From an uncultured Candidatus Saccharibacteria bacterium (lineage in GTDB: Bacteria; Patescibacteriota; Minisyncoccia; Phycocordibacterales; CAZTPW01): DNA of 64,000 nucleotides. Below are positions 1 to 64,000 of this stretch, piece after piece (positions within the stretch are counted from its first letter, which is position 1; every line of letters begins with the position of its first letter). A model generated the notes under the pieces. The model worked only from the letters and a program-made list of their open reading frames with translations, was not told the DNA's origin and did no database searches. The stretch covers positions 5,656 through 69,655 of the forward strand of contig CAZTPW010000002.1 in the NCBI GenBank assembly GCA_964615725.1, written 5' to 3'. Position numbers and translations under genes: made by a program.

Positions 1-110
1 TTCGAACTCCACCGGCTTCATCAGTGGATTGCTTCAATCGGAGGCACCGCCTACGGTCTTCCTTGGTGGCCTTCTGCTCCAGTATTCGCCACCTCGTAGT
101 TTGCATGGTT

Positions 111-138
111 TCAAAAAGGGCGCCCACTGCGGGCGCCC
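111..138 (-). terminator. rho-independent terminator downstream of CDS 161..679
   Basis: GC hairpin GGGCGCCC-ACTGC-GGGCGCCC (118-125/131-138); on the minus strand it is followed by a U-run (complement of A113-117). Confidence 0.6.
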
Positions 139-160
139 TTGATCATATTGTCAAAATTTG

Positions 161-679
161 TCAGAAAACCACCGCATGAGCCGGAGGCTTTTCCAAACCC
201 TCGAATGCATTTTGCAGATCATACATGGTGATATGGTTGATGTCTCGGTTTCCCTCACAATTCCAGTGGGTGTGGGAACTCCCAATAGTTCCATAGACCA
301 TCGCCGCTTGCGTTTTGAAGGTGAGGTTGAGGACGGTACCAACAACGAAATCATTTGTTGAGGGTGAGTCACCGATAATGGTGCGGGTGAGGGTGATCAC
401 CGAGCTCGATGATTGAAAGTGTACAGTGATAGTCTTGCTTTGTTGGAAACACATCACCATTCCATGGCTTGTCTGCCAAGCGATACGGTTCGGTCGAGCC
501 ACATGGTTTGTGGCCTCAGTACTTTTTTCAAGCAACGGCAATTGAGCCTTGCTTCCATGTGACCACTTTGGTAGGAGTACGAATGTTAAAAGGCCTAATA
601 TGGCCAAGGCCATAAAGCCAGCGACAAAAAGGCCGCCATTTCCACCGGTTGGGACACTGCCCATGGTATTTCGATGCAT
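161..679 (-). CDS. hypothetical membrane-anchored protein
   Basis: 172-aa ORF with an N-terminal hydrophobic segment (LFVAGFMALAILGLLTFVLL) and a terminator immediately downstream. No recognisable catalytic motif. Confidence 0.5.
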   Translation of the reverse strand: MHRNTMGSVPTGGNGGLFVAGFMALAILGLLTFVLLPKWSHGSKAQLPLLEKSTEATNHVARPNRIAWQTSHGMVMCFQQSKTITVHFQSSSSVITLTRTIIGDSPSTNDFVVGTVLNLTFKTQAAMVYGTIGSSHTHWNCEGNRDINHITMYDLQNAFEGLEKPPAHAVVF

Positions 680-783
680 ATCAGTAGTTTTTGGTTTTGA
701 GTGTGCGAAAGGTCATTAAAAACAATACCACACTTTTTTATAAAAGCAAGTATTTTGGAGAACTATAGCGCTTTTTTAGAATT

Positions 784-1365
784 CTAATCTTTTCTTAAAT
801 CAGCCACCATAACATGCCATTTCAATCCTGAAGTTGCGGTATAGGTCCCAATATCACTTAGATATTTATGTACCGCGCGCGACGTGGTATTTGTGTCTTC
901 AATTTCACCCACACCAAGTTCAAACCCAAAATCTTTGAGTGCGGATTGCGCACTTACATGAAGTCGATTGAAAGTCATTCCATTTCTGAATTTTTTAGCT
1001 ATGCAAATCTGTGCAAGTATTGCGTATCGATAGTCCCCAAGAGGTTTTTCCTCATAGGTCATCCTCTCTGCATTTTCCACAAGTTCACGTTCAAAGGGGA
1101 TTGATAGCGCGAGTTCTTTACTCATGGTCATGAGATATCCTTTTAGTTCAGTTCCTTGAAGACTTAGATAAATTCCTGTGTCATGAATAATTTTTTCTAA
1201 CTCAACAGTGGTTGGTTCATAATAAAGAAAACCATCACTTTTTTCTTCTTGAGTTAGGTTTTTTGCAAGATTTTCTCTTAACAAGGAAAATATAATCGGG
1301 ATATCATGTATCTCAGCTTTTCTTAAAATGTTTTCGTTAGGTTTTTTAGACTCAAATGAATTCAT
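784..1365 (-). CDS. hypothetical protein, possibly GNAT-like acetyltransferase; AT-rich, likely horizontally acquired
   Basis: The ORF-track entry 784..1488 begins inside the tRNA at 1465..1538, so the start was trimmed to the in-frame ATG at 1363-1365 (MNSFESKK...). The gene is ~35% GC versus ~46% for its neighbours. A GNAT-like core (YRYAILAQICIAKKFRNGMTF) is only weakly recognisable. Confidence 0.45.
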   Translation of the reverse strand: MNSFESKKPNENILRKAEIHDIPIIFSLLRENLAKNLTQEEKSDGFLYYEPTTVELEKIIHDTGIYLSLQGTELKGYLMTMSKELALSIPFERELVENAERMTYEEKPLGDYRYAILAQICIAKKFRNGMTFNRLHVSAQSALKDFGFELGVGEIEDTNTTSRAVHKYLSDIGTYTATSGLKWHVMVADLRKD

Positions 1366-1383
1366 AGAATTTATCAATATTTT

Positions 1384-1424
1384 GTCCGCCCTCTTGGATT
1401 CGAACCAAGGACCGCCGAGGTATA
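1384..1424 (-). repeat. 41-nt duplicate of the 3' half of tRNA-Ile (att-site-like remnant)
   Basis: 1384..1424 (gtccgccctcttggattcgaaccaaggaccgccgaggtata) is 40/41 identical to 1464..1504, the 3' part of the adjacent tRNA. The upstream flank cannot form an acceptor stem, so this is a fragment and not a second tRNA. Confidence 0.7.
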
Positions 1425-1464
1425 CTTCGTATCGGCTCTGCGCTCGCACCTCTGAAAAATCACG

Positions 1465-1538
1465 TCCACCCTCTTGGATTCGAACCAAGGACCGCCGAGG
1501 TATAAGCTCGGTGCTCTAGCCAACTGAGCTAAGGGTGG
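1465..1538 (-). tRNA. tRNA-Ile, anticodon UAU (TAT)
   Basis: The minus-strand read folds as a canonical cloverleaf. Acceptor stem CCACCCT/AGGGTGG. D-arm TAGCTCAGTTGGCTAGAGC. Anticodon stem CCGAG/CTCGG with loop CTTATAC (U33, anticodon UAU, A37). T-arm CTTGG-TTCGAAT-CCAAG. Discriminator A. CCA is not encoded. Confidence 0.8.
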
Positions 1539-1647
1539 ACGTCATTTTTCAAGGCGCTCGTTTGAGCCAATAAGCTCGTTGCGTAAGCCACCATCGCTAA
1601 GGCGGATATGGCTACAAACTATCGCAATGTAAGCCTACCGTATTTTC

Positions 1648-1780
1648 TTGACACCGTCTATTCTGCCGACTAGCATTGGGTTACCATGGTAGCCTTTCAT
1701 GTTGGGTAATGGCCGATTGGTCCTGGCACTGTTGCCTTGTAGGAGGGTGGGTGATACGTCACCGCCCTCTATTTTTTTAT
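1648..1780 (+). ncRNA. candidate small RNA: sigma70-like promoter plus intrinsic terminator with no ORF
   Basis: TTGACA (1648-1653), a 17-nt spacer and TAGCAT (1671-1676). About 100 nt downstream is a hairpin AGGGTGG...CCGCCCT (1744-1768) followed by a T7 run (1772-1778). The unit is convergent with the recG 3' end. It contains an internal hairpin GGTTACCATGGTAGCC. No coding potential. Confidence 0.25.
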
Positions 1781-1785
1781 CTAGC

Positions 1786-3942
1786 TTATTCAAAATGAAT
1801 CTCGTCTTTTTGATGGGCGATATGTGAAGCCAACTTCGGATAGTCTGAGAGGGTAGGGTCTTCATGAATAATGCGTGCAGCTTCGGTCCTTGCGGCTTCT
1901 ACCATTTTAATATTTTTGATGCCTTCCATCGCAAGGTCGGAGAGACCCCATTGTCGACGACCATAGAGTTCGCCTGCGCCACGAAGCATAAGGTCTTGCT
2001 CAGCAAGCTCGAAACCATTTTTTGCTGTGATGAGTGCCTTGAGACGGTCGACAGTCTTCTGACTTTTTGTCTCTGCAAAAAGATAACAGTAAGGTTGATG
2101 CGTTCCTCGAATCACTCGACCGCGAAGCTGGTGAAGTTGTGAGAGGCCAAATCGCTCAGCGCCCTCGATAACGATTACGGTGGCATTCGGTACGTTTACA
2201 CCGACTTCAACCACTGATGTGGCAACGAGAATATCTGTCTTGTGTGCAGAAAAATCAGCCATAATCTCATCTTTTTCTTTTGCCGACATTTTGCTGTGAA
2301 GAATGTCGATTGTGTATTCTTTGAAAATATCACGCTGGAGTCGTTCTGCTTCTTCGGTGACTGATTTTGCATTGAGTGAACCTTCTTTGTCGGGATCGGG
2401 TTCGTAAATGCGAGGGCAAATGATATATGCTTGTCGACCTTCTTTGAGAAGTGCTCGAATGTGTTCGTAGACTTTTTCACGGTTATTAGGCCAGACCATT
2501 TCAGTGATGACAGGTTTTCGTCCGAGGGGCATTTGGTCAAGTAGGGTAATATCAAGATCGCCGTACACCGTCAGTGCGAGCGTTCGCGGAATCGGAGTCG
2601 CCGTCATCGAAAGGAGGTGTGGTGCTCGCCCGTCTTTGCGGGCGAGCTTCTGTCTCTGTGCTGTTCCGAAACGATGTTGCTCATCAATCACTACATACGC
2701 AAGATTTTTAAACTTCACTTCTTTTTGAATGAGCGCATGCGTCCCAATCAAAATCGGAATCTCGCCATTTGCCACCCATTTCAAAAGCTGAGTCCTCGAA
2801 ATATCAGTGAAGCCCTCAGGATTTACCTTTGAAGGAAATTTCTTGCAACCACTCCCAGTAATCAGTCCAATCTGAATCGGCAAATGACGGAAATATTTTA
2901 TAAAAGACTCATAGTGTTGCTTTGCGAGAATCTCAGTCGGCGCCATGTATGCGACTTGGAGTGTCCCAAAATCCTGACCACGCGGTCGAGTGGTGACAAT
3001 AGCGAATGCGGTCGAAGCAGCCACCGCAGTCTTTCCTGAACCGACATCCCCCTCGAGAAGTCGCGACATTGGCGAACTTTTTGAAAAATCAGCGAGGATC
3101 GTCTCAATCGCTCGTGCCTGCGCAGGTGTTTCTTTGAAGGGGAAGCGATCGACAAATTCGCGAATATCTTCGGGTTGTTTCTCAATCGAAAACGCATTCT
3201 GTTCTTCGTAGATCCGACGTTGCATTTGCTTGCGAAGCTGGATCATAAAAATCTCCTCAAAAGCGAAACGTTTCCGTGCAACATCAGCGTCCTGCATTTT
3301 TTGCGGTCCATGAATCCAGACCAGTGCTGTGCGGAGTGATGGTAAGTGATACTGCTCCAAAATCTCCGCGGGGATCGCATCATCTAAAGAATCCAAAAAA
3401 CTCGGCGTCAAAATCTTCTGAATCGCATGATAGATCCAATTCGACGTCACGCCCTTCGACTCCGGATACACAGGATAGAGAATATCTTTCTGACCTTCGC
3501 TTCCAAAGAGGGAATTACCAACACCGATCGGTAACGTCGTCACAACCTCGATCTTCGGATTGCTCATATAAAGCTCACCCTTTCTCTCAGAAATCTTACC
3601 CTCAGCACGCACAAAGCTCTCTTCAGAAATCATCTTCGCGAGATACGGTTGATGAAACCACACCGCCTTGATCGACGAGCTCTGGTCGGTGATCACTGCA
3701 TCGGCCATTGCGATCCTCGTGCGAAAGCCTTTCGATGTTTTGAGTTTGGTGATTTTTCCGAAAATAATTGCAGCATCGCCCTTCTTCAAAGAGGCAATAC
3801 TTTGCACTGAAGCCGTATCGCCATACCGGACAGGGAAATGATAGAGCAAGTCCTCGATCGTCTTGATACCGAGCTTGGTCAAGGCTTTGAGGTGAGCCTC
3901 ATCGAGTCGGCCGATTTCTTTGATAGGTGAATGCAGATTCAT
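1786..3942 (-). CDS. recG: ATP-dependent DNA helicase RecG
   Basis: Walker A GDVGSGKT, DEQH box (VVIDEQHRFG), helicase C-terminal motifs (HQLRGRVIRG) and an N-terminal wedge/helix-hairpin region (KLGIKTIEDLLYHFPVRY). The ORF-track entry 1786..4035 starts at a TTG; the ATG at 3940-3942 (MNLHSPIKEIGRLDE...) gives a typical RecG N-terminus and length (~718 aa). Confidence 0.9.
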   Translation of the reverse strand: MNLHSPIKEIGRLDEAHLKALTKLGIKTIEDLLYHFPVRYGDTASVQSIASLKKGDAAIIFGKITKLKTSKGFRTRIAMADAVITDQSSSIKAVWFHQPYLAKMISEESFVRAEGKISERKGELYMSNPKIEVVTTLPIGVGNSLFGSEGQKDILYPVYPESKGVTSNWIYHAIQKILTPSFLDSLDDAIPAEILEQYHLPSLRTALVWIHGPQKMQDADVARKRFAFEEIFMIQLRKQMQRRIYEEQNAFSIEKQPEDIREFVDRFPFKETPAQARAIETILADFSKSSPMSRLLEGDVGSGKTAVAASTAFAIVTTRPRGQDFGTLQVAYMAPTEILAKQHYESFIKYFRHLPIQIGLITGSGCKKFPSKVNPEGFTDISRTQLLKWVANGEIPILIGTHALIQKEVKFKNLAYVVIDEQHRFGTAQRQKLARKDGRAPHLLSMTATPIPRTLALTVYGDLDITLLDQMPLGRKPVITEMVWPNNREKVYEHIRALLKEGRQAYIICPRIYEPDPDKEGSLNAKSVTEEAERLQRDIFKEYTIDILHSKMSAKEKDEIMADFSAHKTDILVATSVVEVGVNVPNATVIVIEGAERFGLSQLHQLRGRVIRGTHQPYCYLFAETKSQKTVDRLKALITAKNGFELAEQDLMLRGAGELYGRRQWGLSDLAMEGIKNIKMVEAARTEAARIIHEDPTLSDYPKLASHIAHQKDEIHFE

Positions 3943-4025
3943 GTGTGGATATTGTAGCGAAAATACCTTTGAAAAGATATTCAAAAAAGTTGGAATTTGA
4001 TGGTCATATCGATTACAATGCATAT

Positions 4026-4499
4026 ATGAATTCAAAACGCATTATCGGAATCGTTATCGGTATTATTATAATTCTTATCGGAGTGGCGTTTGCGACTCGC
4101 AACCCACAGTCATCATCGACAGATTCTCGTGAGACGGTGCCGGTCATTCCAGCTACTAATGACCAAGCAACCACAACCACTCCTATCAAAGCAACAAGTA
4201 CTCCAGTAAAACCACCCCCAAAACCAACCCCTAAACCAGAAACTCCCGGCATGAATACACCCAATCCTATTACCATGGCAGAAATTGCACAGCACAACAC
4301 AAGCCAGAGCTGTTACTCAGCTATCAATGGTCGAGTCTACAATCTCACCGCATGGATCACGAAGCACCCTGGTGGGTCAGCTCGTATTCTCAAAATCTGT
4401 GGCAAAGATGGAAGTTCAGCATTCAATGCTGAGCACGGTGGTGAGAGCAAACCAGAGGCAATTCTTTCAGAGTATTTTATTGGCGTTCTTAAACAATAA
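4026..4499 (+). CDS. membrane-anchored cytochrome b5-like heme-binding domain protein
   Basis: Start trimmed to the ATG at 4026 (MNSKRIIGIVIGIIIIL...), giving a TM helix. This is followed by a Pro/Thr-rich linker and a C-terminal cyt-b5 HPGG motif (ITKHPGGSARILKICGKDGSSAFNAEHG). Confidence 0.7.
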   Translation: MNSKRIIGIVIGIIIILIGVAFATRNPQSSSTDSRETVPVIPATNDQATTTTPIKATSTPVKPPPKPTPKPETPGMNTPNPITMAEIAQHNTSQSCYSAINGRVYNLTAWITKHPGGSARILKICGKDGSSAFNAEHGGESKPEAILSEYFIGVLKQ

Positions 4500-4508
4500 A
4501 CAATCACA

Positions 4509-5045
4509 ATGAATAGTTCAAAAATTGGAATTATTGTCGCACTTCTCGTCATCGCACTTGGCGGCTGGCTTTGGTATCGTGGTGGAACACAAAAGACCAC
4601 GGAGCAAAATCTCGCTGGCGGTACAATGCTTGCGGGCGATGAATACCATGACAATGGCATGGTAGGAGGGGATGCAGTTGTTGATGATGAATATGTTGTG
4701 GATGACGATACTGATACAGGTGGCGATGGAAATGCAGTAGAAACGGTTGATCTCACTCAAGAGGTTGGCACGACAAAGACTGTCACGGTCAAGGGTGGTA
4801 ATTTCTTCTTTACTCCATCAGTGATCAAGGTGAAAAAGGGCGATACCGTCAAAGTTACCTTTGATAACGTTGGTGGCACTCATGATTTTAAGATTGATGC
4901 ATTCAAAGCATCCACAAAAAAGATTGGCAGCGGAGCGACGGAAACGATTTCCTTTGTTGCAAGCAAGACGGGAAGTTTCGAATACTATTGCTCGGTAGGA
5001 AACCACCGAGGAATGGGCATGAAAGGTACGCTTATTGTAGAGTAG
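4509..5045 (+). CDS. cupredoxin (plastocyanin/azurin-like blue copper protein), membrane-anchored
   Basis: N-terminal TM segment and an acidic linker. The C-terminal type-1 copper site has a His ligand in GGTHDF and the Cys-x-x-His-x-x-Met cluster in YYCSVGNHRGMGMKG. Confidence 0.75.
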   Translation: MNSSKIGIIVALLVIALGGWLWYRGGTQKTTEQNLAGGTMLAGDEYHDNGMVGGDAVVDDEYVVDDDTDTGGDGNAVETVDLTQEVGTTKTVTVKGGNFFFTPSVIKVKKGDTVKVTFDNVGGTHDFKIDAFKASTKKIGSGATETISFVASKTGSFEYYCSVGNHRGMGMKGTLIVE

Positions 5046-5069
5046 GGGCGCTTGGTGTAGCATTACACC

Positions 5070-5630
5070 ATGAATTCATACAATCGTTACATTCTCCCAG
5101 CAATCGGTATTATTGTTGTAATCGCAGTTATTTGGGGCGGTATTTACAGTTCTCGTGGCGGTGAGGTTGTTCAAACCCCCACAAATAATCAACCTCAGAA
5201 AAAAGTAACCTACAATCCACAAGTGAAAAAAGCGACGCCACCAGCGCCTCTAGCAAGTGGATGCGGACTTACTATTACCGCTCCTGAAAATGGTGCCCAG
5301 GCAGTTTTTCCTTTGACTATCACCGGCAAGGTAAACAATGTCATGGCAAAAACAACGGGTTGCGGCTGGACTATTTTTGAAGGTCAGGCTGGTACTGCTC
5401 AGCTCTATCTGAGCTATATCAATGACACATGGATTCCTGTCGAAGGCTCTTCAGCCGTAGTGAAGGTCGTTGGCGATGTTGGCACGACGACAAGTGTGAA
5501 GACGGTGATCAATTTTGATAATAAAAAATATGGCTTGCCAGCAAAGAGCAAGATGAGAATTGTCTTTTATGAAGAGGATGCGAAGGGGGATGGAAGTGGG
5601 GATCGGGTGAATCTGGATTTGATGTTTTAG
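5070..5630 (+). CDS. hypothetical membrane-anchored/secreted protein
   Basis: 186-aa ORF with an N-terminal TM/signal segment (ILPAIGIIVVIAVIWGGIY). No recognised domain. Confidence 0.5.
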   Translation: MNSYNRYILPAIGIIVVIAVIWGGIYSSRGGEVVQTPTNNQPQKKVTYNPQVKKATPPAPLASGCGLTITAPENGAQAVFPLTITGKVNNVMAKTTGCGWTIFEGQAGTAQLYLSYINDTWIPVEGSSAVVKVVGDVGTTTSVKTVINFDNKKYGLPAKSKMRIVFYEEDAKGDGSGDRVNLDLMF

Positions 5631-6223
5631 GACACTTTCCGAGCAATAAAATTGAGGTAGTTTTTTGAACCGGGCTTGAACTGCTCAAAGTAAATAATTT
5701 CAAAACCGTGATGTACTAGGGCCTGTTCGAGTTCGGCTTTAGTATAAAAAGTAAACCAACGAGGTAGATTTACTCCAGAACTCTCACGGTAGCCTTCGAA
5801 ATCTCCCTCAATCATTCCAAGACCAAAAATCCCCTGGGGCGCGAGCACTCGATGAATCTCATCAAGCGCTTTCGATAGGTCTTTTTTAGGGATGTGAAGA
5901 AGTGAAGTGTAAGCCCACACACCTTGAAAGGTGGTGTTGGGAAACGGAAGCGCCAGAAAATCACCCTGAATTGCTTTGAGACCTCGCTCGGCGCAGAGTC
6001 TCACCATTGTCTCTGAGGCATCGATGCACGTAACACTGAGCCCTCTCGCTTGGAGAAGGAGGCCGTCACGACCAGGGCCACTTCCAAGGTCGAGAACTGA
6101 TCCGGTGGTTTTCTGTGTAAAGGTGTCGAGAATAGTGTGGGGGAAGCGCTCCCAGAAGTCGATCGTTTCTTGGTCGTAGTCGTGTGCGAGTTTGTTGTAG
6201 GTGGTTATGGTGAGGGGGTCCAT
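5627..6223 (-). CDS. class I SAM-dependent methyltransferase
   Basis: Motif I VLDLGSGPGRD and downstream motifs; ~200 aa, typical of small-molecule methyltransferases. Confidence 0.8.
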   Translation of the reverse strand: MDPLTITTYNKLAHDYDQETIDFWERFPHTILDTFTQKTTGSVLDLGSGPGRDGLLLQARGLSVTCIDASETMVRLCAERGLKAIQGDFLALPFPNTTFQGVWAYTSLLHIPKKDLSKALDEIHRVLAPQGIFGLGMIEGDFEGYRESSGVNLPRWFTFYTKAELEQALVHHGFEIIYFEQFKPGSKNYLNFIARKVS

Positions 6224-6259
6224 TTTTATCAGTGATACGTATAGAGTTTTTAATCGATA

Positions 6260-6685
6260 TTATTTCTTTGGATTAAATTCCACCGTCCACTCGATGCCAT
6301 ATTTGTCTCGAAACATTGCAAAGTAAGTGCCCCAAGGACTTTCTCCCATTGGCATTTCGACTGAACCGCCCGCTGAGAGTCCGTTGAAAATCTTTTCAGC
6401 TTCTTCTTTGCCGTCTGCGGTGACTGCGATTTTAGATCGATTTTCGTTTTCGTTGACTCGGCCCATTGCTTCTGGGATGTCATTTGCGATCAAGGTGTTG
6501 TGGCCGATAGGGAGGGCGATGCGGAGGATTTTCTCTGCTTCCTTTTCAGGTACGGGGAAGTCAGCGCTTGCGATATCTTTGAAGTGAGTGATGTTGGAGA
6601 ATTCGCCGCCAAAAACGGATTTGTAAAAAGTGAAGGCTTCGAAGGCGTTGCCGTTGAAGTTGATGTAGGGGTTTATTGATGCCAT
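6260..6685 (-). CDS. VOC-family (glyoxalase/PhnB-like) protein
   Basis: 141 aa. N-terminal INPYINFNGNAFEAFTFYKSVFGGE and C-terminal YGIEWTVEF are characteristic of PhnB/3-demethylubiquinone-methyltransferase-like VOC folds. There is a paralog at 43862..44275. Confidence 0.7.
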   Translation of the reverse strand: MASINPYINFNGNAFEAFTFYKSVFGGEFSNITHFKDIASADFPVPEKEAEKILRIALPIGHNTLIANDIPEAMGRVNENENRSKIAVTADGKEEAEKIFNGLSAGGSVEMPMGESPWGTYFAMFRDKYGIEWTVEFNPKK

Positions 6686-6853
6686 AGTTGAAAGTATAGA
6701 CTGGTTTGATAATTAGACAAGGCTAAATCATGAAAGGGATTCGGTCACGGATAATTTTCTCGCCGTCGCTCGAAAATTTCCGCGACCCCGCCTCGCGGTT
6801 CGTCCTGCTAGACTCACAATCGCTGCGGCTTTCTCATCTACCCCCTCTTCTCG

Positions 6854-6899
6854 ACGAACAAAAAATGTCTCACAATTTTGTGAGACATTTTTTGTTCGT
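6854..6899. repeat. perfect 46-nt palindrome (23-bp stem, AATT centre) abutting the tRNA-Ser 3' end
   Basis: acgaacaaaaaatgtctcacaa|ttgtgagacattttttgttcgt is perfectly self-complementary. On the minus strand it begins at the encoded CCA of tRNA-Ser. It is a likely transcript-end hairpin/terminator or a protein-binding palindrome. Confidence 0.6.
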
Positions 6900-6988
6900 G
6901 GCGGAAGGGGGGGGATTCGAACCCCCGAGGCCGTTTAAAGCCTACAGCTTTAGCAAAGCTGCACGATAGACCGCTCTGACACCCCTCC
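6899..6988 (-). tRNA. tRNA-Ser, anticodon GCU (type II, long variable arm)
   Basis: Minus-strand read. Acceptor GGAGGGG/CCCTTCC (one G-U pair). Anticodon stem CAGCT/AGCTG with loop TTGCTAA (anticodon GCU). Long variable arm AGGC...GCCT. T-arm GGGGG-TTCGAAT-CCCCC. Discriminator G with encoded CCA. The D-arm pairing could not be resolved unambiguously by eye. Confidence 0.75.
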
Positions 6989-7023
6989 ATGGGCGTTAGA
7001 TTATCACAATTTATATGATTATT

Positions 7024-7782
7024 CTAGTGCGCGAGACAGAGTGCAATAACACGCTTGGCGCCAGCGCGAATGAGGGTTGCACGCATTTCATGGACCGTAC
7101 TTCCTGTAGTGTAGACATCATCAACAAGCAGAATTGTTGCCCCTGTGATTTTCTGAGAATTGGTGACGGTAAACGCACCCTTGAGATTTTTGAGCCGTGC
7201 TTCTCGGGTATCGGTCTGAGATTGTTTTTCAGTATCACGATTTTTCCGAAGAATGGTGGTGTCCACAAGATACGAATGCTCTGCACTAGGATCGCACCAT
7301 TGGCGGGTGAGCAAAAAATGAATTTGATTGTAGCCTCGCTCGCGAAGCCGTGAGGTGGAAATGGGCGCGGGTATGATGACGGTAGTACCAGCGAGATCGA
7401 AATGTTTTTTGAGGGCAAGAGAAAAACACTGAGCCAGAAGCTCTGCGATGGCAGGATTTTTCATGTATTTGAGCTGGTGGATGGCTTCTGCTCCGAGTGG
7501 AGCTCGATAAGGGAAAAGCACGAGCACATCATCTTCAAGTGCGAGCCTCTCTTGCTTGTCTTGCCATTCGAGAAGGGCTTGGGGTGATACACCAAGCATT
7601 ACCTCTTCCAAAAACCGCGAGGCTTTGAGCGACTGGAGGTACTGAACAAGGAAAGGTTGCGGAAAAAGCAGGTCGAGAGCAAGCTTCCACAGTGTTCTGG
7701 ACCATTTCACGAGCCATGCACCAGCTTTTCCAGGCGGGGTGGGGAAAGACAGCGTCATATATTGTTGATATAATTGTTCCAA
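7024..7782 (-). CDS. comFC: ComF family protein (ComFC-like phosphoribosyltransferase, DNA uptake)
   Basis: C-terminal PRTase motif ILLVDDVYTTGST. ~245 aa. Divergently adjacent to pilM. The ORF-track start is a TTG; an ATG lies at 7756-7758. Confidence 0.75.
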   Translation of the reverse strand: MEQLYQQYMTLSFPTPPGKAGAWLVKWSRTLWKLALDLLFPQPFLVQYLQSLKASRFLEEVMLGVSPQALLEWQDKQERLALEDDVLVLFPYRAPLGAEAIHQLKYMKNPAIAELLAQCFSLALKKHFDLAGTTVIIPAPISTSRLRERGYNQIHFLLTRQWCDPSAEHSYLVDTTILRKNRDTEKQSQTDTREARLKNLKGAFTVTNSQKITGATILLVDDVYTTGSTVHEMRATLIRAGAKRVIALCLAH

Positions 7783-8897
7783 TGCAAAATCCGTTCAAAT
7801 TTATTTTTAATAAAGGCACGGAGAGCGCCCTCGGTATTGATATTGGTCCATCATCAGTGAAGGTGGTGCAGATTGAGAAGCAGAAGGGGCGAGCCGTACT
7901 CAAAACGTACGGAGCTTTGTCGCTCGGACCCTATGCGGGAGTAGAAGTGGGGCGAGCCACACGACTACCAGTAGAGAAAGTCGCTGAAGCGATCAACGAC
8001 ATTTTGCGTGAAGCTAATACTACCACAAAACGCTGCGGTCTTTCTATTCCGATGTCGTCGAGTTTGGTGACCGTGATTGAAGTTCCTTCGGTTGATGAGA
8101 AAGAGCTTGCACAGATGATTCCTCTCGAGGCTCGAAAATATATTCCGATCCCTGTAGGAGAGGTGACACTCGACTGGTCTATCATTCCTCGGCAGGAAGT
8201 GGGTGTGTCAGAATTTGAAATGCCAACCGCAGACGGAGCTAAGCGTCAGCAAAAGACCACGGTGCTCCTCGTCGCTATTCACAACGAAGCCATCAGCTAC
8301 GCCCAGGAAATTGTGAAGCTCACTGGGCTTGAAGCGAGTTTTTTTGAAATTGAAATTTTCAGCACCATCAGATCTGTTTTGAATAAAGAAGTGGACCCTG
8401 TAATGATTCTCGACATGGGTGCGGGTTCGACAAAAATTTATATTATTGATCGGGGCGTATTGCGGGCGTCGCATATTATTGCGCGTGGAGCGCAGGATCT
8501 TACCTTGGCAGTGTCGAAAGCGTTGAGTATCACAGTGGACGAGGCAGAAAAAATTAAGCGCATGAAGGGTCTCACTGTAGGTCTCGACAACGAAGACGCC
8601 ATGGGTGTGATGAGCACCACTATCAACTACACCTTCTCAGAAATCAATCGCGTCCTTTTGAATTATCAGAAAAAATACAATAAAGGCATTTCAAAGGTTA
8701 TTTTGACCGGAGGTGGGGCAGTACTCAAAGGCTTTCTCGAAGTTGCAAAGCAAGAGCTTCAAGCTGATGTGGTCCTCGCAGACCCTTTCTCAAAAGTAGA
8801 AGCCCCAGCCTTTCTCGATAAAGTTTTGAAGCAATCAGGTCCTGAGTTTGTAGTCTCAGTAGGTCTCGCTCTCCGTCGCTTGATGGAGGAAAATTAG
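7782..8897 (+). CDS. pilM: type IV pilus assembly protein PilM
   Basis: Actin-like ATPase fold (GIDIGPSSVKVVQIE... ILTGGGA). Start trimmed from 7692 to the ATG at 7782 (MQNPFKF...) because the upstream part overlaps comF. Confidence 0.85.
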   Translation: MQNPFKFIFNKGTESALGIDIGPSSVKVVQIEKQKGRAVLKTYGALSLGPYAGVEVGRATRLPVEKVAEAINDILREANTTTKRCGLSIPMSSSLVTVIEVPSVDEKELAQMIPLEARKYIPIPVGEVTLDWSIIPRQEVGVSEFEMPTADGAKRQQKTTVLLVAIHNEAISYAQEIVKLTGLEASFFEIEIFSTIRSVLNKEVDPVMILDMGAGSTKIYIIDRGVLRASHIIARGAQDLTLAVSKALSITVDEAEKIKRMKGLTVGLDNEDAMGVMSTTINYTFSEINRVLLNYQKKYNKGISKVILTGGGAVLKGFLEVAKQELQADVVLADPFSKVEAPAFLDKVLKQSGPEFVVSVGLALRRLMEEN

Positions 8898-8952
8898 GAT
8901 ATTCACAGGCTTTGGTATATACCACTTTCCTTGACTGTACTATAATGGTGGG

Positions 8953-9564
8953 GTGCCTCCGACCATTAATACAAAAATGCAGTCGTCGTTCATTCCCAAG
9001 AAGCCAGTTGGTGCGGCTCCGCATCGCGCTTCTTCATTGAACATCCTTCTCCTTCTCGGTATCCTTATTTTTCTCGCTTCGGTAGCTCTCGCAGGAGGAT
9101 CATTTTTCTACCAAAAGAATCTTCAGCAGACGATTGATTCCAACAACCAAAAGCTCGACAAATTCGTCAAAGATTTTGGCTCAGGTGCTGAGGAGTTTGT
9201 TCGCCTCGATCAGAAGATTCGCACGGCTCAGACGGTACTCGAAAATCACCTCGCTGGCTCTCTTGCTTTTCGTATTTTGGAAAATATCACTGCAAAAAAT
9301 GTGCGATTTAGCCATTTCAGCTACTCTATCAAAGGTGATGACAAGATTGCCTTCAATCTCAAGGGCGAAGCTCGAACCCAAAACTCACTTGCATTTCAGT
9401 CAGATCTTTTCAGTGGTGGTGTGATTGGTGTCGATCCTGTGGTAAAAAATCCGATTTTCTCGGATATTAAAGTAGATGAGAAGCTCGGAGTAGTCTTCTT
9501 CACCGTTGACGGAACCCTTGATAAGTCTGACATCCTTTACAAGAATAACTTTACTGCACAATAA
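8953..9564 (+). CDS. pilN: PilN-like type IV pilus assembly protein
   Basis: A single N-terminal TM (LNILLLLGILIFLASVALAG) followed by a coiled-coil/periplasmic domain. Position directly after pilM. Confidence 0.6.
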   Translation: MPPTINTKMQSSFIPKKPVGAAPHRASSLNILLLLGILIFLASVALAGGSFFYQKNLQQTIDSNNQKLDKFVKDFGSGAEEFVRLDQKIRTAQTVLENHLAGSLAFRILENITAKNVRFSHFSYSIKGDDKIAFNLKGEARTQNSLAFQSDLFSGGVIGVDPVVKNPIFSDIKVDEKLGVVFFTVDGTLDKSDILYKNNFTAQ

Positions 9565-9565
9565 C

Positions 9566-10144
9566 ATGACATCAAATATCATTGCAGTACTTTTTGTGAT
9601 TGCTTCAGTCGGACTCTATTTTGGTTATACAAGTGATGCAATCACTCACATCAAAGATTTGCGTTCTCAGGTGACAAGCCAGGATGTTGCTTTCGACCAC
9701 ACACGACAGATTACAAAAAAGAAGCAGGAGCTTATTGAAAAGCGCAATAGTATTTCTGCTGATGACCAAGCTCGACTTTCTCATCTTATTCCAGACAGTG
9801 TTGATACGGTACGCCTCATCTCAGAGGTAAATCGTATCGCCGCTCAAAATGGAGTAGAGGTGAAGAGCCTCGACATTAAAGGTGGTGATGCGTCACGTGC
9901 CGGCAAGCCTATCGGTCCTGATGATTCACCAGTTGGAGCAGTCCAGATCGATCTTGCGGTCAATAGTACCTATCCACGATTTTTTAACCTTATGAATGAC
10001 TTGGAGCGAAGCCTCCGAATTATGGACATTACTTCAGTGAATGTAGTAGCGGCTCCAAGTAGTGCCGGGTCTGGTGCGCGTACTCCAAATACTGGTGTCT
10101 ATCAGTACACCATTAGTGCAAAGACTTATTGGCTCAAGCAATAA
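9566..10144 (+). CDS. pilO: PilO-like type IV pilus assembly protein
   Basis: Start at the ATG at 9566 (MTSNIIAVLFVIASVGLYFG...), a single TM plus a coiled coil. Gene order pilM-N-O. Confidence 0.55.
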   Translation: MTSNIIAVLFVIASVGLYFGYTSDAITHIKDLRSQVTSQDVAFDHTRQITKKKQELIEKRNSISADDQARLSHLIPDSVDTVRLISEVNRIAAQNGVEVKSLDIKGGDASRAGKPIGPDDSPVGAVQIDLAVNSTYPRFFNLMNDLERSLRIMDITSVNVVAAPSSAGSGARTPNTGVYQYTISAKTYWLKQ

Positions 10145-10150
10145 AATTCT

Positions 10151-10447
10151 ATGAAAAATAATCTTTCTGCAATTGCATATTTTGTTCTCGGCGCGGTAGT
10201 TGCGTCTGTTATTGTTCTTTCTTCATCGAAGTCTTTTGCCCAGATTACGTCTACCAAACCAAGCGATCTTCGTGATTCTGATCGACGCACTCAGCTTATT
10301 CTCCAACAGCTTAAGTCTGTTGTGATGGATACGAATTTCTTTACATCTCCTCTCTACAAAAACCTCGAAGATTTCAGTGTTACTGTGCAGCAGGAACCAT
10401 TTAAACGAACTAACCCATTCGCTCCTATTGGAGTTGATGCAAACTAA
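10151..10447 (+). CDS. small secreted protein in the PilP position
   Basis: 98 aa with a signal/TM segment (IAYFVLGAVVASVIVLSS). Located between pilO and pilB. Confidence 0.45.
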   Translation: MKNNLSAIAYFVLGAVVASVIVLSSSKSFAQITSTKPSDLRDSDRRTQLILQQLKSVVMDTNFFTSPLYKNLEDFSVTVQQEPFKRTNPFAPIGVDAN

Positions 10448-10449
10448 GC

Positions 10450-12204
10450 ATGAATCCTCTCGAAGCCTTGCTTCAAAAAGGAATACTCACATCGGAACAA
10501 GCTACGGAAATTCAGAAGGAGATTACAGAAAGTGGCGCTTCGCTTGAATCTGTTTTGGCAAAAATGGGGATCGGCCCAGAAGTCCTTTTGTCTGCGAAGG
10601 GGGATTTTTACGGCATCCCTTATCGAGCTATTGGCAATGAACCTATCCCGTATGATGTACTCCGCTATGTACCACAGGAATCTGCCGATCATTATCACTT
10701 CACACCACTGGCGGTAAAAGACGGTGTGCTCGATGGGGGTATTGTTGACCCGGACAACATGGATGCGCGCGACGCCATCAGTTTTATTGCGTCGCGCGCC
10801 AACCTTCCCTTTAAAATTTTTCTTATTACCGAAGATGACTTCGAGCGAGCGATGAATTCATACAAGGGTATGACCGGTCAGGTCGACAGTGCTCTGAAAG
10901 AGCTCGACACAGAATCTTACACCCTTCCCAAAGAAGCTCAGGATGAAGTTTCAGAAGCAGTCAATGAAGTCGATCCATCACAGGAAAATCTTGGTATGGA
11001 GCCGACTCAGGGTGGTCGCATTATCGAAGACGCACCAGTCACCAAAATTGTGGCAACCATCCTCAACTATGCGAGTGAAGGTAGCGCGTCCGACATCCAC
11101 ATCGAACACATGGGGGAGAGTGTTCGTGTTCGATATCGAGTGGATGGTGTTTTGAATACCAGCCTTGTCCTTCCACCAAAAGTGCACTCAGCGCTCGTTG
11201 CACGTATCAAAATTCTTTCGCAGATGCGACTCGATGAAAAGCGAAAACCACAAGATGGCCGTTTTTCTGCAAAAATTAATACTCGCAAGATCGATTTCCG
11301 AGTTTCTACCTTCCCAGCATATTACGGTGAAAAAGTGGTGATGCGATTGCTCGATTCTACTCGAGGTGTGAAGGCGATCAACGACATGGGTCTCACCGAG
11401 CGAAATCTCAAGCTTATTAGAGAAGCAATCAAGAAACCCTACGGTCTTATCCTTATTTCAGGTCCTACTGGTTCCGGAAAATCAACAACTCTTTACTCTA
11501 TGCTCACTGAAGTCGATAAAGAGCAGAAAAACGTTTTGTCACTTGAAGACCCAGTTGAATACAATATTCCTGGTATGAACCAGTCTCAGGTTCGACCTGA
11601 AATCGGCTACACCTTTGCCAACGGTCTCCGAACAACACTCCGACAGGACCCAGACATTATCATGGTGGGAGAAATTCGAGACAAGGAAACTGCGCAGCTC
11701 GCCATCCAAGCGGCGCTCACAGGTCACCTTGTGCTTTCAACCATTCACACCAACAACGCAGCGGGTGTTATTCCTCGACTTGTAGACATGGGTATCGATC
11801 CATTCCTTATTGCGCCAACCCTCGTTCTCGCAATTGCACAGCGCCTTGCACGTAAGCTTGTTCCAAATACCGGCAAGCCGCTCAAGGTGGAAGGGCGAGT
11901 AAAAGACATGATTGATGCTGAGTTTAAAGATGTTCCAGAAGAATTCCGTAAAAAAGTCCCATGGTCAGATGTGGTCTATGAGGCGGTACCTACACCAGGC
12001 GCTCCGACGGGTACCAGTGGTCGTGTTGCGGTCATGGAGGTGATTGAAATGAGTCCAGAACTCGAGCGTGTTATTTTGAAAAACCCAATCGAAGATGAAA
12101 TCATGAAGGTGGCACGAGCGCAGGGTATGCTTACCATGCGGGAAGATGCTATGATAAAGGCATTCCAGAAAGTCATTCCAATTGAAGAAATTAACGGACT
12201 CTAA
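10450..12204 (+). CDS. pilB: type IV pilus assembly ATPase PilB (GspE family)
   Basis: N-terminal GSPII_E_N-like domain. Walker A ILISGPTGSGKSTT. Asp and His boxes (LRQDPDIIMVGEIRD; HLVLSTIHTNNA). 584 aa. Confidence 0.9.
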   Translation: MNPLEALLQKGILTSEQATEIQKEITESGASLESVLAKMGIGPEVLLSAKGDFYGIPYRAIGNEPIPYDVLRYVPQESADHYHFTPLAVKDGVLDGGIVDPDNMDARDAISFIASRANLPFKIFLITEDDFERAMNSYKGMTGQVDSALKELDTESYTLPKEAQDEVSEAVNEVDPSQENLGMEPTQGGRIIEDAPVTKIVATILNYASEGSASDIHIEHMGESVRVRYRVDGVLNTSLVLPPKVHSALVARIKILSQMRLDEKRKPQDGRFSAKINTRKIDFRVSTFPAYYGEKVVMRLLDSTRGVKAINDMGLTERNLKLIREAIKKPYGLILISGPTGSGKSTTLYSMLTEVDKEQKNVLSLEDPVEYNIPGMNQSQVRPEIGYTFANGLRTTLRQDPDIIMVGEIRDKETAQLAIQAALTGHLVLSTIHTNNAAGVIPRLVDMGIDPFLIAPTLVLAIAQRLARKLVPNTGKPLKVEGRVKDMIDAEFKDVPEEFRKKVPWSDVVYEAVPTPGAPTGTSGRVAVMEVIEMSPELERVILKNPIEDEIMKVARAQGMLTMREDAMIKAFQKVIPIEEINGL

Positions 12205-12217
12205 AAGAAACACTGCT

Positions 12218-12607
12218 ATGGCACAAGAACAAAAAACCTACAAAATACTTTTGGTTGATGATGATCATTTCCTCCTCAATATGTACTCAATCAAGTTCAA
12301 AGCATCAGGTTTTGATGTGGAAGTCGTCGCTGGCGCCGAGGAGGCTCTCTCAAAAATCAATGACGGCTATGCACCAGACGTCATGATGGTGGATGTGGTC
12401 ATGCCAGGTATGGATGGAATGACATTTCTTGAAAAAATCCGCAAGGAAAAGCTTATCCCAAAAACAAAAATCATCATGCTCTCAAACCAAAGCCAACCTC
12501 AGGACATCGATCGAGCAAAAGCACTCAACGTGGCCGGCTACATCGTAAAGGCAACCACGATCCCATCGGAGGTTGTAGCAGAGACGCTTCGCATTATTCA
12601 AGGATAA
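12218..12607 (+). CDS. CheY-like response regulator receiver protein (PilH-like)
   Basis: Receiver motifs KILLVDDD... DVVMPGMDG... with no output domain. Start at the ATG at 12218, just after the pilB stop. Embedded between pilB and pilT. Confidence 0.8.
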   Translation: MAQEQKTYKILLVDDDHFLLNMYSIKFKASGFDVEVVAGAEEALSKINDGYAPDVMMVDVVMPGMDGMTFLEKIRKEKLIPKTKIIMLSNQSQPQDIDRAKALNVAGYIVKATTIPSEVVAETLRIIQG

Positions 12608-12617
12608 ATAAACAATT

Positions 12618-13685
12618 ATGCACATTGATTACGCACAAGATTTGAATGACATTCTCTCCACGGTAGAAAAGGAGGGTGCTTCTGATATTCATATTGGAGA
12701 AGGGAAGCACCCCACTATGCGAGTATCAGGCTTCCTCATTCCTATGGTCAAAAAGCCTATCCTCACCAAGGAAATGATGCTTGGCTACGTAGATGTGCTT
12801 TTGAGTAAAGAGCAGAAGGAGCGTTTTTTCCAGTACAAAGAAATTGACGTTTCTTATGAGCATGAAAAGACTGAGCGATTCCGAGTCAACGGCTACTTCC
12901 AGCAGGGTCGGATTACGTTTGCGATGCGTCTCATTCCCAAGAAGATCAAAACACTCGCTGAACTCAACCTTCCTCCAGCACTTGAAATGTTTGCAGAAAA
13001 ACCTCAGGGCTTCTTCCTCGTAGTGGGTCCGGTAGGTCAGGGAAAGACCACAACGCTTGCAGCAATCATTGATCACATCAATCAAGAGCGAGCGGAGCAC
13101 ATTCTCACCATTGAAGACCCGATCGAATATATTTACGAACCAAAGAAGGCAATTATCAACCAGCGAGAAGTCGGTATTGATACCCATGACTTCCACACCG
13201 CCTTGAATGGTATGTTCCGCGAGGATATTGATGTATGTCTTCTTGGAGAAATGCGAGACCCAGAGACGATGGCGACTGCGGTGACTGCGGCAGAAACAGG
13301 ACACCTCGTATTCTCAACCCTTCACACCAACAACGCAGCTCAGACTATCAACCGTATCATCGACAGCTTCCCAGCACAGCAACAGGATCAGATCCGAGTG
13401 CAGCTCGCTTCATCGCTCACAGGTATTTTCTCCCAGCGTCTTATTCCTCGAGTATCAGGAGGACTCATTCCTGCGTATGAGCTTTTGATCAATAACAATG
13501 CCGTAGCAAACCTCATCCGAGAAAAGCGAACTCACGAAATCAACACTGTGATCGAGACAGGTCTCGAGCAGGGTATGATCAGCATGGAACGCTGCCTCGC
13601 TGACCTTGTGCGAGCGGGCGAGATTACGGTTGAGAACGCCTATCTCCACTCACAAAATTCAAAGACGCTTGAGCGAATGCTATAA
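12618..13685 (+). CDS. pilT: twitching motility ATPase PilT
   Basis: Walker A VVGPVGQGKTTT. His box GHLVFSTLHTNNAAQTINRIID. 355 aa, typical PilT/PilU retraction ATPase. Confidence 0.9.
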   Translation: MHIDYAQDLNDILSTVEKEGASDIHIGEGKHPTMRVSGFLIPMVKKPILTKEMMLGYVDVLLSKEQKERFFQYKEIDVSYEHEKTERFRVNGYFQQGRITFAMRLIPKKIKTLAELNLPPALEMFAEKPQGFFLVVGPVGQGKTTTLAAIIDHINQERAEHILTIEDPIEYIYEPKKAIINQREVGIDTHDFHTALNGMFREDIDVCLLGEMRDPETMATAVTAAETGHLVFSTLHTNNAAQTINRIIDSFPAQQQDQIRVQLASSLTGIFSQRLIPRVSGGLIPAYELLINNNAVANLIREKRTHEINTVIETGLEQGMISMERCLADLVRAGEITVENAYLHSQNSKTLERML

Positions 13686-13702
13686 TCTAAAGACTCCACA
13701 CT

Positions 13703-14914
13703 ATGCTATTTACATATAAAGGAATTGAAGGAAGCGGCACACCGGTACAGGGAAGTATCGAGGCTATTAATATTGATGTCGCTATTAGCTCGCTTCAAAA
13801 GCGTGGCTTCAGTATCACTACGATCAACCCTGTTGAAGCAAAGAGCGATTCTCTCCTTTCAAAGAACCTCACATTCCTTTCTCGAGTAAAAAACAAAGAT
13901 ATTGTCATCCTTTCTCGACAGATGTCGACGCTTTTTGGTGCGCAAGTCTCAGCACTTCGAGTGTTCCGACTTCTTGCTGGTGAGACAGAAAATCCCATTC
14001 TTCAAAAGACCCTCAACGAAGTCGCTGAAGATTTGCAAGGTGGTAGCGCTATTTCGAAAGCGCTTGCAAAGCATCCAAAAATCTTTTCAAGCTTCTATGT
14101 AAACATGGTCCGATCTGGTGAAGAGGCTGGTAAGCTCGACGAAATTCTTATTTACCTTGCTGACTACCTTGATCGAAGCTATGAAGTTACCTCAAAAGCG
14201 AAGAATGCCCTCATCTACCCAGCCTTTGTTGTGTTTACCTTCGTGATTGTGATGATTTTGATGCTCACGATCGTGATCCCAAACATCAGCAAAATACTTA
14301 CTGAATCTGGTCAAGAAATTCCTTTCTATACAAAAGTTGTCCTTGGTATTAGTGACTTCTTCGTCAATTTTGGTCCATGGCTTATTCCTGTGGTCTTGGT
14401 TGGAGGATTCTTTCTCTTCCGATATGCAAACACCGATCAAGGAAAAACAAACATTTCTCGACTCAAGATTACGGTTCCTTATGTAGGAAATCTCTATCGA
14501 AAGCTTTACCTGGCCCGAATCGCTGACAACATGAACACCATGCTGGTAAGTGCGATCCCCATCATCAAGGCACTCGAAATCACTTCAACGCTTGTGGGAA
14601 ATGCTGTCTACGAGAAGATTCTCAACGAAACGCTTGATGCGGTGAAGTCGGGAAGCTCGATGTCCGAAGCTCTTGGTCGCCACCCTGAAATTCCAGGCAT
14701 TATGATCCAAATGACCAAGGTAGGAGAGGAGACTGGTGAGCTTGGCGAGATTTTGAAGAGCCTCGCGAAGTTCTACAACCGTGAAGTTATCAATGCCGTC
14801 GACACCCTCGTCGACCTTATTGAGCCTGCCATGATCGTCTTTTTGGGCGTAGGCGTAGCTATCCTCCTCGCATCGGTCCTTATCCCTATCTACAACATCT
14901 CAACTGCTATCTAA
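13703..14914 (+). CDS. pilC: type IV pilus platform protein PilC (GspF family)
   Basis: 403 aa with two GspF repeats and three TM regions (e.g. ALIYPAFVVFTFVIVMILML). Confidence 0.85.
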   Translation: MLFTYKGIEGSGTPVQGSIEAINIDVAISSLQKRGFSITTINPVEAKSDSLLSKNLTFLSRVKNKDIVILSRQMSTLFGAQVSALRVFRLLAGETENPILQKTLNEVAEDLQGGSAISKALAKHPKIFSSFYVNMVRSGEEAGKLDEILIYLADYLDRSYEVTSKAKNALIYPAFVVFTFVIVMILMLTIVIPNISKILTESGQEIPFYTKVVLGISDFFVNFGPWLIPVVLVGGFFLFRYANTDQGKTNISRLKITVPYVGNLYRKLYLARIADNMNTMLVSAIPIIKALEITSTLVGNAVYEKILNETLDAVKSGSSMSEALGRHPEIPGIMIQMTKVGEETGELGEILKSLAKFYNREVINAVDTLVDLIEPAMIVFLGVGVAILLASVLIPIYNISTAI

Positions 14915-15074
14915 TATCCACAGGACCCCTATTTACAAGGCTTTTTGTACGATATAATACTTGAAGCTCTCAAGAAGAAGCAGACTTCCTGGCTATAGAC
15001 AGTAAGGGGTCGGTACTATTCTTCCGGGGTTAAAAATTATTCGAATAAAATCTTTTAGTAAGTAATATACGTAT

Positions 15075-15524
15075 ATGAAGAAAACATCACGAGGTTTTAC
15101 CCTTATTGAACTCTTGGTCGTGATTGCTATCATCGGTATCTTGGCTGGCGTTGTGCTCACAAACTTGAGCTCAGCTCGAGACAAGGCAAAGGTTAGCGCT
15201 GTGAAGGAAGCTATGAGTGGTATCCGAACCTCAATGGAGGACTACAACACTTCTGGTAACTATGGTGCTATTACTGATGTAGCTTCGGCTTGTACAGGTA
15301 CCAACGCGGGTGGAGGATTTGCTTCTAACGCAGTGGTAAATGCAATTGCAAACATTACTAACAACGGTGCCACAGTTATTGAGTGTACAGGTGATGCTGC
15401 AACAGCAAACGCATGGGCACTCTCTGTGACACTTCCTGGTTCAAACGGATCATGGTGTGTTGACTCAAGTGGTGCTGCCACATCAACAGTTGATACTGGT
15501 GATGATGGAGACTGCGGAGCGTAA
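15075..15524 (+). CDS. pilA: type IV major pilin (prepilin, N-terminal cleavage/methylation domain)
   Basis: Class III signal peptide: MKKTSRG|FTLIELLVVIAIIGILAG with the conserved G-1/F+1/E+5. 149 aa. Strong terminator immediately downstream. Confidence 0.85.
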   Translation: MKKTSRGFTLIELLVVIAIIGILAGVVLTNLSSARDKAKVSAVKEAMSGIRTSMEDYNTSGNYGAITDVASACTGTNAGGGFASNAVVNAIANITNNGATVIECTGDAATANAWALSVTLPGSNGSWCVDSSGAATSTVDTGDDGDCGA

Positions 15525-15542
15525 TCTACGCTTTGTAAAAGA

Positions 15543-15577
15543 AAAAAACCGTCCACAGGGCGGTTTTTTCTTTTGTG
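15543..15577 (+). terminator. rho-independent terminator after pilA
   Basis: aaaaaaaccgtccacagggcggttttttctttt: GC hairpin flanked by an A-run upstream and a T-run downstream. Confidence 0.8.
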
Positions 15578-15621
15578 TGATTTTGTTACAATAAGAGGGA
15601 ATTATTATTTACCTTTTTACT

Positions 15622-16173
15622 ATGAATATATTCCTATCAAGACGAAATAAAGGCTTCACCCTCATCGAGCTTCTTGTGGTGATCGGTATTATTGGTGTAT
15701 TGACCGCAATCGTCCTTCCAAACCTCATCAGTCCCCGCGCAAAATCTCGTGATGGAAAGCGTGTTGCTGATATCAAGCAGATTCAGCTCGCACTCGAGCT
15801 TTACGCTGATCGTAACTCAGGTAAATTCCCAGCTACAGATTCAGCAGGTCTTTCTGCTGCACTCACACCTACTTATATCCAAACACTACCGAAGGACCCA
15901 ACAACAGGTGCAAACTATCAGTATATTCCACGTGGTTCAAGCTCTTCATTGTGTTACGGCTACCACCTTGGTGCTGCTCTTGAAGAGGGGACAAATACCG
16001 CACTTCGTGAGGATGCAGATTCTGCGGTCAGTGTCGGTGGTTTTTGTGGACAATCCGTCTCTGATTTTGAAGGGACAAGTGCAACGGCAAGCAATCTTTG
16101 CGATTCAACCGCCGGAGTTGCCCAAGGCCAATCAAACCCAACAGAAAAGTGTTATGACGTCGTAAACAATTAA
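15622..16173 (+). CDS. type IV pilin-like protein (second prepilin)
   Basis: Prepilin leader MNIFLSRRNKG|FTLIELLVVIGIIGVLTAIVL. 183 aa. Confidence 0.8.
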   Translation: MNIFLSRRNKGFTLIELLVVIGIIGVLTAIVLPNLISPRAKSRDGKRVADIKQIQLALELYADRNSGKFPATDSAGLSAALTPTYIQTLPKDPTTGANYQYIPRGSSSSLCYGYHLGAALEEGTNTALREDADSAVSVGGFCGQSVSDFEGTSATASNLCDSTAGVAQGQSNPTEKCYDVVNN

Positions 16174-16176
16174 TCT

Positions 16177-17037
16177 ATGGAATATATCATCGCGCTCATC
16201 GTATTTGCTTTCGGCTCAATCATAGGAAGTTTTCTGAATGTTGTTGCTCTCCGCTACAACACCGGCATGACACTCGGTGGTCGCTCGGCGTGTTTTTCTT
16301 GCGGTAAAAAACTTTCATGGCACGAACTCTTTCCGATTCTAAGCTACCTTTTTCAGTTGGGCCGTTGTCGTGGATGTAAAAGCAAAATTTCTCTTCAGTA
16401 TCCGATGGTAGAGGCGCTTACCGGACTCCTTTTTGTGGCAGTCTTCTTTAAAGAGCTTGGTGTGGGCTTTGATATGATTCAGGCAACATACGGCGCCATC
16501 GTACTTGCTGCATTTGTTGTGATCGTGTTCTCACTTCTTATTGTCATTTCTGTCTATGACCTTCGCCATACGATTATTCCAAACGGCATGGTCTATTCAT
16601 TCATCGCTCTTTCTTTTATCGGTCTTTTTATATCAACATCACCGACGCTCTCATTCAATGTCCCATCATATGCTGAGCTCGCATCGGGCCCCATCTACGC
16701 ACTCATCTTTGCTTCACTTTGGTTTTTCTCACGAGGAAAGTGGATTGGCTTAGGTGATGCAAAGTTGGCGCTCGGTATCGGATGGCTCCTGGGGCTTGTG
16801 GGCGGCGGGTCCGCACTTATGTTTGCGTTCTGGCTTGGTGCACTTGTGGGAATTGTTCTTATTATCGGTACAAAAGTTGGAGTACTTATCACCGGTCGAA
16901 AGATCGACATTCATAGCGAAATCCCATTTGCGCCATTTATGATTCTCACTGCATTCTTCGTTTACTACACAGGATTTACCATGGTTGATTTCCTCAATCA
17001 TCTCCAAGCATTCCTTACGCTCGTTACGTGGTCATAG
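16177..17037 (+). CDS. pilD: prepilin peptidase PilD (A24 family aspartic peptidase/N-methyltransferase)
   Basis: N-terminal tetra-Cys CxxC...CxxC zinc region (CFSCGKK... CRGCKSK) and multiple TM segments. Confidence 0.85.
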   Translation: MEYIIALIVFAFGSIIGSFLNVVALRYNTGMTLGGRSACFSCGKKLSWHELFPILSYLFQLGRCRGCKSKISLQYPMVEALTGLLFVAVFFKELGVGFDMIQATYGAIVLAAFVVIVFSLLIVISVYDLRHTIIPNGMVYSFIALSFIGLFISTSPTLSFNVPSYAELASGPIYALIFASLWFFSRGKWIGLGDAKLALGIGWLLGLVGGGSALMFAFWLGALVGIVLIIGTKVGVLITGRKIDIHSEIPFAPFMILTAFFVYYTGFTMVDFLNHLQAFLTLVTWS

Positions 17038-17062
17038 GTAGGGGGTTGATTCAATTATATTC

Positions 17063-17713
17063 ATGAAATTTCTTCATTCAAAACCACATACCCAAAAAGG
17101 CTTCACCCTCTTCGAGCTTTTGGTTTCGATTGGAATTTTCACACTCCTCACAACAACGCTTCTTGTTAAAAACTCACAGTATAAAGGGAATACCGTCATC
17201 ACCAATCTCGCATATGAAATGGCACTTATCGTCCGTCAGGCTCAAGTCTACGGAATCAATGTACGTCAAGTTGGTACGGGCAACTTCGATTATGCGTATG
17301 GTGTGCACTTCAGCTTTGATCCTGCCAACAAGGACTCAGACGGGCATGTGACCAGTTTCAAACTTTTTTCTGATAGTCACCCAACTCCTGTCGATGGTAA
17401 GTATGACCACCCCAACGAAGATGTCGAGCTTTTCAATCTCTCGCCCGGCAACTGGATCGAAAATATATGTCTCGATGTTGGTGGGGTTCCGAAGTGTGTA
17501 AAGGATGGTGATTTTACTACACTCGATGTGATGTTTAAGCGTCCAGACCCATCAGCTATCTTTTTCACATCGGGCGGTACTACCAACTTTTCTTATGCCT
17601 CAACCGCTCACGTGTACATCCTCTCAAGTAAGGGGATCTGTCGACAGATCGATATTAACAAAACTGGCCAAATTTCAGTGCCGGACGTAGACCCATCATT
17701 CACATGTTCTTAA
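17063..17713 (+). CDS. minor pilin / pseudopilin (prepilin-type N-terminal domain)
   Basis: Leader ...HTQKG|FTLFELLVSIGIFTLL. 216 aa. Confidence 0.7.
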   Translation: MKFLHSKPHTQKGFTLFELLVSIGIFTLLTTTLLVKNSQYKGNTVITNLAYEMALIVRQAQVYGINVRQVGTGNFDYAYGVHFSFDPANKDSDGHVTSFKLFSDSHPTPVDGKYDHPNEDVELFNLSPGNWIENICLDVGGVPKCVKDGDFTTLDVMFKRPDPSAIFFTSGGTTNFSYASTAHVYILSSKGICRQIDINKTGQISVPDVDPSFTCS

Positions 17714-18324
17714 ACCACTTCTCTCCAAATCAGCGATATGGTCAGAAAGGCTTCACGCTCATTGAGGTGATTGTTTCGATCTCGATTTTTATTGTCGTTA
17801 TGGTTGTTGCGGCTGGGGCAGTACTTTCGATCATTGATGCCAATCGAAAATCTCATGCTACAAAATCTGTGATCGATAGCCTCAACTTTATTCTTGAGGA
17901 TTTCGCGCGAAACGTGGTGACGGGTTCTCTTTATTCATGCAGTACAACGCCTTCGTCGGGTACTATTTCAGGTGCGTTACCTACGGATAATTGTCCAACC
18001 GGATGGACCAACAATTTCTCATTCAAGGACCAAAACGGTAAAGTGGTTGTGTATTCATATGATCCAATCAGCCACCAAATTACTGTGTCGCACGATGGAG
18101 GAGTTTACCTTCCGGTCAATTCACCGGAGGTCTACATCACCTCATTTGATATTTATGTGATGGGGGTTGGTCGTCAGTCTCCAAACCCTGAGCAGCAGCC
18201 TCGTGTATTCGTAACGATCCGTGGCTACGGGGCATTTGGTGATCCAACCAATCAGAAATACCGCACTGAGTTTAACGTTCAGACATCAATTACCCAGCGT
18301 AATATCGAACGCCTTGAACCATAA
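17704..18324 (+). CDS. minor pilin / pseudopilin (GspH/FimT-like)
   Basis: Leader ...YGQKG|FTLIEVIVSISIFIVVM. 206 aa. 10-bp overlap with the previous gene. Confidence 0.7.
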   Translation: MFLNHFSPNQRYGQKGFTLIEVIVSISIFIVVMVVAAGAVLSIIDANRKSHATKSVIDSLNFILEDFARNVVTGSLYSCSTTPSSGTISGALPTDNCPTGWTNNFSFKDQNGKVVVYSYDPISHQITVSHDGGVYLPVNSPEVYITSFDIYVMGVGRQSPNPEQQPRVFVTIRGYGAFGDPTNQKYRTEFNVQTSITQRNIERLEP

Positions 18325-18328
18325 TCCT

Positions 18329-18934
18329 ATGAAAATTTCCTTTCCAAAAATGAATACCAAAAAAGGCTTCACCCTGATTGAAACATTCATTGCGATTTCT
18401 ATTTTAATGATTGCTGTGGTTGGTCCAATCACTATTGCTCAGAGAAGTCTTTCATCTGCAAAATTTTCACGAGATCGAGTGATTGCATACTACTTGGCAC
18501 AGGATGCTGTTGAGTATATTCGAAGTATTCGAGACGACTCCTACCTTCAGGGTAAATATTGGGACGATGCTGATGGTTTCTTTTCTCGAATCTCTCAATG
18601 TCGCAGCAATTCCACTGTTGCTACCCAGTGGTGTTATCTCGATACTCAGCGCACGTATGATGAAAACAAATCTCTATTCCCGGGAGCCTCAAACCCTGCA
18701 TCATTCCCAAATCTCAACTACAATACTGTCACTGGGGTATATAATTATGACAACCTGTCGTCCGATAACCAACCAACTTCATTTACTCGATCGATAAGTA
18801 TTCGTAATGCTTCCACACAAAATGGTGAAGATGAGATTGTGATTCAGGTTGATGTGCATTGGGAGTCAGGTCTCTTTGGAAGTGGTGGGGGATCATTTAC
18901 TACATCAGAGCATCTTCTTGATTGGCAAATATAA
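18329..18934 (+). CDS. minor pilin / pseudopilin (PilV/PilW-like)
   Basis: Start trimmed to the ATG at 18329 (MKISFPKMNTKKG|FTLIETFIAISILM), which follows the upstream stop. Confidence 0.7.
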   Translation: MKISFPKMNTKKGFTLIETFIAISILMIAVVGPITIAQRSLSSAKFSRDRVIAYYLAQDAVEYIRSIRDDSYLQGKYWDDADGFFSRISQCRSNSTVATQWCYLDTQRTYDENKSLFPGASNPASFPNLNYNTVTGVYNYDNLSSDNQPTSFTRSISIRNASTQNGEDEIVIQVDVHWESGLFGSGGGSFTTSEHLLDWQI

Positions 18935-18936
18935 GT

Positions 18937-19479
18937 ATGAAATATCTTTTTTCACAATTTCATAGTCTCGGAAAAGGTGGCCAAAAAGGTTTTACCGTAC
19001 TTTACGCTGTGCTGATAGCAAGTCTCCTCCTGTCGATTGGTCTCGGTATTTACTCTGTATCGCTTCGTGACTTCATTCTCGCATCATCAGCGAGCGAATC
19101 TCAGAAAGCAATTTATGCCGCCGATAGTGGAGTAGAATGCGTCTTGTACTGGAACATCTATGAACTTTTTTCACCACCAGCGCACGCACCAGCGGGGACA
19201 CCGTGGGTAGGAGATGCATATTGTGCAAACACCAAAATAAACTCAAACCCAGATTCTGGATGGACTGTCGTACAGACACAAAATACTGCAACTTCAACCT
19301 ACACTATTCACTTTGGCTCAACCGATGAAGCTCCGTGTGCTGTTATTAATGTAGGGAAATGGAATACTGAAGCAGCAACAACCACCATCTATACTCTTTT
19401 TGAATCTCGTGGGTATAATACCTGCAGAGTAGAAAACCCTCGCCGAGTAGAACGCGGTTTGAAAGGTGCATTCCACTAA
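18937..19479 (+). CDS. PilX-like minor pilin (prepilin-like N-terminus)
   Basis: Start at the ATG at 18937 (MKYLFSQFHSLGKGGQKG|FTVLYAVLIASLLL). Confidence 0.6.
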   Translation: MKYLFSQFHSLGKGGQKGFTVLYAVLIASLLLSIGLGIYSVSLRDFILASSASESQKAIYAADSGVECVLYWNIYELFSPPAHAPAGTPWVGDAYCANTKINSNPDSGWTVVQTQNTATSTYTIHFGSTDEAPCAVINVGKWNTEAATTTIYTLFESRGYNTCRVENPRRVERGLKGAFH

Positions 19480-21519
<2,040 letters not shown>

Positions 21520-21690
21520 AAAATGCTGGGCACCTGTTCAGGCCCCAGCACGGGAAAAGTGAAGTTGAAGGGTTACGCTGCCGCCAGTTCCACGAAGGAC
21601 GCAGCACCAGAGGTCCACGAGCGAAGGAGCTCTTTGAGCTTGCGGCGATGACGCCGGCGGGTGGTGGCCGGATCCTCCCGATGTTGCTTG
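21520..21690 (-). ncRNA. ffs: candidate signal-recognition-particle RNA (ffs); strand and ends uncertain
   Basis: The ~390-bp intergenic island 21520-21907 is ~60% GC versus ~46% background and has no credible ORF. It contains an SRP domain-IV-like core: minus strand GGTGCTG-CGTCC-TTCGT-GGAAC...GCAGC, read on the plus strand as TTCC-ACGAA-GGA-C-GCAGCACC. A minus-strand intrinsic terminator (GCTGGGCACCTGTTCAGGCCCCAGC plus ATTTTTTATTT) sits at 21522-21552. Class assignment needs a covariance-model search. Confidence 0.3.
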
Positions 21691-21925
21691 ACCCTCATGA
21701 AAGTGCGTTTGCAAGGTTCGATCAAACCTTGCCCATGATGCGTTGATGTGTTCGGCATGGACTATGATGTTGTATCTGCGGTTGTTGTTTTCCGACACAA
21801 TCTGCTCTACCACGAGCAAACCGTAGTGCAAAGCTTCACTTTTTGATGAATTTTAGAGAGCCAGCACCGGGGTCTAAGTATACTGATATTTTCCAAAATG
21901 GCAAGGGGTGTGCTATGATGACCGC

Positions 21926-22219
21926 ATGAATCGAGATATTGATTTAAAGCAGATAGAACGACTCGCTGAGCTCTCACGAATTTCGCTTACTGATACCGAA
22001 AAGGTGGCTATGCAAAAGGATATTAGCTCAATTTTGGGTTATGTAGAACAGATTCAAAATGTCTCAGAATCAGCCCCCGCACGGAAGCCTCAAAAGGTCC
22101 GAAACGTTATGCGTGAAGATGCCCCCCGCTATGAAAGTGGCACGTATACAGCCGACATTATCGCAAACGCCCCAAAGCACAAGGACGGCTACGTCGAAGT
22201 TAAGAAAATCCTCGGCTAA
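21926..22219 (+). CDS. gatC: Asp-tRNA(Asn)/Glu-tRNA(Gln) amidotransferase subunit C
   Basis: ~97 aa, conserved GatC sequence (IERLAELSRISLTDTEKVAMQKDISSILGYVEQ). Start at the ATG at 21926. Immediately upstream of gatA. Confidence 0.85.
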   Translation: MNRDIDLKQIERLAELSRISLTDTEKVAMQKDISSILGYVEQIQNVSESAPARKPQKVRNVMREDAPRYESGTYTADIIANAPKHKDGYVEVKKILG

Positions 22220-22228
22220 ATACATTTT

Positions 22229-23653
22229 ATGATTGATCTCCAGACACTTACGATTCGCAAAGCTCATGAAGCCTTGAAAAAAGGTGAATATACAGCCGTC
22301 GATCTCGCGAAGGCCTACCTTGATGTTGCTACGAAAAAAAATCCAGACACAAACGCTTACCTCGAAATCTACGCTGACGTTCTCGAGCAGGCAAAAAATG
22401 CTGACGCACTCATCAAAGCAGGAAAAGCAACACTTCTTACCGGCATCCCTCTTTCTATCAAAGACAATATTTTGATCAAAGGACGATCGGTGACTGCTGC
22501 TTCAAAGATTTTGAAAGGATATATTGCTCCGTATGATGCGACCGCAGTTGCAAAGCTCAAAGAGCAGGGTGTCGTCTTCATTGGCCGTACCAATATGGAT
22601 GAATTTGCTATGGGAGGCTCAAATGAAAATTCTGCATTCGGCCCCGTAAAGAATCCTCATGATCTAACTCGAGTATCGGGTGGTTCGTCTGGTGGGGCAG
22701 CGGCATCAGTAGCGATGAGTGGGGCACTTGCGGGGCTTGGCTCAGACACTGGTGGCTCGGTGCGTCAGCCAGCAAGCTTCTGTGGAATCGTTGGATTCAA
22801 ACCAACCTACGGTGCGATTTCTCGTTACGGTCTTATGGCTATGGGTTCTTCACTCGATCAGATTGGAACGCTTGGAAAAACAGTCGAGGACACAAAAATT
22901 CTTTTTGATGCAATGAAGGGCAATGACATCATGGACGGTACAACGCTTCCTGCTGGCTCCCTCGACAAAGCTCACACAAAAAAGCACTACACCATCGGTG
23001 TGCCACGACATTTCATGAAGCAGGGAATCGACAAGGATGTTCTTGAAAATTTCGAATCGTCATTGGAGAAACTCAAAAAGGCAGGACACACTATCAAGGA
23101 GGTGACACTTCCTCATATCGACTATTCACTCGCGGTGTACTACGTCATTATGCCCGCTGAAGTTTCTTCAAACCTCTCACGATTCGATGGTGTGAAGTAT
23201 GGAGCGCTCAAAGAAGGTGACACACTCCTCCAGGATTACCTCAAGACCCGTACCGAAGGTTTTGGAAAAGAAGCTCGACGACGAATCATGCTTGGAAACT
23301 ATATCCTTTCTGCCGGATATTATGATGCGTACTACAACAAAGCGCAGACTGTGCGTGAGCTTTTGAAACAAGACTTCGAAACAGCATTCAAAGATGTCGA
23401 TTTTATTCTTACACCCACATCACCAATCCCAGCATTTAAAATAGGAGAGAAATCATCGGACCCACTACAGATGTATCTTGCGGATATCTTTACCGTAATT
23501 GCAAACCTCGTAAGTGTGCCCGCAATTTCAGTCCCATCAGGCTTTGCGGATCGAGAAGGCAAGAAACTTCCGCTCGGAATCCAGTTTATGGCACCTCAGG
23601 AATGCGACGATACCCTTTTTGACATTGGCGCGCAGTTCGAGAACGTGAAATAA
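22229..23653 (+). CDS. gatA: Asp-tRNA(Asn)/Glu-tRNA(Gln) amidotransferase subunit A
   Basis: Amidase signature (GGSSGGAAASVA; Ser-cisSer-Lys triad region). 474 aa. Classic gatC-gatA arrangement. The displayed line 22201 appears shifted by 1 nt relative to the ORF track. Confidence 0.95.
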   Translation: MIDLQTLTIRKAHEALKKGEYTAVDLAKAYLDVATKKNPDTNAYLEIYADVLEQAKNADALIKAGKATLLTGIPLSIKDNILIKGRSVTAASKILKGYIAPYDATAVAKLKEQGVVFIGRTNMDEFAMGGSNENSAFGPVKNPHDLTRVSGGSSGGAAASVAMSGALAGLGSDTGGSVRQPASFCGIVGFKPTYGAISRYGLMAMGSSLDQIGTLGKTVEDTKILFDAMKGNDIMDGTTLPAGSLDKAHTKKHYTIGVPRHFMKQGIDKDVLENFESSLEKLKKAGHTIKEVTLPHIDYSLAVYYVIMPAEVSSNLSRFDGVKYGALKEGDTLLQDYLKTRTEGFGKEARRRIMLGNYILSAGYYDAYYNKAQTVRELLKQDFETAFKDVDFILTPTSPIPAFKIGEKSSDPLQMYLADIFTVIANLVSVPAISVPSGFADREGKKLPLGIQFMAPQECDDTLFDIGAQFENVK

Positions 23654-23663
23654 TAGGGCATAT

Positions 23664-24287
23664 ATGATGCCATTCGTTTTGACACTCATTGCACACGCTC
23701 AATCTTCTCCAGAAGGTGTCCCACCCACACCATCGCTTCCACTCGAGGATATTTTCTACGCGTTTTTCTCGTTTTTCTTTTCGATAGATTACTCGATATT
23801 TCCAGCAATAGGTCGTGAGGTGTGGACGATTGCCCAGTTTGTTGGCACGTTTGTTTCACTTGCGCTTGTGTTTTTGATTTGGCATATAGGCAGGAAGACC
23901 GCTGATTATGAAGCACTCATTGAGATGAAGTCTGCACCAGCCATGAATGCTCCGTCTACGAAGCAGGTTCATGGCAAAAAATGGCAGCGAGTCCTCGATT
24001 ATCTCGAGTCATTAAATCCAAATGATTGGCGCCTCGCGGTACTCGAAGCAGATATTTTGCTTGATGAAATGCTTGAGGAGCGTGGAGTGCCAGGTGAAAG
24101 CCTCGGGGAACGACTCAAAGCCACAACACCAGCAATGTTTTCAACGGTCCAAAAAGGTTGGGAGGCACATATTGTGCGTAATCGTCTTGCACATGAAGGT
24201 GCAAATTATGAACTTAATCAACGTGAGGCGCGCAGGGTGGTAGGTCTTTTTGCTGAGATGCTTCGGGAAGGAGGTTTTATTTCATAG
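23664..24287 (+). CDS. membrane-anchored protein with C-terminal HEPN/DUF86-like domain
   Basis: Two N-terminal hydrophobic segments. The C-terminal ~110 aa carries RNRLAHEG, matching the DUF86/HepT R-N-x-[LI]-x-H-E (Rx4H) HEPN motif. Confidence 0.45.
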   Translation: MMPFVLTLIAHAQSSPEGVPPTPSLPLEDIFYAFFSFFFSIDYSIFPAIGREVWTIAQFVGTFVSLALVFLIWHIGRKTADYEALIEMKSAPAMNAPSTKQVHGKKWQRVLDYLESLNPNDWRLAVLEADILLDEMLEERGVPGESLGERLKATTPAMFSTVQKGWEAHIVRNRLAHEGANYELNQREARRVVGLFAEMLREGGFIS

Positions 24288-24374
24288 ATGGTTGGGGATA
24301 AGGGGGTGATTGAGAGGCCTTGATTTTTGCGCGCTTTTCAGGTATTATTTTTTTACTCGAAATCGGGTATATAT

Positions 24375-24445
24375 CGCGGGGTAGAGAAGCAGTAACTCGC
24401 AAGGCTCATAACCTTGAGGCCTGGGTGCGATTCCCAGCCCCGCAA
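24375..24445 (+). tRNA. initiator tRNA-fMet, anticodon CAU
   Basis: Ends match E. coli tRNA-fMet: CGCGGGG.../...CCCCGCAA with a C1xA72 mismatch. A11:U24 in the D-stem. Anticodon loop CTCATAA. T-arm CTGGG-TGCGATT-CCCAG, with an unusual G at position 55. Confidence 0.75.
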
Positions 24446-24568
24446 CAAGAATTAGTTGGTGGATAGGGCGGTTATATGATATAAGACATATATATCAGCG
24501 TAGCTGATTTGGTTAGATAACGTCAGTGTGGTACATTTTCAAAGTCTTTTAAATAAGCCAATAAACAT

Positions 24569-24642
24569 GTCGGCGTAGCTCAGTTGGCTAGAGCGTGGGA
24601 CTCATAAGCCCAAGGTCGGAGGTTCGATTCCTCCCGCCGACA
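24569..24642 (+). tRNA. elongator tRNA-Met (anticodon CAU; a lysidine-type Ile2 cannot be excluded from sequence alone)
   Basis: Acceptor GTCGGCG/CGCCGAC. D-arm TAGCTCAGTTGGCTAGAGC. Anticodon loop CTCATAA. T-arm GGAGG-TTCGATT-CCTCC. Discriminator A. Confidence 0.8.
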
Positions 24643-24748
24643 CAACTTTTCGTATCTTTTTGCAGTGCTATACTTATAGTCAGAGTATTTAGGGTCGTTT
24701 GGCACGATCCGCTCTTCAGAAAACCAAACACTTAGCACCCACAAACGC

Positions 24749-25273
24749 ATGAAAACATTAGCTACAGCGCTCGTGTTGTTCGTACTCACGGTGAATGCTT
24801 GGACTCAGAGCACAGTCTCGAGCCTAGCTTCACTTTTTAACCCACTCACCGACATTCGTCAGGCGCCGCCCCCACGCTTCACCTTCAAGGCTTCGGCTCC
24901 GCAGCCAAGCCAGGTGACAAACCTTACCCAAGTCACCCTCTCCGGACCACTCCTGACTTCGAACGATCCGTACTGGAAAACCAATACGCGTATTGCTCGC
25001 GAAATCGCTGCGTCGCTCGAATTGCCAACCCGTGATAACTTCTGGGAACGCATCGAGATGAATTTGAATCAGAAAGATGCGAGTGGTCGGTCCGCTCAAG
25101 ACGTCTATTCTCAGCCCCTTTGGGGGTTCGGGAAGGGGAAGCACAAATACGACACATGCTTTGGAGCTGGTGGTGCCTGTCACTATGTTTCGAGCGTCAA
25201 TTACGTCTCAGAAGTTCCGGCGCGAACAGGTGACACGTACCGCCTCTTCGCTTTCTTCCGTCACACGTTCTGA
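24749..25273 (+). CDS. hypothetical secreted protein
   Basis: Signal peptide MKTLATALVLFVLTVNAWTQS. 174 aa. Terminator downstream. Confidence 0.5.
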   Translation: MKTLATALVLFVLTVNAWTQSTVSSLASLFNPLTDIRQAPPPRFTFKASAPQPSQVTNLTQVTLSGPLLTSNDPYWKTNTRIAREIAASLELPTRDNFWERIEMNLNQKDASGRSAQDVYSQPLWGFGKGKHKYDTCFGAGGACHYVSSVNYVSEVPARTGDTYRLFAFFRHTF

Positions 25274-25297
25274 GGAAGCAACGATGGTTTCGATAGT

Positions 25298-25325
25298 GGC
25301 GGCCCGCCGCGGGCCGCCTTTTTCG
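25298..25325 (+). terminator. rho-independent terminator
   Basis: ggcggcccgccgcgggccgcc hairpin followed by TTTTT. Confidence 0.75.
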
Positions 25326-25413
25326 TCCCCCAACTTTTTCGATAAAGAAGCAAATAAAGGACGATGGGGGAGGGATTGCTTTCAACCAAAAAATCTGATA
25401 CATTTCACCCCAT

Positions 25414-25487
25414 GCAGCCATAGCTCAATTGGCTAGAGCACTCCCCTGTCACGGGAGAGGTTGCCGGTTCAAGCCCGGTTGGCTGCG
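25414..25487 (+). tRNA. tRNA-Asp, anticodon GUC
   Basis: Acceptor GCAGCCA/TGGCTGC. Anticodon stem CTCCC/GGGAG with loop CTGTCAC. T-arm GCCGG-TTCAAGC-CCGGT. Discriminator G. Confidence 0.85.
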
Positions 25488-25500
25488 CAGATTTAGACTC

Positions 25501-26271
25501 ATGCCTTCTCATAAAAACTTTTGGAATAAAGAGTACGCGAACCCTGAACACCTCACACTTTCAGACGAACCGTCAGAAGACCTCGAGAAATTTACTCGAT
25601 GGATAGAACGTCAGTACAAGGGAGCCGTCTTGAACCCAACGACCAACGTCCTTGATCTAGGATGTGGTAATGGACGTAACCTTGTATATCTCTCACGAAA
25701 TTTTGGCTGTCATGGCACCGGCTATGATATTTCCGGTGAGGCGATTGCTCAGGCCAAGCGCGCCGCCCGTGGTGAAGTACTTATCGACAAGTGGCGACCG
25801 TATGTGCATGGCACAGCGGGGAATACCCGAAAGAAGCATGGGGCCCAAGTTTTACCTCTCACATTTGTCGAGCGACCAATTCAAGGAAAATTTGATCTCG
25901 AAGATGAGTCTGTTGATCTCGTACTCGACATGATGTCTTCCCATTTCCTCAAAAAATCAGAACGCGAGGCGTGGCGCGACGAGATTGTCCGCGTCCTCAA
26001 ACCTGGTGGTTGGTTTTTCCTCAAAACATTTCTCGATGAAGAAGATCTCCATGTGAAGCGTCTTCTCAAGGAAAACCCAGCTGACGAAGAGCATGCTTAC
26101 ATTCACCCGAAGCTCGGTGTTTACGAGTATGTGTGGTCAGAAGAGCGCATAGAAGAATTTTTCAATCCTTATTTCATCATTCATAAAGTAGAGAAGTCCC
26201 ACAAACATCTTCTCAAGGGTAAACCCTTCAGGCGCCGCACTATTTCCGTGTATTTGGAAAAAAATTACTAG
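25501..26271 (+). CDS. class I SAM-dependent methyltransferase
   Basis: Motif I VLDLGCGNGRN. Start trimmed to the ATG at 25501 because ORF-track 25429 (TTG) lies inside tRNA-Asp. Confidence 0.75.
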   Translation: MPSHKNFWNKEYANPEHLTLSDEPSEDLEKFTRWIERQYKGAVLNPTTNVLDLGCGNGRNLVYLSRNFGCHGTGYDISGEAIAQAKRAARGEVLIDKWRPYVHGTAGNTRKKHGAQVLPLTFVERPIQGKFDLEDESVDLVLDMMSSHFLKKSEREAWRDEIVRVLKPGGWFFLKTFLDEEDLHVKRLLKENPADEEHAYIHPKLGVYEYVWSEERIEEFFNPYFIIHKVEKSHKHLLKGKPFRRRTISVYLEKNY

Positions 26272-26288
26272 CGTTATACACTAATTCC

Positions 26289-27086
26289 ATGACATCAAAG
26301 ACCAAAATCATCATTACCATCATTGTAATCGTCATCCTTGCAGGAATTGGCTATGGATATTACTCATGGAAAATGAAAAGTGGGGAAGCTGACCGCCCCC
26401 TCTTTAGTCCAACATCAAGCTCTATCACCACTCTCGCAGAGGAGGTGACTAAATATCTCAATGCTGGCGGTGAAGACGTGGTTGCTCGTGTGTCTGGCGA
26501 GCCACAGCTTTACACCATCCAACCGATTGCCTCAAAGGATCTTGCACAGATGCGCACCACCTCAGTACTCGGTGTATCTTTCAAAACACCGCTTGGACCA
26601 GCAACTGAGAATGAAGCAACAAAAAAATATGAAGGTGTGCGCGAGGTGAGTTACACCAATGGTAATAGCATTTTGGTCACCAATAATCGCAATAAAATCA
26701 TTGATGAGATTCGTGAGATGACGAATGCATCATCTACGGATGTCTTCACCCCCGTTCTTGGTGCTAAGGTTGCATCAAACTACGACATGTTGTCATTCAT
26801 TTTGCATTCAACACCAAGTCGTGTTGCACAGTCAAAGACTATCGAAGAGGCTCGTGCTCGCGCTCAAGCTCTCGTCATTAAAGATCTCAGTGCATTCGGT
26901 CTTCAGTCAAAAACCTATGAAATCAGCCGCCCTGGCATCAAGGCATTCATGACCCAGTTTATCGACCAAGATGGGGGAGCGATCCTCGAAGTATTTTTTG
27001 ATAATGGCGCATGGTACTCAATTCTCATGAGTCAGACCGACCTCCCAGCAATGGATGCAATTATCCAGACTATTAAACTTCAGTAG
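26289..27086 (+). CDS. hypothetical membrane-anchored protein
   Basis: N-terminal TM (KIIITIIVIVILAGIGYGYY). 265 aa. No known motif. Confidence 0.5.
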   Translation: MTSKTKIIITIIVIVILAGIGYGYYSWKMKSGEADRPLFSPTSSSITTLAEEVTKYLNAGGEDVVARVSGEPQLYTIQPIASKDLAQMRTTSVLGVSFKTPLGPATENEATKKYEGVREVSYTNGNSILVTNNRNKIIDEIREMTNASSTDVFTPVLGAKVASNYDMLSFILHSTPSRVAQSKTIEEARARAQALVIKDLSAFGLQSKTYEISRPGIKAFMTQFIDQDGGAILEVFFDNGAWYSILMSQTDLPAMDAIIQTIKLQ

Positions 27087-27172
27087 GTCGTTTCCTCGCA
27101 GTATCAAATTGAAAATATCCACATTTCGTGTATGATGGCTCCATTGCACATCATGAGCGATGTGTGGTGAGT

Positions 27173-27247
27173 GCCAATGTAGCTCAGTTGGTAGAGCACG
27201 TCCATGGTAAGGACGAGGTCATCGGTTCAATCCCGATCATTGGCTCC
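27173..27247 (+). tRNA. tRNA-Thr, anticodon GGU
   Basis: Acceptor GCCAATG/CATTGGC. Anticodon stem CGTCC/GGACG with loop ATGGTAA. T-arm ATCGG-TTCAATC-CCGAT. Encoded CCA. A TTGAAA-N17-TATGAT promoter lies at ~27117-27146. Confidence 0.85.
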
Positions 27248-27257
27248 AGTAAATTGT

Positions 27258-27333
27258 GCCAAAGTAGCTCAGTTGGTAGAGCACAGCTTTCGTAAAGCTG
27301 GGGTCGCGAGTTCGATCCTCGCCTTTGGCTCCA
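27258..27333 (+). tRNA. tRNA-Thr, anticodon CGU
   Basis: Acceptor GCCAAAG/CTTTGGC. Anticodon stem CAGCT/AGCTG with loop TTCGTAA. T-arm GCGAG-TTCGATC-CTCGC. Encoded CCA. A hairpin plus T-run terminator lies at ~27360-27390. Confidence 0.85.
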
Positions 27334-27430
27334 CTACGAAGATCATAGTCACCATAAGCAAAACTTTTCAACAGTTTTGTGTTTTTCTCGTACATGAGCG
27401 TGATAAAATAAGTGGAAATTATAATCCCTT

Positions 27431-30400
27431 ATGCAAAAAAATATTTTTGAGAAGATAGTAATGTTCGGCGCACCCCTTACTGTCCTCGCTCTCCTTACTG
27501 TTGTTGTGACTCAGTTTCAGGATGCGCGACTCGTTCGTCGTTCTACCGCTTCGATTGTCGATGCTGGTGGCACCTCACTCGTACTCCATTATCCATTTGA
27601 TAGCTACACTTCTGGAGTAACAACACTTCAGGATAGCTCTGGAAATGGTATCACCGCTTCATTTCTCGGTACTTTACCAACTTCTATCGCAGGCAATGTG
27701 GGTAGTGGTGCACTCTCAATGAAGAGTGGCGGTTTCTTGCGAGCCAATTCATCACTTGGAATCACTAGTTATCCTTTCACAATCTCAGCGTGGGTACGAC
27801 AGCCGTCGAGCGTAAAAGGCCTTACACCAATTGCAGGCTTCTATGACACGACCACTGGTACCGACATGAAGGGTATTAGTATTAACAATTCAGGAAAAGC
27901 AGGAATCTTCTTTTCAAATACTGAGGGATATGAGGGAACATCACCTTGGCTGCGAAATAATGCATGGCATCATATCGTAGGAATTTTCACATCGACAGGT
28001 ATATCACTCTATGTTGACGGGACTTCAGTCGCAAACCTCCCATCCCAATTTACATTTCCAACAACACTTCAGAAATTCACAGTAAGTGGTTTTGATCGAT
28101 ATGCTGCGGACATTGTTGACTATCCATACACAGGCGACATTGATGACGTACGAGTATATAAAACAGCACTTACAGCAGATGACGTGCAGGCACTCTTTAG
28201 CCTCGGTCAGTACACCGGAGGTGGTACTGGTGGTCCTGACACGCAAGCACCAACCATTTCTATCACTTCTCCAACGACTGGCTCATCACCAACTGGCTCC
28301 GTAACACTTACCGCTCAAGCGACAGACAATGAAGGGGTTGCTGGTGTACAGTTTTATATCAATGGCGAAAAGTACGGCCAGGAAATTCTTTCTGCGCCAT
28401 ACTCGGTATCATGGAACACCACAACTGTTTCAAATGGTACCTATACAATTACTGCGGTGGCGAAGGATTATAGTGATAACACCACCACATCAAGCGCCGT
28501 ATCAGTGTCTGTCACCAACCCGGTCATAGCGCCAAAGCCTCATAAAGTCATTAGTTGGAACGCTCCGATTGGAATCCCAGAACCATCATTTGGTATTCGG
28601 GAAGATGTAAGTCACTTCATTTTGCGCAGTGGTGAGACATGTGCAACACAACCACAAAAATGCTTCGACTATGGAAATGGTCAGCAGGCTTACAAGCTCA
28701 ATTCAGTCGGTGAGCCATATACCCACTATGTTGAACCTACCAATCCCAATAGTACAGATTCTGATAACCCATTCGGAAGTCCTGCAAAGCCACGTGTGAC
28801 GCTACCAACACTTTTTACTCCCGGAATGATTGTAGAGCTTCATGGAACCTACAATAAAGCACGAGTACCAGTACACTACTACACATCAGGAGGTGGTACG
28901 AAGGAGCGCCCAGCATTTATCCGTGGGCTTGATACGAATGGTCAGAAAGCAGTCTTTGCAGATTTGAACTTCGAGATTGCCTCATCGTATTTGATTGTTG
29001 AAAATATTGAATTCCGTAATACTGCACCTCGATTCTATCCTTGGGCGCCAGGTCTTTCTATCCATCACAACGCATTACGCTACTGCGACCTTCATACCGG
29101 CACCGTGGCGGCAAGCTATACCCCTGGAATTACTGTCAGCAATATCGTGATATTCGCAAATAACATTCAGACTGACAAGAATGTGTTTGATTATGACGCA
29201 CCTGGAGAAATTTATGAGAATGATATAAACGGTGTCTACATAGGACGGCAATCAGAGGATGTGTGGGTGCTCGACAATACTATCCACGACCTCCCGGGTG
29301 ACTCTGTGGGCGGGGGACATGATGCTGATTATACTGCGAAGCGATACTATATCGGGCGAAATGATCTCTATCGAACGGGCGAAAACGCAATCGATATTAA
29401 GGAAGTTGATACCGTGATTGTGTCTCAGAATAAAATGCACGACTTCAAAGGTGGCTCAGAGGGTTCAGATGGTACTGCAACGGTCGTTCACTACGGTCCT
29501 ACCTATTCACCAAAAAATGTTTGGTTCCTCTTCAACGAAATTTATAATGCTTCTGATACTGGATTCCAAGTCGGCGGCGATCAACTCTTTGACGTTAGAT
29601 TTATTGGTAATATTGTACGCAATATTCACAATTCATCCGGGAATGCATGGGGTTATCGAGCATGGAACTCAAATGACGTATATCTCGTTAACAACCTCTT
29701 CTACGATGTCGACAATGGAATTTACTCAGATACCGGTGATGGCTCAAAACTCACCGTCGAGAACAACATCATTGCCAAGGTAAAAGATGGCGGTTATCAT
29801 GTGTCGCTTGCAGGATCAAGTCATATGAATCTCTCTCAGTTTGCGAATAATATTTTCTATCAGCCGGGTGGCAACGCTCGAATTGCATGGGGAGGCGTAA
29901 ATATTATCAACCTCACACTCTACGGTTCTCTCCTTAATGTCGGTCAATTTATGAGCTCAACAGGAAAGTGTGTGGGATGTCTTGAAGCAGATCCAAAGTT
30001 CAACAATAGCGCTCAAAATGATTTCAGTCTCCGACAGGATTCTCCAGCAATCAACGCTGGTAGCTCAGCGGTCATTGATCGACTTGCTGCTCTCTATCCA
30101 ATCCCAGGTATTTCTATCAAAAAAGATATTTCTGGTGGTACACGACCAGCGTCGGGTGTTTGGGATATTGGCCCTCATGAATACCTCGGCACCATTGATT
30201 CGACTCAGAAAAATCTTACTGTTGTTCTTGGTGGACAGGGGCAAGGTAGTGTTACCGTAACAGCATCGGGTTCAGTCCTTCAAACTGCTGAATCATCTGC
30301 GGCATCGAGCTATACCGTGTCAGGGGTCGTGACGTTGACCGCAGTACCTGAGCCGGGGTCAACGTTTGGTGGATGGCAAGGTGCCTCATGTACTGGTACT

Positions 30401-31402
30401 ACTTGTGTTATCTCACTCGTGTCTGATCTATCGGTGGTCGCACTCTTCAATGCAAATCAAGGTAGTGGACCTGCAATTATTTCACCTAGTGTTACCGTTG
30501 GTGCTGGACGAGCTACGATTTATTGGACTACCGACGTGGCAGCAACTGGCCAGGTGCAGTATGGACTTACCACATCATATGGAAATGTATCTCCACAAAG
30601 CACAGCAAAAACAGTCCACAGTCACACACTCACCGGTCTCAACCGACTCACCACGTATCACTACCGAATTGTCGTAACTTCTGCTGATGGCACAACACAG
30701 TCTGCAGATGCGGTATTTACAACTCCAAATAGTCCACCTCCTCCTGTTGTAGGGGCACCTTTTGTCCCAGGTAATGGCACAACAACACCTCCAGTTGTCA
30801 TTACTCCATCAAGTACACCGGTAGTGTCTCCATTTACCCGAAACCTTCAGCTTGGTGCGCAGGAGCCACAGGTCGCAGTCCTCCAGGATGTGCTCGTTAA
30901 GGAAAAGGTTCTCGATGCAGGTGCCTTTAAAAAGGGAATCTTTGATACCAAGACCGAAAAAGCAGTTCAAGCATTCCAGAAAAAATACGATATTGTGCGT
31001 TCAGGAAAACCACAAACTACAGGATATGGTTCAACCGATGCAAAAACTCGTTCGATCCTCAATGAAATTGCTAGTCAGCAAGCCCAGACCAACGCCATTG
31101 TTCAAAGTATCCCTCGAACATTCACTTTTACACGATCGCTTCAGATTGGCTCGGTTGGTGAGGATGTTCGATATCTCCAAATATTTTTAAATACCCACAA
31201 TTTCCCTGTGGCGAAAAGTGGTGCTGGCTCACGTGGCAGAGAGGGAACTGTCTATGGAACAGCAACAGCTCAGGCCTTGGCGAAGTTCCAAGAATTATAC
31301 AAGGATGAAATTCTAACACCAATGGGTAAAAAGAAAGGAGACGGTGTGTTTGGAAAGACAACACTTGCAAAGGTAAATGCTTTGCGAGCAGCGGGTAAGT
31401 AG
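27431..31402 (+). CDS. 1323-aa multidomain cell-surface protein (LamG-like, Ig-like, parallel beta-helix, FN3, 2x peptidoglycan-binding domains)
   Basis: N-terminal signal/TM (FGAPLTVLALLTVVV). A concanavalin/LamG-like region (ISAWVRQPSS...DDVRVYKTALTADDV). An Ig-like region (TGGPDTQAPTISITSPTTG...YTITAVAKDYSDN). Repetitive N-rich right-handed beta-helix repeats (NNIIAKV, NNLFYDV, etc.). An FN3-like region (TTYHYRIVVTSADGTT). Two C-terminal PG_binding_1-like repeats (FTRNLQLGAQEPQVAVLQDVL...; FTRSLQIGSVGEDVRYLQIFL...). Confidence 0.8.
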   Translation: MQKNIFEKIVMFGAPLTVLALLTVVVTQFQDARLVRRSTASIVDAGGTSLVLHYPFDSYTSGVTTLQDSSGNGITASFLGTLPTSIAGNVGSGALSMKSGGFLRANSSLGITSYPFTISAWVRQPSSVKGLTPIAGFYDTTTGTDMKGISINNSGKAGIFFSNTEGYEGTSPWLRNNAWHHIVGIFTSTGISLYVDGTSVANLPSQFTFPTTLQKFTVSGFDRYAADIVDYPYTGDIDDVRVYKTALTADDVQALFSLGQYTGGGTGGPDTQAPTISITSPTTGSSPTGSVTLTAQATDNEGVAGVQFYINGEKYGQEILSAPYSVSWNTTTVSNGTYTITAVAKDYSDNTTTSSAVSVSVTNPVIAPKPHKVISWNAPIGIPEPSFGIREDVSHFILRSGETCATQPQKCFDYGNGQQAYKLNSVGEPYTHYVEPTNPNSTDSDNPFGSPAKPRVTLPTLFTPGMIVELHGTYNKARVPVHYYTSGGGTKERPAFIRGLDTNGQKAVFADLNFEIASSYLIVENIEFRNTAPRFYPWAPGLSIHHNALRYCDLHTGTVAASYTPGITVSNIVIFANNIQTDKNVFDYDAPGEIYENDINGVYIGRQSEDVWVLDNTIHDLPGDSVGGGHDADYTAKRYYIGRNDLYRTGENAIDIKEVDTVIVSQNKMHDFKGGSEGSDGTATVVHYGPTYSPKNVWFLFNEIYNASDTGFQVGGDQLFDVRFIGNIVRNIHNSSGNAWGYRAWNSNDVYLVNNLFYDVDNGIYSDTGDGSKLTVENNIIAKVKDGGYHVSLAGSSHMNLSQFANNIFYQPGGNARIAWGGVNIINLTLYGSLLNVGQFMSSTGKCVGCLEADPKFNNSAQNDFSLRQDSPAINAGSSAVIDRLAALYPIPGISIKKDISGGTRPASGVWDIGPHEYLGTIDSTQKNLTVVLGGQGQGSVTVTASGSVLQTAESSAASSYTVSGVVTLTAVPEPGSTFGGWQGASCTGTTCVISLVSDLSVVALFNANQGSGPAIISPSVTVGAGRATIYWTTDVAATGQVQYGLTTSYGNVSPQSTAKTVHSHTLTGLNRLTTYHYRIVVTSADGTTQSADAVFTTPNSPPPPVVGAPFVPGNGTTTPPVVITPSSTPVVSPFTRNLQLGAQEPQVAVLQDVLVKEKVLDAGAFKKGIFDTKTEKAVQAFQKKYDIVRSGKPQTTGYGSTDAKTRSILNEIASQQAQTNAIVQSIPRTFTFTRSLQIGSVGEDVRYLQIFLNTHNFPVAKSGAGSRGREGTVYGTATAQALAKFQELYKDEILTPMGKKKGDGVFGKTTLAKVNALRAAGK

Positions 31403-31430
31403 GGGGTTGGTGAAAGTAAATTATTGACAA

Positions 31431-31477
31431 AAAGCTGAATTGGGGTATTGTTATACCGATTCAGCTTTTTTTGATTT
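31431..31477 (+). terminator. rho-independent terminator after the large surface-protein gene
   Basis: aaagctgaat...attcagcttt stem enclosing a GGGTAT/ATACC sub-hairpin, followed by a T7 run. Confidence 0.75.
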
Positions 31478-31883
31478 CGCGCAAGGAGGTGTTCCTCCAC
31501 ATGCCGCATAGGGTTGCGCCTTTGCGAAGACGGGAGTTGTTAACCCGTATCGGTTACCTCCTTGCGCTTCTTCCTTTATGCCACCCCTTGGCGGTGTCCA
31601 GATACATTCCTCGCCACCAACCCAACCTCCCATGGTTGAGTTCCGCGACGAACGGCCCTGCTCACGTCAAGAACAGGACTATCTGTGACACCCCTTGGGG
31701 TTGGCAGTTCATAAGGGAAAATTCTCCGCCCTTTGGTGGGGACAATAGACCGTGCTTGGAAACGTAGCCCCGATCAATTCGGCGTACAGCTGCTGAGGCA
31801 ACCTCGGCACCCAAGGACTCATTGTTCTCACTAGGGCGGTTTTTGTTTTATGCTATTTTGATATAGTATTTTCACATACATCC

Positions 31884-32777
31884 ATGGAGACAAATCCTCG
31901 CCATACCAAAATCAACGAACGAATCGCCGAAATCGAAGCACTTATGAATAGTGCTGATTTTTGGCAGAATCCACACAAGGCACAAGCAATGATAAAGGAA
32001 ATGCAGGACCTCAAAACCGAGCTTGAAGGGGGAGGTAAGTATGATAAAGGCGATGCGATCGTTACGATTTTTTCAGGGGCTGGTGGCGACGATGCCGAAG
32101 ATTTTTCAAGTATGCTTTTCCGTATGTACCGCAAGTATTCCGAAAAACGAGGCTGGTCACTTTCACTCATTCATGAAAACCAAAATGATCACGGCGGTTT
32201 TCGCAATGTCACTTTTGAAATTTCAGGAAAATCAGTATATGGCACCCTCAAAAACGAATCAGGCGTCCATCGCTTGGTCCGAATCTCCCCATTCAATGCA
32301 AAGCAGCTTCGGCACACATCGTTTTCAATGGTAGAAGTGATTCCAAAGTTTGAAAAAACAGACTCTGCTATCGAAATTCCCGAGAAAGACCTCGAAGTGA
32401 CTATGTCACGAGCAGGAGGTCCTGGCGGACAAAACGTCAACAAACGCGAAACTGCGGTACGAATTGTCCATCTTCCCACAAAACTTTCCGTGCATGTCAC
32501 CTCAGAGCGCTCACAGGCTCAAAACAAAGAAAAAGCCCTCGATATTCTCAAAGCAAAACTCTATAAAATGCAGGAGGAAGAGCGTATCGCAAAAGAAAAG
32601 GGAATGTATATTTCAAAAACGACTAGCATAGAATGGGGCAATCAAATTCGCTCGTATGTTCAGCACCCCTACAAGATGGTCAAAGACCACCGCACCGATG
32701 TAGAAACCTCAGATGTGGAGGCGGTCCTCGAGGGCGATATCGACCTCTTTCTCGACGCTGAAAAGAATTTGGGCTAA
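31884..32777 (+). CDS. prfB: peptide chain release factor 2 (no programmed +1 frameshift, short N-terminus)
   Basis: SPF tripeptide (RISPFNAKQ) and GGQ motif (RAGGPGGQNVNK). 297 aa continuous ORF. No CUU-UGA-C frameshift site upstream. Confidence 0.85.
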   Translation: METNPRHTKINERIAEIEALMNSADFWQNPHKAQAMIKEMQDLKTELEGGGKYDKGDAIVTIFSGAGGDDAEDFSSMLFRMYRKYSEKRGWSLSLIHENQNDHGGFRNVTFEISGKSVYGTLKNESGVHRLVRISPFNAKQLRHTSFSMVEVIPKFEKTDSAIEIPEKDLEVTMSRAGGPGGQNVNKRETAVRIVHLPTKLSVHVTSERSQAQNKEKALDILKAKLYKMQEEERIAKEKGMYISKTTSIEWGNQIRSYVQHPYKMVKDHRTDVETSDVEAVLEGDIDLFLDAEKNLG

Positions 32778-32802
32778 CGCGTTTGTTGGAGTATAATGGT
32801 GG

Positions 32803-33489
32803 GTGTCTATGATTTATTTCGATAAAGTCTCAAAGAAGTATTCCCCAAGTTCAGCGGCACTTCACGAAGTGAGCTTCAAGGTAGAGCCAAAGGAGTTTAT
32901 CTCGATTGTGGGCCATTCTGGAGCCGGCAAGTCGACTCTCCTCAAGATGATTCTCGCCGAAGAGAGCCCTACAAGTGGGGAAGTCTATTTCCAGTCGGTC
33001 AATATTCACAAGCTCCGTCGTAGTGATATCACGAAGCTTCGCCGTCGGATTGGTACGATTTTCCAAGATTTCCGCCTCCTCGCTGACAAGACTGCATACG
33101 AAAACATCGCTTTTGCTATGGAAATTGCAGGTCGGACCGACTCGGAGATTGCAGCGGATGTGCCTCATGTGCTCGACCTCGTCAATCTCAAAGACAAGGC
33201 ATCACATTTTCCTCACGAGCTTTCAGGCGGTGAGAAACAACGTGTAGCGATTGCCCGTGCCATCGTCAACAACCCCGACATTATTATCGCCGATGAGCCC
33301 ACAGGAAATCTCGACCCAGTAAACACCTATGAAATTATTCAGATTTTGAAAAAGATCAACGACCTCGGCACGACCGTCCTCATGACCACCCACAACAAGG
33401 GGGTAGTGGATGCAGTGGGCAAGCGTGTGATTACTATGGAAAATGGCCGCGTCATCCGCGACGATGCTTCAGGTAAATATATTTTGTAA
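32803..33489 (+). CDS. ftsE: cell division ATP-binding protein FtsE
   Basis: Walker [13 protein letters not shown] signature LSGGEKQR, Walker B IIIADEP. 228 aa. Confidence 0.9.
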
Positions 33490-33493
33490 TACT

Positions 33494-34396
33494 ATGTTCA
33501 TGAATCTTAAAAGAGTAATACGAGCGGGATTTGTCAGTTTTTGGAGAAATGGCTTCATCTCTATATCATCAGTCTTCGTGATGATTGTGACACTTTTCGT
33601 GATCGGCTCAGTCATTTTCACAAGCGCTGTTCTCAAGGAATCTCTCAATTCACTCCAAAATAAAGCAGACATCAATGTGTATTTCGTCACCAATGCCGAC
33701 CCAGCCGAAGTTATTAGTATTCAAAAATCACTCCAAAAACTCCCTGAAGTCGCATCAGTCAAATATGTCTCAAAAGAGCAGGTGCTCGAAGATTTCAAGA
33801 AGGACCCTACTCGTACTCAAGGCGATTTCGATGCACTTGATATCATTGGTGAAAACCCATTTGGCCCAAGCTTGAATATTTTGGCAAAGGACCCCGCAAA
33901 ATACACATCGATCGCACAATACCTCGCTGGCAAAAAAGATATCATTAGTGCCAATGACTATGATCGCAATGGCGCAGCTATTGCCAAGCTCAGCACCCTT
34001 ATCAAGGCATCCAACAAAGCAGGTTTTGGCATCGCTATCCTCTTGATCGCTTTTGCGCTTATTATTACGTTCAACACTATTCGCGTCTCGATTTTTGCTT
34101 CTCGTGATGAGATTGCGGTCATGAAGCTTGTCGGTGCAAGCAATCGTTATGCTCGTGGACCATTTGTGGTGAGTGGCATCATGTATGGTCTCATTGCCGG
34201 GATTATCACCTTGATTATTTTTGCGCCTACGACCTATTTCCTCGGCCCAGTCACCAAGAGCTTCTTTTCAAGTGTGAATCTCTATGAATATTATCGAGCA
34301 AACTTTGGTCAGATTTTCCTTATTATCGTGGGCTCAGGTCTCGCCATCGGTGCGATCTCAAGCTACCTCGCGGTGCGACGGTATTTGAAGGTGTAG
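33494..34396 (+). CDS. ftsX: cell division permease FtsX
   Basis: Start at the ATG at 33494, after the ftsE stop. FtsX topology: TM1, a large extracellular loop, then three C-terminal TMs. Confidence 0.85.
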   Translation: MFMNLKRVIRAGFVSFWRNGFISISSVFVMIVTLFVIGSVIFTSAVLKESLNSLQNKADINVYFVTNADPAEVISIQKSLQKLPEVASVKYVSKEQVLEDFKKDPTRTQGDFDALDIIGENPFGPSLNILAKDPAKYTSIAQYLAGKKDIISANDYDRNGAAIAKLSTLIKASNKAGFGIAILLIAFALIITFNTIRVSIFASRDEIAVMKLVGASNRYARGPFVVSGIMYGLIAGIITLIIFAPTTYFLGPVTKSFFSSVNLYEYYRANFGQIFLIIVGSGLAIGAISSYLAVRRYLKV

Positions 34397-34513
34397 GGAG
34401 TGAAAGGGTGGTTTCGTTGACTTTTGTCATCTAAAGAGCAGTATTATGAAGTACACCATACCCGGTGTGCTTTTTGAAAATAAACCTCAACAAAATCCTC
34501 ACATACCCGTGAG

Positions 34514-35719
34514 GTGGAGAATGCAGTTATGAGCCTTAAGCCGTTTCAACCACTCATCAAGTTCGATGGTGTCCATATTTTTCACGAAGATCAATGGACA
34601 AGGGAAGTCGGGAAGAATCCACTCGCCATGCTTCCCAAAGCGCAGACGATCAAGCAGCTCGAGTTTGTCCTGAGTAAAATGCCACGAATTGCCAACGCGG
34701 AAACTGAATTGGTGCTTTCATCACTCCTGACCATTTACCATGATCAGCGTCAGTTCGAAGCTTTTGACACGGTTGCTACGTGGGTGATGGGTACTGGCGC
34801 CAGACAAGGTTCCACATGGGAATACGACCAGGACCAATCTTTTCACTGGCTTCTGACTCACTACAAGCAAATGCTTGGTGCAGATGCTTGGAATGGAGCA
34901 ATCCTTCACAAGCCTTGGATCAAGGCAGGAATTTCCGAGTCACCGCGCCGCTATTGGCAAAATGGGTACTATCAAGATGTGTTGCTCCAAGCTATTGAGC
35001 GTCATGCTGAACAGATCCGACCTGAGATCAAGGCAAAAAAGCCTGGCTCAGCACTGGTGGATTGGAAACTCTTTGAGCACATTCTTCGGCGTGCAATGAA
35101 TTGCGGAGATACCGCTCTTTTGGACGCGCTTCAAAGGGTCACTGCTCTTCAGGATGAAGCTGGTCCCGAATTCTGGAGTGGTGACTTTGCTGGTGGGTCT
35201 GGTGTGCATGACCCACTCATTTGTGGAAAGTTTACTGGTATGACCAGTCAGGTGGTGGAACGCTTGACCGCCATTCGTATGAGCGAGACGCCGTTCGGCG
35301 ACAAATCAATCGAAGAGAAGATTCAGCAATTCTTCCGTACTACCGCCCCTGATCTTCAATCGTTACCTACGCGTTTGATTATCAAAAAGGGGACAGGTCA
35401 GAACAGTGGTCAGTACCACATCGGTTTCTACCTCAATGCAGAAAGTTGCAATCAGGCGATGCACGAGGCTTGGAATACAGCTTTGATGCGGGATTTTTGG
35501 TTTCGAATCCAACCCTCCGACACAACGATGTACTGCCTTCAACAATGCTCGCGTCGCCAGGAACCTTATCGCTTCAAGCAGTTTTGCTTCGGTGATCATT
35601 TCACAACTTCAAATGGAAGAAAGTATGTCGACATATCGATCTTCCGTGGTCGGTGGGATGAACATACACACAAGCTCGACTTGCGCATTCCTTTCACGGT
35701 CGCTGACATGGCGGAATAG
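34514..35719 (+). CDS. hypothetical cytoplasmic protein (401 aa, Trp/Cys-rich, unknown function)
   Basis: Long ORF with its own TTGACT-N18-TATTAT promoter (34419-34448) and a downstream terminator. No recognisable motif. ~52% GC. Confidence 0.55.
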   Translation: MENAVMSLKPFQPLIKFDGVHIFHEDQWTREVGKNPLAMLPKAQTIKQLEFVLSKMPRIANAETELVLSSLLTIYHDQRQFEAFDTVATWVMGTGARQGSTWEYDQDQSFHWLLTHYKQMLGADAWNGAILHKPWIKAGISESPRRYWQNGYYQDVLLQAIERHAEQIRPEIKAKKPGSALVDWKLFEHILRRAMNCGDTALLDALQRVTALQDEAGPEFWSGDFAGGSGVHDPLICGKFTGMTSQVVERLTAIRMSETPFGDKSIEEKIQQFFRTTAPDLQSLPTRLIIKKGTGQNSGQYHIGFYLNAESCNQAMHEAWNTALMRDFWFRIQPSDTTMYCLQQCSRRQEPYRFKQFCFGDHFTTSNGRKYVDISIFRGRWDEHTHKLDLRIPFTVADMAE

Positions 35720-35747
35720 AAGCGACTTTGCTCTTTTCGGTTTTCAG

Positions 35748-35786
35748 CCACCACGTTGCTCAAGTGACGGAGGTGGTTTTTCTTTT
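35748..35786 (+). terminator. rho-independent terminator
   Basis: ccacc...ggtgg hairpin followed by tttttctttttt. Confidence 0.65.
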
Positions 35787-35891
35787 TTAAAACAAATCGT
35801 AGCGGAGTAGCAATTCCTTGTCAGAATTTTTTGGAAGTGGTCGAATGTTGCGCGAGCTTTGACGTTCAAAAAAACCAGCCTAGAATGAAGT

Positions 35892-37592
35892 ATGTCACTC
35901 ACATCAGAAAAACCACGAGCCGGTAAGCAGAAAAATCATAAATTTATTTTCGTAATCGGCGGTGTTATGTCAGGAGTCGGAAAGGGGATCGCTACTTCAT
36001 CGATCGGTACCCTCCTTCAGGCAAAAGGCTACAGTGTTCACCTCGTAAAAGTTGACCCGTATTTAAATGTCGATGCAGGTACTATGAACCCCACTGAGCA
36101 CGGTGAGGTTTTTGTCTTAAATAGCGGACTCGAAACGGATCAGGATATGGGCAACTATGAGCGCTTCCTTGATCGCGATCTTTCAAATGACGACTACATG
36201 ACGAGCGGTATGGTCTACAAGCATGTCATCGATCGAGAGCGCAACCTTGGCTATCGTGGCAAGTGTGTGGAGGCGATTCCCCATGTGCGAGATGAGATTA
36301 TTGCACGGTTTAAGCGTTCGGCGGAGCAAAGCGGTGCTGATATCTCAGTAGTGGAGATCGGTGGTACCGTCGGTGACTATCAAAACATTATGTTCATCGA
36401 AGCGGCACGTGTACTCAAGATCTACAACCCTGACGACGTCCTTGTGGTGATGGTCAGCTACCTGCCGATTCCAAGCAAGATTGGTGAAATGAAGACCCGT
36501 CCGACGCAAAATGCCGTGCATCAGCTCGCATCCTACGGTCTCAACACTGATGTGATCATTGCTCGAAGTGAAGTACCGCTCGACATGAAGCGCAAGCAAA
36601 AAATCGCTGATGCGTGTAGTGTGCGACCCGATCACGTCATCTCTGCGCCTGATATTGATAGTGTCTATGATGTACCTATAAACTTTGAACGCGACAACCT
36701 TGGTGCAATCATCCTCTCATCACTTCATCTCAAGGAAAAGAAACTCACCAAAGACGGCCTCGCACCATGGCGAGCATTTGCTTCAAAAGTAAAAGAGGTG
36801 AAGGCGGGGCAGAAGGAGATCAATGTTGCAATTGTTGGGAAATATTTCTCGACCGGAGACTTCGTCCTCACCGATGCGTATGTGTCCGTGCTTGAGGCGC
36901 TCAAATATTCTGCCTACAAGCTCGGCGTGCGTGCCAACATTGCTACCGTAAATGCAGGGGATTTTGAAGGTGCGAAGCCTGATTTTTCAGTACTCAAAAA
37001 GTTTGATGCAATTCTCGTGCCGGGAGGCTTTGGTGAATCGGGTATCGAAGGAAAGCTTAAAGTGATCGAATATGCTCGTACTCACAAGGTGCCGTATTTT
37101 GGTCTCTGCTACGGAATGCAACTCATGGTCATTGAATACGCTCGCAATATCCTTGGCTGGAAGCATGCCAACACCGCTGAGATCAATCCAAAAGCTTCCC
37201 ATGTCGTCATCGATATCATGCCAGATCAAAAGAAGAAGCTCGCGGAGGGGAATTATGGTGGTTCGATGCGACTCGGCGCTTTTGAGGCAAAGCTCAAGCA
37301 GGGCACGGTAGCACAGCGTGCCTATGGATCGCAGAGTGTGATGGAGCGTCATCGCCATCGTTATGAGGTCAATCAAGAGCATATCGAAGCGATTGAAAAT
37401 GCTGGCCTCGTTTTCTCCGGCACATCACCCGATGGCAAGCTCATGGAAATCGCAGAGCTTCCAGAGTCCAAGCACCCATTTTTCGTCGGTACACAATTTC
37501 ATCCGGAGTTTTTGGCACGTCCTTTGCGCCCACACCCGCTTTTTTCTGCGTTCATCAAAGCTGGTATCGACAGGAAAAAGAGTCGGGGGTAG
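35892..37592 (+). CDS. pyrG: CTP synthase
   Basis: N-terminal synthetase domain (IFVIGGVMSGVGKGIATSSIG) and C-terminal class-I glutamine amidotransferase (GLCYGMQ; HPEF). 566 aa. Confidence 0.95.
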   Translation: MSLTSEKPRAGKQKNHKFIFVIGGVMSGVGKGIATSSIGTLLQAKGYSVHLVKVDPYLNVDAGTMNPTEHGEVFVLNSGLETDQDMGNYERFLDRDLSNDDYMTSGMVYKHVIDRERNLGYRGKCVEAIPHVRDEIIARFKRSAEQSGADISVVEIGGTVGDYQNIMFIEAARVLKIYNPDDVLVVMVSYLPIPSKIGEMKTRPTQNAVHQLASYGLNTDVIIARSEVPLDMKRKQKIADACSVRPDHVISAPDIDSVYDVPINFERDNLGAIILSSLHLKEKKLTKDGLAPWRAFASKVKEVKAGQKEINVAIVGKYFSTGDFVLTDAYVSVLEALKYSAYKLGVRANIATVNAGDFEGAKPDFSVLKKFDAILVPGGFGESGIEGKLKVIEYARTHKVPYFGLCYGMQLMVIEYARNILGWKHANTAEINPKASHVVIDIMPDQKKKLAEGNYGGSMRLGAFEAKLKQGTVAQRAYGSQSVMERHRHRYEVNQEHIEAIENAGLVFSGTSPDGKLMEIAELPESKHPFFVGTQFHPEFLARPLRPHPLFSAFIKAGIDRKKSRG

Positions 37593-37645
37593 TATTGGGT
37601 TAGGGTAGAGCACAACGCTCCGCCACAATCGAACTTCACAAATTT

Positions 37646-38236
37646 ATGAACACAGACCTGTCTAGGATACACACGTGGTACCTGATTCGTCTGCTGTTTA
37701 TGCGGGCGAATTTTCAATACCATTCCGGCGGTATTTCAGGCAACCGTCATCCAAACAGTCTTCTCCTTGAGGGGACGTGGCTTCTCCAGTTTCCCTATGA
37801 TGGGGGACAATTTCAGAATGTTGGTGATGATGAGTTCATTGCCGAGCTTGCCACCCGCGAGCCATTTGGAGGTTACTCGACCACCATCTCAAACATGCGG
37901 CCATTATCGGAATTTGACATGGTCCAGGTCACCGCACTTATGGCCTGGGTAATGCAGGATTTCCATACCCGCCTTGAAGGATTCACTCAGGCGCGAAAGG
38001 CGATTAATGCGATCGCGGCTTTCTTTCAGAGGGGAATTCCACCCACCTCTGGACTCTACCGTCGCTTCTGGAATTCAGATTGGGCGCAGTACTACTTTCA
38101 CTCACCGGGGGTTGATAAGAGGGAACGCTCGCACGGTCAGGTGAATGCCATCGTCCTAAGCATCAAAGGTCGTCGCAGAATGATTATTGATGTGAGTGGG
38201 TGCAGCAGGCCTGCTCCTGATGATGAGGTGGTCTAG
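37646..38236 (+). CDS. hypothetical protein
   Basis: 196-aa ORF, ~52% GC. Terminator follows. Confidence 0.5.
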   Translation: MNTDLSRIHTWYLIRLLFMRANFQYHSGGISGNRHPNSLLLEGTWLLQFPYDGGQFQNVGDDEFIAELATREPFGGYSTTISNMRPLSEFDMVQVTALMAWVMQDFHTRLEGFTQARKAINAIAAFFQRGIPPTSGLYRRFWNSDWAQYYFHSPGVDKRERSHGQVNAIVLSIKGRRRMIIDVSGCSRPAPDDEVV

Positions 38237-38262
38237 AGCGTTCTTTGGGTTTGTTTGGTGCG

Positions 38263-38295
38263 AAGCCACCGTCTGCGCGGTGGCTTTTCTTTTTG
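38263..38295 (+). terminator. rho-independent terminator
   Basis: aagccaccg-tctgcg-cggtggctt followed by ttctttttg. Confidence 0.75.
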
Positions 38296-38353
38296 ATGAA
38301 AAAGTGATAGTGTAGCAGTACGTTTTTTCACAATCCAATTGGTGGAAATATAT

Positions 38354-38424
38354 TGCCGGATCGTCTAAAGGTAGGACACCGCTCTCTGAAAGCGGTAATT
38401 TTGGTTCGATTCCAAGTCCGGCAG
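38354..38424 (+). tRNA. tRNA-Gln, anticodon CUG
   Basis: U1-A72 acceptor (TGCCGGA/TCCGGCA) typical of bacterial tRNA-Gln. D-arm GTCT-AAAGGTA-GGAC. Anticodon stem CCGCT/AGCGG with loop CTCTGAA. T-arm TTTGG-TTCGATT-CCAAG. Discriminator G. Confidence 0.8.
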
Positions 38425-38603
38425 CACGAAGCTCGTTGAAACGAGCGAGTTCGCAGGAAGCTTTATGCTTGAGCATAAAGCGGCTTGGAATCGAACGCCG
38501 GAGCGATGTCGAGCTAGTAAGCGAGACCGCGAGGCGGTGCCCAGCCCTCACTGAGCGTCGGCGAGGTGAGAGGCGAGGGCGATTCCAATTCTCACGAAAA
38601 TAT

Positions 38604-39113
38604 ATGGATACACTCTCAGAAAAAATATTAAATAGACGTATGGTTAAGCTTTTTATCAGATCATGTTTTGAATCGATGGAAATTCTTTCTAAACATCAAT
38701 CTAGTGCCAGTTACCATCTTCCTTACTATTACTTAGCACAAGCTATTCTTGAGTTGTGTCCAAAATTAATTCTTATATCAAAGTTAGAAGGTGAAGGTTT
38801 GTCTGGTGATAATATTAAAAAAGAATTAATGAAGTATGGACATGATCTTGAAAAACTCTTTTCAAATGTGGATATTAAATCAAAATATAATCAAGTTGGT
38901 GGTATAAAAGTTACTAAAGTTACCGAGGAGAATAAAAATTTTTATTACGAATTTGAGACGTTTTCCCCCAAAAAAAAGATTATGATCTATGATTCAGAAT
39001 CTCTTAAATACGGGCTTCTTTCAAACAAGGTTAATATCAGTTACGTTGGTTATCAGTTTAATGATCTTCTTGAACTCTGTAGTATGGTAAGCGATGCTTC
39101 TTTTATTAAATAA
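38604..39113 (+). CDS. hypothetical protein (AT-rich, foreign-looking)
   Basis: Start trimmed to the ATG at 38604 (MDTLSEKIL...). The ORF-track N-terminal extension from 38436 runs through the GC-rich spacer and abuts the tRNA. 169 aa, no confident domain. Confidence 0.5.
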
Positions 39114-39118
39114 TCTAC

Positions 39119-39469
39119 ATGCTTAAAGAAAACCTCTACGCAACAAGTTTCTCAAAAGTGTACCCATACTATATTGCCAAAGCAGAAAGGAAAGGTCGTA
39201 CCAAGGCAGAAGTTGACCAGATTATTTGTTGGCTCACCGGCTACACGCACAAGCAATTTGAAAAGCACTTGGAGAAGGGTACCGATTTCAAGACCTTCTA
39301 TCTCAAAGCCACAAAACCCAACCCTAAAAGGAAGCTCATTAAAGGTGTAGTCTGTGGCGTTCGCATCGAAGAAATCACCGACCGAGTGATGCGCGAAATC
39401 CGCTATCTCGACAAACTCATTGACGAACTTGCAAAAGGGAAGAAGATGGAGGCTATCCTGCGCGCGTAG
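39119..39469 (+). CDS. DUF2200 family protein
   Basis: 116 aa. The N-terminal sequence [32 protein letters not shown] matches the conserved DUF2200 core. Confidence 0.65.
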
Positions 39470-39523
39470 CCGCCTTGTATAATAGGGTTATCCGTAGCAA
39501 GATATGCTTTCAAAATCATTACT

Positions 39524-40195
39524 ATGAAAAATCGATACAACAACCTATTAAGTAAGTATAATAAGAAAATCTTAGCGCTTTGCCCCTATAACCCTTTTTT
39601 GTTTACTCTTAACGCGTTAGAGATTCAGAAGATTCATCACCCAACCATGAGAATACTTGAGGTTGGTTCTGGTGAAGGTGATTCAGCATTACCAATTCTA
39701 CAGACCACCACTGCAAAGCTCGATCTCCTCGATGTTTCAGAAGAGATGATTGCAACTTCAAAAAACACACTTCAGTCTTATAAAGAAAGGGTCAATTTTA
39801 TATGCGAAGATGCCCTTATTTATTTAAAAAAGGCAGATCCTTATGATCTGATCTATTCGGCTTGGACAATTCATAATTTTCCTCAGAAAGATAAGAAGGT
39901 TCTCCTCCAGGAAATGTATTCAAATTTAAAGTCAGGTGGCACCCTTATGATTTTGGACAAGGTGTATCAGGATAATAATCGTGAAGATTTTTTGCAGCGA
40001 CAAAATAATCGATATAAAAATTACCTCGATAAGGAACTTGCCAATGCGATTATTGAGCACGAGATCGAAGATGCTACAGATGAATATAGACTTGATGAAA
40101 CATCTTTTTCCACACTTCTCAAATCTATTGGCTTTCGAAGTGTCGATAGTATCGATCGAATTGAAAGAGATTGTTTGATACGAGCAGTCAAGTAA
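39524..40195 (+). CDS. class I SAM-dependent methyltransferase (AT-rich)
   Basis: Motif I ILEVGSGEGDSA. Motif post-I LDLLDVSEEM. 223 aa, ~33% GC. Confidence 0.7.
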   Translation: MKNRYNNLLSKYNKKILALCPYNPFLFTLNALEIQKIHHPTMRILEVGSGEGDSALPILQTTTAKLDLLDVSEEMIATSKNTLQSYKERVNFICEDALIYLKKADPYDLIYSAWTIHNFPQKDKKVLLQEMYSNLKSGGTLMILDKVYQDNNREDFLQRQNNRYKNYLDKELANAIIEHEIEDATDEYRLDETSFSTLLKSIGFRSVDSIDRIERDCLIRAVK

Positions 40196-40210
40196 CCTTA
40201 TTAAAAAACC

Positions 40211-40609
40211 ATGATCCACATACGCTACAAACTCAACATATCACCTCACCACGGAATCGGTCTCTTTGCAGATGAAGATCTCAAAGCTGGTCAACTCGTC
40301 TATACAGCAAGTCCTCTCCTTGATGTAAATATCACAGAGGAGCAATTTGCGTCACTTCACGAAAAAGAAAAGGAAGAAATTCGTTGGTGGGGTTTTAAAA
40401 TTGAAGACAAAGGAGTTTGGCATGTCGATTTTGATGTATCAAAATTCATTAATCACTCATACACACCAACACTCACGCAAAGTCCGGACCATACTGATGC
40501 ATATCTTGTTACAACACGTGAGGTGAAAAGTGGGGAAGAACTCACGCAAAATTATTTAGAATTCGAATCTCCTGAAGATTTGAAGCGTAGAGGCATACCA
40601 GTCAAGTAA
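40211..40609 (+). CDS. SET domain-containing protein (putative protein-lysine methyltransferase)
   Basis: 132 aa with SET signatures: an NHS[CY]xPN-like INHSYTPTL and a C-terminal GEELTQNY (compare GEELtfdY). Confidence 0.6.
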   Translation: MIHIRYKLNISPHHGIGLFADEDLKAGQLVYTASPLLDVNITEEQFASLHEKEKEEIRWWGFKIEDKGVWHVDFDVSKFINHSYTPTLTQSPDHTDAYLVTTREVKSGEELTQNYLEFESPEDLKRRGIPVK

Positions 40610-40645
40610 CACATCGCACCACCTCTCCCATGCTAAAATAAACCC

Positions 40646-41218
40646 ATGAAAGAAACGATTGCAATCATTGCGGCGGTTCTTGCTTTTATCGGCAATATTT
40701 CCTACCTCATTGATAGTGTGAAGGGTAGAATACAACCTCACCCGTATACATGGTTTATTTGGTCTATTGTTTCGATGACCACTTTTTTCGGTGGCTTGAT
40801 GAAGGGTGCTGGTATTGGTGCGCTTCCCACAGGCGTTGCCGAAATGTTTACCGTCATGATCTTTTTCTTTTCACTCAAAAATCTCTTCAAAAAAAGCGCT
40901 GGCCCTATCCGCAAAGTTGACCATTATTATCTCGCAGCCTGCCTCCTCGGCCTCGTGCCTTGGGTAATGACCAAAGACCCAACTGTATCAGTCGTGATCG
41001 TTGTCTTGATTGATATCGTCGCTTTCATTCCAACACTTCGCAAGACATGGGCAAACCCACACACCGAAAAGCCAACGCTCTATCAGATGAATGTTTTGCG
41101 TCACATCATGACGTTGTTCTCACTGCAAACCTACAACATTGCCACCACCATTCACTCAATTGCTATGATTTGCACAAATACTCTCATGACCTTTTTTATC
41201 AACCGAAAACGAGTATAA
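40646..41218 (+). CDS. hypothetical polytopic membrane protein
   Basis: 190 aa with ~5 hydrophobic helices. Confidence 0.5.
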   Translation: MKETIAIIAAVLAFIGNISYLIDSVKGRIQPHPYTWFIWSIVSMTTFFGGLMKGAGIGALPTGVAEMFTVMIFFFSLKNLFKKSAGPIRKVDHYYLAACLLGLVPWVMTKDPTVSVVIVVLIDIVAFIPTLRKTWANPHTEKPTLYQMNVLRHIMTLFSLQTYNIATTIHSIAMICTNTLMTFFINRKRV

Positions 41219-41227
41219 TGCTGATCT

Positions 41228-41758
41228 ATGAACTCACCACACCCAAAACAATTTCTCGTGATTATTGAAGGGCCAATGGGAGCCGGGAAGACTACGATCG
41301 GCAATTTTTTACGAAAAGACCTCAAACGCACCGCGATCCTCAGTACTGACATGATTAAGTATTTTCTCACTGATTTTGAACGAGGGGAGAGGGACAATGC
41401 AATCACAGCCGCCGTCCTTTTGAGTATGTGTCGAGAGTATGCAAGGCAGGGAATCAATATCGTACTTGCACAAGGTTTTTGGAACAAAGAATTCGTTGTG
41501 CCATACAAAAAACTCGCTGAAGAATATGGTATGAAATTTTTTGGGTATGAGCTCGAAGCACCAAAAGAATTTCTGATGGAGCGTGTAAAGAATCGACCCC
41601 GATCTGAATTTGCCAAAACACCTCTTACTGATGAAATCATCTTGCGGAACCTCAAGAACTGGGAAGATAATCGATATCACCTCGGCAAAGTTTTTGATGT
41701 TACAAAGATGAACTCTGAGGAGATTGCCAAGGTTATTCTTAAAGACCTCACATCATAA
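41228..41758 (+). CDS. P-loop NTPase/kinase (AAA_33 / chloramphenicol-phosphotransferase-like or zeta-toxin-like fold)
   Basis: Walker A IIEGPMGAGKTTIG near the N-terminus. 176 aa, the size of small-molecule/nucleotide kinases. Confidence 0.6.
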   Translation: MNSPHPKQFLVIIEGPMGAGKTTIGNFLRKDLKRTAILSTDMIKYFLTDFERGERDNAITAAVLLSMCREYARQGINIVLAQGFWNKEFVVPYKKLAEEYGMKFFGYELEAPKEFLMERVKNRPRSEFAKTPLTDEIILRNLKNWEDNRYHLGKVFDVTKMNSEEIAKVILKDLTS

Positions 41759-41760
41759 CC

Positions 41761-42132
41761 ATGAAAGCCCCGCATTCAATCCAAGACTATATCAGGCTCT
41801 ACCCGGTTGCCACTCAGAAAAAGTTGCGTGAACTTCGAGCTACGATCAAAAAGGTTGCACCGAAAAGTGTCGAATCAATCGCTTACGGTATGCCATCATT
41901 TAAACAGCATAAATATCTTGTGCATTTTGCTGCGTATAACAATCACATCGGATTCTACCCAACACCTTCCGCGATTAAGGTCTTTGCCAAAGAGCTATCA
42001 CGCTATGTAACATCAAAAGGGGCTGTGCAGTTTCCCCTCGATGAGAAGCTTCCGCTCGGGCTGATCAAGCGAATTGTGAAATATCGGGTTGGGGAGGATC
42101 TTGTGCAAGCTAAAAAACAAGAAAAACACTAG
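41761..42132 (+). CDS. DUF1801 (YdhG-like) domain protein
   Basis: 123 aa with the characteristic AYGMPSF...LVHFAAYNNHIGFYP core. Confidence 0.6.
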   Translation: MKAPHSIQDYIRLYPVATQKKLRELRATIKKVAPKSVESIAYGMPSFKQHKYLVHFAAYNNHIGFYPTPSAIKVFAKELSRYVTSKGAVQFPLDEKLPLGLIKRIVKYRVGEDLVQAKKQEKH

Positions 42133-42246
42133 GGTTTTTATATTGACAAAAATATAAAAATGTGCTAGGGTCTTTAGCAGCATGCTTACCCTCTAAGGTT
42201 TCTTGGTAGGGAGAAATAGGCATAAAACCGCACACTCAAAACCCTT

Positions 42247-43053
42247 ATGAAAAAGTTGTTTGCTGGGATCATCCTGGCTTTTCTCCTCTCGAATTCACTC
42301 ACTGCTCAGACCAACACCAACAGTCCGTTGAGTTACAACGCCGGTGTCATCTTGATGAGCAAATACTACGGGACGATTTTTGGGGGGACGTTTTACAACG
42401 GCCCCATGTCCTTCTGGGATGCCAACGCGGTGTACAAAAATCGCTTTGGTGATTTCACTGCCACAATCATGGCGGGGCAAAAGCTTGACCGCCTGAATAC
42501 CTACAACGTTGACGGCGGCACCGAGTACGATGCCGGCTTCGACCAGACCTTCACGTTCGGTGGGCCGAAATACCCAATCAAGCTCGACGTCGGCTGCTTG
42601 TATCTTTTTGTCACCGACCTCGGCAAGACTCACGACGACTTCTTTGACGAGACCATTCGCATCGACTTTCCCATTCGCGCTGATCGCAAGGATGGTCCGC
42701 TGGTCCAACCCTACTATCAGATTTTCCATTACCACTATGTGGGGGATGGACTGAAAGATGGGGGATGGATTAGCTACGCCGGACTCATCCGCGACCAGAA
42801 GCTCGGTCTCCATTTGTTTGGTAACGAGCTGAAGCTTCGCTTCGACTATCGCATGGGCATCAACCTCGGTGTCCTTGGAAGTAAACCGGGGATTGAATAC
42901 CATCGCTGGTCTTTGTCACTACCGATCACCAAGGGGAAATGGACATTCACCCCCGAGGTGCTCGCTCAGATACCGGGCGGTCGAAATCAAACTTGGGTGA
43001 CCGAGAAGAACGAAAACTTCTACGGGAACCTGAGCATTCGCTACAACTTTTGA
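42247..43053 (+). CDS. outer-membrane-protein-like beta-barrel protein (GC-rich, likely foreign)
   Basis: Signal peptide MKKLFAGIILAFLLSNSLTAQ. Alternating amphipathic beta-strand pattern. C-terminal ...LSIRYNF (aromatic-x-Phe beta-signal). ~57% GC versus ~46% background. Upstream TTGACA-N17-TAGGGT promoter-like element. Confidence 0.6.
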   Translation: MKKLFAGIILAFLLSNSLTAQTNTNSPLSYNAGVILMSKYYGTIFGGTFYNGPMSFWDANAVYKNRFGDFTATIMAGQKLDRLNTYNVDGGTEYDAGFDQTFTFGGPKYPIKLDVGCLYLFVTDLGKTHDDFFDETIRIDFPIRADRKDGPLVQPYYQIFHYHYVGDGLKDGGWISYAGLIRDQKLGLHLFGNELKLRFDYRMGINLGVLGSKPGIEYHRWSLSLPITKGKWTFTPEVLAQIPGGRNQTWVTEKNENFYGNLSIRYNF

Positions 43054-43073
43054 TAGCCCACATCTCGTGGGTT

Positions 43074-43099
43074 GCCACTCCGAAAGGGGTGGCTTTTTT
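43074..43099 (+). terminator. rho-independent terminator
   Basis: gccactcc-gaaa-ggggtggc followed by tttttt. Confidence 0.75.
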
Positions 43100-43157
43100 C
43101 ATTATCCTGTTACATTTTTGCTATACTATCTGTATAACACCTATCATCAACACAACT

Positions 43158-43832
43158 ATGAATACCAAAACTCTTTATATTGGCGGAGGAATTATTGTCT
43201 TATCGATTTTAGTTTCTTTGACACTTTTCATTAGTGCCCGAGATTTCTCAAAGCAGGGCTCGTATATTGAAGTGAAAGGTCTTTCAGAGAAAATCGTGAA
43301 AGCAGACAATGCGATTTGGTCATTAGGTTTTGAAACAAAATCAAATGATATCGACAGTCACTATGCAGATATCGATCGAAATATTAAAGCGGTCAAAGCT
43401 TTTCTCACCGAAAAAGGTTTCGATGAGTCAGAAATAAATGTCGCTCCTGTAAACATTTATCAGGACACCTACAAAGACGCAGCATTTCGATACAATTCAT
43501 CGAGCCAGATTTCGGTCTATACAAAGAAAGTTGATCTCGCCAAAACCGCATCGAATTCAACACTACTCTTGGTCAAAAAGGGCGTCGCCTTGAATCAGAA
43601 CTACATCTCATTCGAGATTTCGGATCTCAACAGTATTAAACCGGAAATGCTCGCTGAGGCTATCAAGAATGCCCGAGACACAGCATCGCAGTTTGCTTCA
43701 AGCTCGGGATCGACTGTCGGGGAAGTTGCTCGTGGCAATCAAGGGGTTTTTGAAATAACCAACAAAGATCCAGGATCACCCGAATACAAAAAGGTTCGAC
43801 TCGTTTCGACCCTCAGATTCCTTATTCAATAA
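43158..43832 (+). CDS. SIMPL (DUF541) domain protein, membrane-anchored
   Basis: Start trimmed to the ATG at 43158 (MNTKTLYIGGGIIVLSILVSL...). The periplasmic SIMPL-like domain is YIEVKGLSEKIVKADNAIWSLGFE... The ORF-track 5' extension overlaps the upstream terminator. Confidence 0.6.
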   Translation: MNTKTLYIGGGIIVLSILVSLTLFISARDFSKQGSYIEVKGLSEKIVKADNAIWSLGFETKSNDIDSHYADIDRNIKAVKAFLTEKGFDESEINVAPVNIYQDTYKDAAFRYNSSSQISVYTKKVDLAKTASNSTLLLVKKGVALNQNYISFEISDLNSIKPEMLAEAIKNARDTASQFASSSGSTVGEVARGNQGVFEITNKDPGSPEYKKVRLVSTLRFLIQ

Positions 43833-43861
43833 AGCATCAAAATATTTTTTAAAAAACAACA

Positions 43862-44275
43862 ATGGCAAAACTTAATCCATTCATTCGGTTTAATGGCGGA
43901 AAATGCGCAGAGGCGATGAACTTCTACAAAGGTATTATTGGCGGCGAGCTTTATTTCATGCCCGTCAAAGGGAGTGTAATGGAGAAAGACATGCCGGCAG
44001 ACAAGCAGGATTTGATCATGCATTCTTCTCTTACAAAAGATACTTGGACGCTTATCGGCTCTGATATGATGCGAGACACTGCAACAATCGGCGACCATAT
44101 GGGTGTGGCATACGAGGCAGAGACTGTAGAGGAAGGGCAGGGGGTGTTTGCAAAACTCTCAGAAGGTGGAGAAATCTTTATGCCCTTCGAGAAGCAGTTC
44201 TGGGGTACAATGTTTGGTCTTGTGACTGACAAGTATGGGGTAGAGTGGATGGTGACGTGTATTAAAACAATCTAA
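43862..44275 (+). CDS. VOC-family (PhnB-like) protein, paralog of 6260..6685
   Basis: LNPFIRFNGGKCAEAMNFYKGIIGGEL ... YGVEWMV; the same fold signature as the earlier gene. Confidence 0.7.
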   Translation: MAKLNPFIRFNGGKCAEAMNFYKGIIGGELYFMPVKGSVMEKDMPADKQDLIMHSSLTKDTWTLIGSDMMRDTATIGDHMGVAYEAETVEEGQGVFAKLSEGGEIFMPFEKQFWGTMFGLVTDKYGVEWMVTCIKTI

Positions 44276-44293
44276 CCTCGGTACTTTAGCTTC

Positions 44294-44854
44294 TTGAGCA
44301 TGAAGATTTCTATTGTTCGACACGGTGAAACTGACTTAAACAGAGCAAAAAGACTCATGGGGCAGCGTATAGATGAACCTTTGAATGAGGAGGGTATACG
44401 ACAGGCTGAGAGTCTTGCCCTGAATATTAATGATCACGAATTTGATCTCATCCTAACCTCTCCATTACAAAGGGCATATCAAACGGCTACAATCATCTCT
44501 CAAAAAACCCGCACACCAGTCATTAAAAAACAGGATCTCATTGAACGTGACTTCGGAAGTCTTACAGGAAAGACTTGGGAAGAAATGGATCAGCAAGTCT
44601 CCGCAGATGCAATCGACTTTAAGAAAACTGACCTCGATCAAAAATATGACTATCGTCCTTATGGTGGCGAATGTATTGACGATGTGAAGAAGAGATTCTC
44701 GAACTTCATTAAAGAAATAAAGAAGGATTACTCAGATAAGCGAGTTCTCGTAATTGCCCACGGTGGAATTATAAAAGTAGCGAATCTTGTTTTAAAAACA
44801 GAAATACTTGATCAAACCCCAGATAATATGACAGTTCATGAGTTTGAGATTTAG
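44294..44854 (+). CDS. histidine phosphatase family protein (phosphoglycerate-mutase-like)
   Basis: RHG catalytic motif at the N-terminus (ISIVRHGETDLN). 186 aa. Confidence 0.8.
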   Translation: MSMKISIVRHGETDLNRAKRLMGQRIDEPLNEEGIRQAESLALNINDHEFDLILTSPLQRAYQTATIISQKTRTPVIKKQDLIERDFGSLTGKTWEEMDQQVSADAIDFKKTDLDQKYDYRPYGGECIDDVKKRFSNFIKEIKKDYSDKRVLVIAHGGIIKVANLVLKTEILDQTPDNMTVHEFEI

Positions 44855-44877
44855 GTAACCATCATTTCAATAAAAAA

Positions 44878-44902
44878 GAGATCGAACAACATTCGATCTC
44901 TT
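44878..44902. terminator. bidirectional terminator between convergent genes
   Basis: gagatcgaa-caaca-ttcgatctc hairpin flanked by an A-run upstream and a T-rich tract downstream. Serves the plus-strand phosphatase gene and the minus-strand MFS gene. Confidence 0.7.
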
Positions 44903-44917
44903 GTGAGTTTATCAATC

Positions 44918-46093
44918 CTATTTTTTCCAAACGATCAGCGCACCTAGGATGAGTGCCGCGCCAGAGAAGATCCACGCAGTACTGATGCTTGTAGATTCCG
45001 CGAGTGCTCCACTTATGAGGAGGCCGAGCGCGCCACCGATATGTGGAGCGATGGAGCAGAACGACGATATGGTGGCGCGCTCATGCGACGGAATCCGATC
45101 GTGCAAGTAACTTGTTATAAGTGGCCCCCAACATCCTCTTCCAGCCTCATGAAGCAAAAAGAATGTCAGTGCCCACCCAAAGCTCGGAGCCAGCGCCGAA
45201 GCAATGACTGTTGCACCAACGTAGCACTGCACCGAAATGATCCATCCACGCTCTTTACCATGGCTTTTCACACGAGCAATGAAGACGTTTCCAAGAGCGA
45301 GCGCTGCCATCATAGTGACAAAGACATACCCGTAATGAACCTCCTTCACGCCATGGCTTTTGAAAAATGGTTGCCAGAACATGTTGAGTGCCATTACTGA
45401 GTAGATTTGAATTCCGCTGATGATGAGGATGAAGCGCACTGCCTTGTCATGAATTGCATAATGAATACTCGAGGTGGCAATCGCTTTCATTGCATGCCAT
45501 CCATTGTTCCAAGAGACATCTTGTTTTTTGAAGTATTCTTCTCGCATGACTGACCATGCAATACATGCGGTGGTTATCATTACAAACCCCGCAATGATCC
45601 ACGGCAGAGAAAGGCTCACTGCCATCAGGTAGGAACCCGAGACAGCACCAATTCCGCTCCCGATTTTGCAGATCAATGCATTTTTGGCGAAGATCGGTTT
45701 GAGATCTCCGTCGTGACCGTGGTGTTTCATACTGTCTACGAACCAAGCCTGGAAGGCTCCACTCATAAACGTACAGCCAATCCCGCCAATTACTTCAGCG
45801 AGGATGAAGCCATAGAAACTCGATGAGAGTCCATAGACAAACATACTCACCGCCAGGATCGCACACGAGATCACGAAGGACTTCTTCCTTCCGAATAGGT
45901 CTGCGAAAGCTCCTGTTGGTATTTCACAGACGAAGAGGGTAAGGAAGAAAGTGGCATTGACCACGTTGATCTGAAAGAGGTTGAGGCCGCTTTTCATGAG
46001 GTAGGTGGAGTAGATTGCCGCGATGAGGTCCATACCTGCCGCACTGAAGAGGAAGGAAAGGAGCATATACTGACGAACGATTCGTTTCTGCAT
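44918..46093 (-). CDS. MFS transporter
   Basis: 391 aa, ~12 TM helices. MFS signature around GRKKSFVISCAILAVS. Confidence 0.8.
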   Translation of the reverse strand: MQKRIVRQYMLLSFLFSAAGMDLIAAIYSTYLMKSGLNLFQINVVNATFFLTLFVCEIPTGAFADLFGRKKSFVISCAILAVSMFVYGLSSSFYGFILAEVIGGIGCTFMSGAFQAWFVDSMKHHGHDGDLKPIFAKNALICKIGSGIGAVSGSYLMAVSLSLPWIIAGFVMITTACIAWSVMREEYFKKQDVSWNNGWHAMKAIATSSIHYAIHDKAVRFILIISGIQIYSVMALNMFWQPFFKSHGVKEVHYGYVFVTMMAALALGNVFIARVKSHGKERGWIISVQCYVGATVIASALAPSFGWALTFFLLHEAGRGCWGPLITSYLHDRIPSHERATISSFCSIAPHIGGALGLLISGALAESTSISTAWIFSGAALILGALIVWKK

Positions 46094-46150
46094 AGGAGTA
46101 GTATTGATTTGTTAAGGAACTATTTCCCTGGACGAGGGAATGAGGAAAAG

Positions 46151-46375
46151 AAAAATCCCGACTTTCGTCCAGTCGGGATTTTTCTTCAAAGAATAGATGA
46201 TAGGAAATTAACCCTTCATAGAACAAGAACAATCACGACTAGGCGCAAGATACGCACATGGTGTATACGCAGAAAGAGATCCCTGAACGATAGTTCGGGC
46301 CTTTTTCCAGATATGCGTGATGTTCTTTGTGTTGTTCACGTGTAAAATAATAGCTTATTTGAGCCATTCTGTCAA
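46151..46375 (-). promoter_or_regulatory. long 5' leader of the MFS gene: strong sigma70 promoter plus intrinsic terminator (attenuator/riboswitch candidate)
   Basis: On the minus strand: TTGACA (complement of 46370-46375), a 17-nt spacer and TATTAT (46347-46352). About 150 nt downstream lies AAAAATCCCGACT-GGACGAAAG-TCGGGATTTTTCTTTT (46151-46186), a perfect intrinsic terminator ~60 nt before the MFS ATG. A second hairpin is at 46292-46320. Tiny ORFs MCVSCA* and MKG* lie in the leader. Confidence 0.5.
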
Positions 46376-46454
46376 TACTTTCCCATTTTAATCCGCTTTG
46401 CTACCATAGTGGGGTCTTATCAATAACGGGGCAATGCCCATAATTTTTTAAAAC

Positions 46455-46709
46455 ATGCCAAAAGCAAATTCCGCATTCATGAAACCAATGACCATCAGCG
46501 CTGATCTCGCTCCTGTCGTAGGAAAGGGTCCAATGCCTCGATCAGAAGTCGTAAAGGCTCTCTGGGTCTATATCAAGAAGAACAATCTCCAGGATCCAAA
46601 GAACAAGCGAAACATCAATGCTGATGCTACCTTGAAGAAGGTTTTCGGCGGAAAGGCTACTGTTACTATGTTTGAAATGACAAAGCTCGTTTCAAAACAC
46701 CTCTCATAA
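46455..46709 (+). CDS. SWIB/MDM2 domain protein
   Basis: 84 aa. RSEVVKALWVYIKKNNLQDPKNKRNINADATLKKVFG matches the SWIB core. Confidence 0.7.
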   Translation: MPKANSAFMKPMTISADLAPVVGKGPMPRSEVVKALWVYIKKNNLQDPKNKRNINADATLKKVFGGKATVTMFEMTKLVSKHLS

Positions 46710-46732
46710 GGAATCGCCAACCCTGGAAGACA

Positions 46733-46764
46733 AAAACGCCCATAAGAGGGCGTTTTTGTTTTGT
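46733..46764 (+). terminator. rho-independent terminator
   Basis: aaaacgccc-ataagag-ggcgtttt followed by tgttttg. Confidence 0.8.
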
Positions 46765-46807
46765 GTTATCCACGCCACAAAATACTCAGGTTTGGTATAC
46801 TAGCACC

Positions 46808-47434
46808 ATGAATCATCCATTGAAAAAAGCACTTGTAGTCCTTCTCGTCATTGTGGTAGGGCTGGTATTTTATTCATTTATAGCAAAATACACCGCGCTT
46901 CAGCTTCCTGATTTCTCATTCCAAAAATCTGAAACAGAGATTATTGAAATGATGGGGAATCGTGCCGTAAAAGCTCTCAAAAATCGAGATTCAAAGACGC
47001 TCGCTCTCATGATGCATCCTCAAGTACACCTTCGATTCTCACCCTTCCCATCATTCAGTGCAGATTCCATCTCATTTTCACAAGACGAAGTCCAGAAGCT
47101 TTTTGCTGACAACCACAAGTATCTCTGGGGCTACACCGACGGCAAGGGCGATCCGATTCTTATGACGCCTCAGGAATATTACACCTCATATCTCTATGCC
47201 GTTGATTTTTCAAACGCACCTCAGAAATATTTCGCCCAACCCCAAACCTCTCGTGGCAACAATGTAAATACCATCCTCCAAACATTCCCCGGAGCGCGTG
47301 TGGCAGAATTCTATTTCCCTGGATTCAATCCAGAATATGAAGGTATGGATTGGAAGAGTCTTCTCATCATCTTTGCTCCGTCGGGCGGTAAATGGTTCCT
47401 CGTCGGTATTGCCAACAATCAGTGGGGGATTTAA
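46808..47434 (+). CDS. hypothetical membrane-anchored protein
   Basis: Start at the ATG at 46808 (MNHPLKKALVVLLVIVVGLVFY...). ~208 aa. Confidence 0.5.
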   Translation: MNHPLKKALVVLLVIVVGLVFYSFIAKYTALQLPDFSFQKSETEIIEMMGNRAVKALKNRDSKTLALMMHPQVHLRFSPFPSFSADSISFSQDEVQKLFADNHKYLWGYTDGKGDPILMTPQEYYTSYLYAVDFSNAPQKYFAQPQTSRGNNVNTILQTFPGARVAEFYFPGFNPEYEGMDWKSLLIIFAPSGGKWFLVGIANNQWGI

Positions 47435-47450
47435 TAGCTCGTATATTTCT

Positions 47451-47963
47451 ATGAAAAAGAAGCATTTTCAATCAAAAAAACTTCAGTCATTCATCGCTTT
47501 GTGTGTCCTCGCAACAGTGATTTGGATAATTCCTTTCTTTATTGATCATACCCAGCCAGCCCCCGACCGACTTTGGTATATGCCAGGTGGACTTCTTACC
47601 AACACTTCGTGGGATATCTATGAAGTCCGTGGCGCCGGAGCACATTATTCTATCGTCGTACCAGGCAAGACACCAAAGCCACAGTTTTCACTTTCATTCG
47701 AAAAGGACAAGCTCACCGGCACGATGTGTAACATCTTCAGTGGCCCTTATACCTTCAACGGTATGGCGGTGCGCGCAGAGCCAATTACAAGCACAAAGCG
47801 TGCATGTATCAATGGCGGTCTCATGGAGGCAGAGCAAGCACTCTTTACAGCACTTTCTTCAGGTTCGCAGTACGCAATCATCGGTAACAAGCTCGAAATC
47901 ATTGATGTGAAAAACGATATTCATATCGTCATGATGAAAAAGCAGGGTGAGGATAAGCGCTAA
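47451..47963 (+). CDS. META domain (HslJ-like) protein, membrane-anchored
   Basis: Start trimmed to the ATG at 47451 (MKKKHFQSKKLQSFIALCVLATVIWIIPFF). The C-terminal META pattern is LTGTMCNIFSGPYTFNG...ACINGGLMEAEQALFTALSS. Confidence 0.6.
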   Translation: MKKKHFQSKKLQSFIALCVLATVIWIIPFFIDHTQPAPDRLWYMPGGLLTNTSWDIYEVRGAGAHYSIVVPGKTPKPQFSLSFEKDKLTGTMCNIFSGPYTFNGMAVRAEPITSTKRACINGGLMEAEQALFTALSSGSQYAIIGNKLEIIDVKNDIHIVMMKKQGEDKR

Positions 47964-48652
47964 GCAACAATATCACCTACCTCTATACGATAGCCACGTC
48001 CTGGTACATTGTGGATGAGCTTGGGCTCTCCTTTACGCTCTATTTTTCGTCGGAGATTGAGAATGTGAGACTCTAGGGTGTTTGAATAAGGATCATCTTC
48101 TTTGTTCCATACATATTCCATCATCATTCCTCGCGAGACCACATGACCGGCGTGACGCATAAGGTATTCGAGAAGAGAAAACTCTTTCTTGGTGAGATGG
48201 ATCGGGGTATTTGCACGAGATACTTTCATACTTCCGGAATCAAGCTTGAGGTCGCCGATTGTATAAACAGAGTCCTGGAGTGCCTTTGGTCTTCGGAGAA
48301 TAGCTTTCATTCTCACAAGAAGCTCCTCGAGGGCGTAAGGTTTGCAGATATAGTCATCTGCGCCAGCATTGAAGAGAGATAGCTTGTCGCCAAGCTCGTG
48401 CTGGACGGTTGTGACAAGGATCGGAACTGTCTTTCCTGATGCGCGAATTTCCCGGCAGATCTCTAGACCGCTTTTCTTAGGCAAAATATTATCAAGGATA
48501 ATCACATCAAAATTTTCTGTCCGAGCAACATACGAACCTTTTTCGCCATCTGCGGTAGCGGTAATAGTATGGCACTCAGCTTCGAGTGCTCGTTTGAGAA
48601 AGTCTCGAACATCAATATCATCCTCGACGATCAGTATCCGCATAGGGTTCAT
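47960..48652 (-). CDS. OmpR-family response regulator (orphan; no adjacent histidine kinase)
   Basis: Receiver domain (RILIVEDD...ILDNILP) plus a winged-helix trans_reg_C domain (LTKKEFSLLEYLM...VPGRGYRI). Confidence 0.85.
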   Translation of the reverse strand: MNPMRILIVEDDIDVRDFLKRALEAECHTITATADGEKGSYVARTENFDVIILDNILPKKSGLEICREIRASGKTVPILVTTVQHELGDKLSLFNAGADDYICKPYALEELLVRMKAILRRPKALQDSVYTIGDLKLDSGSMKVSRANTPIHLTKKEFSLLEYLMRHAGHVVSRGMMMEYVWNKEDDPYSNTLESHILNLRRKIERKGEPKLIHNVPGRGYRIEVGDIVA

Positions 48653-48791
48653 TATAGGGAATTGGAGGGGTAAGGTGAAGTATTTTTAGTAATCCTTGAA
48701 CAAAAATTGAACATTCCTTGATTTTTGACCCCAATTTTTTCGTAGATTTGGCAATTTCCCGTAGAAAGTAGCTCTGTGCTACTATTATGGT

Positions 48792-49106
48792 ATGGATACA
48801 TCATTAATACACGCAGACATTTTCTTCTTCATTACCAGTATTTCTGTGGTCGTTTTTACTATTCTTGGCATCATTGCCATGGTCTTTATTGTGAGAATTC
48901 TACGCAATGCCGCATCACTTTCTGATACTGTGCGCGCAGAAGGGGAGCTTCTCGCGGAGGATTTTTCTGAATTGCGTGTCGCCTACAAAGAAGAGGGTAT
49001 GAAGATTAAGTATCTCCTCCAGTTCATCACCAAAATGCTCGGTGCAAAATCTCCTACACCACGCAAGGCTCGCCACATTCATCCAGACGACCATACGAAA
49101 AAATAA
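48792..49106 (+). CDS. hypothetical small membrane protein
   Basis: 104 aa with one TM (IFFFITSISVVVFTILGIIAMVFIV). Confidence 0.45.
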   Translation: MDTSLIHADIFFFITSISVVVFTILGIIAMVFIVRILRNAASLSDTVRAEGELLAEDFSELRVAYKEEGMKIKYLLQFITKMLGAKSPTPRKARHIHPDDHTKK

Positions 49107-49120
49107 TCAAGATTTACACC

Positions 49121-49498
49121 ATGAAAAAACAAAACAATTCATCAAAAAAGGCACTTATCGCAGGGATTGGCGCGGTGACCATAGCAGCAGGAGCTATCGG
49201 CGCATACCTCTATGGCACCAAAGACGGTGCCAAGAAGCGTAAGCAGGCAAAAAGCTGGATGTTGAAAGCAAAAGCAGAAGTTCTCGAAGAGCTCGAAGCT
49301 CTCAAAGATTCTGTGAGTGAGGATACCTACAATTCCATTGTTCATTCTGTACTCAGTAAGTACAAAGACCTTTCTCATGTCGACCTAAGCGATTTTACCG
49401 ACCTCGCTCAAGAGCTTAGGGCGCATTGGGATGATATGAAAGCAGATTTCGGTGGCCATCATCCAAAAAAGAAGTCATCACGTCGTAAGGCAAAATAA
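49121..49498 (+). CDS. hypothetical protein (YtxH-like charged helical protein)
   Basis: 125 aa with an N-terminal hydrophobic stretch then a highly charged coiled-coil-like region. Confidence 0.45.
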   Translation: MKKQNNSSKKALIAGIGAVTIAAGAIGAYLYGTKDGAKKRKQAKSWMLKAKAEVLEELEALKDSVSEDTYNSIVHSVLSKYKDLSHVDLSDFTDLAQELRAHWDDMKADFGGHHPKKKSSRRKAK

Positions 49499-49503
49499 GT
49501 ACC

Positions 49504-50259
49504 ATGAAAGATACCTCGTGGGGTAATGTAGCAGATTGGTATAGTGATCTTCTTGAATCAACGTCGGACACTTATCAGTCCGAAGTTGTTGCACCCAACC
49601 TCGTCAGACTCATAAAACCGTCTGCTGGTATGAGTATTTTAGATGTTGCATGTGGTCAGGGTTATTTTAGTCGTATTTTTGCAAGCCATGGCGCCCAGGT
49701 TACCGGGGTAGATCTCGGAAGTGCTCTTATTGAATACGCAAAAGCTCACTCGCCACAAGAAATTCTCTATTTCAACGCTCCGTCACATACGATGGATTTC
49801 CTCAAGGATCGCTCTTTTGATGCTATTTCCATAGTTCTTGCAATCCAAAATATCGAATTGTTTCGAGAAACATTTCTTGAGTGTAGTCGGGTTCTCAAAG
49901 AAAAGGGAAGGATGTATCTCATCCTCAACCATCCCGCATTCCGCATTCCAAAGCAGAGCCATTGGGGCTTCGACGAAAAAACAAATACTCAGTATCGTCG
50001 TGTTGACGAGTACCTTGGCGAATCTACCGTCGAGATTGACATGCATCCAGGTACAAAAGATTCACCAAAGACCATATCATTTCATCGCCCGCTTCAAGTT
50101 TATGCAAAAGCACTTGAAAAATCCGGCTTTGCCATTACTCGCATCGAGGAGTGGACATCACACAAAAAAAGCCAGCCTGGTCCTCGACAAAAAGCCGAAG
50201 ACAAGTCTCGCGCAGAAATTCCTCTTTTTATGATGCTTGAAGTGCGAAAAATCGCATAG
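49504..50259 (+). CDS. class I SAM-dependent methyltransferase
   Basis: Motif I ILDVACGQGYFS. 251 aa. Confidence 0.75.
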   Translation: MKDTSWGNVADWYSDLLESTSDTYQSEVVAPNLVRLIKPSAGMSILDVACGQGYFSRIFASHGAQVTGVDLGSALIEYAKAHSPQEILYFNAPSHTMDFLKDRSFDAISIVLAIQNIELFRETFLECSRVLKEKGRMYLILNHPAFRIPKQSHWGFDEKTNTQYRRVDEYLGESTVEIDMHPGTKDSPKTISFHRPLQVYAKALEKSGFAITRIEEWTSHKKSQPGPRQKAEDKSRAEIPLFMMLEVRKIA

Positions 50260-50295
50260 ATTGCCAGCGCGTGTTGTTGGAGGTACAGTATAGAT

Positions 50296-50538
50296 ATGAA
50301 AATTATTGCATATATGAAAACGGGCTGCCCTTGGTGTATTGATGTCGCCAAGTTTTTTCATGAGAAAAAGATTACCTACGAAGAGCGAAATGTTACTGAG
50401 AATAAAGCCTACTTCGATGAGATGGTAAAAAAATCAGGACAAACAAAAGCTCCAACTCTCGATATTGATGGGGTAATCCTCGCAGATTCGGATAAAGAAC
50501 AAGTTGCAAACTACCTAACTTCGCGGATGAGCTCGTAG
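50296..50538 (+). CDS. glutaredoxin-like protein (NrdH/Grx family)
   Basis: 80 aa. CPWC redox motif (KTGCPWCIDV). Confidence 0.8.
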   Translation: MKIIAYMKTGCPWCIDVAKFFHEKKITYEERNVTENKAYFDEMVKKSGQTKAPTLDIDGVILADSDKEQVANYLTSRMSS

Positions 50539-51714
50539 AGCGATGACGTGGCGGATTCCATAGAGAAGGACGAATCCGAGCACGATGAAGATTCCATAAT
50601 AGCTTTCGGTAAAGTAGAGAATGATCGTTGCGATAATCGGCGCAATACAATACGCCCATGGTCGCATGGTTCGATATACACTCATAATATGAATGCTCGT
50701 TGGGTTGATGTGGCGGAAAAAATGAGCCTCCGATCCAATTTCAACAAGACTTGCACCAATTCGAGTGGCTACCAAAATAAGTGTCCACACTACGATGCTT
50801 TTTGATTGGATGTATGGAATGCTTGCGGTCGAGATCGCCATGCAAAGGAATCCGAGAGCGAGAATCCCTTTTTCTCGATGAGTGCGGTCGATGTATCGAC
50901 CCATCGGAATATCGAAAATAACAAAAGGAAGCAACATGATACTAAACATGATGCCAATCTGCTCCCAGCTAAATCCTATGTATTCGTGGAGATAAATAGG
51001 CGCATAGATAATCATCCACGCATAGAAAAACTGCTGAATGAATTGAATGATAAAGCTCCCCAAAACATCCTTGCTTCGCCAGATTTCAAGAACTGTTTTA
51101 AAGAAAGGGTGGCGCACATACTCAGGATCTTTGAATGTGTCGAAACGATACATAAGAATAAAAATCACGGGAATGATGAGCATTGCCGCGGCAATATAGA
51201 TGCGCCAATATTCGTCACCTTGCGTAAGGAGGAGACCAGCACCAACCTGACCCACAATCCATGCTGTATTGCCACTCGTAAGGAAAAAGCCACGAACGCG
51301 ACCCATTTCATTGTGGGTGCTCAGTTTTTCAAGAAATACGTCCATGTTGAAGTTGATCAGTGCAATCGCAATGAAACTCAACATAAAGAAGCCGATAAGG
51401 AGCCATGGCGCATCCAAGAAGGCAAGCCCCAAGAGACTTGCAAGCTCGAGAAGAAGTATGATCACGATGGTTTTGTAGTTTCCGATTTTTTTGAGAAGGC
51501 TCGGAATAAAAACAAAAGCAATGATTGTGATGACTGATGAGATGGTGTAGATCAAACCAACAGACTCTTCATTGACGAGCGTCTTGAGGAAGCTTGAGTT
51601 GATGTAAACCGGCAGGGCGCAGTGAAGGGAAAACAAAAACCCTAGGATGTACATCAAAAACTTTCCTGAGCTGAAGTGTTTATGAGTGTGGAGCTTGGAG
51701 CGATGGCCTTCCAT
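50515..51714 (-). CDS. MFS transporter
   Basis: 399 aa, ~12 TMs. Convergent 24-bp overlap with the glutaredoxin gene. N-terminal start uncertain. Confidence 0.7.
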   Translation of the reverse strand: MEGHRSKLHTHKHFSSGKFLMYILGFLFSLHCALPVYINSSFLKTLVNEESVGLIYTISSVITIIAFVFIPSLLKKIGNYKTIVIILLLELASLLGLAFLDAPWLLIGFFMLSFIAIALINFNMDVFLEKLSTHNEMGRVRGFFLTSGNTAWIVGQVGAGLLLTQGDEYWRIYIAAAMLIIPVIFILMYRFDTFKDPEYVRHPFFKTVLEIWRSKDVLGSFIIQFIQQFFYAWMIIYAPIYLHEYIGFSWEQIGIMFSIMLLPFVIFDIPMGRYIDRTHREKGILALGFLCMAISTASIPYIQSKSIVVWTLILVATRIGASLVEIGSEAHFFRHINPTSIHIMSVYRTMRPWAYCIAPIIATIILYFTESYYGIFIVLGFVLLYGIRHVIALRAHPRS

Positions 51715-51721
51715 CCCTCTA

Positions 51722-53656
51722 TTATAATTCGATAATCACCGGAATGACAATTGGCTTCTTGGCTGTCTGCTGGAAGAGGTACTTACCCACAGCGTCAGTA
51801 ATGTTGTCTTTTACGTAGTCGATGTTAATCGGCTTCATGCCACGAGTAGAATCCTCAACGGTTTTCTTGATGATGAATCGGGCTTCTCGGAGGAGTTCCT
51901 GAGATTCACGGAGATACACGAAACCTCGAGAGATGAGATCTGGGGATTTCTTGAGCTTTCCTGTCTGGGTGTCGAGGAGGGCAACGATGACGAACATACC
52001 ATCTGCTGAAAGCATTTGTCGGTCTCGAATCACTACTTCCTGCATATCACCCACAGAGAAACCATCCACCATCATATTACCAGCTGGAGCTGACTCTTTG
52101 AGGCGTACGAGTTTGGTTCCTTTGTCTCGAATTTCAACAATAGTACCGTTATCAGGAACAATGACGTGATCTTTTGGCATACCAAGGCTATATGCAAGGT
52201 CTGCGTGGAGCTTCAACATGTAGTGGTTACCGTGAATTGGCATGAAGAACTTCGAATTGATTTTCTTGTGAAGCCATTCAATTTCGCCTCGGTTGCCGTG
52301 TCCTGTTGAGTGGATGTAGACGTCTGACGTTCGGTAGTGGACGATTCGCACATTCTGACGAGCGAGATTGTCTTTGAGTTTCTGCACAGTCTTTTCATTT
52401 CCAGGAATAATTGAAGATGAAAGGAGGACGGTATCACGCTCGTTGAGCTTGATGTGCTTGTGTGACTTGGTAGCCATTCGCATAAGCGCAGCGAACTCTT
52501 CACCTTGCGCACCTGTTGAGAGGACAACCACTCGATCAGGCGGAAATGAATCCACTTCTGATGAATCAATGATCGTACCTTTTTTTACTTTCAAGATACC
52601 TGCGAGGGTAGAGATTTCGATGTTGGTCTTCATGCTTCGACCCTCAATCGCAATCTTTTTGTTGTACTTCTCACAAATCTCGATGATTTTGATCATTCGC
52701 TCGAGCTGTGAAGAGAAGGTACCAATAATGAGGCGTCCTTTGATGGTCTTGATAATAGTGTCGAGGTTGTCGTGCACGATTCGCTCTGGAGTAGAGAAGC
52801 CAGGGTTTTCGATGTTGGTTGAATCAGTCATCAAGAAAAGCGTCTTGCTGTTTGCAAACTGCTCGTATTCTTTTGCTTCCTCAGAGGTAGGCACGCCATT
52901 TTCGTGGTCGAGCTTGAAGTCTCCAGGGGTAACAATGTTTCCATACGGAGTCTCGATAATCACACCCATTGAGTCTGGGATGGTGTGGGTAACAGAGAAG
53001 AATCGCACAGGAAGGTTACCGAGTGTTACTTTGCTATCTTTCTCTACAATCTTGTAATCAATTTCTGGAAGGTGAGGGAATTCTGACTGGCGCTTTTTCA
53101 CCATGATTGCGGTGAGGTTTCGGGTGTACATTGGGGGATTTCCAATACGATCCATGATGTAAGGAATACCACCGATGTGGTCGAGGTGACCGTGGGTGAC
53201 AATAATTGCGCGAATCTTCTCCTTTCGCTCTTCGAGGTATTTTGTGTTGGGAAGAATATAGTCGATACCAGGAGTGTTGTCATCTTTGAACATGAAGCCG
53301 GCGTCAATAACGACGATGTCATTTCCATATTCAACGATAGTCATGTTTCGACCAACTTCTTCTACACCTCCAAGCGGAATGATACGAATAGCATCACCGA
53401 TTGGTGGAATGGTGTCGTTTGGTTTCTTTGGAGCGATCTTGTGATCGTTACGAGAGAATTTTCGGTCGTGGCGTGTTGATCGGACTTTGCTTGATGATCC
53501 GCCAGCTCCCGCGACGTGACCATGTGGACGTCGATCCTGGCGCGGGCCATGACCTCCACGAGTATGGTGGGGGTTGTGTGATGACGTGTGATGGCTTGTC
53601 TGTTTTGGCGCTTGTAGCGCTCCGTCTGTCTGATTGTTCTGTGTTTGTGGGTTCAT
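51722..53656 (-). CDS. rnj: ribonuclease J (metallo-beta-lactamase/beta-CASP RNase) with ~90-aa basic low-complexity N-terminal extension
   Basis: HxHxDH motif (THGHLDHIGG), beta-CASP and C-terminal domain. The N-terminus is rich in H/R/K/S/T/Q (MNPQTQNNQTDG...HHTRGGHGPRQDRRPHG...) ahead of the catalytic core. Confidence 0.9.
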   Translation of the reverse strand: MNPQTQNNQTDGALQAPKQTSHHTSSHNPHHTRGGHGPRQDRRPHGHVAGAGGSSSKVRSTRHDRKFSRNDHKIAPKKPNDTIPPIGDAIRIIPLGGVEEVGRNMTIVEYGNDIVVIDAGFMFKDDNTPGIDYILPNTKYLEERKEKIRAIIVTHGHLDHIGGIPYIMDRIGNPPMYTRNLTAIMVKKRQSEFPHLPEIDYKIVEKDSKVTLGNLPVRFFSVTHTIPDSMGVIIETPYGNIVTPGDFKLDHENGVPTSEEAKEYEQFANSKTLFLMTDSTNIENPGFSTPERIVHDNLDTIIKTIKGRLIIGTFSSQLERMIKIIEICEKYNKKIAIEGRSMKTNIEISTLAGILKVKKGTIIDSSEVDSFPPDRVVVLSTGAQGEEFAALMRMATKSHKHIKLNERDTVLLSSSIIPGNEKTVQKLKDNLARQNVRIVHYRTSDVYIHSTGHGNRGEIEWLHKKINSKFFMPIHGNHYMLKLHADLAYSLGMPKDHVIVPDNGTIVEIRDKGTKLVRLKESAPAGNMMVDGFSVGDMQEVVIRDRQMLSADGMFVIVALLDTQTGKLKKSPDLISRGFVYLRESQELLREARFIIKKTVEDSTRGMKPINIDYVKDNITDAVGKYLFQQTAKKPIVIPVIIEL

Positions 53657-53681
53657 AAATGTTATTAATTGTTATGTAATT

Positions 53682-55424
53682 TTATTTCCAAATATTTTCT
53701 GTTTCTATATACCATTTCTCAATATCTCCAAATCGTTCGTTCTGTTCGGTAATGTTTTTGAAGGTTACATTCTGAATCTTTTTTGGATAGAGATAGATGA
53801 TGTCTGGCGCGTAGAGGAAGAAGGCAGGAATATCTTTCTGGATTTCATCATCGAATTTGATGAGGAGGTCTTTCTGGGCTTTGGTACTTGAGGCTGAGCG
53901 GGCATTTTCGAGGAGGGTGTCGGCTTTGCTGTTTGCATAGAGCGCCATATTGAGTCCTGGATGATTGCGCTCCGATGAGTGCCAGAAACTATAGAGATCG
54001 AGATTTCTTCCAACAACTTCTCCAAAAAGGAATGCTTGATACTTTCGAGGCTGGAGGACGTTTTGATTGAGGTCGCCTTGCTCGAACACCTTGATGTCAA
54101 CTTTTGCACCGAGCTTCTTCCACTGATCTTTGAGAATGAGGGCGGTTTTTACAAGGTCAGAAGCGTTGGTGGTAGAGAGTGAAAAGGCGAGTGGTACTGT
54201 TTCTTTCTTGGCTTTCTTTTCGTAATATCCATCGACATTCTTCTTCCATCCAGCTTTTTCAAGAAGTGCCTGAGCTTTCTTCAAGCGTTCTTCTGGGGTG
54301 CTGGTACTGTGATGGGTAGCCTCTGTGTTAAAGAATGGATATGGAAGGGGGCTGTCGACGGGTACACCATAGCCGTTCAAAACCTCACTCACGATAACAT
54401 CTTTGCTGATAGTCATTTCGAGCGCCTGTCGCACTTCATGCTCAAGGAAAATTGGTGCCTGACTCTGATTGAGGAAAACTGCAAAGGTGCGAGGAAGGGT
54501 GCTTTCAATCACCATTGATCGGTCAAGGTTGAAATCTTTTGTATTGTCAGGTGATGGAGTGATAAAGCTATCAATTTCCTCTTTTTCATAGGCATCAAGT
54601 GCGGCGCTTTCATCACCAAAAAACTTCAACTCAATTTTTGAAATATAAGGAGTGCCGAGCGCGTATTCCTCAAAAGGTTTGAGGGTATATGAAACAGGAA
54701 TACCATCCGCATCCTTTTCCACGGATGAGATTCGATATGGTCCACTACCAACTTTTGGCTCGCTATTAGCGAGAGATGAGGTGAATTGCTCTACAGAAAG
54801 GTTGCCCCAGACTGCATGGGGGAGAATACCAAGGGTAGTGCTCTCAAGAAAGGGCGCGTAAGGTTGCTTGAGAGTAAATCGAATTTCTCGATCATCAACC
54901 CTTTCTACCTCAACACCTTCCCAGTGAGCTCGGCGTGGACTCTTGAGTGCAGGGTCGAGCACTTTTTTAATCGTAGATTCTACATCTCGAGTGGTGAGGG
55001 GGCTTCCATCATGGAAGGTGAGACCTGCTTTAAGTCTAAAGGTGTAGACTTTTCCATCAGGTGAAATGGTGTAGCTTTCAGCAAGCTCTGGTACAAGGTT
55101 GCCAAGTGAGTCGGCTTTCATGAGACCGGCATACACAAGGCTCGTAACGTCTCGATCCACATCAAATGATGCCAAAACCGGGTTTACTGCATGAGGAACA
55201 CCAACAATTCCCTCAATAAACGATCCTCCTTGAGCGGGTACAGGGGTGAGAAGGTAGCCATTGAGTCGCACAATGATAGCTGCAGAGACAATACAAAGCA
55301 CAATTACCGCTGTCCAAAAGACAGATTTTTCCGTGGTACTGAATGATTGTATAAGAGAGTCAATCTTTTGATTGAGAGAACGCCCGTAATGACGAGCAAA
55401 AAGAGAATTGAGAAATGCTTTCAC
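53682..55424 (-). CDS. ABC transporter substrate-binding protein (family 5, peptide/nickel type), membrane-anchored
   Basis: 580 aa with an N-terminal TM anchor and an SBP_bac_5 architecture. Confidence 0.8.
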   Translation of the reverse strand: MKAFLNSLFARHYGRSLNQKIDSLIQSFSTTEKSVFWTAVIVLCIVSAAIIVRLNGYLLTPVPAQGGSFIEGIVGVPHAVNPVLASFDVDRDVTSLVYAGLMKADSLGNLVPELAESYTISPDGKVYTFRLKAGLTFHDGSPLTTRDVESTIKKVLDPALKSPRRAHWEGVEVERVDDREIRFTLKQPYAPFLESTTLGILPHAVWGNLSVEQFTSSLANSEPKVGSGPYRISSVEKDADGIPVSYTLKPFEEYALGTPYISKIELKFFGDESAALDAYEKEEIDSFITPSPDNTKDFNLDRSMVIESTLPRTFAVFLNQSQAPIFLEHEVRQALEMTISKDVIVSEVLNGYGVPVDSPLPYPFFNTEATHHSTSTPEERLKKAQALLEKAGWKKNVDGYYEKKAKKETVPLAFSLSTTNASDLVKTALILKDQWKKLGAKVDIKVFEQGDLNQNVLQPRKYQAFLFGEVVGRNLDLYSFWHSSERNHPGLNMALYANSKADTLLENARSASSTKAQKDLLIKFDDEIQKDIPAFFLYAPDIIYLYPKKIQNVTFKNITEQNERFGDIEKWYIETENIWK

Positions 55425-55475
55425 AAATTTGAGGAAATGGCGAACATGCCAGTTCCGAAATTACACTAGAAATAA

Positions 55476-55709
55476 TTATCGAGTAAGCGCAAAGATTGCA
55501 CTTGCCACGAAGAGAACACTCAACACAATCGTGCCATTGAACAAGAATTTTTCGAAGCCTCGTCGAGTGTGGAATCCGGAGCCGAGGTTATTGTTTTCAC
55601 CGAAAGCACCGCCTAGGCCTGCGCTTGATCGCTGGAACAATACCGCTGCCACGAGAAGCACTGCCAAGACTATCTGTATGTACGGTAGTACGTGGGTAAG
55701 AGTATTCAT
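55476..55709 (-). CDS. secG: preprotein translocase subunit SecG
   Basis: 77 aa with two TMs around a Gly-rich loop (SAGLGGAFGENNNLGSG), typical of SecG. Confidence 0.8.
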   Translation of the reverse strand: MNTLTHVLPYIQIVLAVLLVAAVLFQRSSAGLGGAFGENNNLGSGFHTRRGFEKFLFNGTIVLSVLFVASAIFALTR

Positions 55710-55723
55710 TACTGATCAGTATA

Positions 55724-55843
55724 GCAGAATATAGTACAAAGGCAAGTTTTTCGAGCACGGATATTTTCTTGGTAGAAAATTCCTCGTGCTCGGCTCGACA
55801 GCCTCGCAAGTCTCTCAAAACTTGCCTTTGTACTATATTCTGC
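55724..55843. repeat. 120-bp nested perfect palindrome (MITE-like) in the secG/lemA divergent intergenic region
   Basis: The outer 27-bp arms are perfect inverted repeats: gcagaatatagtacaaaggcaagtttt (55724-55750) and aaaacttgcctttgtactatattctgc (55817-55843). Inside them are inner inverted repeats cgagcacg/cgtgctcg (55752-55759/55785-55792) and attttc/gaaaat (55762-55767/55775-55780). Confidence 0.7.
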
Positions 55844-55898
55844 ACCTGATCCCTTGGTTTTATTCATTGTTTTTATTATATTTGGTATAATTCTTTCT

Positions 55899-56459
55899 AT
55901 GAAGAAAACAACGATAATTATTATTGCAGTAGTGGTTATTTTAGGACTTTGGGTTGGAGTGAAGTACAACTCTCTCGTGACTGCGCGTGAGTCGATCGAC
56001 GCACAGTGGTCACAGGTTCAGGCACAATATCAGCGACGTTTCGATCTCATTCCAAACGTTGTAAATGCTGTAAAGGGTGCTATGAAGCAAGAGACAGCCA
56101 TTTTTACTCAGCTTGCAAATGCCCGAGCACAGTATCTTTCTGCTAAAACACCAGCAGATCAGGAGGCGGCAGCTCAGTCTGGCGATCAGGCACTTTCAAA
56201 GTTTTTGGCAGTAATTGAGAATTATCCTCAGCTTAAGTCTATTGATGCTGACCGCGACCTCATTGTGGAGCTTGAAGGTACAGAAAATCGCATTGGTGTT
56301 GAGCGAAAGAAATACAACGAGACCGTAAAAGAGTACAACCTTGGAGTTTCTCGATTCCCAGGCTCTATCATTGCGGGAATCTTCAACTTCGACATAAAGG
56401 AATACCTCAAAGCGGACGCGGCGGCGCAGACAGCACCGAAAGTTGACCTCACAAACTAA
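55899..56459 (+). CDS. lemA: LemA family protein
   Basis: Start at the ATG at 55899 (MKKTTIIIIAVVVILGLWV), an N-terminal TM followed by the LemA core (YNSLVTARESIDAQWSQVQAQYQRRFDLIPN). Confidence 0.85.
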   Translation: MKKTTIIIIAVVVILGLWVGVKYNSLVTARESIDAQWSQVQAQYQRRFDLIPNVVNAVKGAMKQETAIFTQLANARAQYLSAKTPADQEAAAQSGDQALSKFLAVIENYPQLKSIDADRDLIVELEGTENRIGVERKKYNETVKEYNLGVSRFPGSIIAGIFNFDIKEYLKADAAAQTAPKVDLTN

Positions 56460-56460
56460 C

Positions 56461-57399
56461 ATGAAGCTCGGAGCTCGTATCATTGGAGTCGTTTTTGGAC
56501 TTCTCCTCTTGGGTGCGGGCTCTTTGCCTGTCTGGGCCTATGAGATTCCACAAAATCCTACACAACCCGTCTATGATTTTGCCGGTGTCTTGAGCCCATC
56601 CCAAGAAGCAACCCTTTCAGAAAAACTCACCGCCTTGTATCAAACAGGGAAGGGTGTGATGGTTATTCTTACCATCCCTTCACTCGACGGTCAGTCAATC
56701 GAAGAGCTCTCACATTCGATTGCAACGAAATGGGGAATCGGTGACAAAAAAGAAAGTAACGGTTTTCTTATTCTCGTCGCCCCTTCCGACAAACAGATTC
56801 GCTACGAAGTTGGATATGGTCTCGAGCCTTATGTGACTGACATCCAAACAAGTATCGTGCATCGAGATATTGTTGTTCCGGCATTTCGAGCCAACGATTA
56901 TTTTGGAGGACTCAACGGTGCGGTTGATGCCTTTATTGCTGCTATCGACAAAGGAGTCCCTATTTCAGAAAAATCATCATCAAAGGCACCTCTCGACAGA
57001 AATACCATTCCCGGTTTTCTCTGGTGGATTATCGGAATTCTTTTCAGTCCAGTAGGGCTTTTTGTGGTCGTGTGGCTTTCGGTGGTTCTTGGTCGTTCAC
57101 GATCATGGTGGCTTGGTGGTGTGATTGGCCTCATTGTAGGTTTTGTTTTTGGTGTGTTCTTTAGTATCACAATGGCGATTATTGGTGCGGTGGTATATAT
57201 GATGATTGGTCTCATCCTCGACCTTTTTGTGTCAAAGGCACACCAGAGGAGTGTTGCGACAGGTAATCCGCTTCCTTGGTGGGCTTCAGGATTTATTTCT
57301 GGTCGAAGCTCAGGTGGCCGATGGGGTGGGGGTGGCGGATTTGGCGGTGGTTTCGGTGGAGGAAGCTTTGGGGGTGGCGGATCGACAGGGCGCTGGTAA
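56461..57399 (+). CDS. TPM domain protein (YgcG-like) with C-terminal Gly-rich tail
   Basis: Signal/TM, then a TPM_phosphatase fold (YDFAGVLSPSQEATLSEKLTALYQTGKGVMVIL...FLILVAPSDKQIRYEVGYGLEP), a TM region and a GGGFGGGFGGGSFGGGG tail. Often paired with LemA. Confidence 0.8.
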   Translation: MKLGARIIGVVFGLLLLGAGSLPVWAYEIPQNPTQPVYDFAGVLSPSQEATLSEKLTALYQTGKGVMVILTIPSLDGQSIEELSHSIATKWGIGDKKESNGFLILVAPSDKQIRYEVGYGLEPYVTDIQTSIVHRDIVVPAFRANDYFGGLNGAVDAFIAAIDKGVPISEKSSSKAPLDRNTIPGFLWWIIGILFSPVGLFVVVWLSVVLGRSRSWWLGGVIGLIVGFVFGVFFSITMAIIGAVVYMMIGLILDLFVSKAHQRSVATGNPLPWWASGFISGRSSGGRWGGGGGFGGGFGGGSFGGGGSTGRW

Positions 57400-57415
57400 T
57401 TTTTTTCATCAACCA

Positions 57416-57856
57416 ATGAAATTTATTCGCATTATCTACATACTTTTAGCAATCGTTGCGGTGCTTTTTCTAGCGCGCGCACTCTTTTTTAAGGGAGATG
57501 GCACAAAAACGACGATTTCTATCAACAATACCCCAATTACCCTTATGCTCGCTCTCACCGATGAAGCACGTGCACAAGGATTGTCAGGCAAACCATCACT
57601 CGATACAGATCAAGGAATGTGGTTTGTGTTTCCCGAGTCAGGAAAGCAGGGGATTTGGATGAAGGATATGAAATTTCCCATTGACATTGCGTGGATTGAT
57701 GAAAATTTTGTAATTGTCGATATAAAAGAGCACGCACAACCAGAATCATACCCAGAAATTTTCTATCCAAAAGCAAATTCGCGATATGTTTTGGAGGTGA
57801 ACGATGGTTTCCTTCAAAAACATGCGATTAAAATTGGAGACCTCGTCAGTTTTTAA
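57416..57856 (+). CDS. DUF192 domain protein
   Basis: Start trimmed to the ATG at 57416 (MKFIRIIYILLAIVAVLF). The conserved DUF192 segment is QGLSGKPSLDTDQGMWFVFPESG...PIDIAWIDENFVIVD. Confidence 0.65.
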   Translation: MKFIRIIYILLAIVAVLFLARALFFKGDGTKTTISINNTPITLMLALTDEARAQGLSGKPSLDTDQGMWFVFPESGKQGIWMKDMKFPIDIAWIDENFVIVDIKEHAQPESYPEIFYPKANSRYVLEVNDGFLQKHAIKIGDLVSF

Positions 57857-58163
57857 AATGCACGAGTCAAAACAGCCAGCATTTGAGTCATTTTCTGTCG
57901 ACCTATTTTACAGAAAAGAAATTTTGTTTCGCGCTCGATTGTCCACAGGAATTTTTTAAAAAAAATTTCAATGCGAGGAGTAAAATAATGATTAGGAAGT
58001 TCTCTCGGCATATCGATGCCGGGTTTTTATTCCGACAAACAAGGGTTGTGTGAATGTGTCGTGTATTCACCACATCTCGAGGATGTTGGAACGAGGGTCT
58101 GAAGCCCTTATTCATCAAATTATTCATAAATGTGTATTGCAAGAGAGGCACTCACCGTTCATT

Positions 58164-60509
58164 ATGACCAAAAAAACAAAAAAAGAGGGTTCTGAGCAGA
58201 AAATTTCAGCAAAAAAAGAGAGACCAGCAAAAGCTTCAACGCTTATCAAGCAGGTAAAGAAGAGAGATGGACGCCTTGTGGCGTTTGATTTTTCTCGAAT
58301 TACCGGGGCGATCCATAAAGCAATGATGGATGCTCAGGAAGGCTCACTCCAAGAGGCGGAGCTTGTTGCTTATAAGGTCTTGGCTGACTTGGTAAAAATT
58401 GCCAAGAACCATAAAGACTTTGTTCCGCAGGTGGAGGGCATTCAGGACATGGTCGAGTATCAGCTGATGATGAGTGAGTACTTGAAGACAGCAAAAGCAT
58501 TCATCCTTTTCCGACAGGAGCGAGCGAAACTTCGTGAAAAAGGTATCCAGGTGCCAGAGCATGTCAAAAAACTTGCAGCAGAAAGTAAGAAAAGCTTTCG
58601 AAATGCACTCGGTGAATTTATTTACTACCGAACCTATTCGCGATGGATTGATGCAGAGGGTCGCCGAGAGACATGGGTGGAGACCGTCGATCGCTACATG
58701 GCGTTCATGAAAGAAAATCTCGGAGACAAACTCAAAGCCTCTGAATACAAAGAAGTCCGCGATGCAATTTTCAAACAAGAAGCGATGCCCTCAATGCGCC
58801 TTCTCCAGTTTGCTGGCCCAGCGGCACGAAAGAGTAATGTAACTGCCTACAACTGCTCATTCATTGCACCGTCGTGCTTCCAAGATTTTGCCGAAATCAT
58901 GGTGCTCTCAATGTCGGGTGCTGGTGTTGGTTTCTCAGCTGAGTCAAAAAATATTCAGCAACTTCCTATCATTGCTGAGCAGACAGGTGAGCGGGTAAAG
59001 TATGTTATCGAAGACAGTCGTGAAGGATGGGCCGATTCACTCTCATTTGGTATGAAAGCTTGGTACGAAGGAAAGGATGTTGATTTTGACTACTCACAGC
59101 TCCGACCTGCTGGAGCCCGTCTCAAGACAATGGGCGGCAAAAGCTCAGGTCCTGCGCCTCTCATGGATATTCACCAGTTTACTCGAGCAAAAATTCTCTC
59201 ACGACAAGGTCGTCGTCTATCCAACCTCGACGCTCACGACATCATCTGCAAAATTGGTGAAGGTGTCGTTTCTGGAGGAGTTCGACGTACAGCGCTCATT
59301 TCATTGTCCGATCTCTACGACGAAGCAATTCGAGATTCAAAGAAGGGTCAGTTTTATATGAGTGAGCCGCAGCGTTCTCTCGCAAACAACTCAGCGGTCT
59401 ACAACACCAAACCATCAAATGCTGAGTTTATGCGCGAGTGGCTCTCTCTTATGGAGTCAGGTTCAGGTGAACGAGGAATCTTCAACCGAGGTGGCCTCAA
59501 GACCACGATGCCAGAGCGACGAATTGCTCTTTCTACAAAACAGTGGGACAAGTTTGGAGTGAATCCTTGCGGAGAAATTATTTTGCGCTCAAAGCAGTTC
59601 TGTAACCTCACAGAAGTTGTGGCGCGATACGAAGACACCGTTGAGTCTCTCAAGCGCAAGATTCGTGTTGCTACCATTATTGGTACCTACCAATCATCAC
59701 TCACTGATTTCCCATATCTTTCACCAGAATGGAAGAAGAACTGCGAAGAGGAGCGACTCCTCGGTGTGTCAGTGACAGGTCAGTGGGATTGTCCGGCATT
59801 TCGTAAGCCTGAGGTGATGAAAGAACTCAAGGAAGAGGCGATTCGCGTAAACAAAATCTTTGCAAAGCGATTCGGCATCAATGAATCAGCATCGATCACC
59901 TGTGTGAAGCCTTCAGGAAATCTTTCTCAGACTGTAGACTGTTCTTCTGGGGTGCACACACGATTTGCGCCGTACTATATCCGACGAGTGCGAATCTCTG
60001 CGACGGACTCACTTTTCAAGATGCTCAAGGAGCAGGGCATTCAGTATCACCCAGAAGTTGGCCAGACTATGGAAAACGCTACGACCTATGTCATTGACTT
60101 CCCAGTCAGAGCACCAAAGGGTTCTATCTTCCGCGATCACCAAAATGCAATTCAGCAGCTCGAATACTGGAAGATGGTCAAGGAAAATTTCACCGAGCAC
60201 AATCCATCAACGACCGTCTACATCAAGGAACACGAATGGATTGAGGTGGGGAACTGGGTCTATCAGAATTGGGAAATTGTCGGCGGTCTCTCATTCCTTC
60301 CACATAGTGAGCATGTCTATCGACTCGCTCCTTACGAAGAAATTACCGAAGATCAGTTCAATCAACTCTCAAAGCGTTATGCTCACATCGACTTCTCAAA
60401 GATTGTGACCTACGAGCGAGCCGATGAGACAGAAGTGAAGAAAGAATTGGCGTGTGCTGGCGGAGTCTGCGAAATCGAAGCGGTGCCGGTAGAGTCAAAG
60501 AAAGCCTAA
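58164..60509 (+). CDS. nrdJ: class II (adenosylcobalamin-dependent) ribonucleotide reductase with N-terminal ATP-cone
   Basis: ATP-cone (LIKQVKKRDGRLVAFDFSRITGAIHKAM...). Class-II active-site loop NPCGEI (VNPCGEIILRSKQFCNLTEV). No radical-generating partner is needed. Start at the ATG at 58164; the ORF-track 58050 start overlaps leader structures. Confidence 0.8.
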   Translation: MTKKTKKEGSEQKISAKKERPAKASTLIKQVKKRDGRLVAFDFSRITGAIHKAMMDAQEGSLQEAELVAYKVLADLVKIAKNHKDFVPQVEGIQDMVEYQLMMSEYLKTAKAFILFRQERAKLREKGIQVPEHVKKLAAESKKSFRNALGEFIYYRTYSRWIDAEGRRETWVETVDRYMAFMKENLGDKLKASEYKEVRDAIFKQEAMPSMRLLQFAGPAARKSNVTAYNCSFIAPSCFQDFAEIMVLSMSGAGVGFSAESKNIQQLPIIAEQTGERVKYVIEDSREGWADSLSFGMKAWYEGKDVDFDYSQLRPAGARLKTMGGKSSGPAPLMDIHQFTRAKILSRQGRRLSNLDAHDIICKIGEGVVSGGVRRTALISLSDLYDEAIRDSKKGQFYMSEPQRSLANNSAVYNTKPSNAEFMREWLSLMESGSGERGIFNRGGLKTTMPERRIALSTKQWDKFGVNPCGEIILRSKQFCNLTEVVARYEDTVESLKRKIRVATIIGTYQSSLTDFPYLSPEWKKNCEEERLLGVSVTGQWDCPAFRKPEVMKELKEEAIRVNKIFAKRFGINESASITCVKPSGNLSQTVDCSSGVHTRFAPYYIRRVRISATDSLFKMLKEQGIQYHPEVGQTMENATTYVIDFPVRAPKGSIFRDHQNAIQQLEYWKMVKENFTEHNPSTTVYIKEHEWIEVGNWVYQNWEIVGGLSFLPHSEHVYRLAPYEEITEDQFNQLSKRYAHIDFSKIVTYERADETEVKKELACAGGVCEIEAVPVESKKA

Positions 60510-60536
60510 GTCAAAATTAAAACAGGATTATTATAG

Positions 60537-60570
60537 AAAAAAGTGCGCCGAGAATTCGGCGCACTTTTGC
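60537..60570. terminator. bidirectional rho-independent terminator
   Basis: aaaagtgcgccga-gaat-tcggcgcactttt, a perfect 13-bp stem flanked by an A-run and a T-run. Sits between convergent nrdJ and the small minus-strand ORF. Confidence 0.8.
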
Positions 60571-60588
60571 GGCAATGAGAGTTTGTGC

Positions 60589-60798
60589 TCAGGGGAGATC
60601 TGTATCGTAGGGACCCAAGTCAATTCTAGCAGCGTTCTTTCGGTCTCGGTGTTGTATATGAGACCCCCACACAAAAATTGAGACAATAAGTAGTGCCAAC
60701 ATCACAAACACTGCCTTGCTGTTCTGGACTATTGCTGCGAAAAGCATGAAGGTGCCAAAAAGTGCAAAGAGGATGATGAAGCAAAAATCAAATAGCAT
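60589..60798 (-). CDS. hypothetical small membrane protein
   Basis: 69 aa with two hydrophobic helices. Bracketed by terminators on both sides. Confidence 0.4.
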   Translation of the reverse strand: MLFDFCFIILFALFGTFMLFAAIVQNSKAVFVMLALLIVSIFVWGSHIQHRDRKNAARIDLGPYDTDLP

Positions 60799-60849
60799 AA
60801 ACGTAACCTTTCAATTCCAATTGAATACTATTTATAGATTTTTGTAAAG

Positions 60850-60878
60850 AAAATCCCCGCGTTTGAAGCGGGGATTTT
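60850..60878 (-). terminator. rho-independent terminator of rnpB
   Basis: aaaatccccgc-gtttgaa-gcggggatttt. On the minus strand the hairpin is followed by a T-run, directly after the RNase P RNA 3' end. Confidence 0.8.
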
Positions 60879-60884
60879 CATATG

Positions 60885-61216
60885 CTTTGTATCTATAAGC
60901 CGAATTTTGTACTCGCAAAAGCGATGATCATTTATCTGGGCCAGCCGTTACCGTCTGGCTCAAGCGGCACTCTTCATCACCGAAGCGATGAAGCACGACC
61001 TTGCACGTGGGTAAGAATTTAGCCGTTGCACCCTCCGTATTGCTACGAAGACTCGTCTCTGTTCGCATCTCTTGGATTGCTCCAGACGGGCGTTACCCGC
61101 TACCTTGCTGATTCTGTGTTGCCACAGAGTTCACGTGTTCGGACTTTCCTCACGAAAGATAGGGAACTCGCTTGGGGCAAGCTATGTCTCACGCGCGATC
61201 ATCCAATACAAAGACC
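60885..61216 (-). ncRNA. rnpB: RNase P RNA (bacterial type A)
   Basis: The minus-strand read contains the P4 5' strand GAGGAAAGTCCGAAC. It also has CAGCAAGGTAGCGGGTAACGCCCGTCTGGAGCAATCC (compare the E. coli M1 segment GGTAACGCCTGGG). The P4 3' strand reads GGCCCAGATAAATGATCATCGC...ACAAAATTCGGCTTA (compare GGCCTAGATGAATGA...ACAGAACCCGGCTTA). P1 pairing joins GGGTCTTTGTAT (5') with ATACAAAG (3'). Length ~330 nt. Confidence 0.9.
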
Positions 61217-61221
61217 CTACT

Positions 61222-61250
61222 ATTATATCACGAATATTGCTAGTATGCAA
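61222..61250 (-). promoter_or_regulatory. sigma70 promoter of rnpB
   Basis: Minus strand TTGCAT (complement of 61245-61250), a 17-nt spacer and TATAAT (complement of 61222-61227). The transcript would start ~6-7 nt downstream at the predicted 5' end of P1. Confidence 0.75.
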
Positions 61251-61357
61251 ACGTGAGGGAAGTGCCGTTACCCACAAGGACTTATTCGTTGATGGAATAT
61301 GCCTATTTCTATATAATAAAGCCACTTAGTAGAGTATAGAGCGATAGCACATTAATC

Positions 61358-63691
61358 ATGAACACCATCGTAACAACCCGGCTTTTCAAAGTTTTCCTTT
61401 TATTCATCTTCCTTCTTCCAATTTTCATCATTCCTCAGAGTTCATTCTTTGTTGCGAAGGGTGTCTACAGTCTTCTTGGTGGAGGTATCCTCGCGAGTTT
61501 GTGGCTTTTTGAAAAGTGGAAAAAGCCAGTTTTTGAGATTCCAAAAAACATTTCATTCTGGCTTCTTTGGATCATTCCTGTTTTTGCTGCGTTTGCGTCG
61601 CTCGTACAAAAGACAGGTACGCTCGGTTTTTTTGGTCAGAGTTTCGAGCCTGGTACTGTGATCGCTCTTTTCCTCGGTGCGTGTATCGCAAGCGTTACGC
61701 TCGCACTTCTCAAAACACGTCAAAATATCGCAACCCTCTACTTCGTGGTGCTCGGTTCTTCGCTCGCTATCGCACTCTTCCAACTCGTCAAGATTCTCCT
61801 TGGCACTCATATGCCAACCTTCGGTATTCTTTCAGGTAATGCAGCCAATCTCCTTGGTAAGATCAATGAATTCTCAATCTTCTTCGGTCTTGCAACCATT
61901 ATTTCAATGCTCGTTTTCTCACTCCTTCCGCTTCGTAAGGGGCAGAAAATTCTCACGAGCATTTTCCTCGGCGTTTCGCTCATCTTCCTCGCTTGGGCAA
62001 ATTTTGCCTATGTAACTATTGCAGTCGGAGTTTTTGCAATTGTTTCAGCGGTCATTACTTACATGAAGACAAAGAAGATCTCGTACCCATCGCTCACTGT
62101 GGTGGTGGTGTCGATTCTTATTTTCTTCTTTGGTGCCACAGTTTTTGGATACCTAGGTACAAAAGTATCTGATCGCTTTATCGTATCGCAGGTTGAGATC
62201 TCTCCAACGATGCTCCAGACACTTTCGATTGGTTGGAACGTTGCAAAGAGTCATCCTCTCACTGGAGCCGGTGCAAATAGCTTCACCAACGCATGGCTTA
62301 TGCATAAGCCTGATTCAATCAATCTTGACCCACTCTGGTATCTCGATTTCGGATTTGGGAAAGGTCTTATTCCGACATACCTCACAACATTTGGACCAAT
62401 CGGTTTTCTTCTCGCAATTCTTCTCCTCGTTTCTCTAGCCCTCCTTGCCATCAAGGCACTTCGTCTCAAAGAGCTTGATGCAACCGCTCGCTTTATGGTT
62501 CTTGCTTCGGTGGTGACTGCTGTATACCTCTGGCTCTTCCATGTGATTTATGTGCCTACTCACGTACTCTTTATCCTCACCTTTGTCTTTACTGGTGTAT
62601 TATTTGCAACGCTCAAGCAACACAATCTTCTCTCAATCAAGACCATCGATCTAACAGGTGCACCCTCAGGTGAGGGGGTTGCTAAAAAATACTGGCCGAT
62701 CGGTTTGGTTGGCTGTGTTGTGCTGATCCTGACCCTTCTCATTACGTGGGCAGGAATTTCACGTGTTTCGGCAAGTTATTATTATCAAGCAGCACTCGCA
62801 CAGACCCCAAATACCGAAGGTGTTGTAAAAGCCGAGACTTACCTCAGAAAGGCAATAGCAAAGTATCCAAGCGATGATTATTTCCGTGCCCTTACCCAGA
62901 TTGACCTCGCAAAGATTTCTACTCTCGTTGAAACAGCAACTGCTCAAAAGAAAAAGAATGAAGAAATCGTTCCTATTATCAAACCAATTGTTGATGATGC
63001 AGTCTTGAATGCAAACAGTGCTATCTTTCAGAATCCAAAAAATTACCTGAACTATCTCAATATCGCTCAAGTCTATTCACTTGCTCTTTCTCCAGAAAAT
63101 AAAGAGGCATATGCCCAGACGCTCGATGCATATCAGAAGGCACTCGCAATCAACCCAAAAAACCCTTCAATTGTTTTCTCAATCGCTCAGCTCGATGCTT
63201 CAATGGGTGACGCTGCAAAGACAAAAGCCAACATTATCGAAGCTATTCGTCTCAAACCAAACTACTCTGAGGCTGTCTATGCTCTCTACCAGATTCAGGC
63301 TTCGGAAAATGATTCAAATGGAATGTTGAATTCCCTCGTGGCACTCGCTCTCATCAACCCTGGCGACCCAACAATTCACTTCCAGCTCGGGTATCTCCTT
63401 TACACCCTCAAGGATGACAAAAATGCCTCTCGAGCGTTTTCTGAGGCGATAAAGATTGATCCATCATACTCAAATGCTCGCTACTTCCTCGCTATTCTTC
63501 TCGCGCGAAATGGCAGCAAAGAAGAGGCGCTCAATCAGTTGAGTATTATTAAATCTCTCAACCCAGACAACAAGGAAATTGACTCGATGATTGCAAACAT
63601 CAAAGCCGGGCATGATCCACTCAACAAAGTCAAAGAACCAGCAAAGCCACCAGTACAAACTCCTAAAGCTCCAGTAAAGAAAAGGAAATAA
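61358..63691 (+). CDS. O-antigen ligase-like (Wzy_C) polytopic membrane protein fused to C-terminal TPR repeats
   Basis: ~12 TMs with the O-antigen-ligase loop motif (AKSHPLTGAGANSFTNAWLMH), then a ~330-aa TPR-like soluble domain and a Lys/Pro-rich tail. Confidence 0.7.
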   Translation: MNTIVTTRLFKVFLLFIFLLPIFIIPQSSFFVAKGVYSLLGGGILASLWLFEKWKKPVFEIPKNISFWLLWIIPVFAAFASLVQKTGTLGFFGQSFEPGTVIALFLGACIASVTLALLKTRQNIATLYFVVLGSSLAIALFQLVKILLGTHMPTFGILSGNAANLLGKINEFSIFFGLATIISMLVFSLLPLRKGQKILTSIFLGVSLIFLAWANFAYVTIAVGVFAIVSAVITYMKTKKISYPSLTVVVVSILIFFFGATVFGYLGTKVSDRFIVSQVEISPTMLQTLSIGWNVAKSHPLTGAGANSFTNAWLMHKPDSINLDPLWYLDFGFGKGLIPTYLTTFGPIGFLLAILLLVSLALLAIKALRLKELDATARFMVLASVVTAVYLWLFHVIYVPTHVLFILTFVFTGVLFATLKQHNLLSIKTIDLTGAPSGEGVAKKYWPIGLVGCVVLILTLLITWAGISRVSASYYYQAALAQTPNTEGVVKAETYLRKAIAKYPSDDYFRALTQIDLAKISTLVETATAQKKKNEEIVPIIKPIVDDAVLNANSAIFQNPKNYLNYLNIAQVYSLALSPENKEAYAQTLDAYQKALAINPKNPSIVFSIAQLDASMGDAAKTKANIIEAIRLKPNYSEAVYALYQIQASENDSNGMLNSLVALALINPGDPTIHFQLGYLLYTLKDDKNASRAFSEAIKIDPSYSNARYFLAILLARNGSKEEALNQLSIIKSLNPDNKEIDSMIANIKAGHDPLNKVKEPAKPPVQTPKAPVKKRK

Positions 63692-63706
63692 TACCGCCGG
63701 GTATAT

Positions 63707-64000
63707 ATGGTAAAGAGCATACTGCGATACTTCAATAAAGAGATAAACGGCCTCCACGAGGCCGCATATCTTTTGGCAATCTTTGCCTTTTTGTCGCAGG
63801 TGTTGGCGCTGGTGCGTGAGAAGCTTCTCGCATATACGTTTGGTGCTACTCATGCACTCGATCTTTACAATGCATCGTTTCGCGTACCAGACATTGTGTT
63901 TGTATCGATTGCCTCGCTTGTTTCTGTTTCGGTTCTTGTGCCATTTTTGACGGAAAAACTTGAGCAGGGGAAAGATGAAACAAAACGTTTTGTGAATGGA
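63707..64000 (+). CDS. murJ: lipid II flippase MurJ (MviN), 5' partial (runs off window)
   Basis: ATG at 63707. The MurJ N-terminus is conserved: LAIFAFLSQVLALVREKLLAYTFGATHALDLYNASFRVPD. Confidence 0.7.
   Translation, partial: MVKSILRYFNKEINGLHEAAYLLAIFAFLSQVLALVREKLLAYTFGATHALDLYNASFRVPDIVFVSIASLVSVSVLVPFLTEKLEQGKDETKRFVNG

What the first reader, a model, noticed from the sequence alone, without database searches (positions are those of the whole stretch)
784..1540. Rare tRNA-Ile(UAU) flanked by a 41-nt copy of its own 3' half and an AT-rich foreign-looking gene
**The tRNA.** The tRNA at 1465..1538 (minus strand) has anticodon loop CTTATAC, i.e. anticodon UAU decoding AUA. Most bacteria instead read AUA with a lysidine-modified tRNA-Ile2(CAU), so a UAU tRNA implies a different decoding solution, and tilS may be dispensable.

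**The duplication.** Eighty bp away, 1384..1424 is a 40/41-identical copy of the tRNA 3' half. This is the classic scar of site-specific integration/excision at a tRNA gene.

**The neighbouring gene.** The adjacent gene 784..1365 is ~35% GC against ~46% locally. Together these suggest a remnant of an integrated element.
Basis: seen in the sequence. Interest (0 to 1): 0.6.

Follow-up and report, generated by a model that had tools for sequence, protein, structure and literature searches.

The report
tRNA gene nested inside its split predecessor
The 41-base repeat is the displaced back half of an older isoleucine tRNA gene that was split at its anticodon by a small hairpin-armed insert carrying a complete replacement tRNA, a pattern that recurs across this group of ultrasmall bacteria and that I did not find described.

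Summary
There is a tRNA-Ile(UAU) at 1465..1538 (-), a 40/41 copy of its 3' half at 1384..1424, and an AT-rich gene at 787..1365.

The interpretation needs revising. The tRNA is not an oddity. It sits between recG and ftsH in 124 of 161 related Paceibacteria (Patescibacteria/CPR) loci.

The 41-nt copy is not a lone integration scar. A decayed 5' half lies at 1570..1605. The intact tRNA sits between the two halves, flanked by complementary arms of 31 nt and 39 nt. So a 145-bp unit (arm, tRNA, arm) lies inside the anticodon TATA of an older tRNA-Ile(UAU) gene.

At least 19 of 113 unique related loci show the same "tRNA-in-tRNA" layout, some with three layers. In three clades the split outer allele equals the intact allele of sister genomes, while the inner tRNA is a different allele. 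This indicates allele replacement by insertion. The arms covary, carry an invariant tandem-G.A loop, and fold better on the tRNA-sense strand.

The AT-rich gene encodes a GNAT-fold acetyltransferase. It is a rare, variable accessory gene that lies outside the split tRNA. No integrase is present. How the unit inserts is unknown. The tilS status could not be tested.

The parts
1465..1538 (-). Intact inner tRNA-Ile(UAU), the presumed working gene. C1:G72, A3:U70, discriminator A73; base 1464 is C74.
   Evidence: ARAGORN; Rfam tRNA 67.8 bits; cloverleaf in the fold.
1539..1569 (-). Left arm X (31 nt) of the inserted unit: TGGCTC-AAACGA-GCGCCT-TGAAAAATGACGT. It pairs with arm Y and extends the inner acceptor stem.
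   Evidence: Inverted repeat I1; cofold and duplex analysis; core motif alignment A1.
1425..1463 (-). Right arm Y (39 nt): GTGATTTTTCAG-AGGTGC-GAGCGCA-GAGCC, followed by GATACGAAG. That tail forms a mini-hairpin (ATAC-GAA-GTAT) with the first bases of the outer 3' half.
   Evidence: A Y length of 38-42 nt is seen in 10 loci.
1384..1424 (-). Displaced 3' half (positions 34-74) of the older, outer tRNA-Ile(UAU) gene. C70 in place of U70.
   Evidence: 40/41 identity. From GCGGTCC onward it is identical to the intact tRNA of L040, which has G3:C70.
1570..1605 (-). Decayed 5' half (positions 1-36) of the outer tRNA: CCGCCTTAGCGATGGTGGCTTACGCAACGAGCTTAT. It has G3, which matches the C70 of the outer 3' half.
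   Evidence: Direct repeat D2, 76%; local alignment 25/33; the outer acceptor strands pair in the MFE fold.
784..1365 (-). g193: AT-rich accessory gene encoding a GNAT-fold N-acetyltransferase. It lies outside the split tRNA, 18 bp downstream of the outer 3' half.
   Evidence: No Pfam, NCBIfam or PHROG hit. AF2 pLDDT 86.5 with Foldseek top hits all GNAT acetyltransferases. Nine homologs only. Homologs sit in different contexts.
161..664 (-). g172/g167: hypothetical protein with an N-terminal hydrophobic segment and normal GC. Also absent from related loci. A second variable gene in the tRNA-ftsH gap.
1786..3942 (-). recG, the syntenic anchor. The tRNA-Ile(UAU) lies between recG and a convergent ftsH, which ends about 123 bp left of the window start.
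   Evidence: Pfam RecG_wedge/DEAD/Helicase_C; L001; synteny in related loci.

Best explanation
Region 1384..1605 is a tRNA-Ile(UAU) gene nested inside an older copy of itself.

Shown:
- An older resident gene (acceptor CCGCCCT/AGGGCGG) is split at its anticodon TATA.
- Its 3' half survives almost intact at 1384..1424, and its 5' half survives in decayed form at 1570..1605.
- Between the halves lies a 145-bp unit: a 31-nt left arm, a complete tRNA-Ile(UAU) with a different allele (CCACCCT/AGGGTGG), and a 39-nt right arm.
- The two arms pair with each other into a rod that continues the inner acceptor stem.
- The rod carries a conserved purine-rich internal loop with tandem G.A pairs.

Inferred:
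- The inner tRNA is the working gene and the outer halves are relics.
- The unit arrived as one piece, so it destroyed the resident gene while supplying its replacement.
- Later homologous recombination between inner and outer halves deletes the arms and returns a single, possibly new, allele.
- Spread may need no dedicated enzyme. The flanking tRNA halves can act as homology arms when DNA from an invaded genome recombines with an intact tRNA gene, and the rod would bring the two arms together. A structure-specific recombinase or transposase acting at TATA is the alternative.

The GNAT gene g193 and the gene g172 are separate variable accessory genes in the tRNA-ftsH gap. They are not cargo of the nested unit.
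For: Anatomy in the window:
- 3' half copy, 5' half copy and enclosing inverted repeat.
- The 266-nt region folds as an inner cloverleaf on a long rod with the outer acceptor strands paired, z = -5.8.
- The outer and inner alleles differ by a compensated pair: G3:C70 against A3:U70.

Recurrence in relatives:
- 19 of 113 unique related loci have a half copy whose breakpoint is at the anticodon.
- Half copies occur only in the nested orientation, 5' half upstream and 3' half downstream. Control orientations never score above 22.
- Leader-trailer rods occur only in loci that have outer halves. They are not seen at 123 other tRNAs.
- Arm lengths are conserved, about 31 and 39 nt.

Foreign inner alleles:
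- In L059, L106 and L152 the inner tRNA differs from the outer one.
- In those same clades the outer allele equals the intact allele of sister genomes.

Other support:
- Three-layer nests in L135/L136 and L106.
- A decay intermediate: L139 compared with L152.
- Arm covariation: 90.5% of cells paired against 59% in shuffles, 11 of 12 pairs with compensatory changes, slid controls at most 39%.
- Sense-strand bias: 14 of 15 loci, p = 0.002; 11 G.U against 1 A.C.
- No split tRNA-Ile without an intact inner copy was found.
Against: - No enzyme or mechanism of insertion was identified. No recombinase, integrase or homing endonuclease lies next to 10 nested loci or in the window region.
- No close relative of the window genome (RecG at most 71% identical) was available, so there is no empty site for this particular locus.
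- In several genomes the outer halves are 97-100% identical to the inner tRNA. Vertical inheritance with gene conversion would also produce this.
- Mosaic alleles in L147 and L150 show that recombination blurs the history.
- Free-standing arm modules are rare outside the tRNA-Ile locus, and none was found in the window. There is therefore no evidence of a dispersed mobile family.
- The core alignment A1 was assembled by hand around the invariant GA motifs.
Confidence: 0.7

Rival explanations
1. Classic tRNA-targeted genomic island scar. An integrase-borne element integrated into the 3' half of tRNA-Ile. The 41-nt copy is the displaced att repeat, and the AT-rich gene is what remains of the island.
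For: - The repeat runs from the anticodon loop to the tRNA 3' end, the usual extent of att identity blocks.
- g193 is compositionally foreign and variable.
- A g193 homolog sits 68 bp downstream of a tRNA-Met in another contig.
- Nine related loci carry 15-19 nt copies of the tRNA 3' end 20-180 bp downstream, the classic scar type.
Against: - Only 39 bp separate the intact tRNA from the repeat, and g193 lies outside the pair.
- No third repeat exists between 1384 and ftsH.
- No integrase is present.
- This view does not explain the upstream 5' half, the complementary arms, or their recurrence with conserved dimensions.
Confidence: 0.1
2. An ancient, vertically inherited local duplication with no mobility. 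The nested layout arose once, the arms are kept because they help the inner tRNA fold and be processed, and the outer halves stay similar through gene conversion. Multi-layer nests come from unequal crossing-over.
For: - Outer halves are 97-100% identical to the inner tRNA in L019, L021, L071 and L135.
- The arms covary as an old structured RNA would.
- The sense-strand bias points to a role in the transcript.
- A shared D-loop insertion in the outer 5' halves of L147, L150 and L152 shows vertical descent within a clade.
- By reasoning, two unequal crossovers can produce a nested order with identical arms.
Against: - Inner and outer alleles differ strongly in L059, L106 and L152, and the outer allele matches intact sister alleles.
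- L135 interleaves two different arm types, and L106 nests three different alleles.
- Nested loci are scattered over at least 14 RecG clusters among non-nested relatives.
Confidence: 0.15
3. The outer gene is a working intron-containing tRNA. The rod plus inner tRNA is a new kind of bacterial tRNA intron that is spliced out, so one transcript yields two tRNA-Ile(UAU) molecules.
For: - The insert sits at or near the canonical intron position (36/37/38).
- The structure is selected on the sense strand.
- The internal loop is conserved.
- Group I introns are frequent in Patescibacteria tRNA genes (PMC13011429).
Against: - The outer halves are decayed in many loci, including this window (5' half 25/33 with a disrupted D arm).
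- No split tRNA-Ile lacking an inner intact copy was found.
- No Rfam intron or ribozyme family matches.
- From general knowledge, no protein-based tRNA splicing endonuclease is known in bacteria.
Confidence: 0.05

Closest known systems
tRNA-gene integration scars (attL/attR repeats of the tRNA 3' part left by integrase-borne islands and phages)
   Same: A partial tRNA copy starts in the anticodon loop and runs to the 3' end. It lies downstream of an intact tRNA gene in a variable gene neighbourhood.
   Different: The insert is 145 bp with no integrase. A 5' half copy lies upstream, so the intact gene is inside the split one. The insert carries a whole tRNA rather than a 3' part. Its two flanks are complementary and structurally conserved.
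Disrupted archaeal tRNA genes and scattered tRNA fragments attributed to integrating elements (Sugahara et al. 2012, PMC3293823: a 5' fragment of tRNA-Thr lies 1.8 kb upstream of the gene, separated by an element encoding a recombinase)
   Same: A 5' tRNA fragment lies upstream of an intact copy of the same tRNA. It is interpreted as a product of insertion plus recombination, and the population is heterogeneous.
   Different: That case is archaeal, with a 1.8-kb element encoding a recombinase and with BHB introns. Here the organism is bacterial, the unit is non-coding with hairpin arms, and the split is exactly at the anticodon with both halves retained around the new gene.
Group I introns in anticodon loops of Patescibacteria tRNA genes (PMC13011429)
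   Same: Same phylum, same target region (anticodon loop), and an insert that interrupts a tRNA gene.
   Different: No group I intron signature was found. The insert is far too short, contains a tRNA, and the outer exons decay.
Small palindromic non-autonomous elements with TA/TATA flanks (MITEs such as Neisseria Correia elements; from general knowledge)
   Same: Short and non-coding, with paired ends and TATA at both junctions. Free-standing tRNA-less copies (module A) exist.
   Different: It carries a tRNA gene. Copies are almost confined to one locus. The ends are conserved in structure rather than sequence and contain an asymmetric internal loop.
tRNA-Ile(UAU) AUA decoding without lysidine (Mycoplasma mobile and others; PMC3575796)
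   Same: A bacterial tRNA-Ile gene with a genomically encoded UAU anticodon.
   Different: Here it is a lineage-wide feature of Paceibacteria. The absence of tilS and the state of U34 are untested.

Membership tests
tRNA-Ile(UAU) (AUA-reading minor isoleucine tRNA) | Canonical cloverleaf with anticodon TAT | tested here: met
   ARAGORN; Rfam tRNA 67.8 bits against a gathering score of 29.
tRNA-Ile(UAU) (AUA-reading minor isoleucine tRNA) | Conserved in relatives, so not a one-off mutation or pseudogene | tested here: met
   Present in 124 of 161 related loci, between recG and ftsH.
TilS-independent AUA decoding | Absence of tilS and of tRNA-Ile2(CAU) from the genome | not testable with these tools
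   Only 64 kb of the genome is available. There is no SGGxDS PP-loop ORF in the window or loci. The identity of tRNA-CAU 24569..24643 is unresolved.
Integrase-mediated tRNA-targeted genomic island | Direct repeat of the tRNA 3' part | tested here: met
   40/41 over 41 nt.
Integrase-mediated tRNA-targeted genomic island | Island DNA lies between the intact tRNA and the displaced repeat | tested here: not met
   Only 39 bp lie between them. g193 is beyond the repeat, and there is no further repeat up to ftsH.
Integrase-mediated tRNA-targeted genomic island | Integrase or recombinase gene at the tRNA-proximal end | tested here: not met
   g193 is a GNAT and g172 has no hits. Neighbours of 10 nested loci include no recombinase.
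Group I (or other known) tRNA intron or ribozyme | Match to a curated intron or ribozyme covariance model | tested here: not met
   Rfam E-value scans of window 1300..1760 and L041 4560..4960 return only tRNA and tRNA-antisense matches.
Spliced intron-containing tRNA | Exons under selection, with cases where the split gene is the only copy | tested here: not met
   Outer halves are decayed in many loci. No split tRNA-Ile without an inner intact tRNA was found.
MITE-like non-autonomous transposable element | Terminal inverted repeats and a short flanking duplication | tested here: met
   Complementary arms. TA/TATA is present at both junctions in most loci, although L059 shows no duplication.
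MITE-like non-autonomous transposable element | Many dispersed copies in the genome | tested here: not met
   CM R1 finds copies only at tRNA-Ile loci plus L041:17-79 and L058:5423-5500, and none in the window. Only about 2 Mb of recG neighbourhoods were searched.

The most novel reading that the evidence does not exclude
A previously undescribed kind of selfish, non-coding genetic element. It is a hairpin-armed cassette that carries a complete tRNA-Ile(UAU) gene and inserts into the anticodon TATA of the resident tRNA-Ile(UAU) gene. It kills that gene and replaces it in one step, which makes the insert indispensable.

Because the cassette recreates its own target, it can be invaded again, which would explain the three-layer nests. 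Recombination between inner and outer halves then erases the traces, so tRNA alleles turn over across Paceibacteria.

The arms are a structured single-stranded motif (tandem G.A loop, sense-strand specific). They could serve in insertion, for example by juxtaposing the tRNA-half homology arms or as a recombinase substrate, and/or in release of the inner tRNA from the transcript.
Probability: 0.45. Interest if true: 0.85.

Novelty: new variant of a known kind. Interest (0 to 1): 0.72.

Why it matters
- **Origin of disrupted tRNA genes.** How tRNA genes come to be split at the anticodon loop, and whether mobile DNA is responsible, is a long-standing question in work on split and intron-containing tRNAs. 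These loci appear to show the process at several stages in bacteria: fresh nests, decaying halves and completed replacements. That makes the question testable with existing metagenomes.
- **A possible new persistence strategy.** If the cassette reading is right, a non-coding element persists by carrying the essential gene that it destroys.
- **Practical consequences.** tRNA half copies next to tRNA genes in CPR genomes should not be read automatically as island boundaries. They also break short-read assemblies, as the Logan contig does here.
- **AUA decoding.** tRNA-Ile(UAU) is the rule in this large lineage. That raises the question of whether Paceibacteria decode AUA without lysidine.

Tried and rejected
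- **Third att repeat.** I looked for one bounding g193/g172 between 1384 and ftsH, including the 407 bp left of the window from L001. Scores were at the null level.
- **Integrase or recombinase.** None in the window region and none next to 10 nested loci.
- **Known RNA families for the arms.** Nothing found.
- **Phage origin.** A pattern scan of IMG/VR gave 14 hits, all chance matches without a tRNA.
- **Dispersed MITE family.** A covariance model of the tRNA-less module found only two copies away from tRNA-Ile loci and none in the window.
- **Same architecture at other tRNAs.** None of 123 other tRNAs in the loci has a comparable leader-trailer rod. Half copies at other tRNAs are short 3'-end repeats.
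- **Split tRNA-Ile with a module but no inner tRNA** (a test of the intron idea). None found.
- **tilS.** No PP-loop ORF in the window or loci. Genes upstream of ftsH in L014 are not tilS. The NCBI source contig (73 kb) could not be fetched.
- **Close relatives of the window.** None above 71% RecG identity in GTDB genomes or JGI metagenomes.
- **Simple tandem duplication.** Rejected because the sequences after the tRNA and after the copy differ completely beyond the 41 nt.
- **Assembly artefact.** Rejected because the same architecture appears in many independent assemblies.
- **Literature.** No paper on a UAU tRNA in CPR or on nested tRNA genes turned up in the library searched.
Full report
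**1.

ARAGORN finds a tRNA-Ile with anticodon TAT at 1464..1538 on the minus strand. The Rfam tRNA model matches 1465..1538 at 67.8 bits, with anticodon loop CUUAUAC.

The stretch 1384..1424 matches 1464..1504 at 40 of 41 positions. No other copy exists in the window and none appears in 100 shuffles. The repeat finder reports the same pair (D1). On the tRNA strand the copy runs from the first anticodon base (position 34) to position 73 plus one base. The one mismatch is position 70 of the acceptor stem.

The ORF at 787..1365 (-) is 36.4% GC against 45.5% for the window, in the lowest 0.9% of windows of its size. Its GC3 is 27.5% against 45.6%. It uses ATA for 4 of 14 Ile codons, against 6% in the long ORFs of the window.

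**2. Organism and synteny**

The gene next to the tRNA is recG. Its closest relatives, at 53-71% identity, are MAGs labelled Paceibacterota, Parcubacteria, Zambryski-, Yonath-, Vogel- and Taylorbacteria. These belong to the Patescibacteria/CPR. JGI and ENA metagenome contigs gave another 80 loci, none closer than 69%.

A short Logan contig (L001) carries g193 and g172 identically. It starts inside the 41-nt copy, which is an assembly break at the repeat. It also shows that ftsH ends about 123 bp left of the window, converging on the tRNA.

In 124 of the 161 related loci a tRNA-Ile(TAT) lies near recG, usually between recG and ftsH. The UAU tRNA is therefore a conserved, syntenic feature of the lineage and not a local oddity. 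The distances from recG to the tRNA and from the tRNA to ftsH vary from about 20 bp to 6 kb, so both gaps are insertion hot spots.

**3. The repeat is one half of a split gene that encloses the intact tRNA**

On the tRNA strand the region reads as follows:
- a decayed 5' half, CCGCCTTAGCGATGGTGGCTTACGCAACGAGCTTAT (1605..1570);
- a 31-nt arm X (1569..1539);
- the intact tRNA (1538..1465);
- a 39-nt arm Y (1463..1425);
- the 3' half, TATACC...AGGGCGGAC (1424..1384).

The repeat finder independently reports the 5' copy (D2, 33 nt, 76%). It also reports a 20-nt, 95% complementary inverted repeat that spans the acceptor stem and the adjoining arms (I1).

Folded as RNA, the 266-nt region gives an inner cloverleaf at the tip of a long rod, with the outer acceptor strands paired to each other (-108.5 kcal/mol, z = -5.8).

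The outer halves encode G3:C70 where the inner tRNA has A3:U70, a compensated difference. From GCGGTCC onward, the outer 3' half is identical to the intact tRNA of L040, which has CCGCCCT/AGGGCGG. The outer copy is therefore a natural allele and not a randomly mutated duplicate.

**4. The layout recurs**

Each tRNA-Ile(UAU) was aligned to its own flanks. Partial copies turn up only in the nested orientation, with 5' parts upstream and 3' parts downstream. Control orientations never exceed a score of 22.

At least 19 of 113 unique loci have a half copy whose breakpoint is at the anticodon. Examples are L019, L021, L040, L041, L043, L057, L059, L065, L070, L071, L106, L114, L130, L135/L136, L139, L150 and L152/L153.

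Leader-trailer complementarity is strong only in loci that also have outer halves. It is absent at 123 other tRNAs in the same loci.

Arm lengths are conserved: X is about 31 nt and Y is 38-42 nt in ten loci. The junctions lie in the anticodon. The 5' copies end at ...CTTAT(A), the 3' copies start at TATAC, and TA or TATA is usually present at both junctions.

**5. The arms are a conserved structure**

Fourteen units from 11 genomes were aligned on the invariant GA dinucleotides. The core is P1, xA-RY-GA, P2 on one strand and P2', GA-RY-Gxx, P1' on the other (A1).
- 90.5% of cells are paired, against 59% in shuffles.
- 11 of 12 pairs show compensatory changes.
- Sliding the partner columns drops pairing to 39% or less.
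- The invariant A/GA and GA/G positions can form a tandem G.A motif next to a 2-bp helix.

The leader-trailer duplex is more stable on the tRNA-sense strand in 14 of 15 nested loci (p = 0.002). There are 11 G.U pairs against 1 A.C pair. The constraint therefore acts on a folded single strand: either the transcript or that DNA strand.

No Rfam family matches.

Some loci also carry a tRNA-less version, module A, in which the rod is closed by a hairpin. It sits next to the tRNA unit. Two free-standing copies lie elsewhere (L041:17-79 and L058:5423-5500). A covariance model found none in the window and no wide dispersal.

**6. Evidence for allele replacement**

In L059, L106 and L152/L153 the inner tRNA has acceptor and anticodon stems different from those of the split outer gene. 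Loci were then clustered by RecG. In each of these three clades the split outer allele is the allele that sister genomes carry intact:
- GGGCGCA is intact in L137 and L151.
- GCGCGCA is intact in L027 and L101.
- GCGCGTG..GGCGTC is intact in L064 and L133.

L140 carries the invading allele with little trace of nesting. L139 has lost arm Y and the outer 3' half that its relative L152 still has. These are the products expected from recombination between the inner and outer halves.

L135/L136 and L106 have three layers. L135/L136 interleave two arm types, and L106 nests three different alleles. Nested loci are scattered over at least 14 RecG clusters.

L147 and L150 show mosaics, so gene conversion also acts here.

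**7. What the mechanism could be**

Shown: a unit consisting of arm, tRNA and arm lies in the anticodon of an older gene, and the arrangement arises repeatedly.

Inferred: the unit enters as one piece and makes itself indispensable by replacing the gene it splits.

No recombinase is associated with the unit. The neighbours of nested loci are T4SS-pilin-like proteins, VanY, TraX, an amino-acid kinase and an ATP-grasp protein.

One route needs no special enzyme. DNA from an invaded genome can recombine with an intact tRNA gene through the 36-41-nt tRNA halves, and the rod would hold those halves side by side. This also explains nesting, because the inner tRNA is a fresh target. A structure-specific recombinase or transposase acting at TATA remains possible. 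The sense-strand bias fits either a single-stranded DNA substrate or a role for the rod in releasing the inner tRNA from a transcript that also contains competing half copies.

I could not distinguish between these routes.

**8. The AT-rich gene**

g193 has no Pfam, NCBIfam or PHROG match. It has only nine homologs among 5.8 billion clustered proteins, one of them named YncA-like N-acyltransferase by its source.

An AlphaFold model built from those nine sequences (pLDDT 86.5) matches GNAT N-acetyltransferases throughout the top of a PDB Foldseek search.

The homologs lie in unrelated contexts in lower-GC CPR-like contigs. One of them is 68 bp downstream of a tRNA-Met. Neither g193 nor g172 has a tblastn match in any of the 80 GTDB relatives.

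g193 is therefore a recently acquired, variable accessory gene in the tRNA-ftsH hot spot. It lies outside the split tRNA and is not bounded by a second repeat.

**9. The decoding claim**

A UAU anticodon for AUA is known from Mycoplasma mobile, which lacks tilS (PMC3575796). ATA is rare in this window, at 4.8 per 1000 codons.

Whether tilS and a tRNA-Ile2(CAU) are absent could not be tested:
- The source contig beyond the window could not be fetched.
- No PP-loop ORF occurs in the window or loci.
- Of the two CAU tRNAs, 24375..24446 looks like an initiator (C1.A72). The other, 24569..24643, is an elongator type of unresolved identity.

**10. Comparison with known systems and verdict**

The closest known things are:
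- tRNA-gene integration scars;
- archaeal tRNA fragments left by integrating elements (PMC3293823);
- group I introns in Patescibacteria tRNA anticodon loops (PMC13011429);
- small palindromic MITEs.

The locus fails defining features of each. It has no island between the repeats and no integrase. It has no intron model match and its exons decay. It has no dispersed copies. Searches of the held literature found no description of a tRNA gene nested in a split copy of itself, and none of UAU tRNAs in CPR.

I file it as a new variant of tRNA-gene disruption by insertion. The stronger reading, a self-replacing tRNA cassette, has a probability of about 0.45.

Noticed in passing
window 38354..39900: The lowest-GC stretch of the window (30-37% GC, about 38450..39900) begins right after tRNA-Gln(CTG) at 38354..38425. 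This is a second tRNA-adjacent AT-rich segment.
   Followed up: no
window 24375..24446 and 24569..24643: Two tRNA-CAU genes lie 120 bp apart. The first has C1.A72 and looks like an initiator. The second is an elongator type with an A31.G39 mismatch, which is also seen in a CAU tRNA of another CPR-like contig (L180). Met versus Ile2 was not resolved.
   Followed up: partly
L047 4529..4636; also L049, L054, L016, L007 upstream of tRNA-Ile: One to three tandem units of about 36 nt copy the tRNA's own 5' acceptor strand, which differs between genomes. All of them share a variant D region, GCTGTTTTGGTAG. This is either a co-evolving 5'-half-like element or a product of unequal crossing-over.
   Followed up: partly
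L048, L063, L071 (and L010, L058, L065), downstream of tRNA-Ser(GCT): An inverted 18-20 nt copy of the tRNA's own T-arm/acceptor 3' end lies 40-70 nt downstream of tRNA-Ser(GCU) in several genomes. In L071 there is also a degenerate, interrupted tRNA-Ser copy upstream.
   Followed up: no
L135 about 2120..2155; L147, L150, L152 outer 5' halves; L071 upstream: GC-rich hairpins of 23-33 nt (for example TTGCCCCGCCCGGCGGGGTGAAG) are inserted in the D loop of the defunct outer 5' halves. The insertion is shared within a clade.
   Followed up: no
L012, L023, L026, L033, L037, L067, L072, L088, L102: Exact 15-19 nt copies of the tRNA-Ile 3' end (T loop to position 74) lie 20-180 bp downstream. This is the classic att-type scar, and it is distinct from the anticodon-split nests. 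L037 has two such copies.
   Followed up: partly
L001 1..1820 (window 1413 down to about -407): An independent Logan assembly of run SRR11567528 breaks inside the 41-nt copy. It shows that the C terminus of ftsH lies just left of the window. The 280-nt gap between g172 and ftsH has no Rfam match.
   Followed up: yes
L014 15716..16861: In the complete relative OY970290.1 the genes upstream of ftsH are a serine-recombinase-like fragment, a methyltransferase and a BsuBI/PstI-type restriction system, not tilS-hpt.
   Followed up: no
window 60880..61214 and 3927..4499: A bacterial class A RNase P RNA lies on the minus strand (115.6 bits). A secreted or membrane-anchored protein with a cytochrome b5-like haem-binding domain lies next to recG.
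   Followed up: no

What the first reader, a model, noticed from the sequence alone, without database searches (positions are those of the whole stretch)
27431..31402. 1323-aa surface protein combining LamG, Ig-like, pectate-lyase-type beta-helix, FN3 and two peptidoglycan-binding modules
The largest gene in the window encodes a secreted, cell-wall-anchored multidomain protein. Its two C-terminal PG_binding_1-like repeats tether it to peptidoglycan. It also has an adhesion/carbohydrate-binding N-terminus (LamG, Ig) and a long Asn-rich right-handed beta-helix, typical of polysaccharide lyases, hydrolases and adhesins. In a small-genome, likely episymbiotic bacterium it is a strong candidate host-attachment or host cell-wall-degrading factor.
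Basis: partly seen in the sequence, partly recalled or inferred. Interest (0 to 1): 0.55.

Follow-up and report, generated by a model that had tools for sequence, protein, structure and literature searches.

The report
Modular wall-tethered beta-helix surface protein
The largest gene in this window really does encode a 1323-residue exported protein of a Patescibacteria (Paceibacteria-type) bacterium. It joins lectin-like, Ig-like, beta-helix and peptidoglycan-binding modules and is a lineage-specific accessory gene, but its enzyme-like core belongs to a large uncharacterised family, so its substrate and any role with a host are unproven.

Summary

The module belongs to a large uncharacterised secreted family (1,868 clusters at E<=1e-30). 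Members are fused to T9SS, dockerin, PKD or FN3 modules. Besides an Asn ladder, the family has near-invariant charged residues (E524, R550, D598, D624, K657), all kept here.

The genome is Paceibacteria-like. About 85 related loci place tRNA-Thr next to the release-factor gene without this gene, so it is an accessory single-gene insert.

Most likely it is a wall-tethered glycan-cleaving or glycan-binding factor. A host-directed role is plausible but untested. It is a new member of a known kind, of modest interest.

The parts
27431..31402 (+). Complete gene, 1323 codons plus stop
   Evidence: ORF list and translation. An identical protein, P0001, is in the NCBI-derived collection.
27443..27517 (+). 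N-terminal hydrophobic segment (aa 5-29) after a Lys-containing n-region. Interpreted as a Sec signal or uncleaved membrane anchor.
   Evidence: Kyte-Doolittle scan: this is the only window above 1.7 in the protein, with a maximum of 2.36 at aa 9-27. No clear AxA cleavage site is visible by eye. No signal-peptide predictor was available.
27755..28189 (+). Laminin_G_3 / concanavalin-A-like lectin domain (aa 109-253)
   Evidence: Pfam PF13385, E 3.3e-19, 70 bits. NCBIfam TafC C-terminal region, E 3.5e-10.
28250..28456 (+). Big_7 bacterial Ig-like domain (aa 274-342)
   Evidence: Pfam PF17957, E 5.3e-19. This domain caused most hits in the whole-protein search.
28535..30205 (+). Core module (aa 369-925): conserved N-terminal extension (PIGIPxPxFG motif), N-cap, right-handed parallel beta-helix of about 11 rungs with an Asn ladder, and C-cap
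28997..29401 (+). Stretch holding the near-invariant charged residues E524, R550, D598, D624 and K657. This is the putative active or binding site.
   Evidence: Conservation over 217 family domains: E524 98%, R550 99%, D598 94%, D624 88%, K657 99%. All five are kept in this protein. The spacing of about one rung (26 aa) is read from the sequence. The 3-D geometry could not be inspected.
30002..30184 (+). C-terminal cap of the helix (aa 858-918), choice-of-anchor-Q-type motif DPxF...SPAI..G...D..G..R...DIG..E
   Evidence: NCBIfam NF041518, E 3.8e-4, below its cut-off. The same stretch gives the match to PDB 9rx2. P855, S871, D899, R905, D912 and E917 are conserved.
30251..30457 (+). Flg_new_2 / divergent InlB B-repeat domain (aa 941-1009)
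   Evidence: Pfam PF18998: 25.9 bits against a cut-off of 23.6 when scanned alone, E 4e-4 in the whole protein. It follows the core in many family members.
30506..30724 (+). FN3-like domain (aa 1026-1098)
   Evidence: Pur_ac_phosph_N, 27.9 bits against a cut-off of 30; fn3, 18 bits. It aligns colinearly with the FN3 of P0009.
30725..30832 (+). Pro/Thr/Val-rich linker (aa 1099-1134)
   Evidence: Read from the translation.
30863..31012 (+). PG_binding_1 domain 1 (aa 1145-1194)
   Evidence: Pfam PF01471, 29.2 bits against a cut-off of 23.
31157..31300 (+). PG_binding_1 domain 2 (aa 1243-1290)
   Evidence: Pfam PF01471, 25.1 bits against a cut-off of 23.
31429..31476 (+). Intrinsic-terminator-like hairpin and T-run directly after the stop codon
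   Evidence: Inverted repeat I2: 15-nt arms, 93% complementary, 12-nt loop, followed by TTTTTTT.
27334..27430 (+). Upstream spacer between tRNA-Thr(cgt) and the start codon. It holds a hairpin plus T-run (27359-27386, likely the tRNA terminator) and TATAAT at 27415-27420.
   Evidence: Sequence read directly; tRNA positions. Promoter function is inferred only.

Best explanation
The gene encodes an accessory, exported envelope protein of a Paceibacteria-type (Patescibacteria/CPR) bacterium.

**Shown.** The protein is a string of modules: hydrophobic N-terminus, LamG lectin-like domain, Ig-like spacer, a 555-aa right-handed beta-helix module, an InlB-B-repeat, an FN3-like spacer, a Pro/Thr linker and two PG_binding_1 domains.

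**Inferred.**
- The N-terminus takes it through Sec and may keep it in the membrane.
- The two C-terminal PG_binding_1 domains hold it non-covalently on peptidoglycan.
- The LamG domain acts as a carbohydrate-binding module.
- The beta-helix core is the working part. It would be a glycan-cleaving enzyme (lyase or hydrolase) of a large, uncharacterised family, acting on an extracellular, probably acidic, polysaccharide.
- The active site would be built from the near-invariant residues E524, R550, D598, D624 and K657 on successive rungs.

Because relatives lack the gene at this position, it is a niche or partner-specific factor rather than part of core envelope biogenesis.
For: -
- The core family is large and exclusively fused to secretion or carbohydrate-type modules: T9SS sorting domain, type I dockerin, PKD, FN3, LamG, Flg_new_2.
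- Charged non-ladder residues are 88-99% conserved across 217 domains from many phyla, and all are kept here. This argues for a site under functional constraint rather than a mere scaffold.
- The gene is absent from the tRNA-Thr/release-factor slot in close relatives and in 80 further loci. It has its own terminator.
- A colinear homologue, P0009, sits in a cluster of LamG...PG_binding_1 proteins in another CPR-like contig. A Saccharibacteria MAG has LamG-core-FN3-Flg_new_2.
- Laminin_G_3 has been described as a carbohydrate-binding module (Sakka et al. 2019, as cited in PMC10066038).
Against: - No specific enzyme-family HMM matches. Only the generic Beta_helix, DUF5123 and NosD models hit.
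- PDB sequence matches are confined to the N-cap and C-cap.
- Genomic neighbourhoods of family members give no substrate hint: no PUL or sugar-utilisation genes.
- No expression or biochemical data exist.
Confidence: 0.5

Rival explanations
1. It is a non-catalytic adhesin. The beta-helix, LamG and Ig/FN3 modules form a rigid stalk and lectin head that bind a partner cell or surface. The protein is held on the cell by the N-terminal anchor and/or the PG_binding_1 domains.
Against: Five charged residues are near-invariant across phyla. Fusion of the same core to dockerins and T9SS tails in free-living polysaccharide degraders is more typical of enzymes than of adhesins, whose binding surfaces usually vary.
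Confidence: 0.3
2. It acts on the cell's own envelope. It would be a peptidoglycan-associated structural or remodelling protein (autolysin-like or secondary-wall-polymer processing) that works with the nearby division genes ftsE/ftsX.
For: It has two PG_binding_1 domains, which also occur in wall hydrolases such as SleB (weak NCBIfam hit). ftsE and ftsX lie about 1.4 kb and 2.0 kb downstream.
Against: Relatives keep release factor-ftsE-ftsX but lack this gene, so it is not part of that conserved unit. It has its own terminator. No peptidoglycan-hydrolase domain (amidase, lysozyme, NlpC/P60, M23) was found.
Confidence: 0.12
3. It is a decaying or non-functional mosaic left by recombination among surface-protein genes, with no current role.
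For: It is a singleton at 90% identity. Its identity to P0009 is mosaic: 72% in the N-extension against 31% in the helix.
Against: The 1323-codon frame is intact, all family-conserved residues are retained, and every domain is complete.
Confidence: 0.04

Closest known systems
PL9 pectate lyase Pel9A (PDB 1ru4) and the wider pectate-lyase-fold clan (PL1/3/6/9, GH28, GH136)
   Different: Identity is 14%, and no PL or GH family HMM matches. The module is about 150 aa longer than Pel9A and has a family-specific N-terminal extension (PIGIPxPxFG). Catalytic geometry and Ca2+ binding are untested.
Uncharacterised 'right-handed parallel beta-helix repeat-containing protein' family (e.g. Cellulophaga algicola Celal_3597, P0139)
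   Same: The core is a true sequence-level family member: 30-47% identity over 92-100% of the core, with the same motifs. It is often followed by Flg_new_2, as here.
   Different: Most members are stand-alone proteins of 550-800 aa with a T9SS, dockerin or PKD tail. Here the core is embedded between LamG/Big_7 and FN3/PG_binding_1 modules.
P0009 (JGI metagenome, 1386 aa) and the LamG...PG_binding_1 giant proteins of Patescibacteria
   Same: The architecture is the same from end to end, 34% identical over 99% of the length. Neighbours in that contig repeat the LamG-N-terminus and PG_binding_1-C-terminus scheme.
   Different: The genomic location differs (between gatB and murB/secA). The helix belongs to a different subfamily (31% identity), while the N-extension is 72% identical.
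Gram-positive surface proteins with non-covalent wall-binding modules (PG_binding_1-bearing hydrolases)
   Same: It has C-terminal tandem PG_binding_1 domains after a Pro/Thr linker.
   Different: No recognised peptidoglycan-hydrolase catalytic domain is present, and there is no LPXTG, SLH or LysM.

Membership tests
Pectate-lyase-fold superfamily (right-handed parallel beta-helix) | Right-handed three-sheet parallel beta-helix with stacked Asn ladder | tested here: met
PL9 / PL6 / PL1 polysaccharide lyases | Sequence membership (family HMM or significant full-length similarity) | tested here: not met
   There are no Pectate_lyase hits. Chondroitinas_B gives E 0.24 on the query and hits 1 of 40 family members at 5e-4. 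PDB profile matches to PL6 are limited to the N-cap, profile positions 103-173.
PL9 / PL6 / PL1 polysaccharide lyases | Ca2+-binding acidic cluster plus a Lys/Arg Bronsted base facing one cleft | tested here: inconclusive
   Candidates D598, D624, E524, R550 and K657 are near-invariant.
GH136 lacto-N-biosidase | Sequence membership and the catalytic Asp pair | tested here: not met
   GH136 is the Foldseek top hit, but at 14-15% identity and TM 0.4-0.5. The profile match to 6kqs covers only positions 63-174.
PG_binding_1 (PF01471) | Score at or above the Pfam gathering cut-off | tested here: met
   The two domains score 29.2 and 25.1 bits against a cut-off of 23.
PG_binding_1 (PF01471) | Actual binding to peptidoglycan | not testable with these tools
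   This needs a sacculus pull-down.
Laminin_G_3 (PF13385) | Score at or above the gathering cut-off | tested here: met
   70 bits against 27.6.
Big_7 (PF17957) | Score at or above the gathering cut-off | tested here: met
   69.1 bits against 24.1.
FN3 (PF00041 / PF16656) | Score at or above the gathering cut-off | tested here: inconclusive
   27.9 bits against 30 for PF16656, and 18.1 against 25 for PF00041. The single-sequence AF2 model of the C-terminal part failed with pLDDT 35. The homologous segment in the L002 protein passes at 36.3 bits.
Flg_new_2 / InlB B-repeat (PF18998) | Score at or above the gathering cut-off | tested here: met
   25.9 bits against 23.6 when scanned alone. This is borderline.
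Sortase-anchored (LPXTG) surface proteins | C-terminal LPXTG, hydrophobic stretch and basic tail | tested here: not met
   A regex finds no LPXTG-like motif, and there is no C-terminal hydrophobic segment.
Type IV pilins | N_methyl prepilin signal (G|F/M-T-L-x-E) | tested here: not met
   There is no N_methyl hit. The N-terminus MQKNIFEKIVMFGAPL lacks the motif.

The most novel reading that the evidence does not exclude
The 555-aa core (PIGIPxPxFG extension plus a beta-helix with E524/R550/D598/D624/K657) defines a new carbohydrate-active enzyme family, probably a lyase for an acidic polysaccharide. That family is widespread in secreted proteins of many phyla. This Paceibacteria protein would be a wall-tethered version used to open or feed on the surface glycans of a partner cell.
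Probability: 0.3. Interest if true: 0.6.

Novelty: new member of a known kind. Interest (0 to 1): 0.35.

Why it matters
Patescibacteria have small genomes and are thought to depend on other cells, yet how most of them touch or exploit partners is unknown. This gene is a concrete candidate: accessory, exported and enzyme-like. Its core also flags a large family (at least 1,868 clusters at 50% identity) with no specific Pfam, NCBIfam or solved-structure assignment. One biochemical characterisation would therefore annotate thousands of proteins. On present evidence, however, it is one more modular surface protein of a familiar type, and its function is inferred rather than shown.

Tried and rejected
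- **Whole-protein homologue search.** It was swamped by Big_7 repeats. Only P0009 was a real full-length relative, so I re-searched with the core alone.
- **The search for related loci with the 40-sequence alignment.** It failed because no stretch was conserved enough. I repeated it with 7 sequences. The window's own genome was not among the GTDB representatives.
- **The look-up of encoding contigs for P0001.** The protein is not on record.
- **afdb50 fold library.** The library was unavailable.
- **BFVD viral fold search.** It gave only generic tailspike and beta-helix hits at 9-15% identity.
- **tblastn of the core against 50,697 phage records.** No match, so a phage-depolymerase origin is not supported.
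- **Neighbourhoods of family members** in Cellulophaga, a Gammaproteobacterium, Bacteroidales and Ruminiclostridium. None showed polysaccharide-utilisation loci, so there is no substrate hint.
- **A distant flavobacterial relative, L013.** It gave only T9SS-tail matches in the PDB.
- **Literature searches** for 9RX2, Celal_3597, Patescibacteria + beta-helix, Parcubacteria + PG_binding_1, and CPR + concanavalin. Nothing specific turned up.
- **Single-sequence AF2 of the C-terminal 398 aa.** It failed with pLDDT 35.
- **Mobile-element origin.** No flanking direct repeats, no tRNA-end duplication and no integrase were found, so this is not supported.
- **Functional link to ftsEX.** Rejected on synteny.
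Full report

Yes. The ORF 27431..31402 on the + strand is 1323 codons with an ATG start, and it is the longest ORF in the window. An identical protein is already in the NCBI-derived collection, on a 73-kb contig (P0001). It is a singleton at 90% identity.

Pfam supports these domains:

| Domain | Residues | Score |
|---|---|---|
| Laminin_G_3 | 109-253 | E 3e-19 |
| Big_7 | 274-342 | E 5e-19 |
| Beta_helix | 701-829 | 28 bits in the whole protein; 33 bits on the core alone |
| PG_binding_1, copy 1 | 1145-1194 | 29.2 bits against a cut-off of 23 |
| PG_binding_1, copy 2 | 1243-1290 | 25.1 bits against a cut-off of 23 |
| FN3-like | 1026-1098 | just under the cut-off in this protein (27.9 against 30); the corresponding segment of the Saccharibacteria homologue passes |

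One is an InlB-B-repeat/Flg_new_2 domain at aa 941-1009. The other is the choice-of-anchor-Q-type cap that closes the helix at aa 858-918.

The only strongly hydrophobic segment is aa 5-29, and there is no LPXTG motif. A hairpin with a T-run follows the stop codon.

**2. What is the central module?**

Searching aa 369-920 alone gave 193 homologues. Most cover 92-100% of the module at 30-47% identity. An exhaustive profile search found 1,868 clusters (at 50% identity) with E<=1e-30 and 11,983 with E<=1e-10. Many are proteins with several copies.

Members come from Bacteroidota (for example Cellulophaga algicola Celal_3597), Chloroflexota, Acidobacteriota, Ruminiclostridium, Burkholderiaceae and Saccharibacteria. 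They carry T9SS sorting domains, type I dockerins, PKD, FN3, LamG or Flg_new_2 modules, so all are secreted proteins.

No specific Pfam or NCBIfam model describes the module. Only the generic Beta_helix, DUF5123 and NosD models hit.

With a 40-sequence alignment, AlphaFold2 gave a very confident model (pLDDT 94.2, pTM 0.94).
- Foldseek ranks GH136 lacto-N-biosidases first (E 5e-10), then PL9 and PL6.
- Identities are 7-20% throughout.
- Sequence-profile matches to PDB chains touch only the N-cap (PL6, GH136) or the C-cap (9rx2, an unpublished 'parallel beta-helix repeat protein').

**3. Is it enzyme-like?**

I aligned 217 family domains from 211 proteins to the query. Two sets of conserved residues stand out.
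- **Asn ladder** (structural): N577, 616, 644, 667, 702, 727, 755, 779, 807.
- **Near-invariant charged residues:** E524 (98%), R550 (99%), D598 (94%), D624 (88%), K657 (99%). S665, W612, W698 and the N-terminal motif P379-G-I-P-x-P-x-F-G388 are also conserved.

E524 and R550, and likewise D598 and D624, lie 26 residues apart, about one helical rung; K657 follows D624 by 33. All five are kept in the window protein.

From my own knowledge, acidic residues on successive rungs followed by a Lys or Arg is the arrangement in Ca2+-dependent lyases (PL1, PL6, PL9), and GH28 hydrolases have similar conserved Asp and Arg/Lys motifs. I could not inspect coordinates, so the geometry remains an inference.

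Conservation of this kind across phyla, together with dockerin-fused members, makes a catalytic or at least specific glycan-binding site more likely than a passive stalk.

**4. Whose gene is it, and is it core or accessory?**

The window also carries a full type IV pilus cluster: pilM, pilB, pilT, pilC and prepilin peptidase. Its other genes are housekeeping ones.

Six relatives were located through LigA. They share the order pilus genes, ligA, gatC, gatA, tRNA-Met x2, tRNA-Asp. Four of them (L021, L022, L026, L027) continue to the release-factor gene, and three of these reach ftsE within the fetched stretch. In those four, tRNA-Thr is followed directly by the release-factor gene, and there is no large gene between them.

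Eighty further loci were anchored on the release factor.
- About 50 of 63 usable loci have tRNA-Thr just upstream of the release factor.
- None has the beta-helix core within 6 kb.
- Only L051 (a Big_7 ORF) and L090 (a PG_binding ORF) carry related modules there.

The window segment 27334-31476 is therefore a single-gene insertion with its own terminator, placed in a variable slot next to tRNA-Thr. No flanking repeats or integrase were found.

**5. Relatives with the same architecture.**

P0009 (1386 aa, JGI metagenome) is colinear from N-terminus to C-terminus and 34% identical. Identity is mosaic: 72% in the first 65 residues of the core, 31% in the helix, and 43-49% in Big_7, Flg_new_2 and FN3.

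P0009 lies in a run of LamG-bearing genes between gatB and murB/secA:
- a 1334-aa protein with LamG, beta-helix and PG_binding_1;
- a 695-aa protein with two LamG domains;
- a 270-aa pilin-like protein with N_methyl and LamG;
- a 2306-aa protein with LamG, PKD, Flg_new_2 and PG_binding_1.

A Saccharibacteria MAG has a 1287-aa protein with LamG, core, FN3 and Flg_new_2. It is followed by a 2027-aa protein with LamG, Big_7 and DUF4962.

So 'LamG head, variable payload, wall-binding tail' is a recurring design in Patescibacteria, and the window gene is one instance of it.

**6. How it most likely works.**

*Shown:* the module order, the fold of the core, family membership of the core, the conserved residues, and the gene's accessory status.

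*Inferred:*
- Sec export through the N-terminal hydrophobic segment, possibly as an uncleaved anchor.
- Non-covalent attachment to peptidoglycan through the two PG_binding_1 domains, reached by a Pro/Thr linker.
- LamG acting as a carbohydrate-binding module (Sakka et al. 2019, cited in PMC10066038).
- The beta-helix cleaving or gripping an extracellular polysaccharide.

Whether the peptidoglycan and the glycan belong to the cell itself or to a partner cannot be decided here. Large surface proteins of ultra-small bacteria are commonly proposed to be adhesins or surface-glycan degraders (PMC10066038), but that is a hypothesis in the literature too.

My estimates are 0.5 for a wall-tethered glycan-active enzyme, 0.3 for a non-catalytic adhesin, 0.12 for a role on the cell's own wall and 0.04 for a non-functional mosaic.

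**7. Novelty and verdict.**

The finding is real and the domain reading is good, but this is a new member of a known kind of protein. The most interesting aspect is the core family: it is large, secreted, sharply conserved, and lacks any specific family or structure assignment that I could find. That is worth a biochemical test, but it is not specific to this locus. Interest is 0.35.

**8. Side observation.**

The 411 nt between the gene's terminator and the release-factor gene (31473-31883) fold far better than shuffled controls: z is -8.1 on the + strand and -6.6 on the - strand. No Rfam match was found.

Many relatives have a gap of 230-530 nt at the same place. Most of these are also strongly structured (z -4 to -10) and several of those examined end in a terminator-like hairpin. 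They show no detectable sequence similarity to the window element, nor mostly to each other, and have no Rfam family. I could not explain this.

Noticed in passing
window 31473-31883 (+): A 411-nt non-coding stretch lies between the big gene's terminator and the release-factor gene. It is GC-enriched (53% against about 45%). Its MFE is -168.6 kcal/mol, with z = -8.1 against dinucleotide shuffles on the + strand and -6.6 on the - strand. It contains a 12-bp long-range helix (31479-31490 / 31556-31567) and ends in a T-run. There is no Rfam hit at E<=1, and ARAGORN does not call it a tmRNA. It may be an unannotated structured RNA.
   Followed up: partly
L022 18345-18704; L038 2429-2900; L039 1752-2281; L104 5715-6000; L088 3028-3394 and others: In related Paceibacteria-like contigs the gap between tRNA-Thr and the release factor falls mainly into two size classes: 2-70 nt or 230-530 nt, with a few larger. 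Most of the long gaps are strongly structured (z -4 to -10), and several end in a terminator-like hairpin. They share no detectable sequence similarity with the window element, nor mostly with each other, and have no Rfam family.
   Followed up: partly
window 27173-27333 and 31884; L021, L022, L026, L027, L029-L108: The junction between tRNA-Thr and the release-factor gene is a variable slot in this lineage. Different relatives hold nothing, an umuD/dinB-like pair (just upstream of the tRNA-Thr genes), an AP-endonuclease gene, a Big_7 ORF (L051) or a PG_binding ORF (L090) there.
   Followed up: partly
window 7692-19479: A complete type IV pilus gene cluster is present: pilM 7692, pilB 10450, pilT 12618, pilC 13703, prepilin peptidase 16177 and several small pilin-sized ORFs. 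It lies directly upstream of ligA, in an order conserved in all six relatives examined.
   Followed up: partly
P0009 against window 28544-28738 (aa 372-436): Identity to the only full-length homologue is mosaic. The first 65 residues of the core are 72% identical (FGIREDVSHFILRSGETC is identical), while the beta-helix proper is 31% identical. This suggests module-level recombination or unusually strong constraint on the N-terminal extension.
   Followed up: partly
P0009 contig (JGI 3300071358, no DNA held): This contig has a cluster of five LamG-bearing genes, including a 270-aa protein that combines a prepilin N_methyl signal with LamG. LamG may therefore also be displayed on pili in these bacteria.
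   Followed up: no
window 1464-1538 (-): A tRNA-Ile with anticodon TAT (UAU) is present, which from my own knowledge is uncommon in bacteria. Two tRNA genes with anticodon CAT lie at 24375 and 24569.
   Followed up: no
window 31884-32777 (+): The class-I release factor is short, at 297 aa. Its PCRF match starts at profile position 85 of 194, so part of the usual N-terminal domain seems to be missing. Relatives are similar at 277-310 aa.
   Followed up: no
L004 6157-9557: A Bacteroidales MAG carries two tandem paralogues of the core module (553 and 555 aa, 31% and 41% identical to the query), followed by a T9SS-tailed protein.
   Followed up: no

Follow-up and report, generated by a model that had tools for sequence, protein, structure and literature searches.

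In the genome of an uncultured Paceibacteria (CPR) bacterium, the gene of a 1323-aa surface protein and prfB, the gene of RF2, are separated by an element (31478–31849) that stands out by its base composition and its predicted folding, which raises the question of whether it is a gene for a structured RNA, a leader of prfB, the mRNA of a small peptide or simply a relic of palindromic DNA. All coordinates refer to the window, meaning the whole 64-kb stretch of DNA that was analysed. For CPR/Patescibacteria, whose compact genomes are poorly understood, only very few non-coding RNAs other than the universal set are, to our knowledge, on record.

Location and composition of the element

The earlier observation of a GC-rich structured region at this place is real. 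A GC content of about 55% against a background of about 46% had been claimed, and 54.6% was found for 31478–31860 compared with 45.5% for the window, in which the most GC-rich 362-nt stretch is 31478–31839 (56.6% GC). Upstream, the surface-protein gene stops at a TAG (31400–31402) and is followed by the intrinsic terminator that had been described there (31429–31477, plus strand), with arms at 31429–31443 and 31456–31470 (AAAAAGCTGAATTGG / CCGATTCAGCTTTTT) that are 15 nt long and 93% complementary, a 12-nt loop and a subsequent T-run. An A-run on its 5' side would let this terminator end minus-strand transcripts too. A promoter-like site on the plus strand (31424–31451; TTGACA, 16-nt spacer, TATTGT) sits within the terminator hairpin, with a predicted start at about 31458; it is a consensus match only, agreeing at 10 of 12 positions, and sites of this kind are about as frequent as expected by chance (2 seen versus 1.3 expected in a 1.3-kb region). 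The same consensus scan detected no promoter-like site on the minus strand in or adjoining the element.

The 3' border is likewise as predicted, with GGGCGG at 31834–31839 followed by the T-run TTTTTGTTTT at 31840–31849. Beyond it, an extended -10-like sequence, TGaTATAGT (31859–31867, plus strand), lies 17 nt before the ATG of prfB (31884) and is the probable promoter of that gene, judging from its sequence and position; having no -35, it was passed over by the consensus promoter scan. TATAAT-like boxes no more than about 25 nt from the ATG were seen at several of the 32 gene starts listed, while a canonical Shine-Dalgarno sequence was seen at none of the 32 gene starts inspected in this genome, where genes start with a short leader or with none. 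RF2 is encoded here by an uninterrupted ORF of 297 aa. All neighbouring genes, including those of the surface protein, RF2, FtsE and FtsX, lie on the plus strand, and the nine neighbouring ORFs that were scanned are free of RT, IscB/TnpB or recombinase domains (three of the nine have no Pfam match at all).

Predicted fold

On the plus strand the element reaches a minimum free energy (MFE) of −162.9 kcal/mol, compared with a shuffle mean of −121.2 (z = −7.06), a value that none of 100 shuffles equalled, and on the minus strand the MFE is −166.9 kcal/mol (z = −7.23). Two controls from the same window gave far less extreme values, with z = −0.8 / −1.75 for the GC-rich ligA–gatC spacer of similar size (21520–21907) and z = −2.8 for the RNase P RNA. 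Most helices of the element have pairing probabilities above 0.9. The predicted fold consists of three separate hairpin domains of 89, 150 and 115 nt; the 5' and 3' ends of the element are unpaired with one another, and no GNRA or UNCG tetraloop is found among the hairpin loops read from this fold.

Domain 1 (31479–31567, plus strand) is closed by a helix of 13 bp (GCGCAAGGAGGUG / UACCUCCUUGCGC, P = 0.99), which holds two small hairpins (31505–31526 and 31530–31548). This helix corresponds to the long-range complementary segments of the original prediction, both of which exist, although each arm had been placed 2 nt away: GCGCAAGGAGG starts at 31479 instead of 31481 and CCTCCTTGCGC at 31557 instead of 31555, and the 12-nt arms 31479–31490 and 31556–31567 are 100% complementary. 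The internal ACGGG...CCCGT hairpin is present as well, with ACGGG at 31530 and CCCGT at 31544. The 5' arm of the domain contains a perfect Shine-Dalgarno-like AAGGAGGUG, and prefix folding suggests that a local alternative hairpin, GGAGG (31486–31490)–UGUU–CCUCC (31495–31499), is the first to form. The z-score of Domain 1 is −3.5 on the plus and −5.6 on the minus strand.

Domain 2 (31571–31719, plus strand) forms a rod of 150 nt with some 31 stacked pairs (helix P 0.82–1.0), the tip of which is a three-way junction with apical hairpins at 31607–31652 and 31657–31677. The motif CACCCCTTGG is present in both of its arms, and the two palindromes named earlier were located, CCCCTTGGGG at 31691 and ACAGGACTATCTGT at 31673. 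On the plus strand the domain has z = −6.3; it is nevertheless 13.7 kcal/mol stabler on the minus strand (−77.7 vs −64.0 kcal/mol), where five G-U pairs take the place of C-A mismatches on the plus strand. The opposite holds for Domain 3 (31726–31849, plus strand), a terminator-like module with a hairpin that extends to 31839 (P 0.95–0.99) and is built of the base helices CCGCCCU / AGGGCGG and GGUGGGGACAAU / AUUGUUCUCACU, capped by two small hairpins. Directly 3' of its helix follows the U-tract UUUUUGUUUU (31840–31849), an arrangement like that of an intrinsic terminator. Domain 3 is stabler on the plus strand by 14.5 kcal/mol (−53.5 vs −39.0 kcal/mol), its main helix has three G-U pairs specific to that strand, and on the minus strand its z-score is only −0.8.

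Some sequence likeness exists within the element, namely between the tail GCGCTTCTTCCTTTATGC (31564) and GCGGTTTTTGTTTTATGC (31836) with 78% and between the hairpins GGGTATTGTTATACCG and GGGAGTTGTTAACCCG with 75%, and T-rich terminator tails, TTTTTGATTT and TTTTTGTTTT, lie at its two borders. The 64-kb window holds no second copy, and the element has no terminal inverted repeats, so that a MITE-like or repeated palindromic element was rejected. Complementary matches between the element and the remainder of the window do not exceed chance, and no seed region or target is evident.

Coding potential

The original prediction had seen no credible ORF in this region. An ORF of 88 codons does exist (MPHRVAPLRRRELLTRIGYLLALLPL...; 31501–31767, plus strand), its ATG at 31501 lying 10 nt after a perfect AAGGAGGTG, yet the sequence tests indicate that it is almost certainly non-coding. 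It scores −0.36 bits per codon compared with +0.33 ± 0.12 for the real genes of the window, and six ORFs from the six frames of the element, both strands included, gave no match in Pfam or NCBIfam. The 88-aa product, which would begin with RRRELL and a hydrophobic stretch, has one match among 1.84e9 protein representatives, a 6910-aa repeat protein with 27–29% identity; this match was judged to be due to chance, its E-value being inflated by five repeats. A coding sequence was rejected on these results, and so was a pseudogene.

Comparison with known RNA families

Rfam was searched on both strands, as had been proposed, and assigned no known family: the element has no match at the gathering threshold in a search of the whole window, nor at E≤10 in a search of 31300–32000 on both strands. 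The noise lies far below threshold and falls mostly on the upstream terminator (HrrF, miRNA precursors, DUF3800-XI). The earlier statement that the element is not RNase P, tmRNA or SRP RNA thus stands at the level of Rfam E≤10; ARAGORN found no tmRNA in the window and Rfam none in the element at E≤10. The rnpB gene does lie elsewhere in the window, at 60880–61214 on the minus strand and not, as had been given, at 60885–61216.

A 6S-like RNA had also been considered, a reading that was not upheld, since RF00013 has no match at E≤10 and the element forms three domains over about 370 nt. 6S RNA is a single rod of about 180–200 nt with a closing stem, a large central bubble and a terminal stem. 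The element resembles it in being GC-rich, stable, largely double-stranded and, as a candidate, an independent gene, with Domain 2 as a long rod, but it is about twice as long and has three domains in place of one rod, and Domain 2 ends in a three-way junction rather than a bubble.

A search of the literature on structured RNAs of Patescibacteria, or on such RNAs before prfB, yielded nothing except a remark on the gene neighbourhood of the raiA motif, a large structured non-coding RNA of unknown function that is sometimes encoded near prfB (PMC10861870). The raiA motif is about 200 nt long and is found in Bacillota and Actinomycetota; it has stems P1–P6, two pseudoknots and 51 conserved nucleotides and is not considered cis-regulatory (PMC10861870). 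The candidate described here would resemble it as a stand-alone structured RNA adjoining a translation-termination gene, but differs in its three hairpin domains and its CPR host; the element has no Rfam match to the raiA motif at E≤10, and proximity to prfB is the sole common feature, so that this identity was rejected. RNAs linked to an enzyme (retron msr-msd, IscB/TnpB omega RNA, IS110 bridge RNA, DGR template) were discarded likewise, as no gene of a partner enzyme adjoins the element and no Rfam match was obtained; between the element and the upstream gene there is no similarity of the DGR-template kind.

Search for homologues and the prfB-upstream region in relatives

Eighty prfB loci were retrieved from GTDB species representatives, and the element had no match in any of them with nhmmer, whether run at its defaults or with --max. 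A covariance model of Domain 2, built from its single sequence, retrieved only itself among the related loci with default filters and reached a best E of 0.3 with filters off in the 11 most promising loci. Searches with blastn against phage and plasmid collections returned nothing, and viral contigs gave no match to four exact strings of 21–26 nt. In metagenomes, one degenerate pattern, AAGGAGGN4CCTCC-N41-71-ACCTCCTTGC, had five matches, all judged to be due to chance; they lie in unrelated DNA without further similarity to the element, and four of them are visibly GC-rich. Apart from the window itself, the same RF2 was seen on one contig only, a 100% identical Logan contig from SRR11567528, the run from which this genome was assembled. 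Absence from close relatives had been named as evidence against the original prediction. The element is indeed absent from every related prfB locus retrieved, but no RF2 closer than about 79% identity was found (best of 5.8e9 proteins, the sequence of the window itself aside), so these loci are not close relatives. The lack of a homologue in all these searches counts against a functional RNA.

Although unrelated in sequence, structured units are frequent at the corresponding position in relatives. A gap of at least 150 nt precedes prfB in 30 of 71 related loci, and 15 of the 29 gaps that were folded (150–560 nt) have z ≤ −4. In these units a closing stem and a terminator accompany a promoter-like sequence that was read by eye, not scanned, and GGAGG/CCUCC stems are common in the terminators; the units have no match in Rfam and share no k-mers with the element above noise, and the motif AGCCYGTTRCGGGTTCAA of the loci L004, L010 and L025 does not occur in the window. 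Upstream of prfB, gene order varies greatly among relatives. A link between the element and the surface protein was considered and rejected: the only full-length homologue of this protein, P0130 (34% identity), has another gene 52 nt downstream, while in locus L070 a large upstream ORF, whose C-terminus is like that of the window's surface protein, is followed by a gap of 19 nt before prfB. In four loci (L011, L018, L043 and L061) the terminator of the structured unit lies about 0–25 nt from the estimated start of prfB, which leaves no room for a promoter, and in other relatives prfB begins 1–5 nt after tRNA-Thr; together, these arrangements suggest that RNA genes upstream often share a transcript with prfB. 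That relatives often carry unrelated, terminator-ended structured units upstream of prfB fits a rapid turnover of small-RNA genes at this site.

A candidate stand-alone RNA gene and its rivals

The best explanation of the element is, in our view, a lineage-specific, stand-alone gene on the plus strand for a structured non-coding RNA with a putative transcript of about 370–390 nt, a reading that we advance tentatively, as a good possibility that stays short of probable. Of the alternatives offered in the original prediction, the novel structured non-coding RNA thus remains the best, given the lack of an Rfam family and of a tmRNA and the exceptional fold. Transcription would start at the TTGACA-16-TATTGT site within the upstream terminator (about 31458) or result from read-through of that terminator, and would end at about 31845–31849. 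During co-transcriptional folding, metastable hairpins, GGAGG/CCUCC and subsequently CCGCCC/GGUGGGG, would yield to the long-range helices. The product could be a nuclease-resistant, mostly double-helical RNA acting in trans, for instance as a protein-binding or decoy RNA, while prfB would have an mRNA with a short leader, made from the gene's own extended -10 promoter, and would, as a side effect, be insulated from upstream transcription.

The RNA gene is supported by the peak in GC content, the fold, the improbability of coding, the -10-like box of prfB itself and the structured units of relatives, and its placement on the plus strand by the upstream promoter-like site, the terminator-like end, the stability of Domain 3 and the minus-strand scan without a promoter-like site; counting against the RNA gene are the mixed strand signal, with Domain 2 favouring the minus and Domain 3 the plus strand, the chance frequency of the promoter-like site, the short gap in L070 and the absence of GNRA and UNCG tetraloops from the predicted hairpin loops. 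With lineage-specific bacterial non-coding RNA genes in general the element shares an intergenic, non-coding location, a promoter-like site upstream, a 3' hairpin with U-tract and a lack of conservation beyond a narrow lineage, and in relatives the spacer holds units of similar design; it differs in being longer than typical sRNAs and far more helical, its expression being predicted. If the reading is true, an RNA gene of 370 nt and exceptional stability, adjoining that of an essential translation factor, would offer metatranscriptomics a concrete target, although its importance is limited by the fact that it is a single orphan sequence and a predicted RNA only.

The main rival, which we consider unlikely though by no means negligible, is that the element is a non-functional relic, i.e., GC-rich and partly palindromic DNA in a recombination-prone spacer that could stem from a foreign source, from a low-copy repeat element in decay or from the leftover terminators of lost genes, the fold being a by-product of nested inverted repeats and not of selection on RNA. 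A value of z = −7 goes far past that of a globular RNA such as RNase P and is what long inverted repeats typically give, a point that also counts against the RNA gene, and a mixed G-U / A-C strand signal is what is expected of palindromes at the DNA level. Furthermore, none of the searches run found the element outside this genome, its GC content 11 points above the genome gives it a foreign-like composition, the internal similarities and border tails suggest local duplication, and the gene order upstream of prfB in relatives is variable. It would then be comparable to ERIC/IRU, BIME/REP or Correia-type sequences, which it resembles in its consecutive imperfect palindromes of 90–150 nt, its intergenic position near terminators and its extreme folding z-scores. 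Those, however, are multi-copy families, whereas the element is single in 64 kb, devoid of terminal inverted repeats and unmatched in phages and plasmids; no donor appeared in the phage, plasmid, viral and metagenome searches, the latter two made with a few strings only. As the only flanking direct repeat consists of the T-rich tails TTTTTGATTT and TTTTTGTTTT, there is no convincing target duplication either. Further points against a relic are that CPR genomes are compact and seldom keep 370 nt of junk, that bulges and G-U pairs make the helices imperfect in an RNA-like way, and that a well-formed terminator lies on the coding strand of the neighbourhood. A functional RNA on the minus strand, comprising at least Domains 1 and 2 and ending at the hairpin 31470–31429, appears improbable. 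The slightly lower MFE of the whole region on that strand, the greater stability of Domains 1 and 2 there and the capacity of the upstream hairpin with its 5' A-run to terminate both strands would agree with it, but no promoter-like site was found on the minus strand in or next to the element, Domain 3 is weak there, and the plus strand carries all neighbouring genes as well as the clear U-tract terminator.

We also see little chance that the element works in cis, as an attenuator or 5' leader of prfB, in which case read-through of the Domain 3 terminator would set RF2 levels and could replace the +1 frameshift autoregulation that the short RF2 lacks. It lies on the same strand directly upstream, with the terminator 35 nt before the ATG, RF2 is encoded by an uninterrupted ORF, the arrangements in relatives suggest frequent co-transcription of prfB, and the 10 nt at 31611–31620 are 90% complementary to the 5' arm of the terminator (31733–31742), the sole candidate for a competing pairing. 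However, when the 3' arm of the terminator is blocked in the prediction, its 5' arm folds on itself and Domains 1 and 2 are unchanged, and since this arm pairs locally and not with upstream sequence, no antiterminator is evident. The "unusually long prfB leader" of the original prediction is disfavoured, as the element has its own terminator-like end with a U-tract, an extended -10-like box separates it from the ATG in a genome whose leaders are short or absent, and no antiterminator alternative was seen. Nor was anything conserved upstream of orthologous prfB genes (nhmmer on the 80 loci; Domain 2 covariance model) or any match to a cis-regulatory family of Rfam. Less probable still is that the element encodes a small secreted or membrane peptide and yields an mRNA of the type I toxin kind, the Shine-Dalgarno sequence of which would be locked first locally and then distally, such that translation would need processing or unfolding of the RNA. 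The perfect AAGGAGGTG before the ATG, the RRRELL-plus-hydrophobic start and the early pairing of this sequence with CCUCC (31495–31499), later replaced by pairing with ACCUCCUUGCGC (31556–31567, P = 0.99), argue for it. Toxin mRNAs of the hok-like and AapA1-like kinds typically sequester the Shine-Dalgarno sequence in successive helices of a highly structured transcript about 400 nt long. The element would be similar to hok/Sok and AapA1/IsoA1 in these respects, its transcript being predicted, and in the hydrophobic N-terminus, but no antisense promoter was found, the host genes lack Shine-Dalgarno sequences (none in the 32 gene starts inspected) and, with 88 aa, the ORF is long for a type I toxin, its codon usage lying in the non-coding range. 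Apart from the repeat-inflated chance match there is no homologue and no family match, and GGAGG/CCUCC stems are common in the terminators of relatives as well.

Finally, a wider role of the stand-alone RNA or of the prfB-upstream slot as such has a very small chance of being true in our estimate: the element might belong to a hyper-stable and fast-evolving class of RNAs that occupies this slot in Paceibacteria and sets RF2 through terminator read-through or RF2-responsive folding, the short RF2 being without +1 frameshift autoregulation, or it might be a new large CPR-specific non-coding RNA with a trans role in translation termination. The recurrence of structured units before prfB in relatives hints at either a hotspot for the birth of small-RNA genes or an unrecognised tuning of RF2 without the frameshift mechanism.

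Genomic setting and composition

The window belongs to the genome of an uncultured CPR bacterium (Paceibacteria/Parcubacteria). Among GTDB species representatives, the 80 loci with the best-matching RF2 (L001-L080) are from Taylorbacteria, Nomurabacteria, Paceibacterota and similar MAGs, with RF2 identities of 68-79%. Two tRNA genes, tRNA-Thr(ggt) and tRNA-Thr(cgt) (27173-27333, found with ARAGORN), are followed by the gene of a 1323-aa surface protein with Laminin_G_3, Big_7, beta-helix and PG_binding_1 domains (27431-31402), the element (31478-31849), prfB (31884-32777) and the genes of FtsE and then FtsX. RF2 is short (297 aa) and encoded by one uninterrupted ORF without the segment bearing the classical +1 frameshift site, and its length is ~290-300 aa in all relatives.

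A GC-rich structured region had been proposed here from sequence alone, and both attributes hold. The GC content of 31478-31839 is 56.6% against 45.5% for the window, the highest among all 362-nt stretches in the 64 kb. The minimum folding energy of the + strand is -162.9 kcal/mol, compared with -121.2 +/- 5.9 for dinucleotide shuffles (z = -7.06, where more negative means better folding than chance), and that of the - strand is -166.9 (z = -7.23), both far beyond chance. As controls, the GC-rich ligA-gatC spacer of equal length (21520-21907) reached z = -0.8 / -1.75 and the genuine RNase P RNA of the window z = -2.8. This 388-nt spacer has no credible ORF, no Rfam match and no significant structure.

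On the + strand the predicted fold comprises three domains. In domain 1 (31479-31567) a 13-bp closing helix, GCGCAAGGAGGUG / UACCUCCUUGCGC (P = 0.99), surrounds two small hairpins. Domain 2 (31571-31719) forms a rod of 150 nt with a terminal three-way junction. Domain 3 (31726-31839), a hairpin of 115 nt, has CCGCCCU / AGGGCGG and a 12-bp helix as its GC-rich base, directly 3' of which UUUUUGUUUU completes an intrinsic-terminator design. The motifs listed in the original prediction are all present, the arms of its long-range helix lying at 31479 and 31557, 2 nt from where it had placed them. None of the hairpin loops in the predicted fold is a GNRA or UNCG tetraloop. In prefix folding, the local hairpins GGAGG-UGUU-CCUCC and CCGCCC-UUUG-GUGGGG appear first and then yield to long-range helices.

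Coding potential

The region had been said to contain no credible ORF. An 88-codon ORF does start at ATG 31501, with a perfect AAGGAGGTG 10 nt upstream and an N-terminal RRRELL-plus-hydrophobic stretch in its product, and yet it is almost certainly not a gene. Its codon-usage score of -0.36 bits/codon falls within the off-frame range and outside that of real genes (+0.33 +/- 0.12 in the window, minimum -0.05), neither it nor any other six-frame ORF of the element matches Pfam or NCBIfam, and a search of 1.84 billion representative proteins matched it only to a repeat within a protein of 6910 aa (27-29% identity), the score being inflated by five repeats. Of 32 gene starts inspected in the window (e.g. 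27431, 41228, 50515, 13703), none shows a canonical Shine-Dalgarno and several have a TATAAT-like -10 box at most ~25 nt from the ATG, so leaderless or short-leader mRNAs appear to be common in this genome.

Known RNA classes and homologues

Rfam 15 yielded no family in the element at the gathering threshold when the whole window was scanned, and only noise at E<=10 on 31300-32000; ARAGORN found no tmRNA. The element fails those tests that could be run for tmRNA, RNase P RNA and SRP RNA, identities that the original prediction had likewise set aside, and also for 6S RNA, which it had suggested as a relative, and for raiA, an ncRNA of roughly 200 nt that sometimes lies near prfB (PMC10861870). 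Tests for enzyme-linked guide RNAs, for palindromic repeats with several copies in the window, and for riboswitch-type leaders (an antiterminator, conservation upstream of prfB) came out negative as well. The element is therefore an unclassified orphan within the broad kind of candidate structured ncRNAs, and not demonstrably a new class. In function it is akin to ordinary lineage-specific sRNA genes, which are shorter and far less helical.

No homologue was detected by nhmmer in the 80 related prfB loci, by blastn in phage and plasmid collections, or with a covariance model of domain 2 (default filters and filters off), and four exact strings of the element were absent from the viral contigs searched. 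A degenerate two-block pattern gave five matches in metagenome contigs, all of them in unrelated DNA otherwise unlike the element and four visibly GC-rich. The nearest RF2 among 5.8 billion proteins, the window's own excluded, is ~79% identical; the only further contig on which this RF2 occurs matches the window at 100% identity. Nor does the element go with the surface-protein family: in the sole full-length homologue the next gene starts 52 nt downstream, and in locus L070 a large ORF with a similar C-terminus ends just 19 nt before prfB.

Strand and interpretation

A stand-alone, lineage-specific structured RNA on the + strand is the best-supported reading, though a tentative one. Such an RNA would acquire its three domains during transcription and end at 31840-31849, leaving prfB to be expressed on its own. 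Composition, fold, boundaries and the absence of a coding signal are shown; the start site, accumulation of the RNA and any function in trans are inferred. A start near 31458 is predicted from a promoter-like TTGACA-16-TATTGT (31424-31451) within the upstream terminator hairpin, a type of site about as frequent in the scanned region as expected by chance. The terminator design at the 3' end exists on the + strand only, and domain 3 gains 14.5 kcal/mol in stability there over the - strand. The + strand is favoured, though only moderately. For the novel structured ncRNA of the original prediction the signal in the sequence is strong, but no homologue came up by any search route.

The main rival, a non-functional GC-rich palindromic relic, is less probable: the element is unique in every search, its composition looks foreign, its z-score would be less usual for a globular RNA than for inverted repeats, it contains duplicated tails, and its strand signal is mixed. 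Part of that mixture would suit an RNA from the - strand, on which domain 2 is 13.7 kcal/mol more stable and which could terminate at the upstream hairpin by virtue of the A-run on its 5' side; the promoter scan found no promoter-like site on that strand, and this reading ranks below the relic as improbable. The original prediction had allowed for an unusually long prfB leader; a prfB attenuator is equally improbable, as no antiterminator is evident, conservation is lacking and a promoter-like box intervenes: an extended -10-like TGaTATAGT (31859-31867) lies between the U-tract and the prfB ATG, so that a separate promoter for prfB is probable. The least probable of these is an mRNA, resembling that of a type I toxin or coding for a small protein, in which the Shine-Dalgarno ahead of the 88-codon ORF is sequestered.

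The prfB-upstream slot in relatives

In relatives prfB usually follows a tRNA-Thr gene, tRNA-Thr(ggt) or tRNA-Thr(cgt), at times at a spacing of 1-5 nt (L009, L023, L038, L067) that implies co-transcription. Gaps of at least 150 nt precede prfB in 30 of 71 loci, and 15 of the 29 folded (150-560 nt) reach z <= -4. Their units combine a promoter-like stretch, identified by eye rather than by scanning, with a closing stem, internal hairpins and a terminator, and form small unrelated families (L004/L010/L025, the tandem pair in L011, L042/L059 and L006/L017) that have no Rfam match and no motif in common with the element. The spot before prfB thus recurrently holds structured units that are lineage-specific, which would fit a rapid turnover of small-RNA genes or modulation of transcription into prfB. 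Neither is proven, since many spacers in these genomes owe a good fold to strong terminators (z < -5 in 4 of 17 folded window spacers).

Palindromic terminators drive very negative z-scores in several window spacers. Terminators of this genome, such as those at 6854-6899 and 46727-46762, are long perfect palindromes flanked by an A-run and a T-run (e.g. 22-nt arms, 2-nt loop) and look capable of terminating both strands. A 32-nt inverted repeat (55724-55843; 94% complementary, 56-nt spacer) sits in a 429-nt spacer folding at z = -6.4.

Among the families, L004:2087-2267, L010:23-157 and L025:3742-3950 have units of ~180-210 nt ending in a terminator, with a common AGCCYGTTRCGGGTTCAA and a 3' ACCACCC pairing with the 5' end; L025 carries a second, unrelated unit at 3485-3703. 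L011 has tandem paralogous units (3522-3738 and 3771-3963; nhmmer E = 4e-5 between them) that end in one and the same terminator sequence, GGACCCCCTCCGGTCC with a T-run; ~25 nt separate the second of these terminators from the estimated start of prfB. L006 (~1790-1890) and L017 (~3795-3895) have in common a ~90-nt structured motif seen by eye, GGTGCCACGGGTG...GCATCCGTGGCA, preceded by a promoter-like TATACT box and followed by its own terminator. In L039, L044 and L066 a conserved hairpin, GGCACGGTACCTGGCGGACGTGCC, then ATTTATGC..GGGTTTT, directly upstream of prfB could be a small cis element or an sRNA. Two Yonathbacteria MAGs (L059:3715-3973, L042:3765-3953) carry a conserved GC-rich unit of ~190 nt directly after tRNA-Thr, with weaker dispersed copies at L042:688-771, L073:400-499 and L050:396-550; the unit may be a mobile RNA element or an intron-like one, and the copies scanned (all but L050) had no Rfam match. 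Elsewhere, L016:3700-3960 contains tRNA gene halves split by an intron-like ~230-nt insertion in the anticodon region, and L042 has two Rfam group I intron matches (336-540 and 1752-1975).
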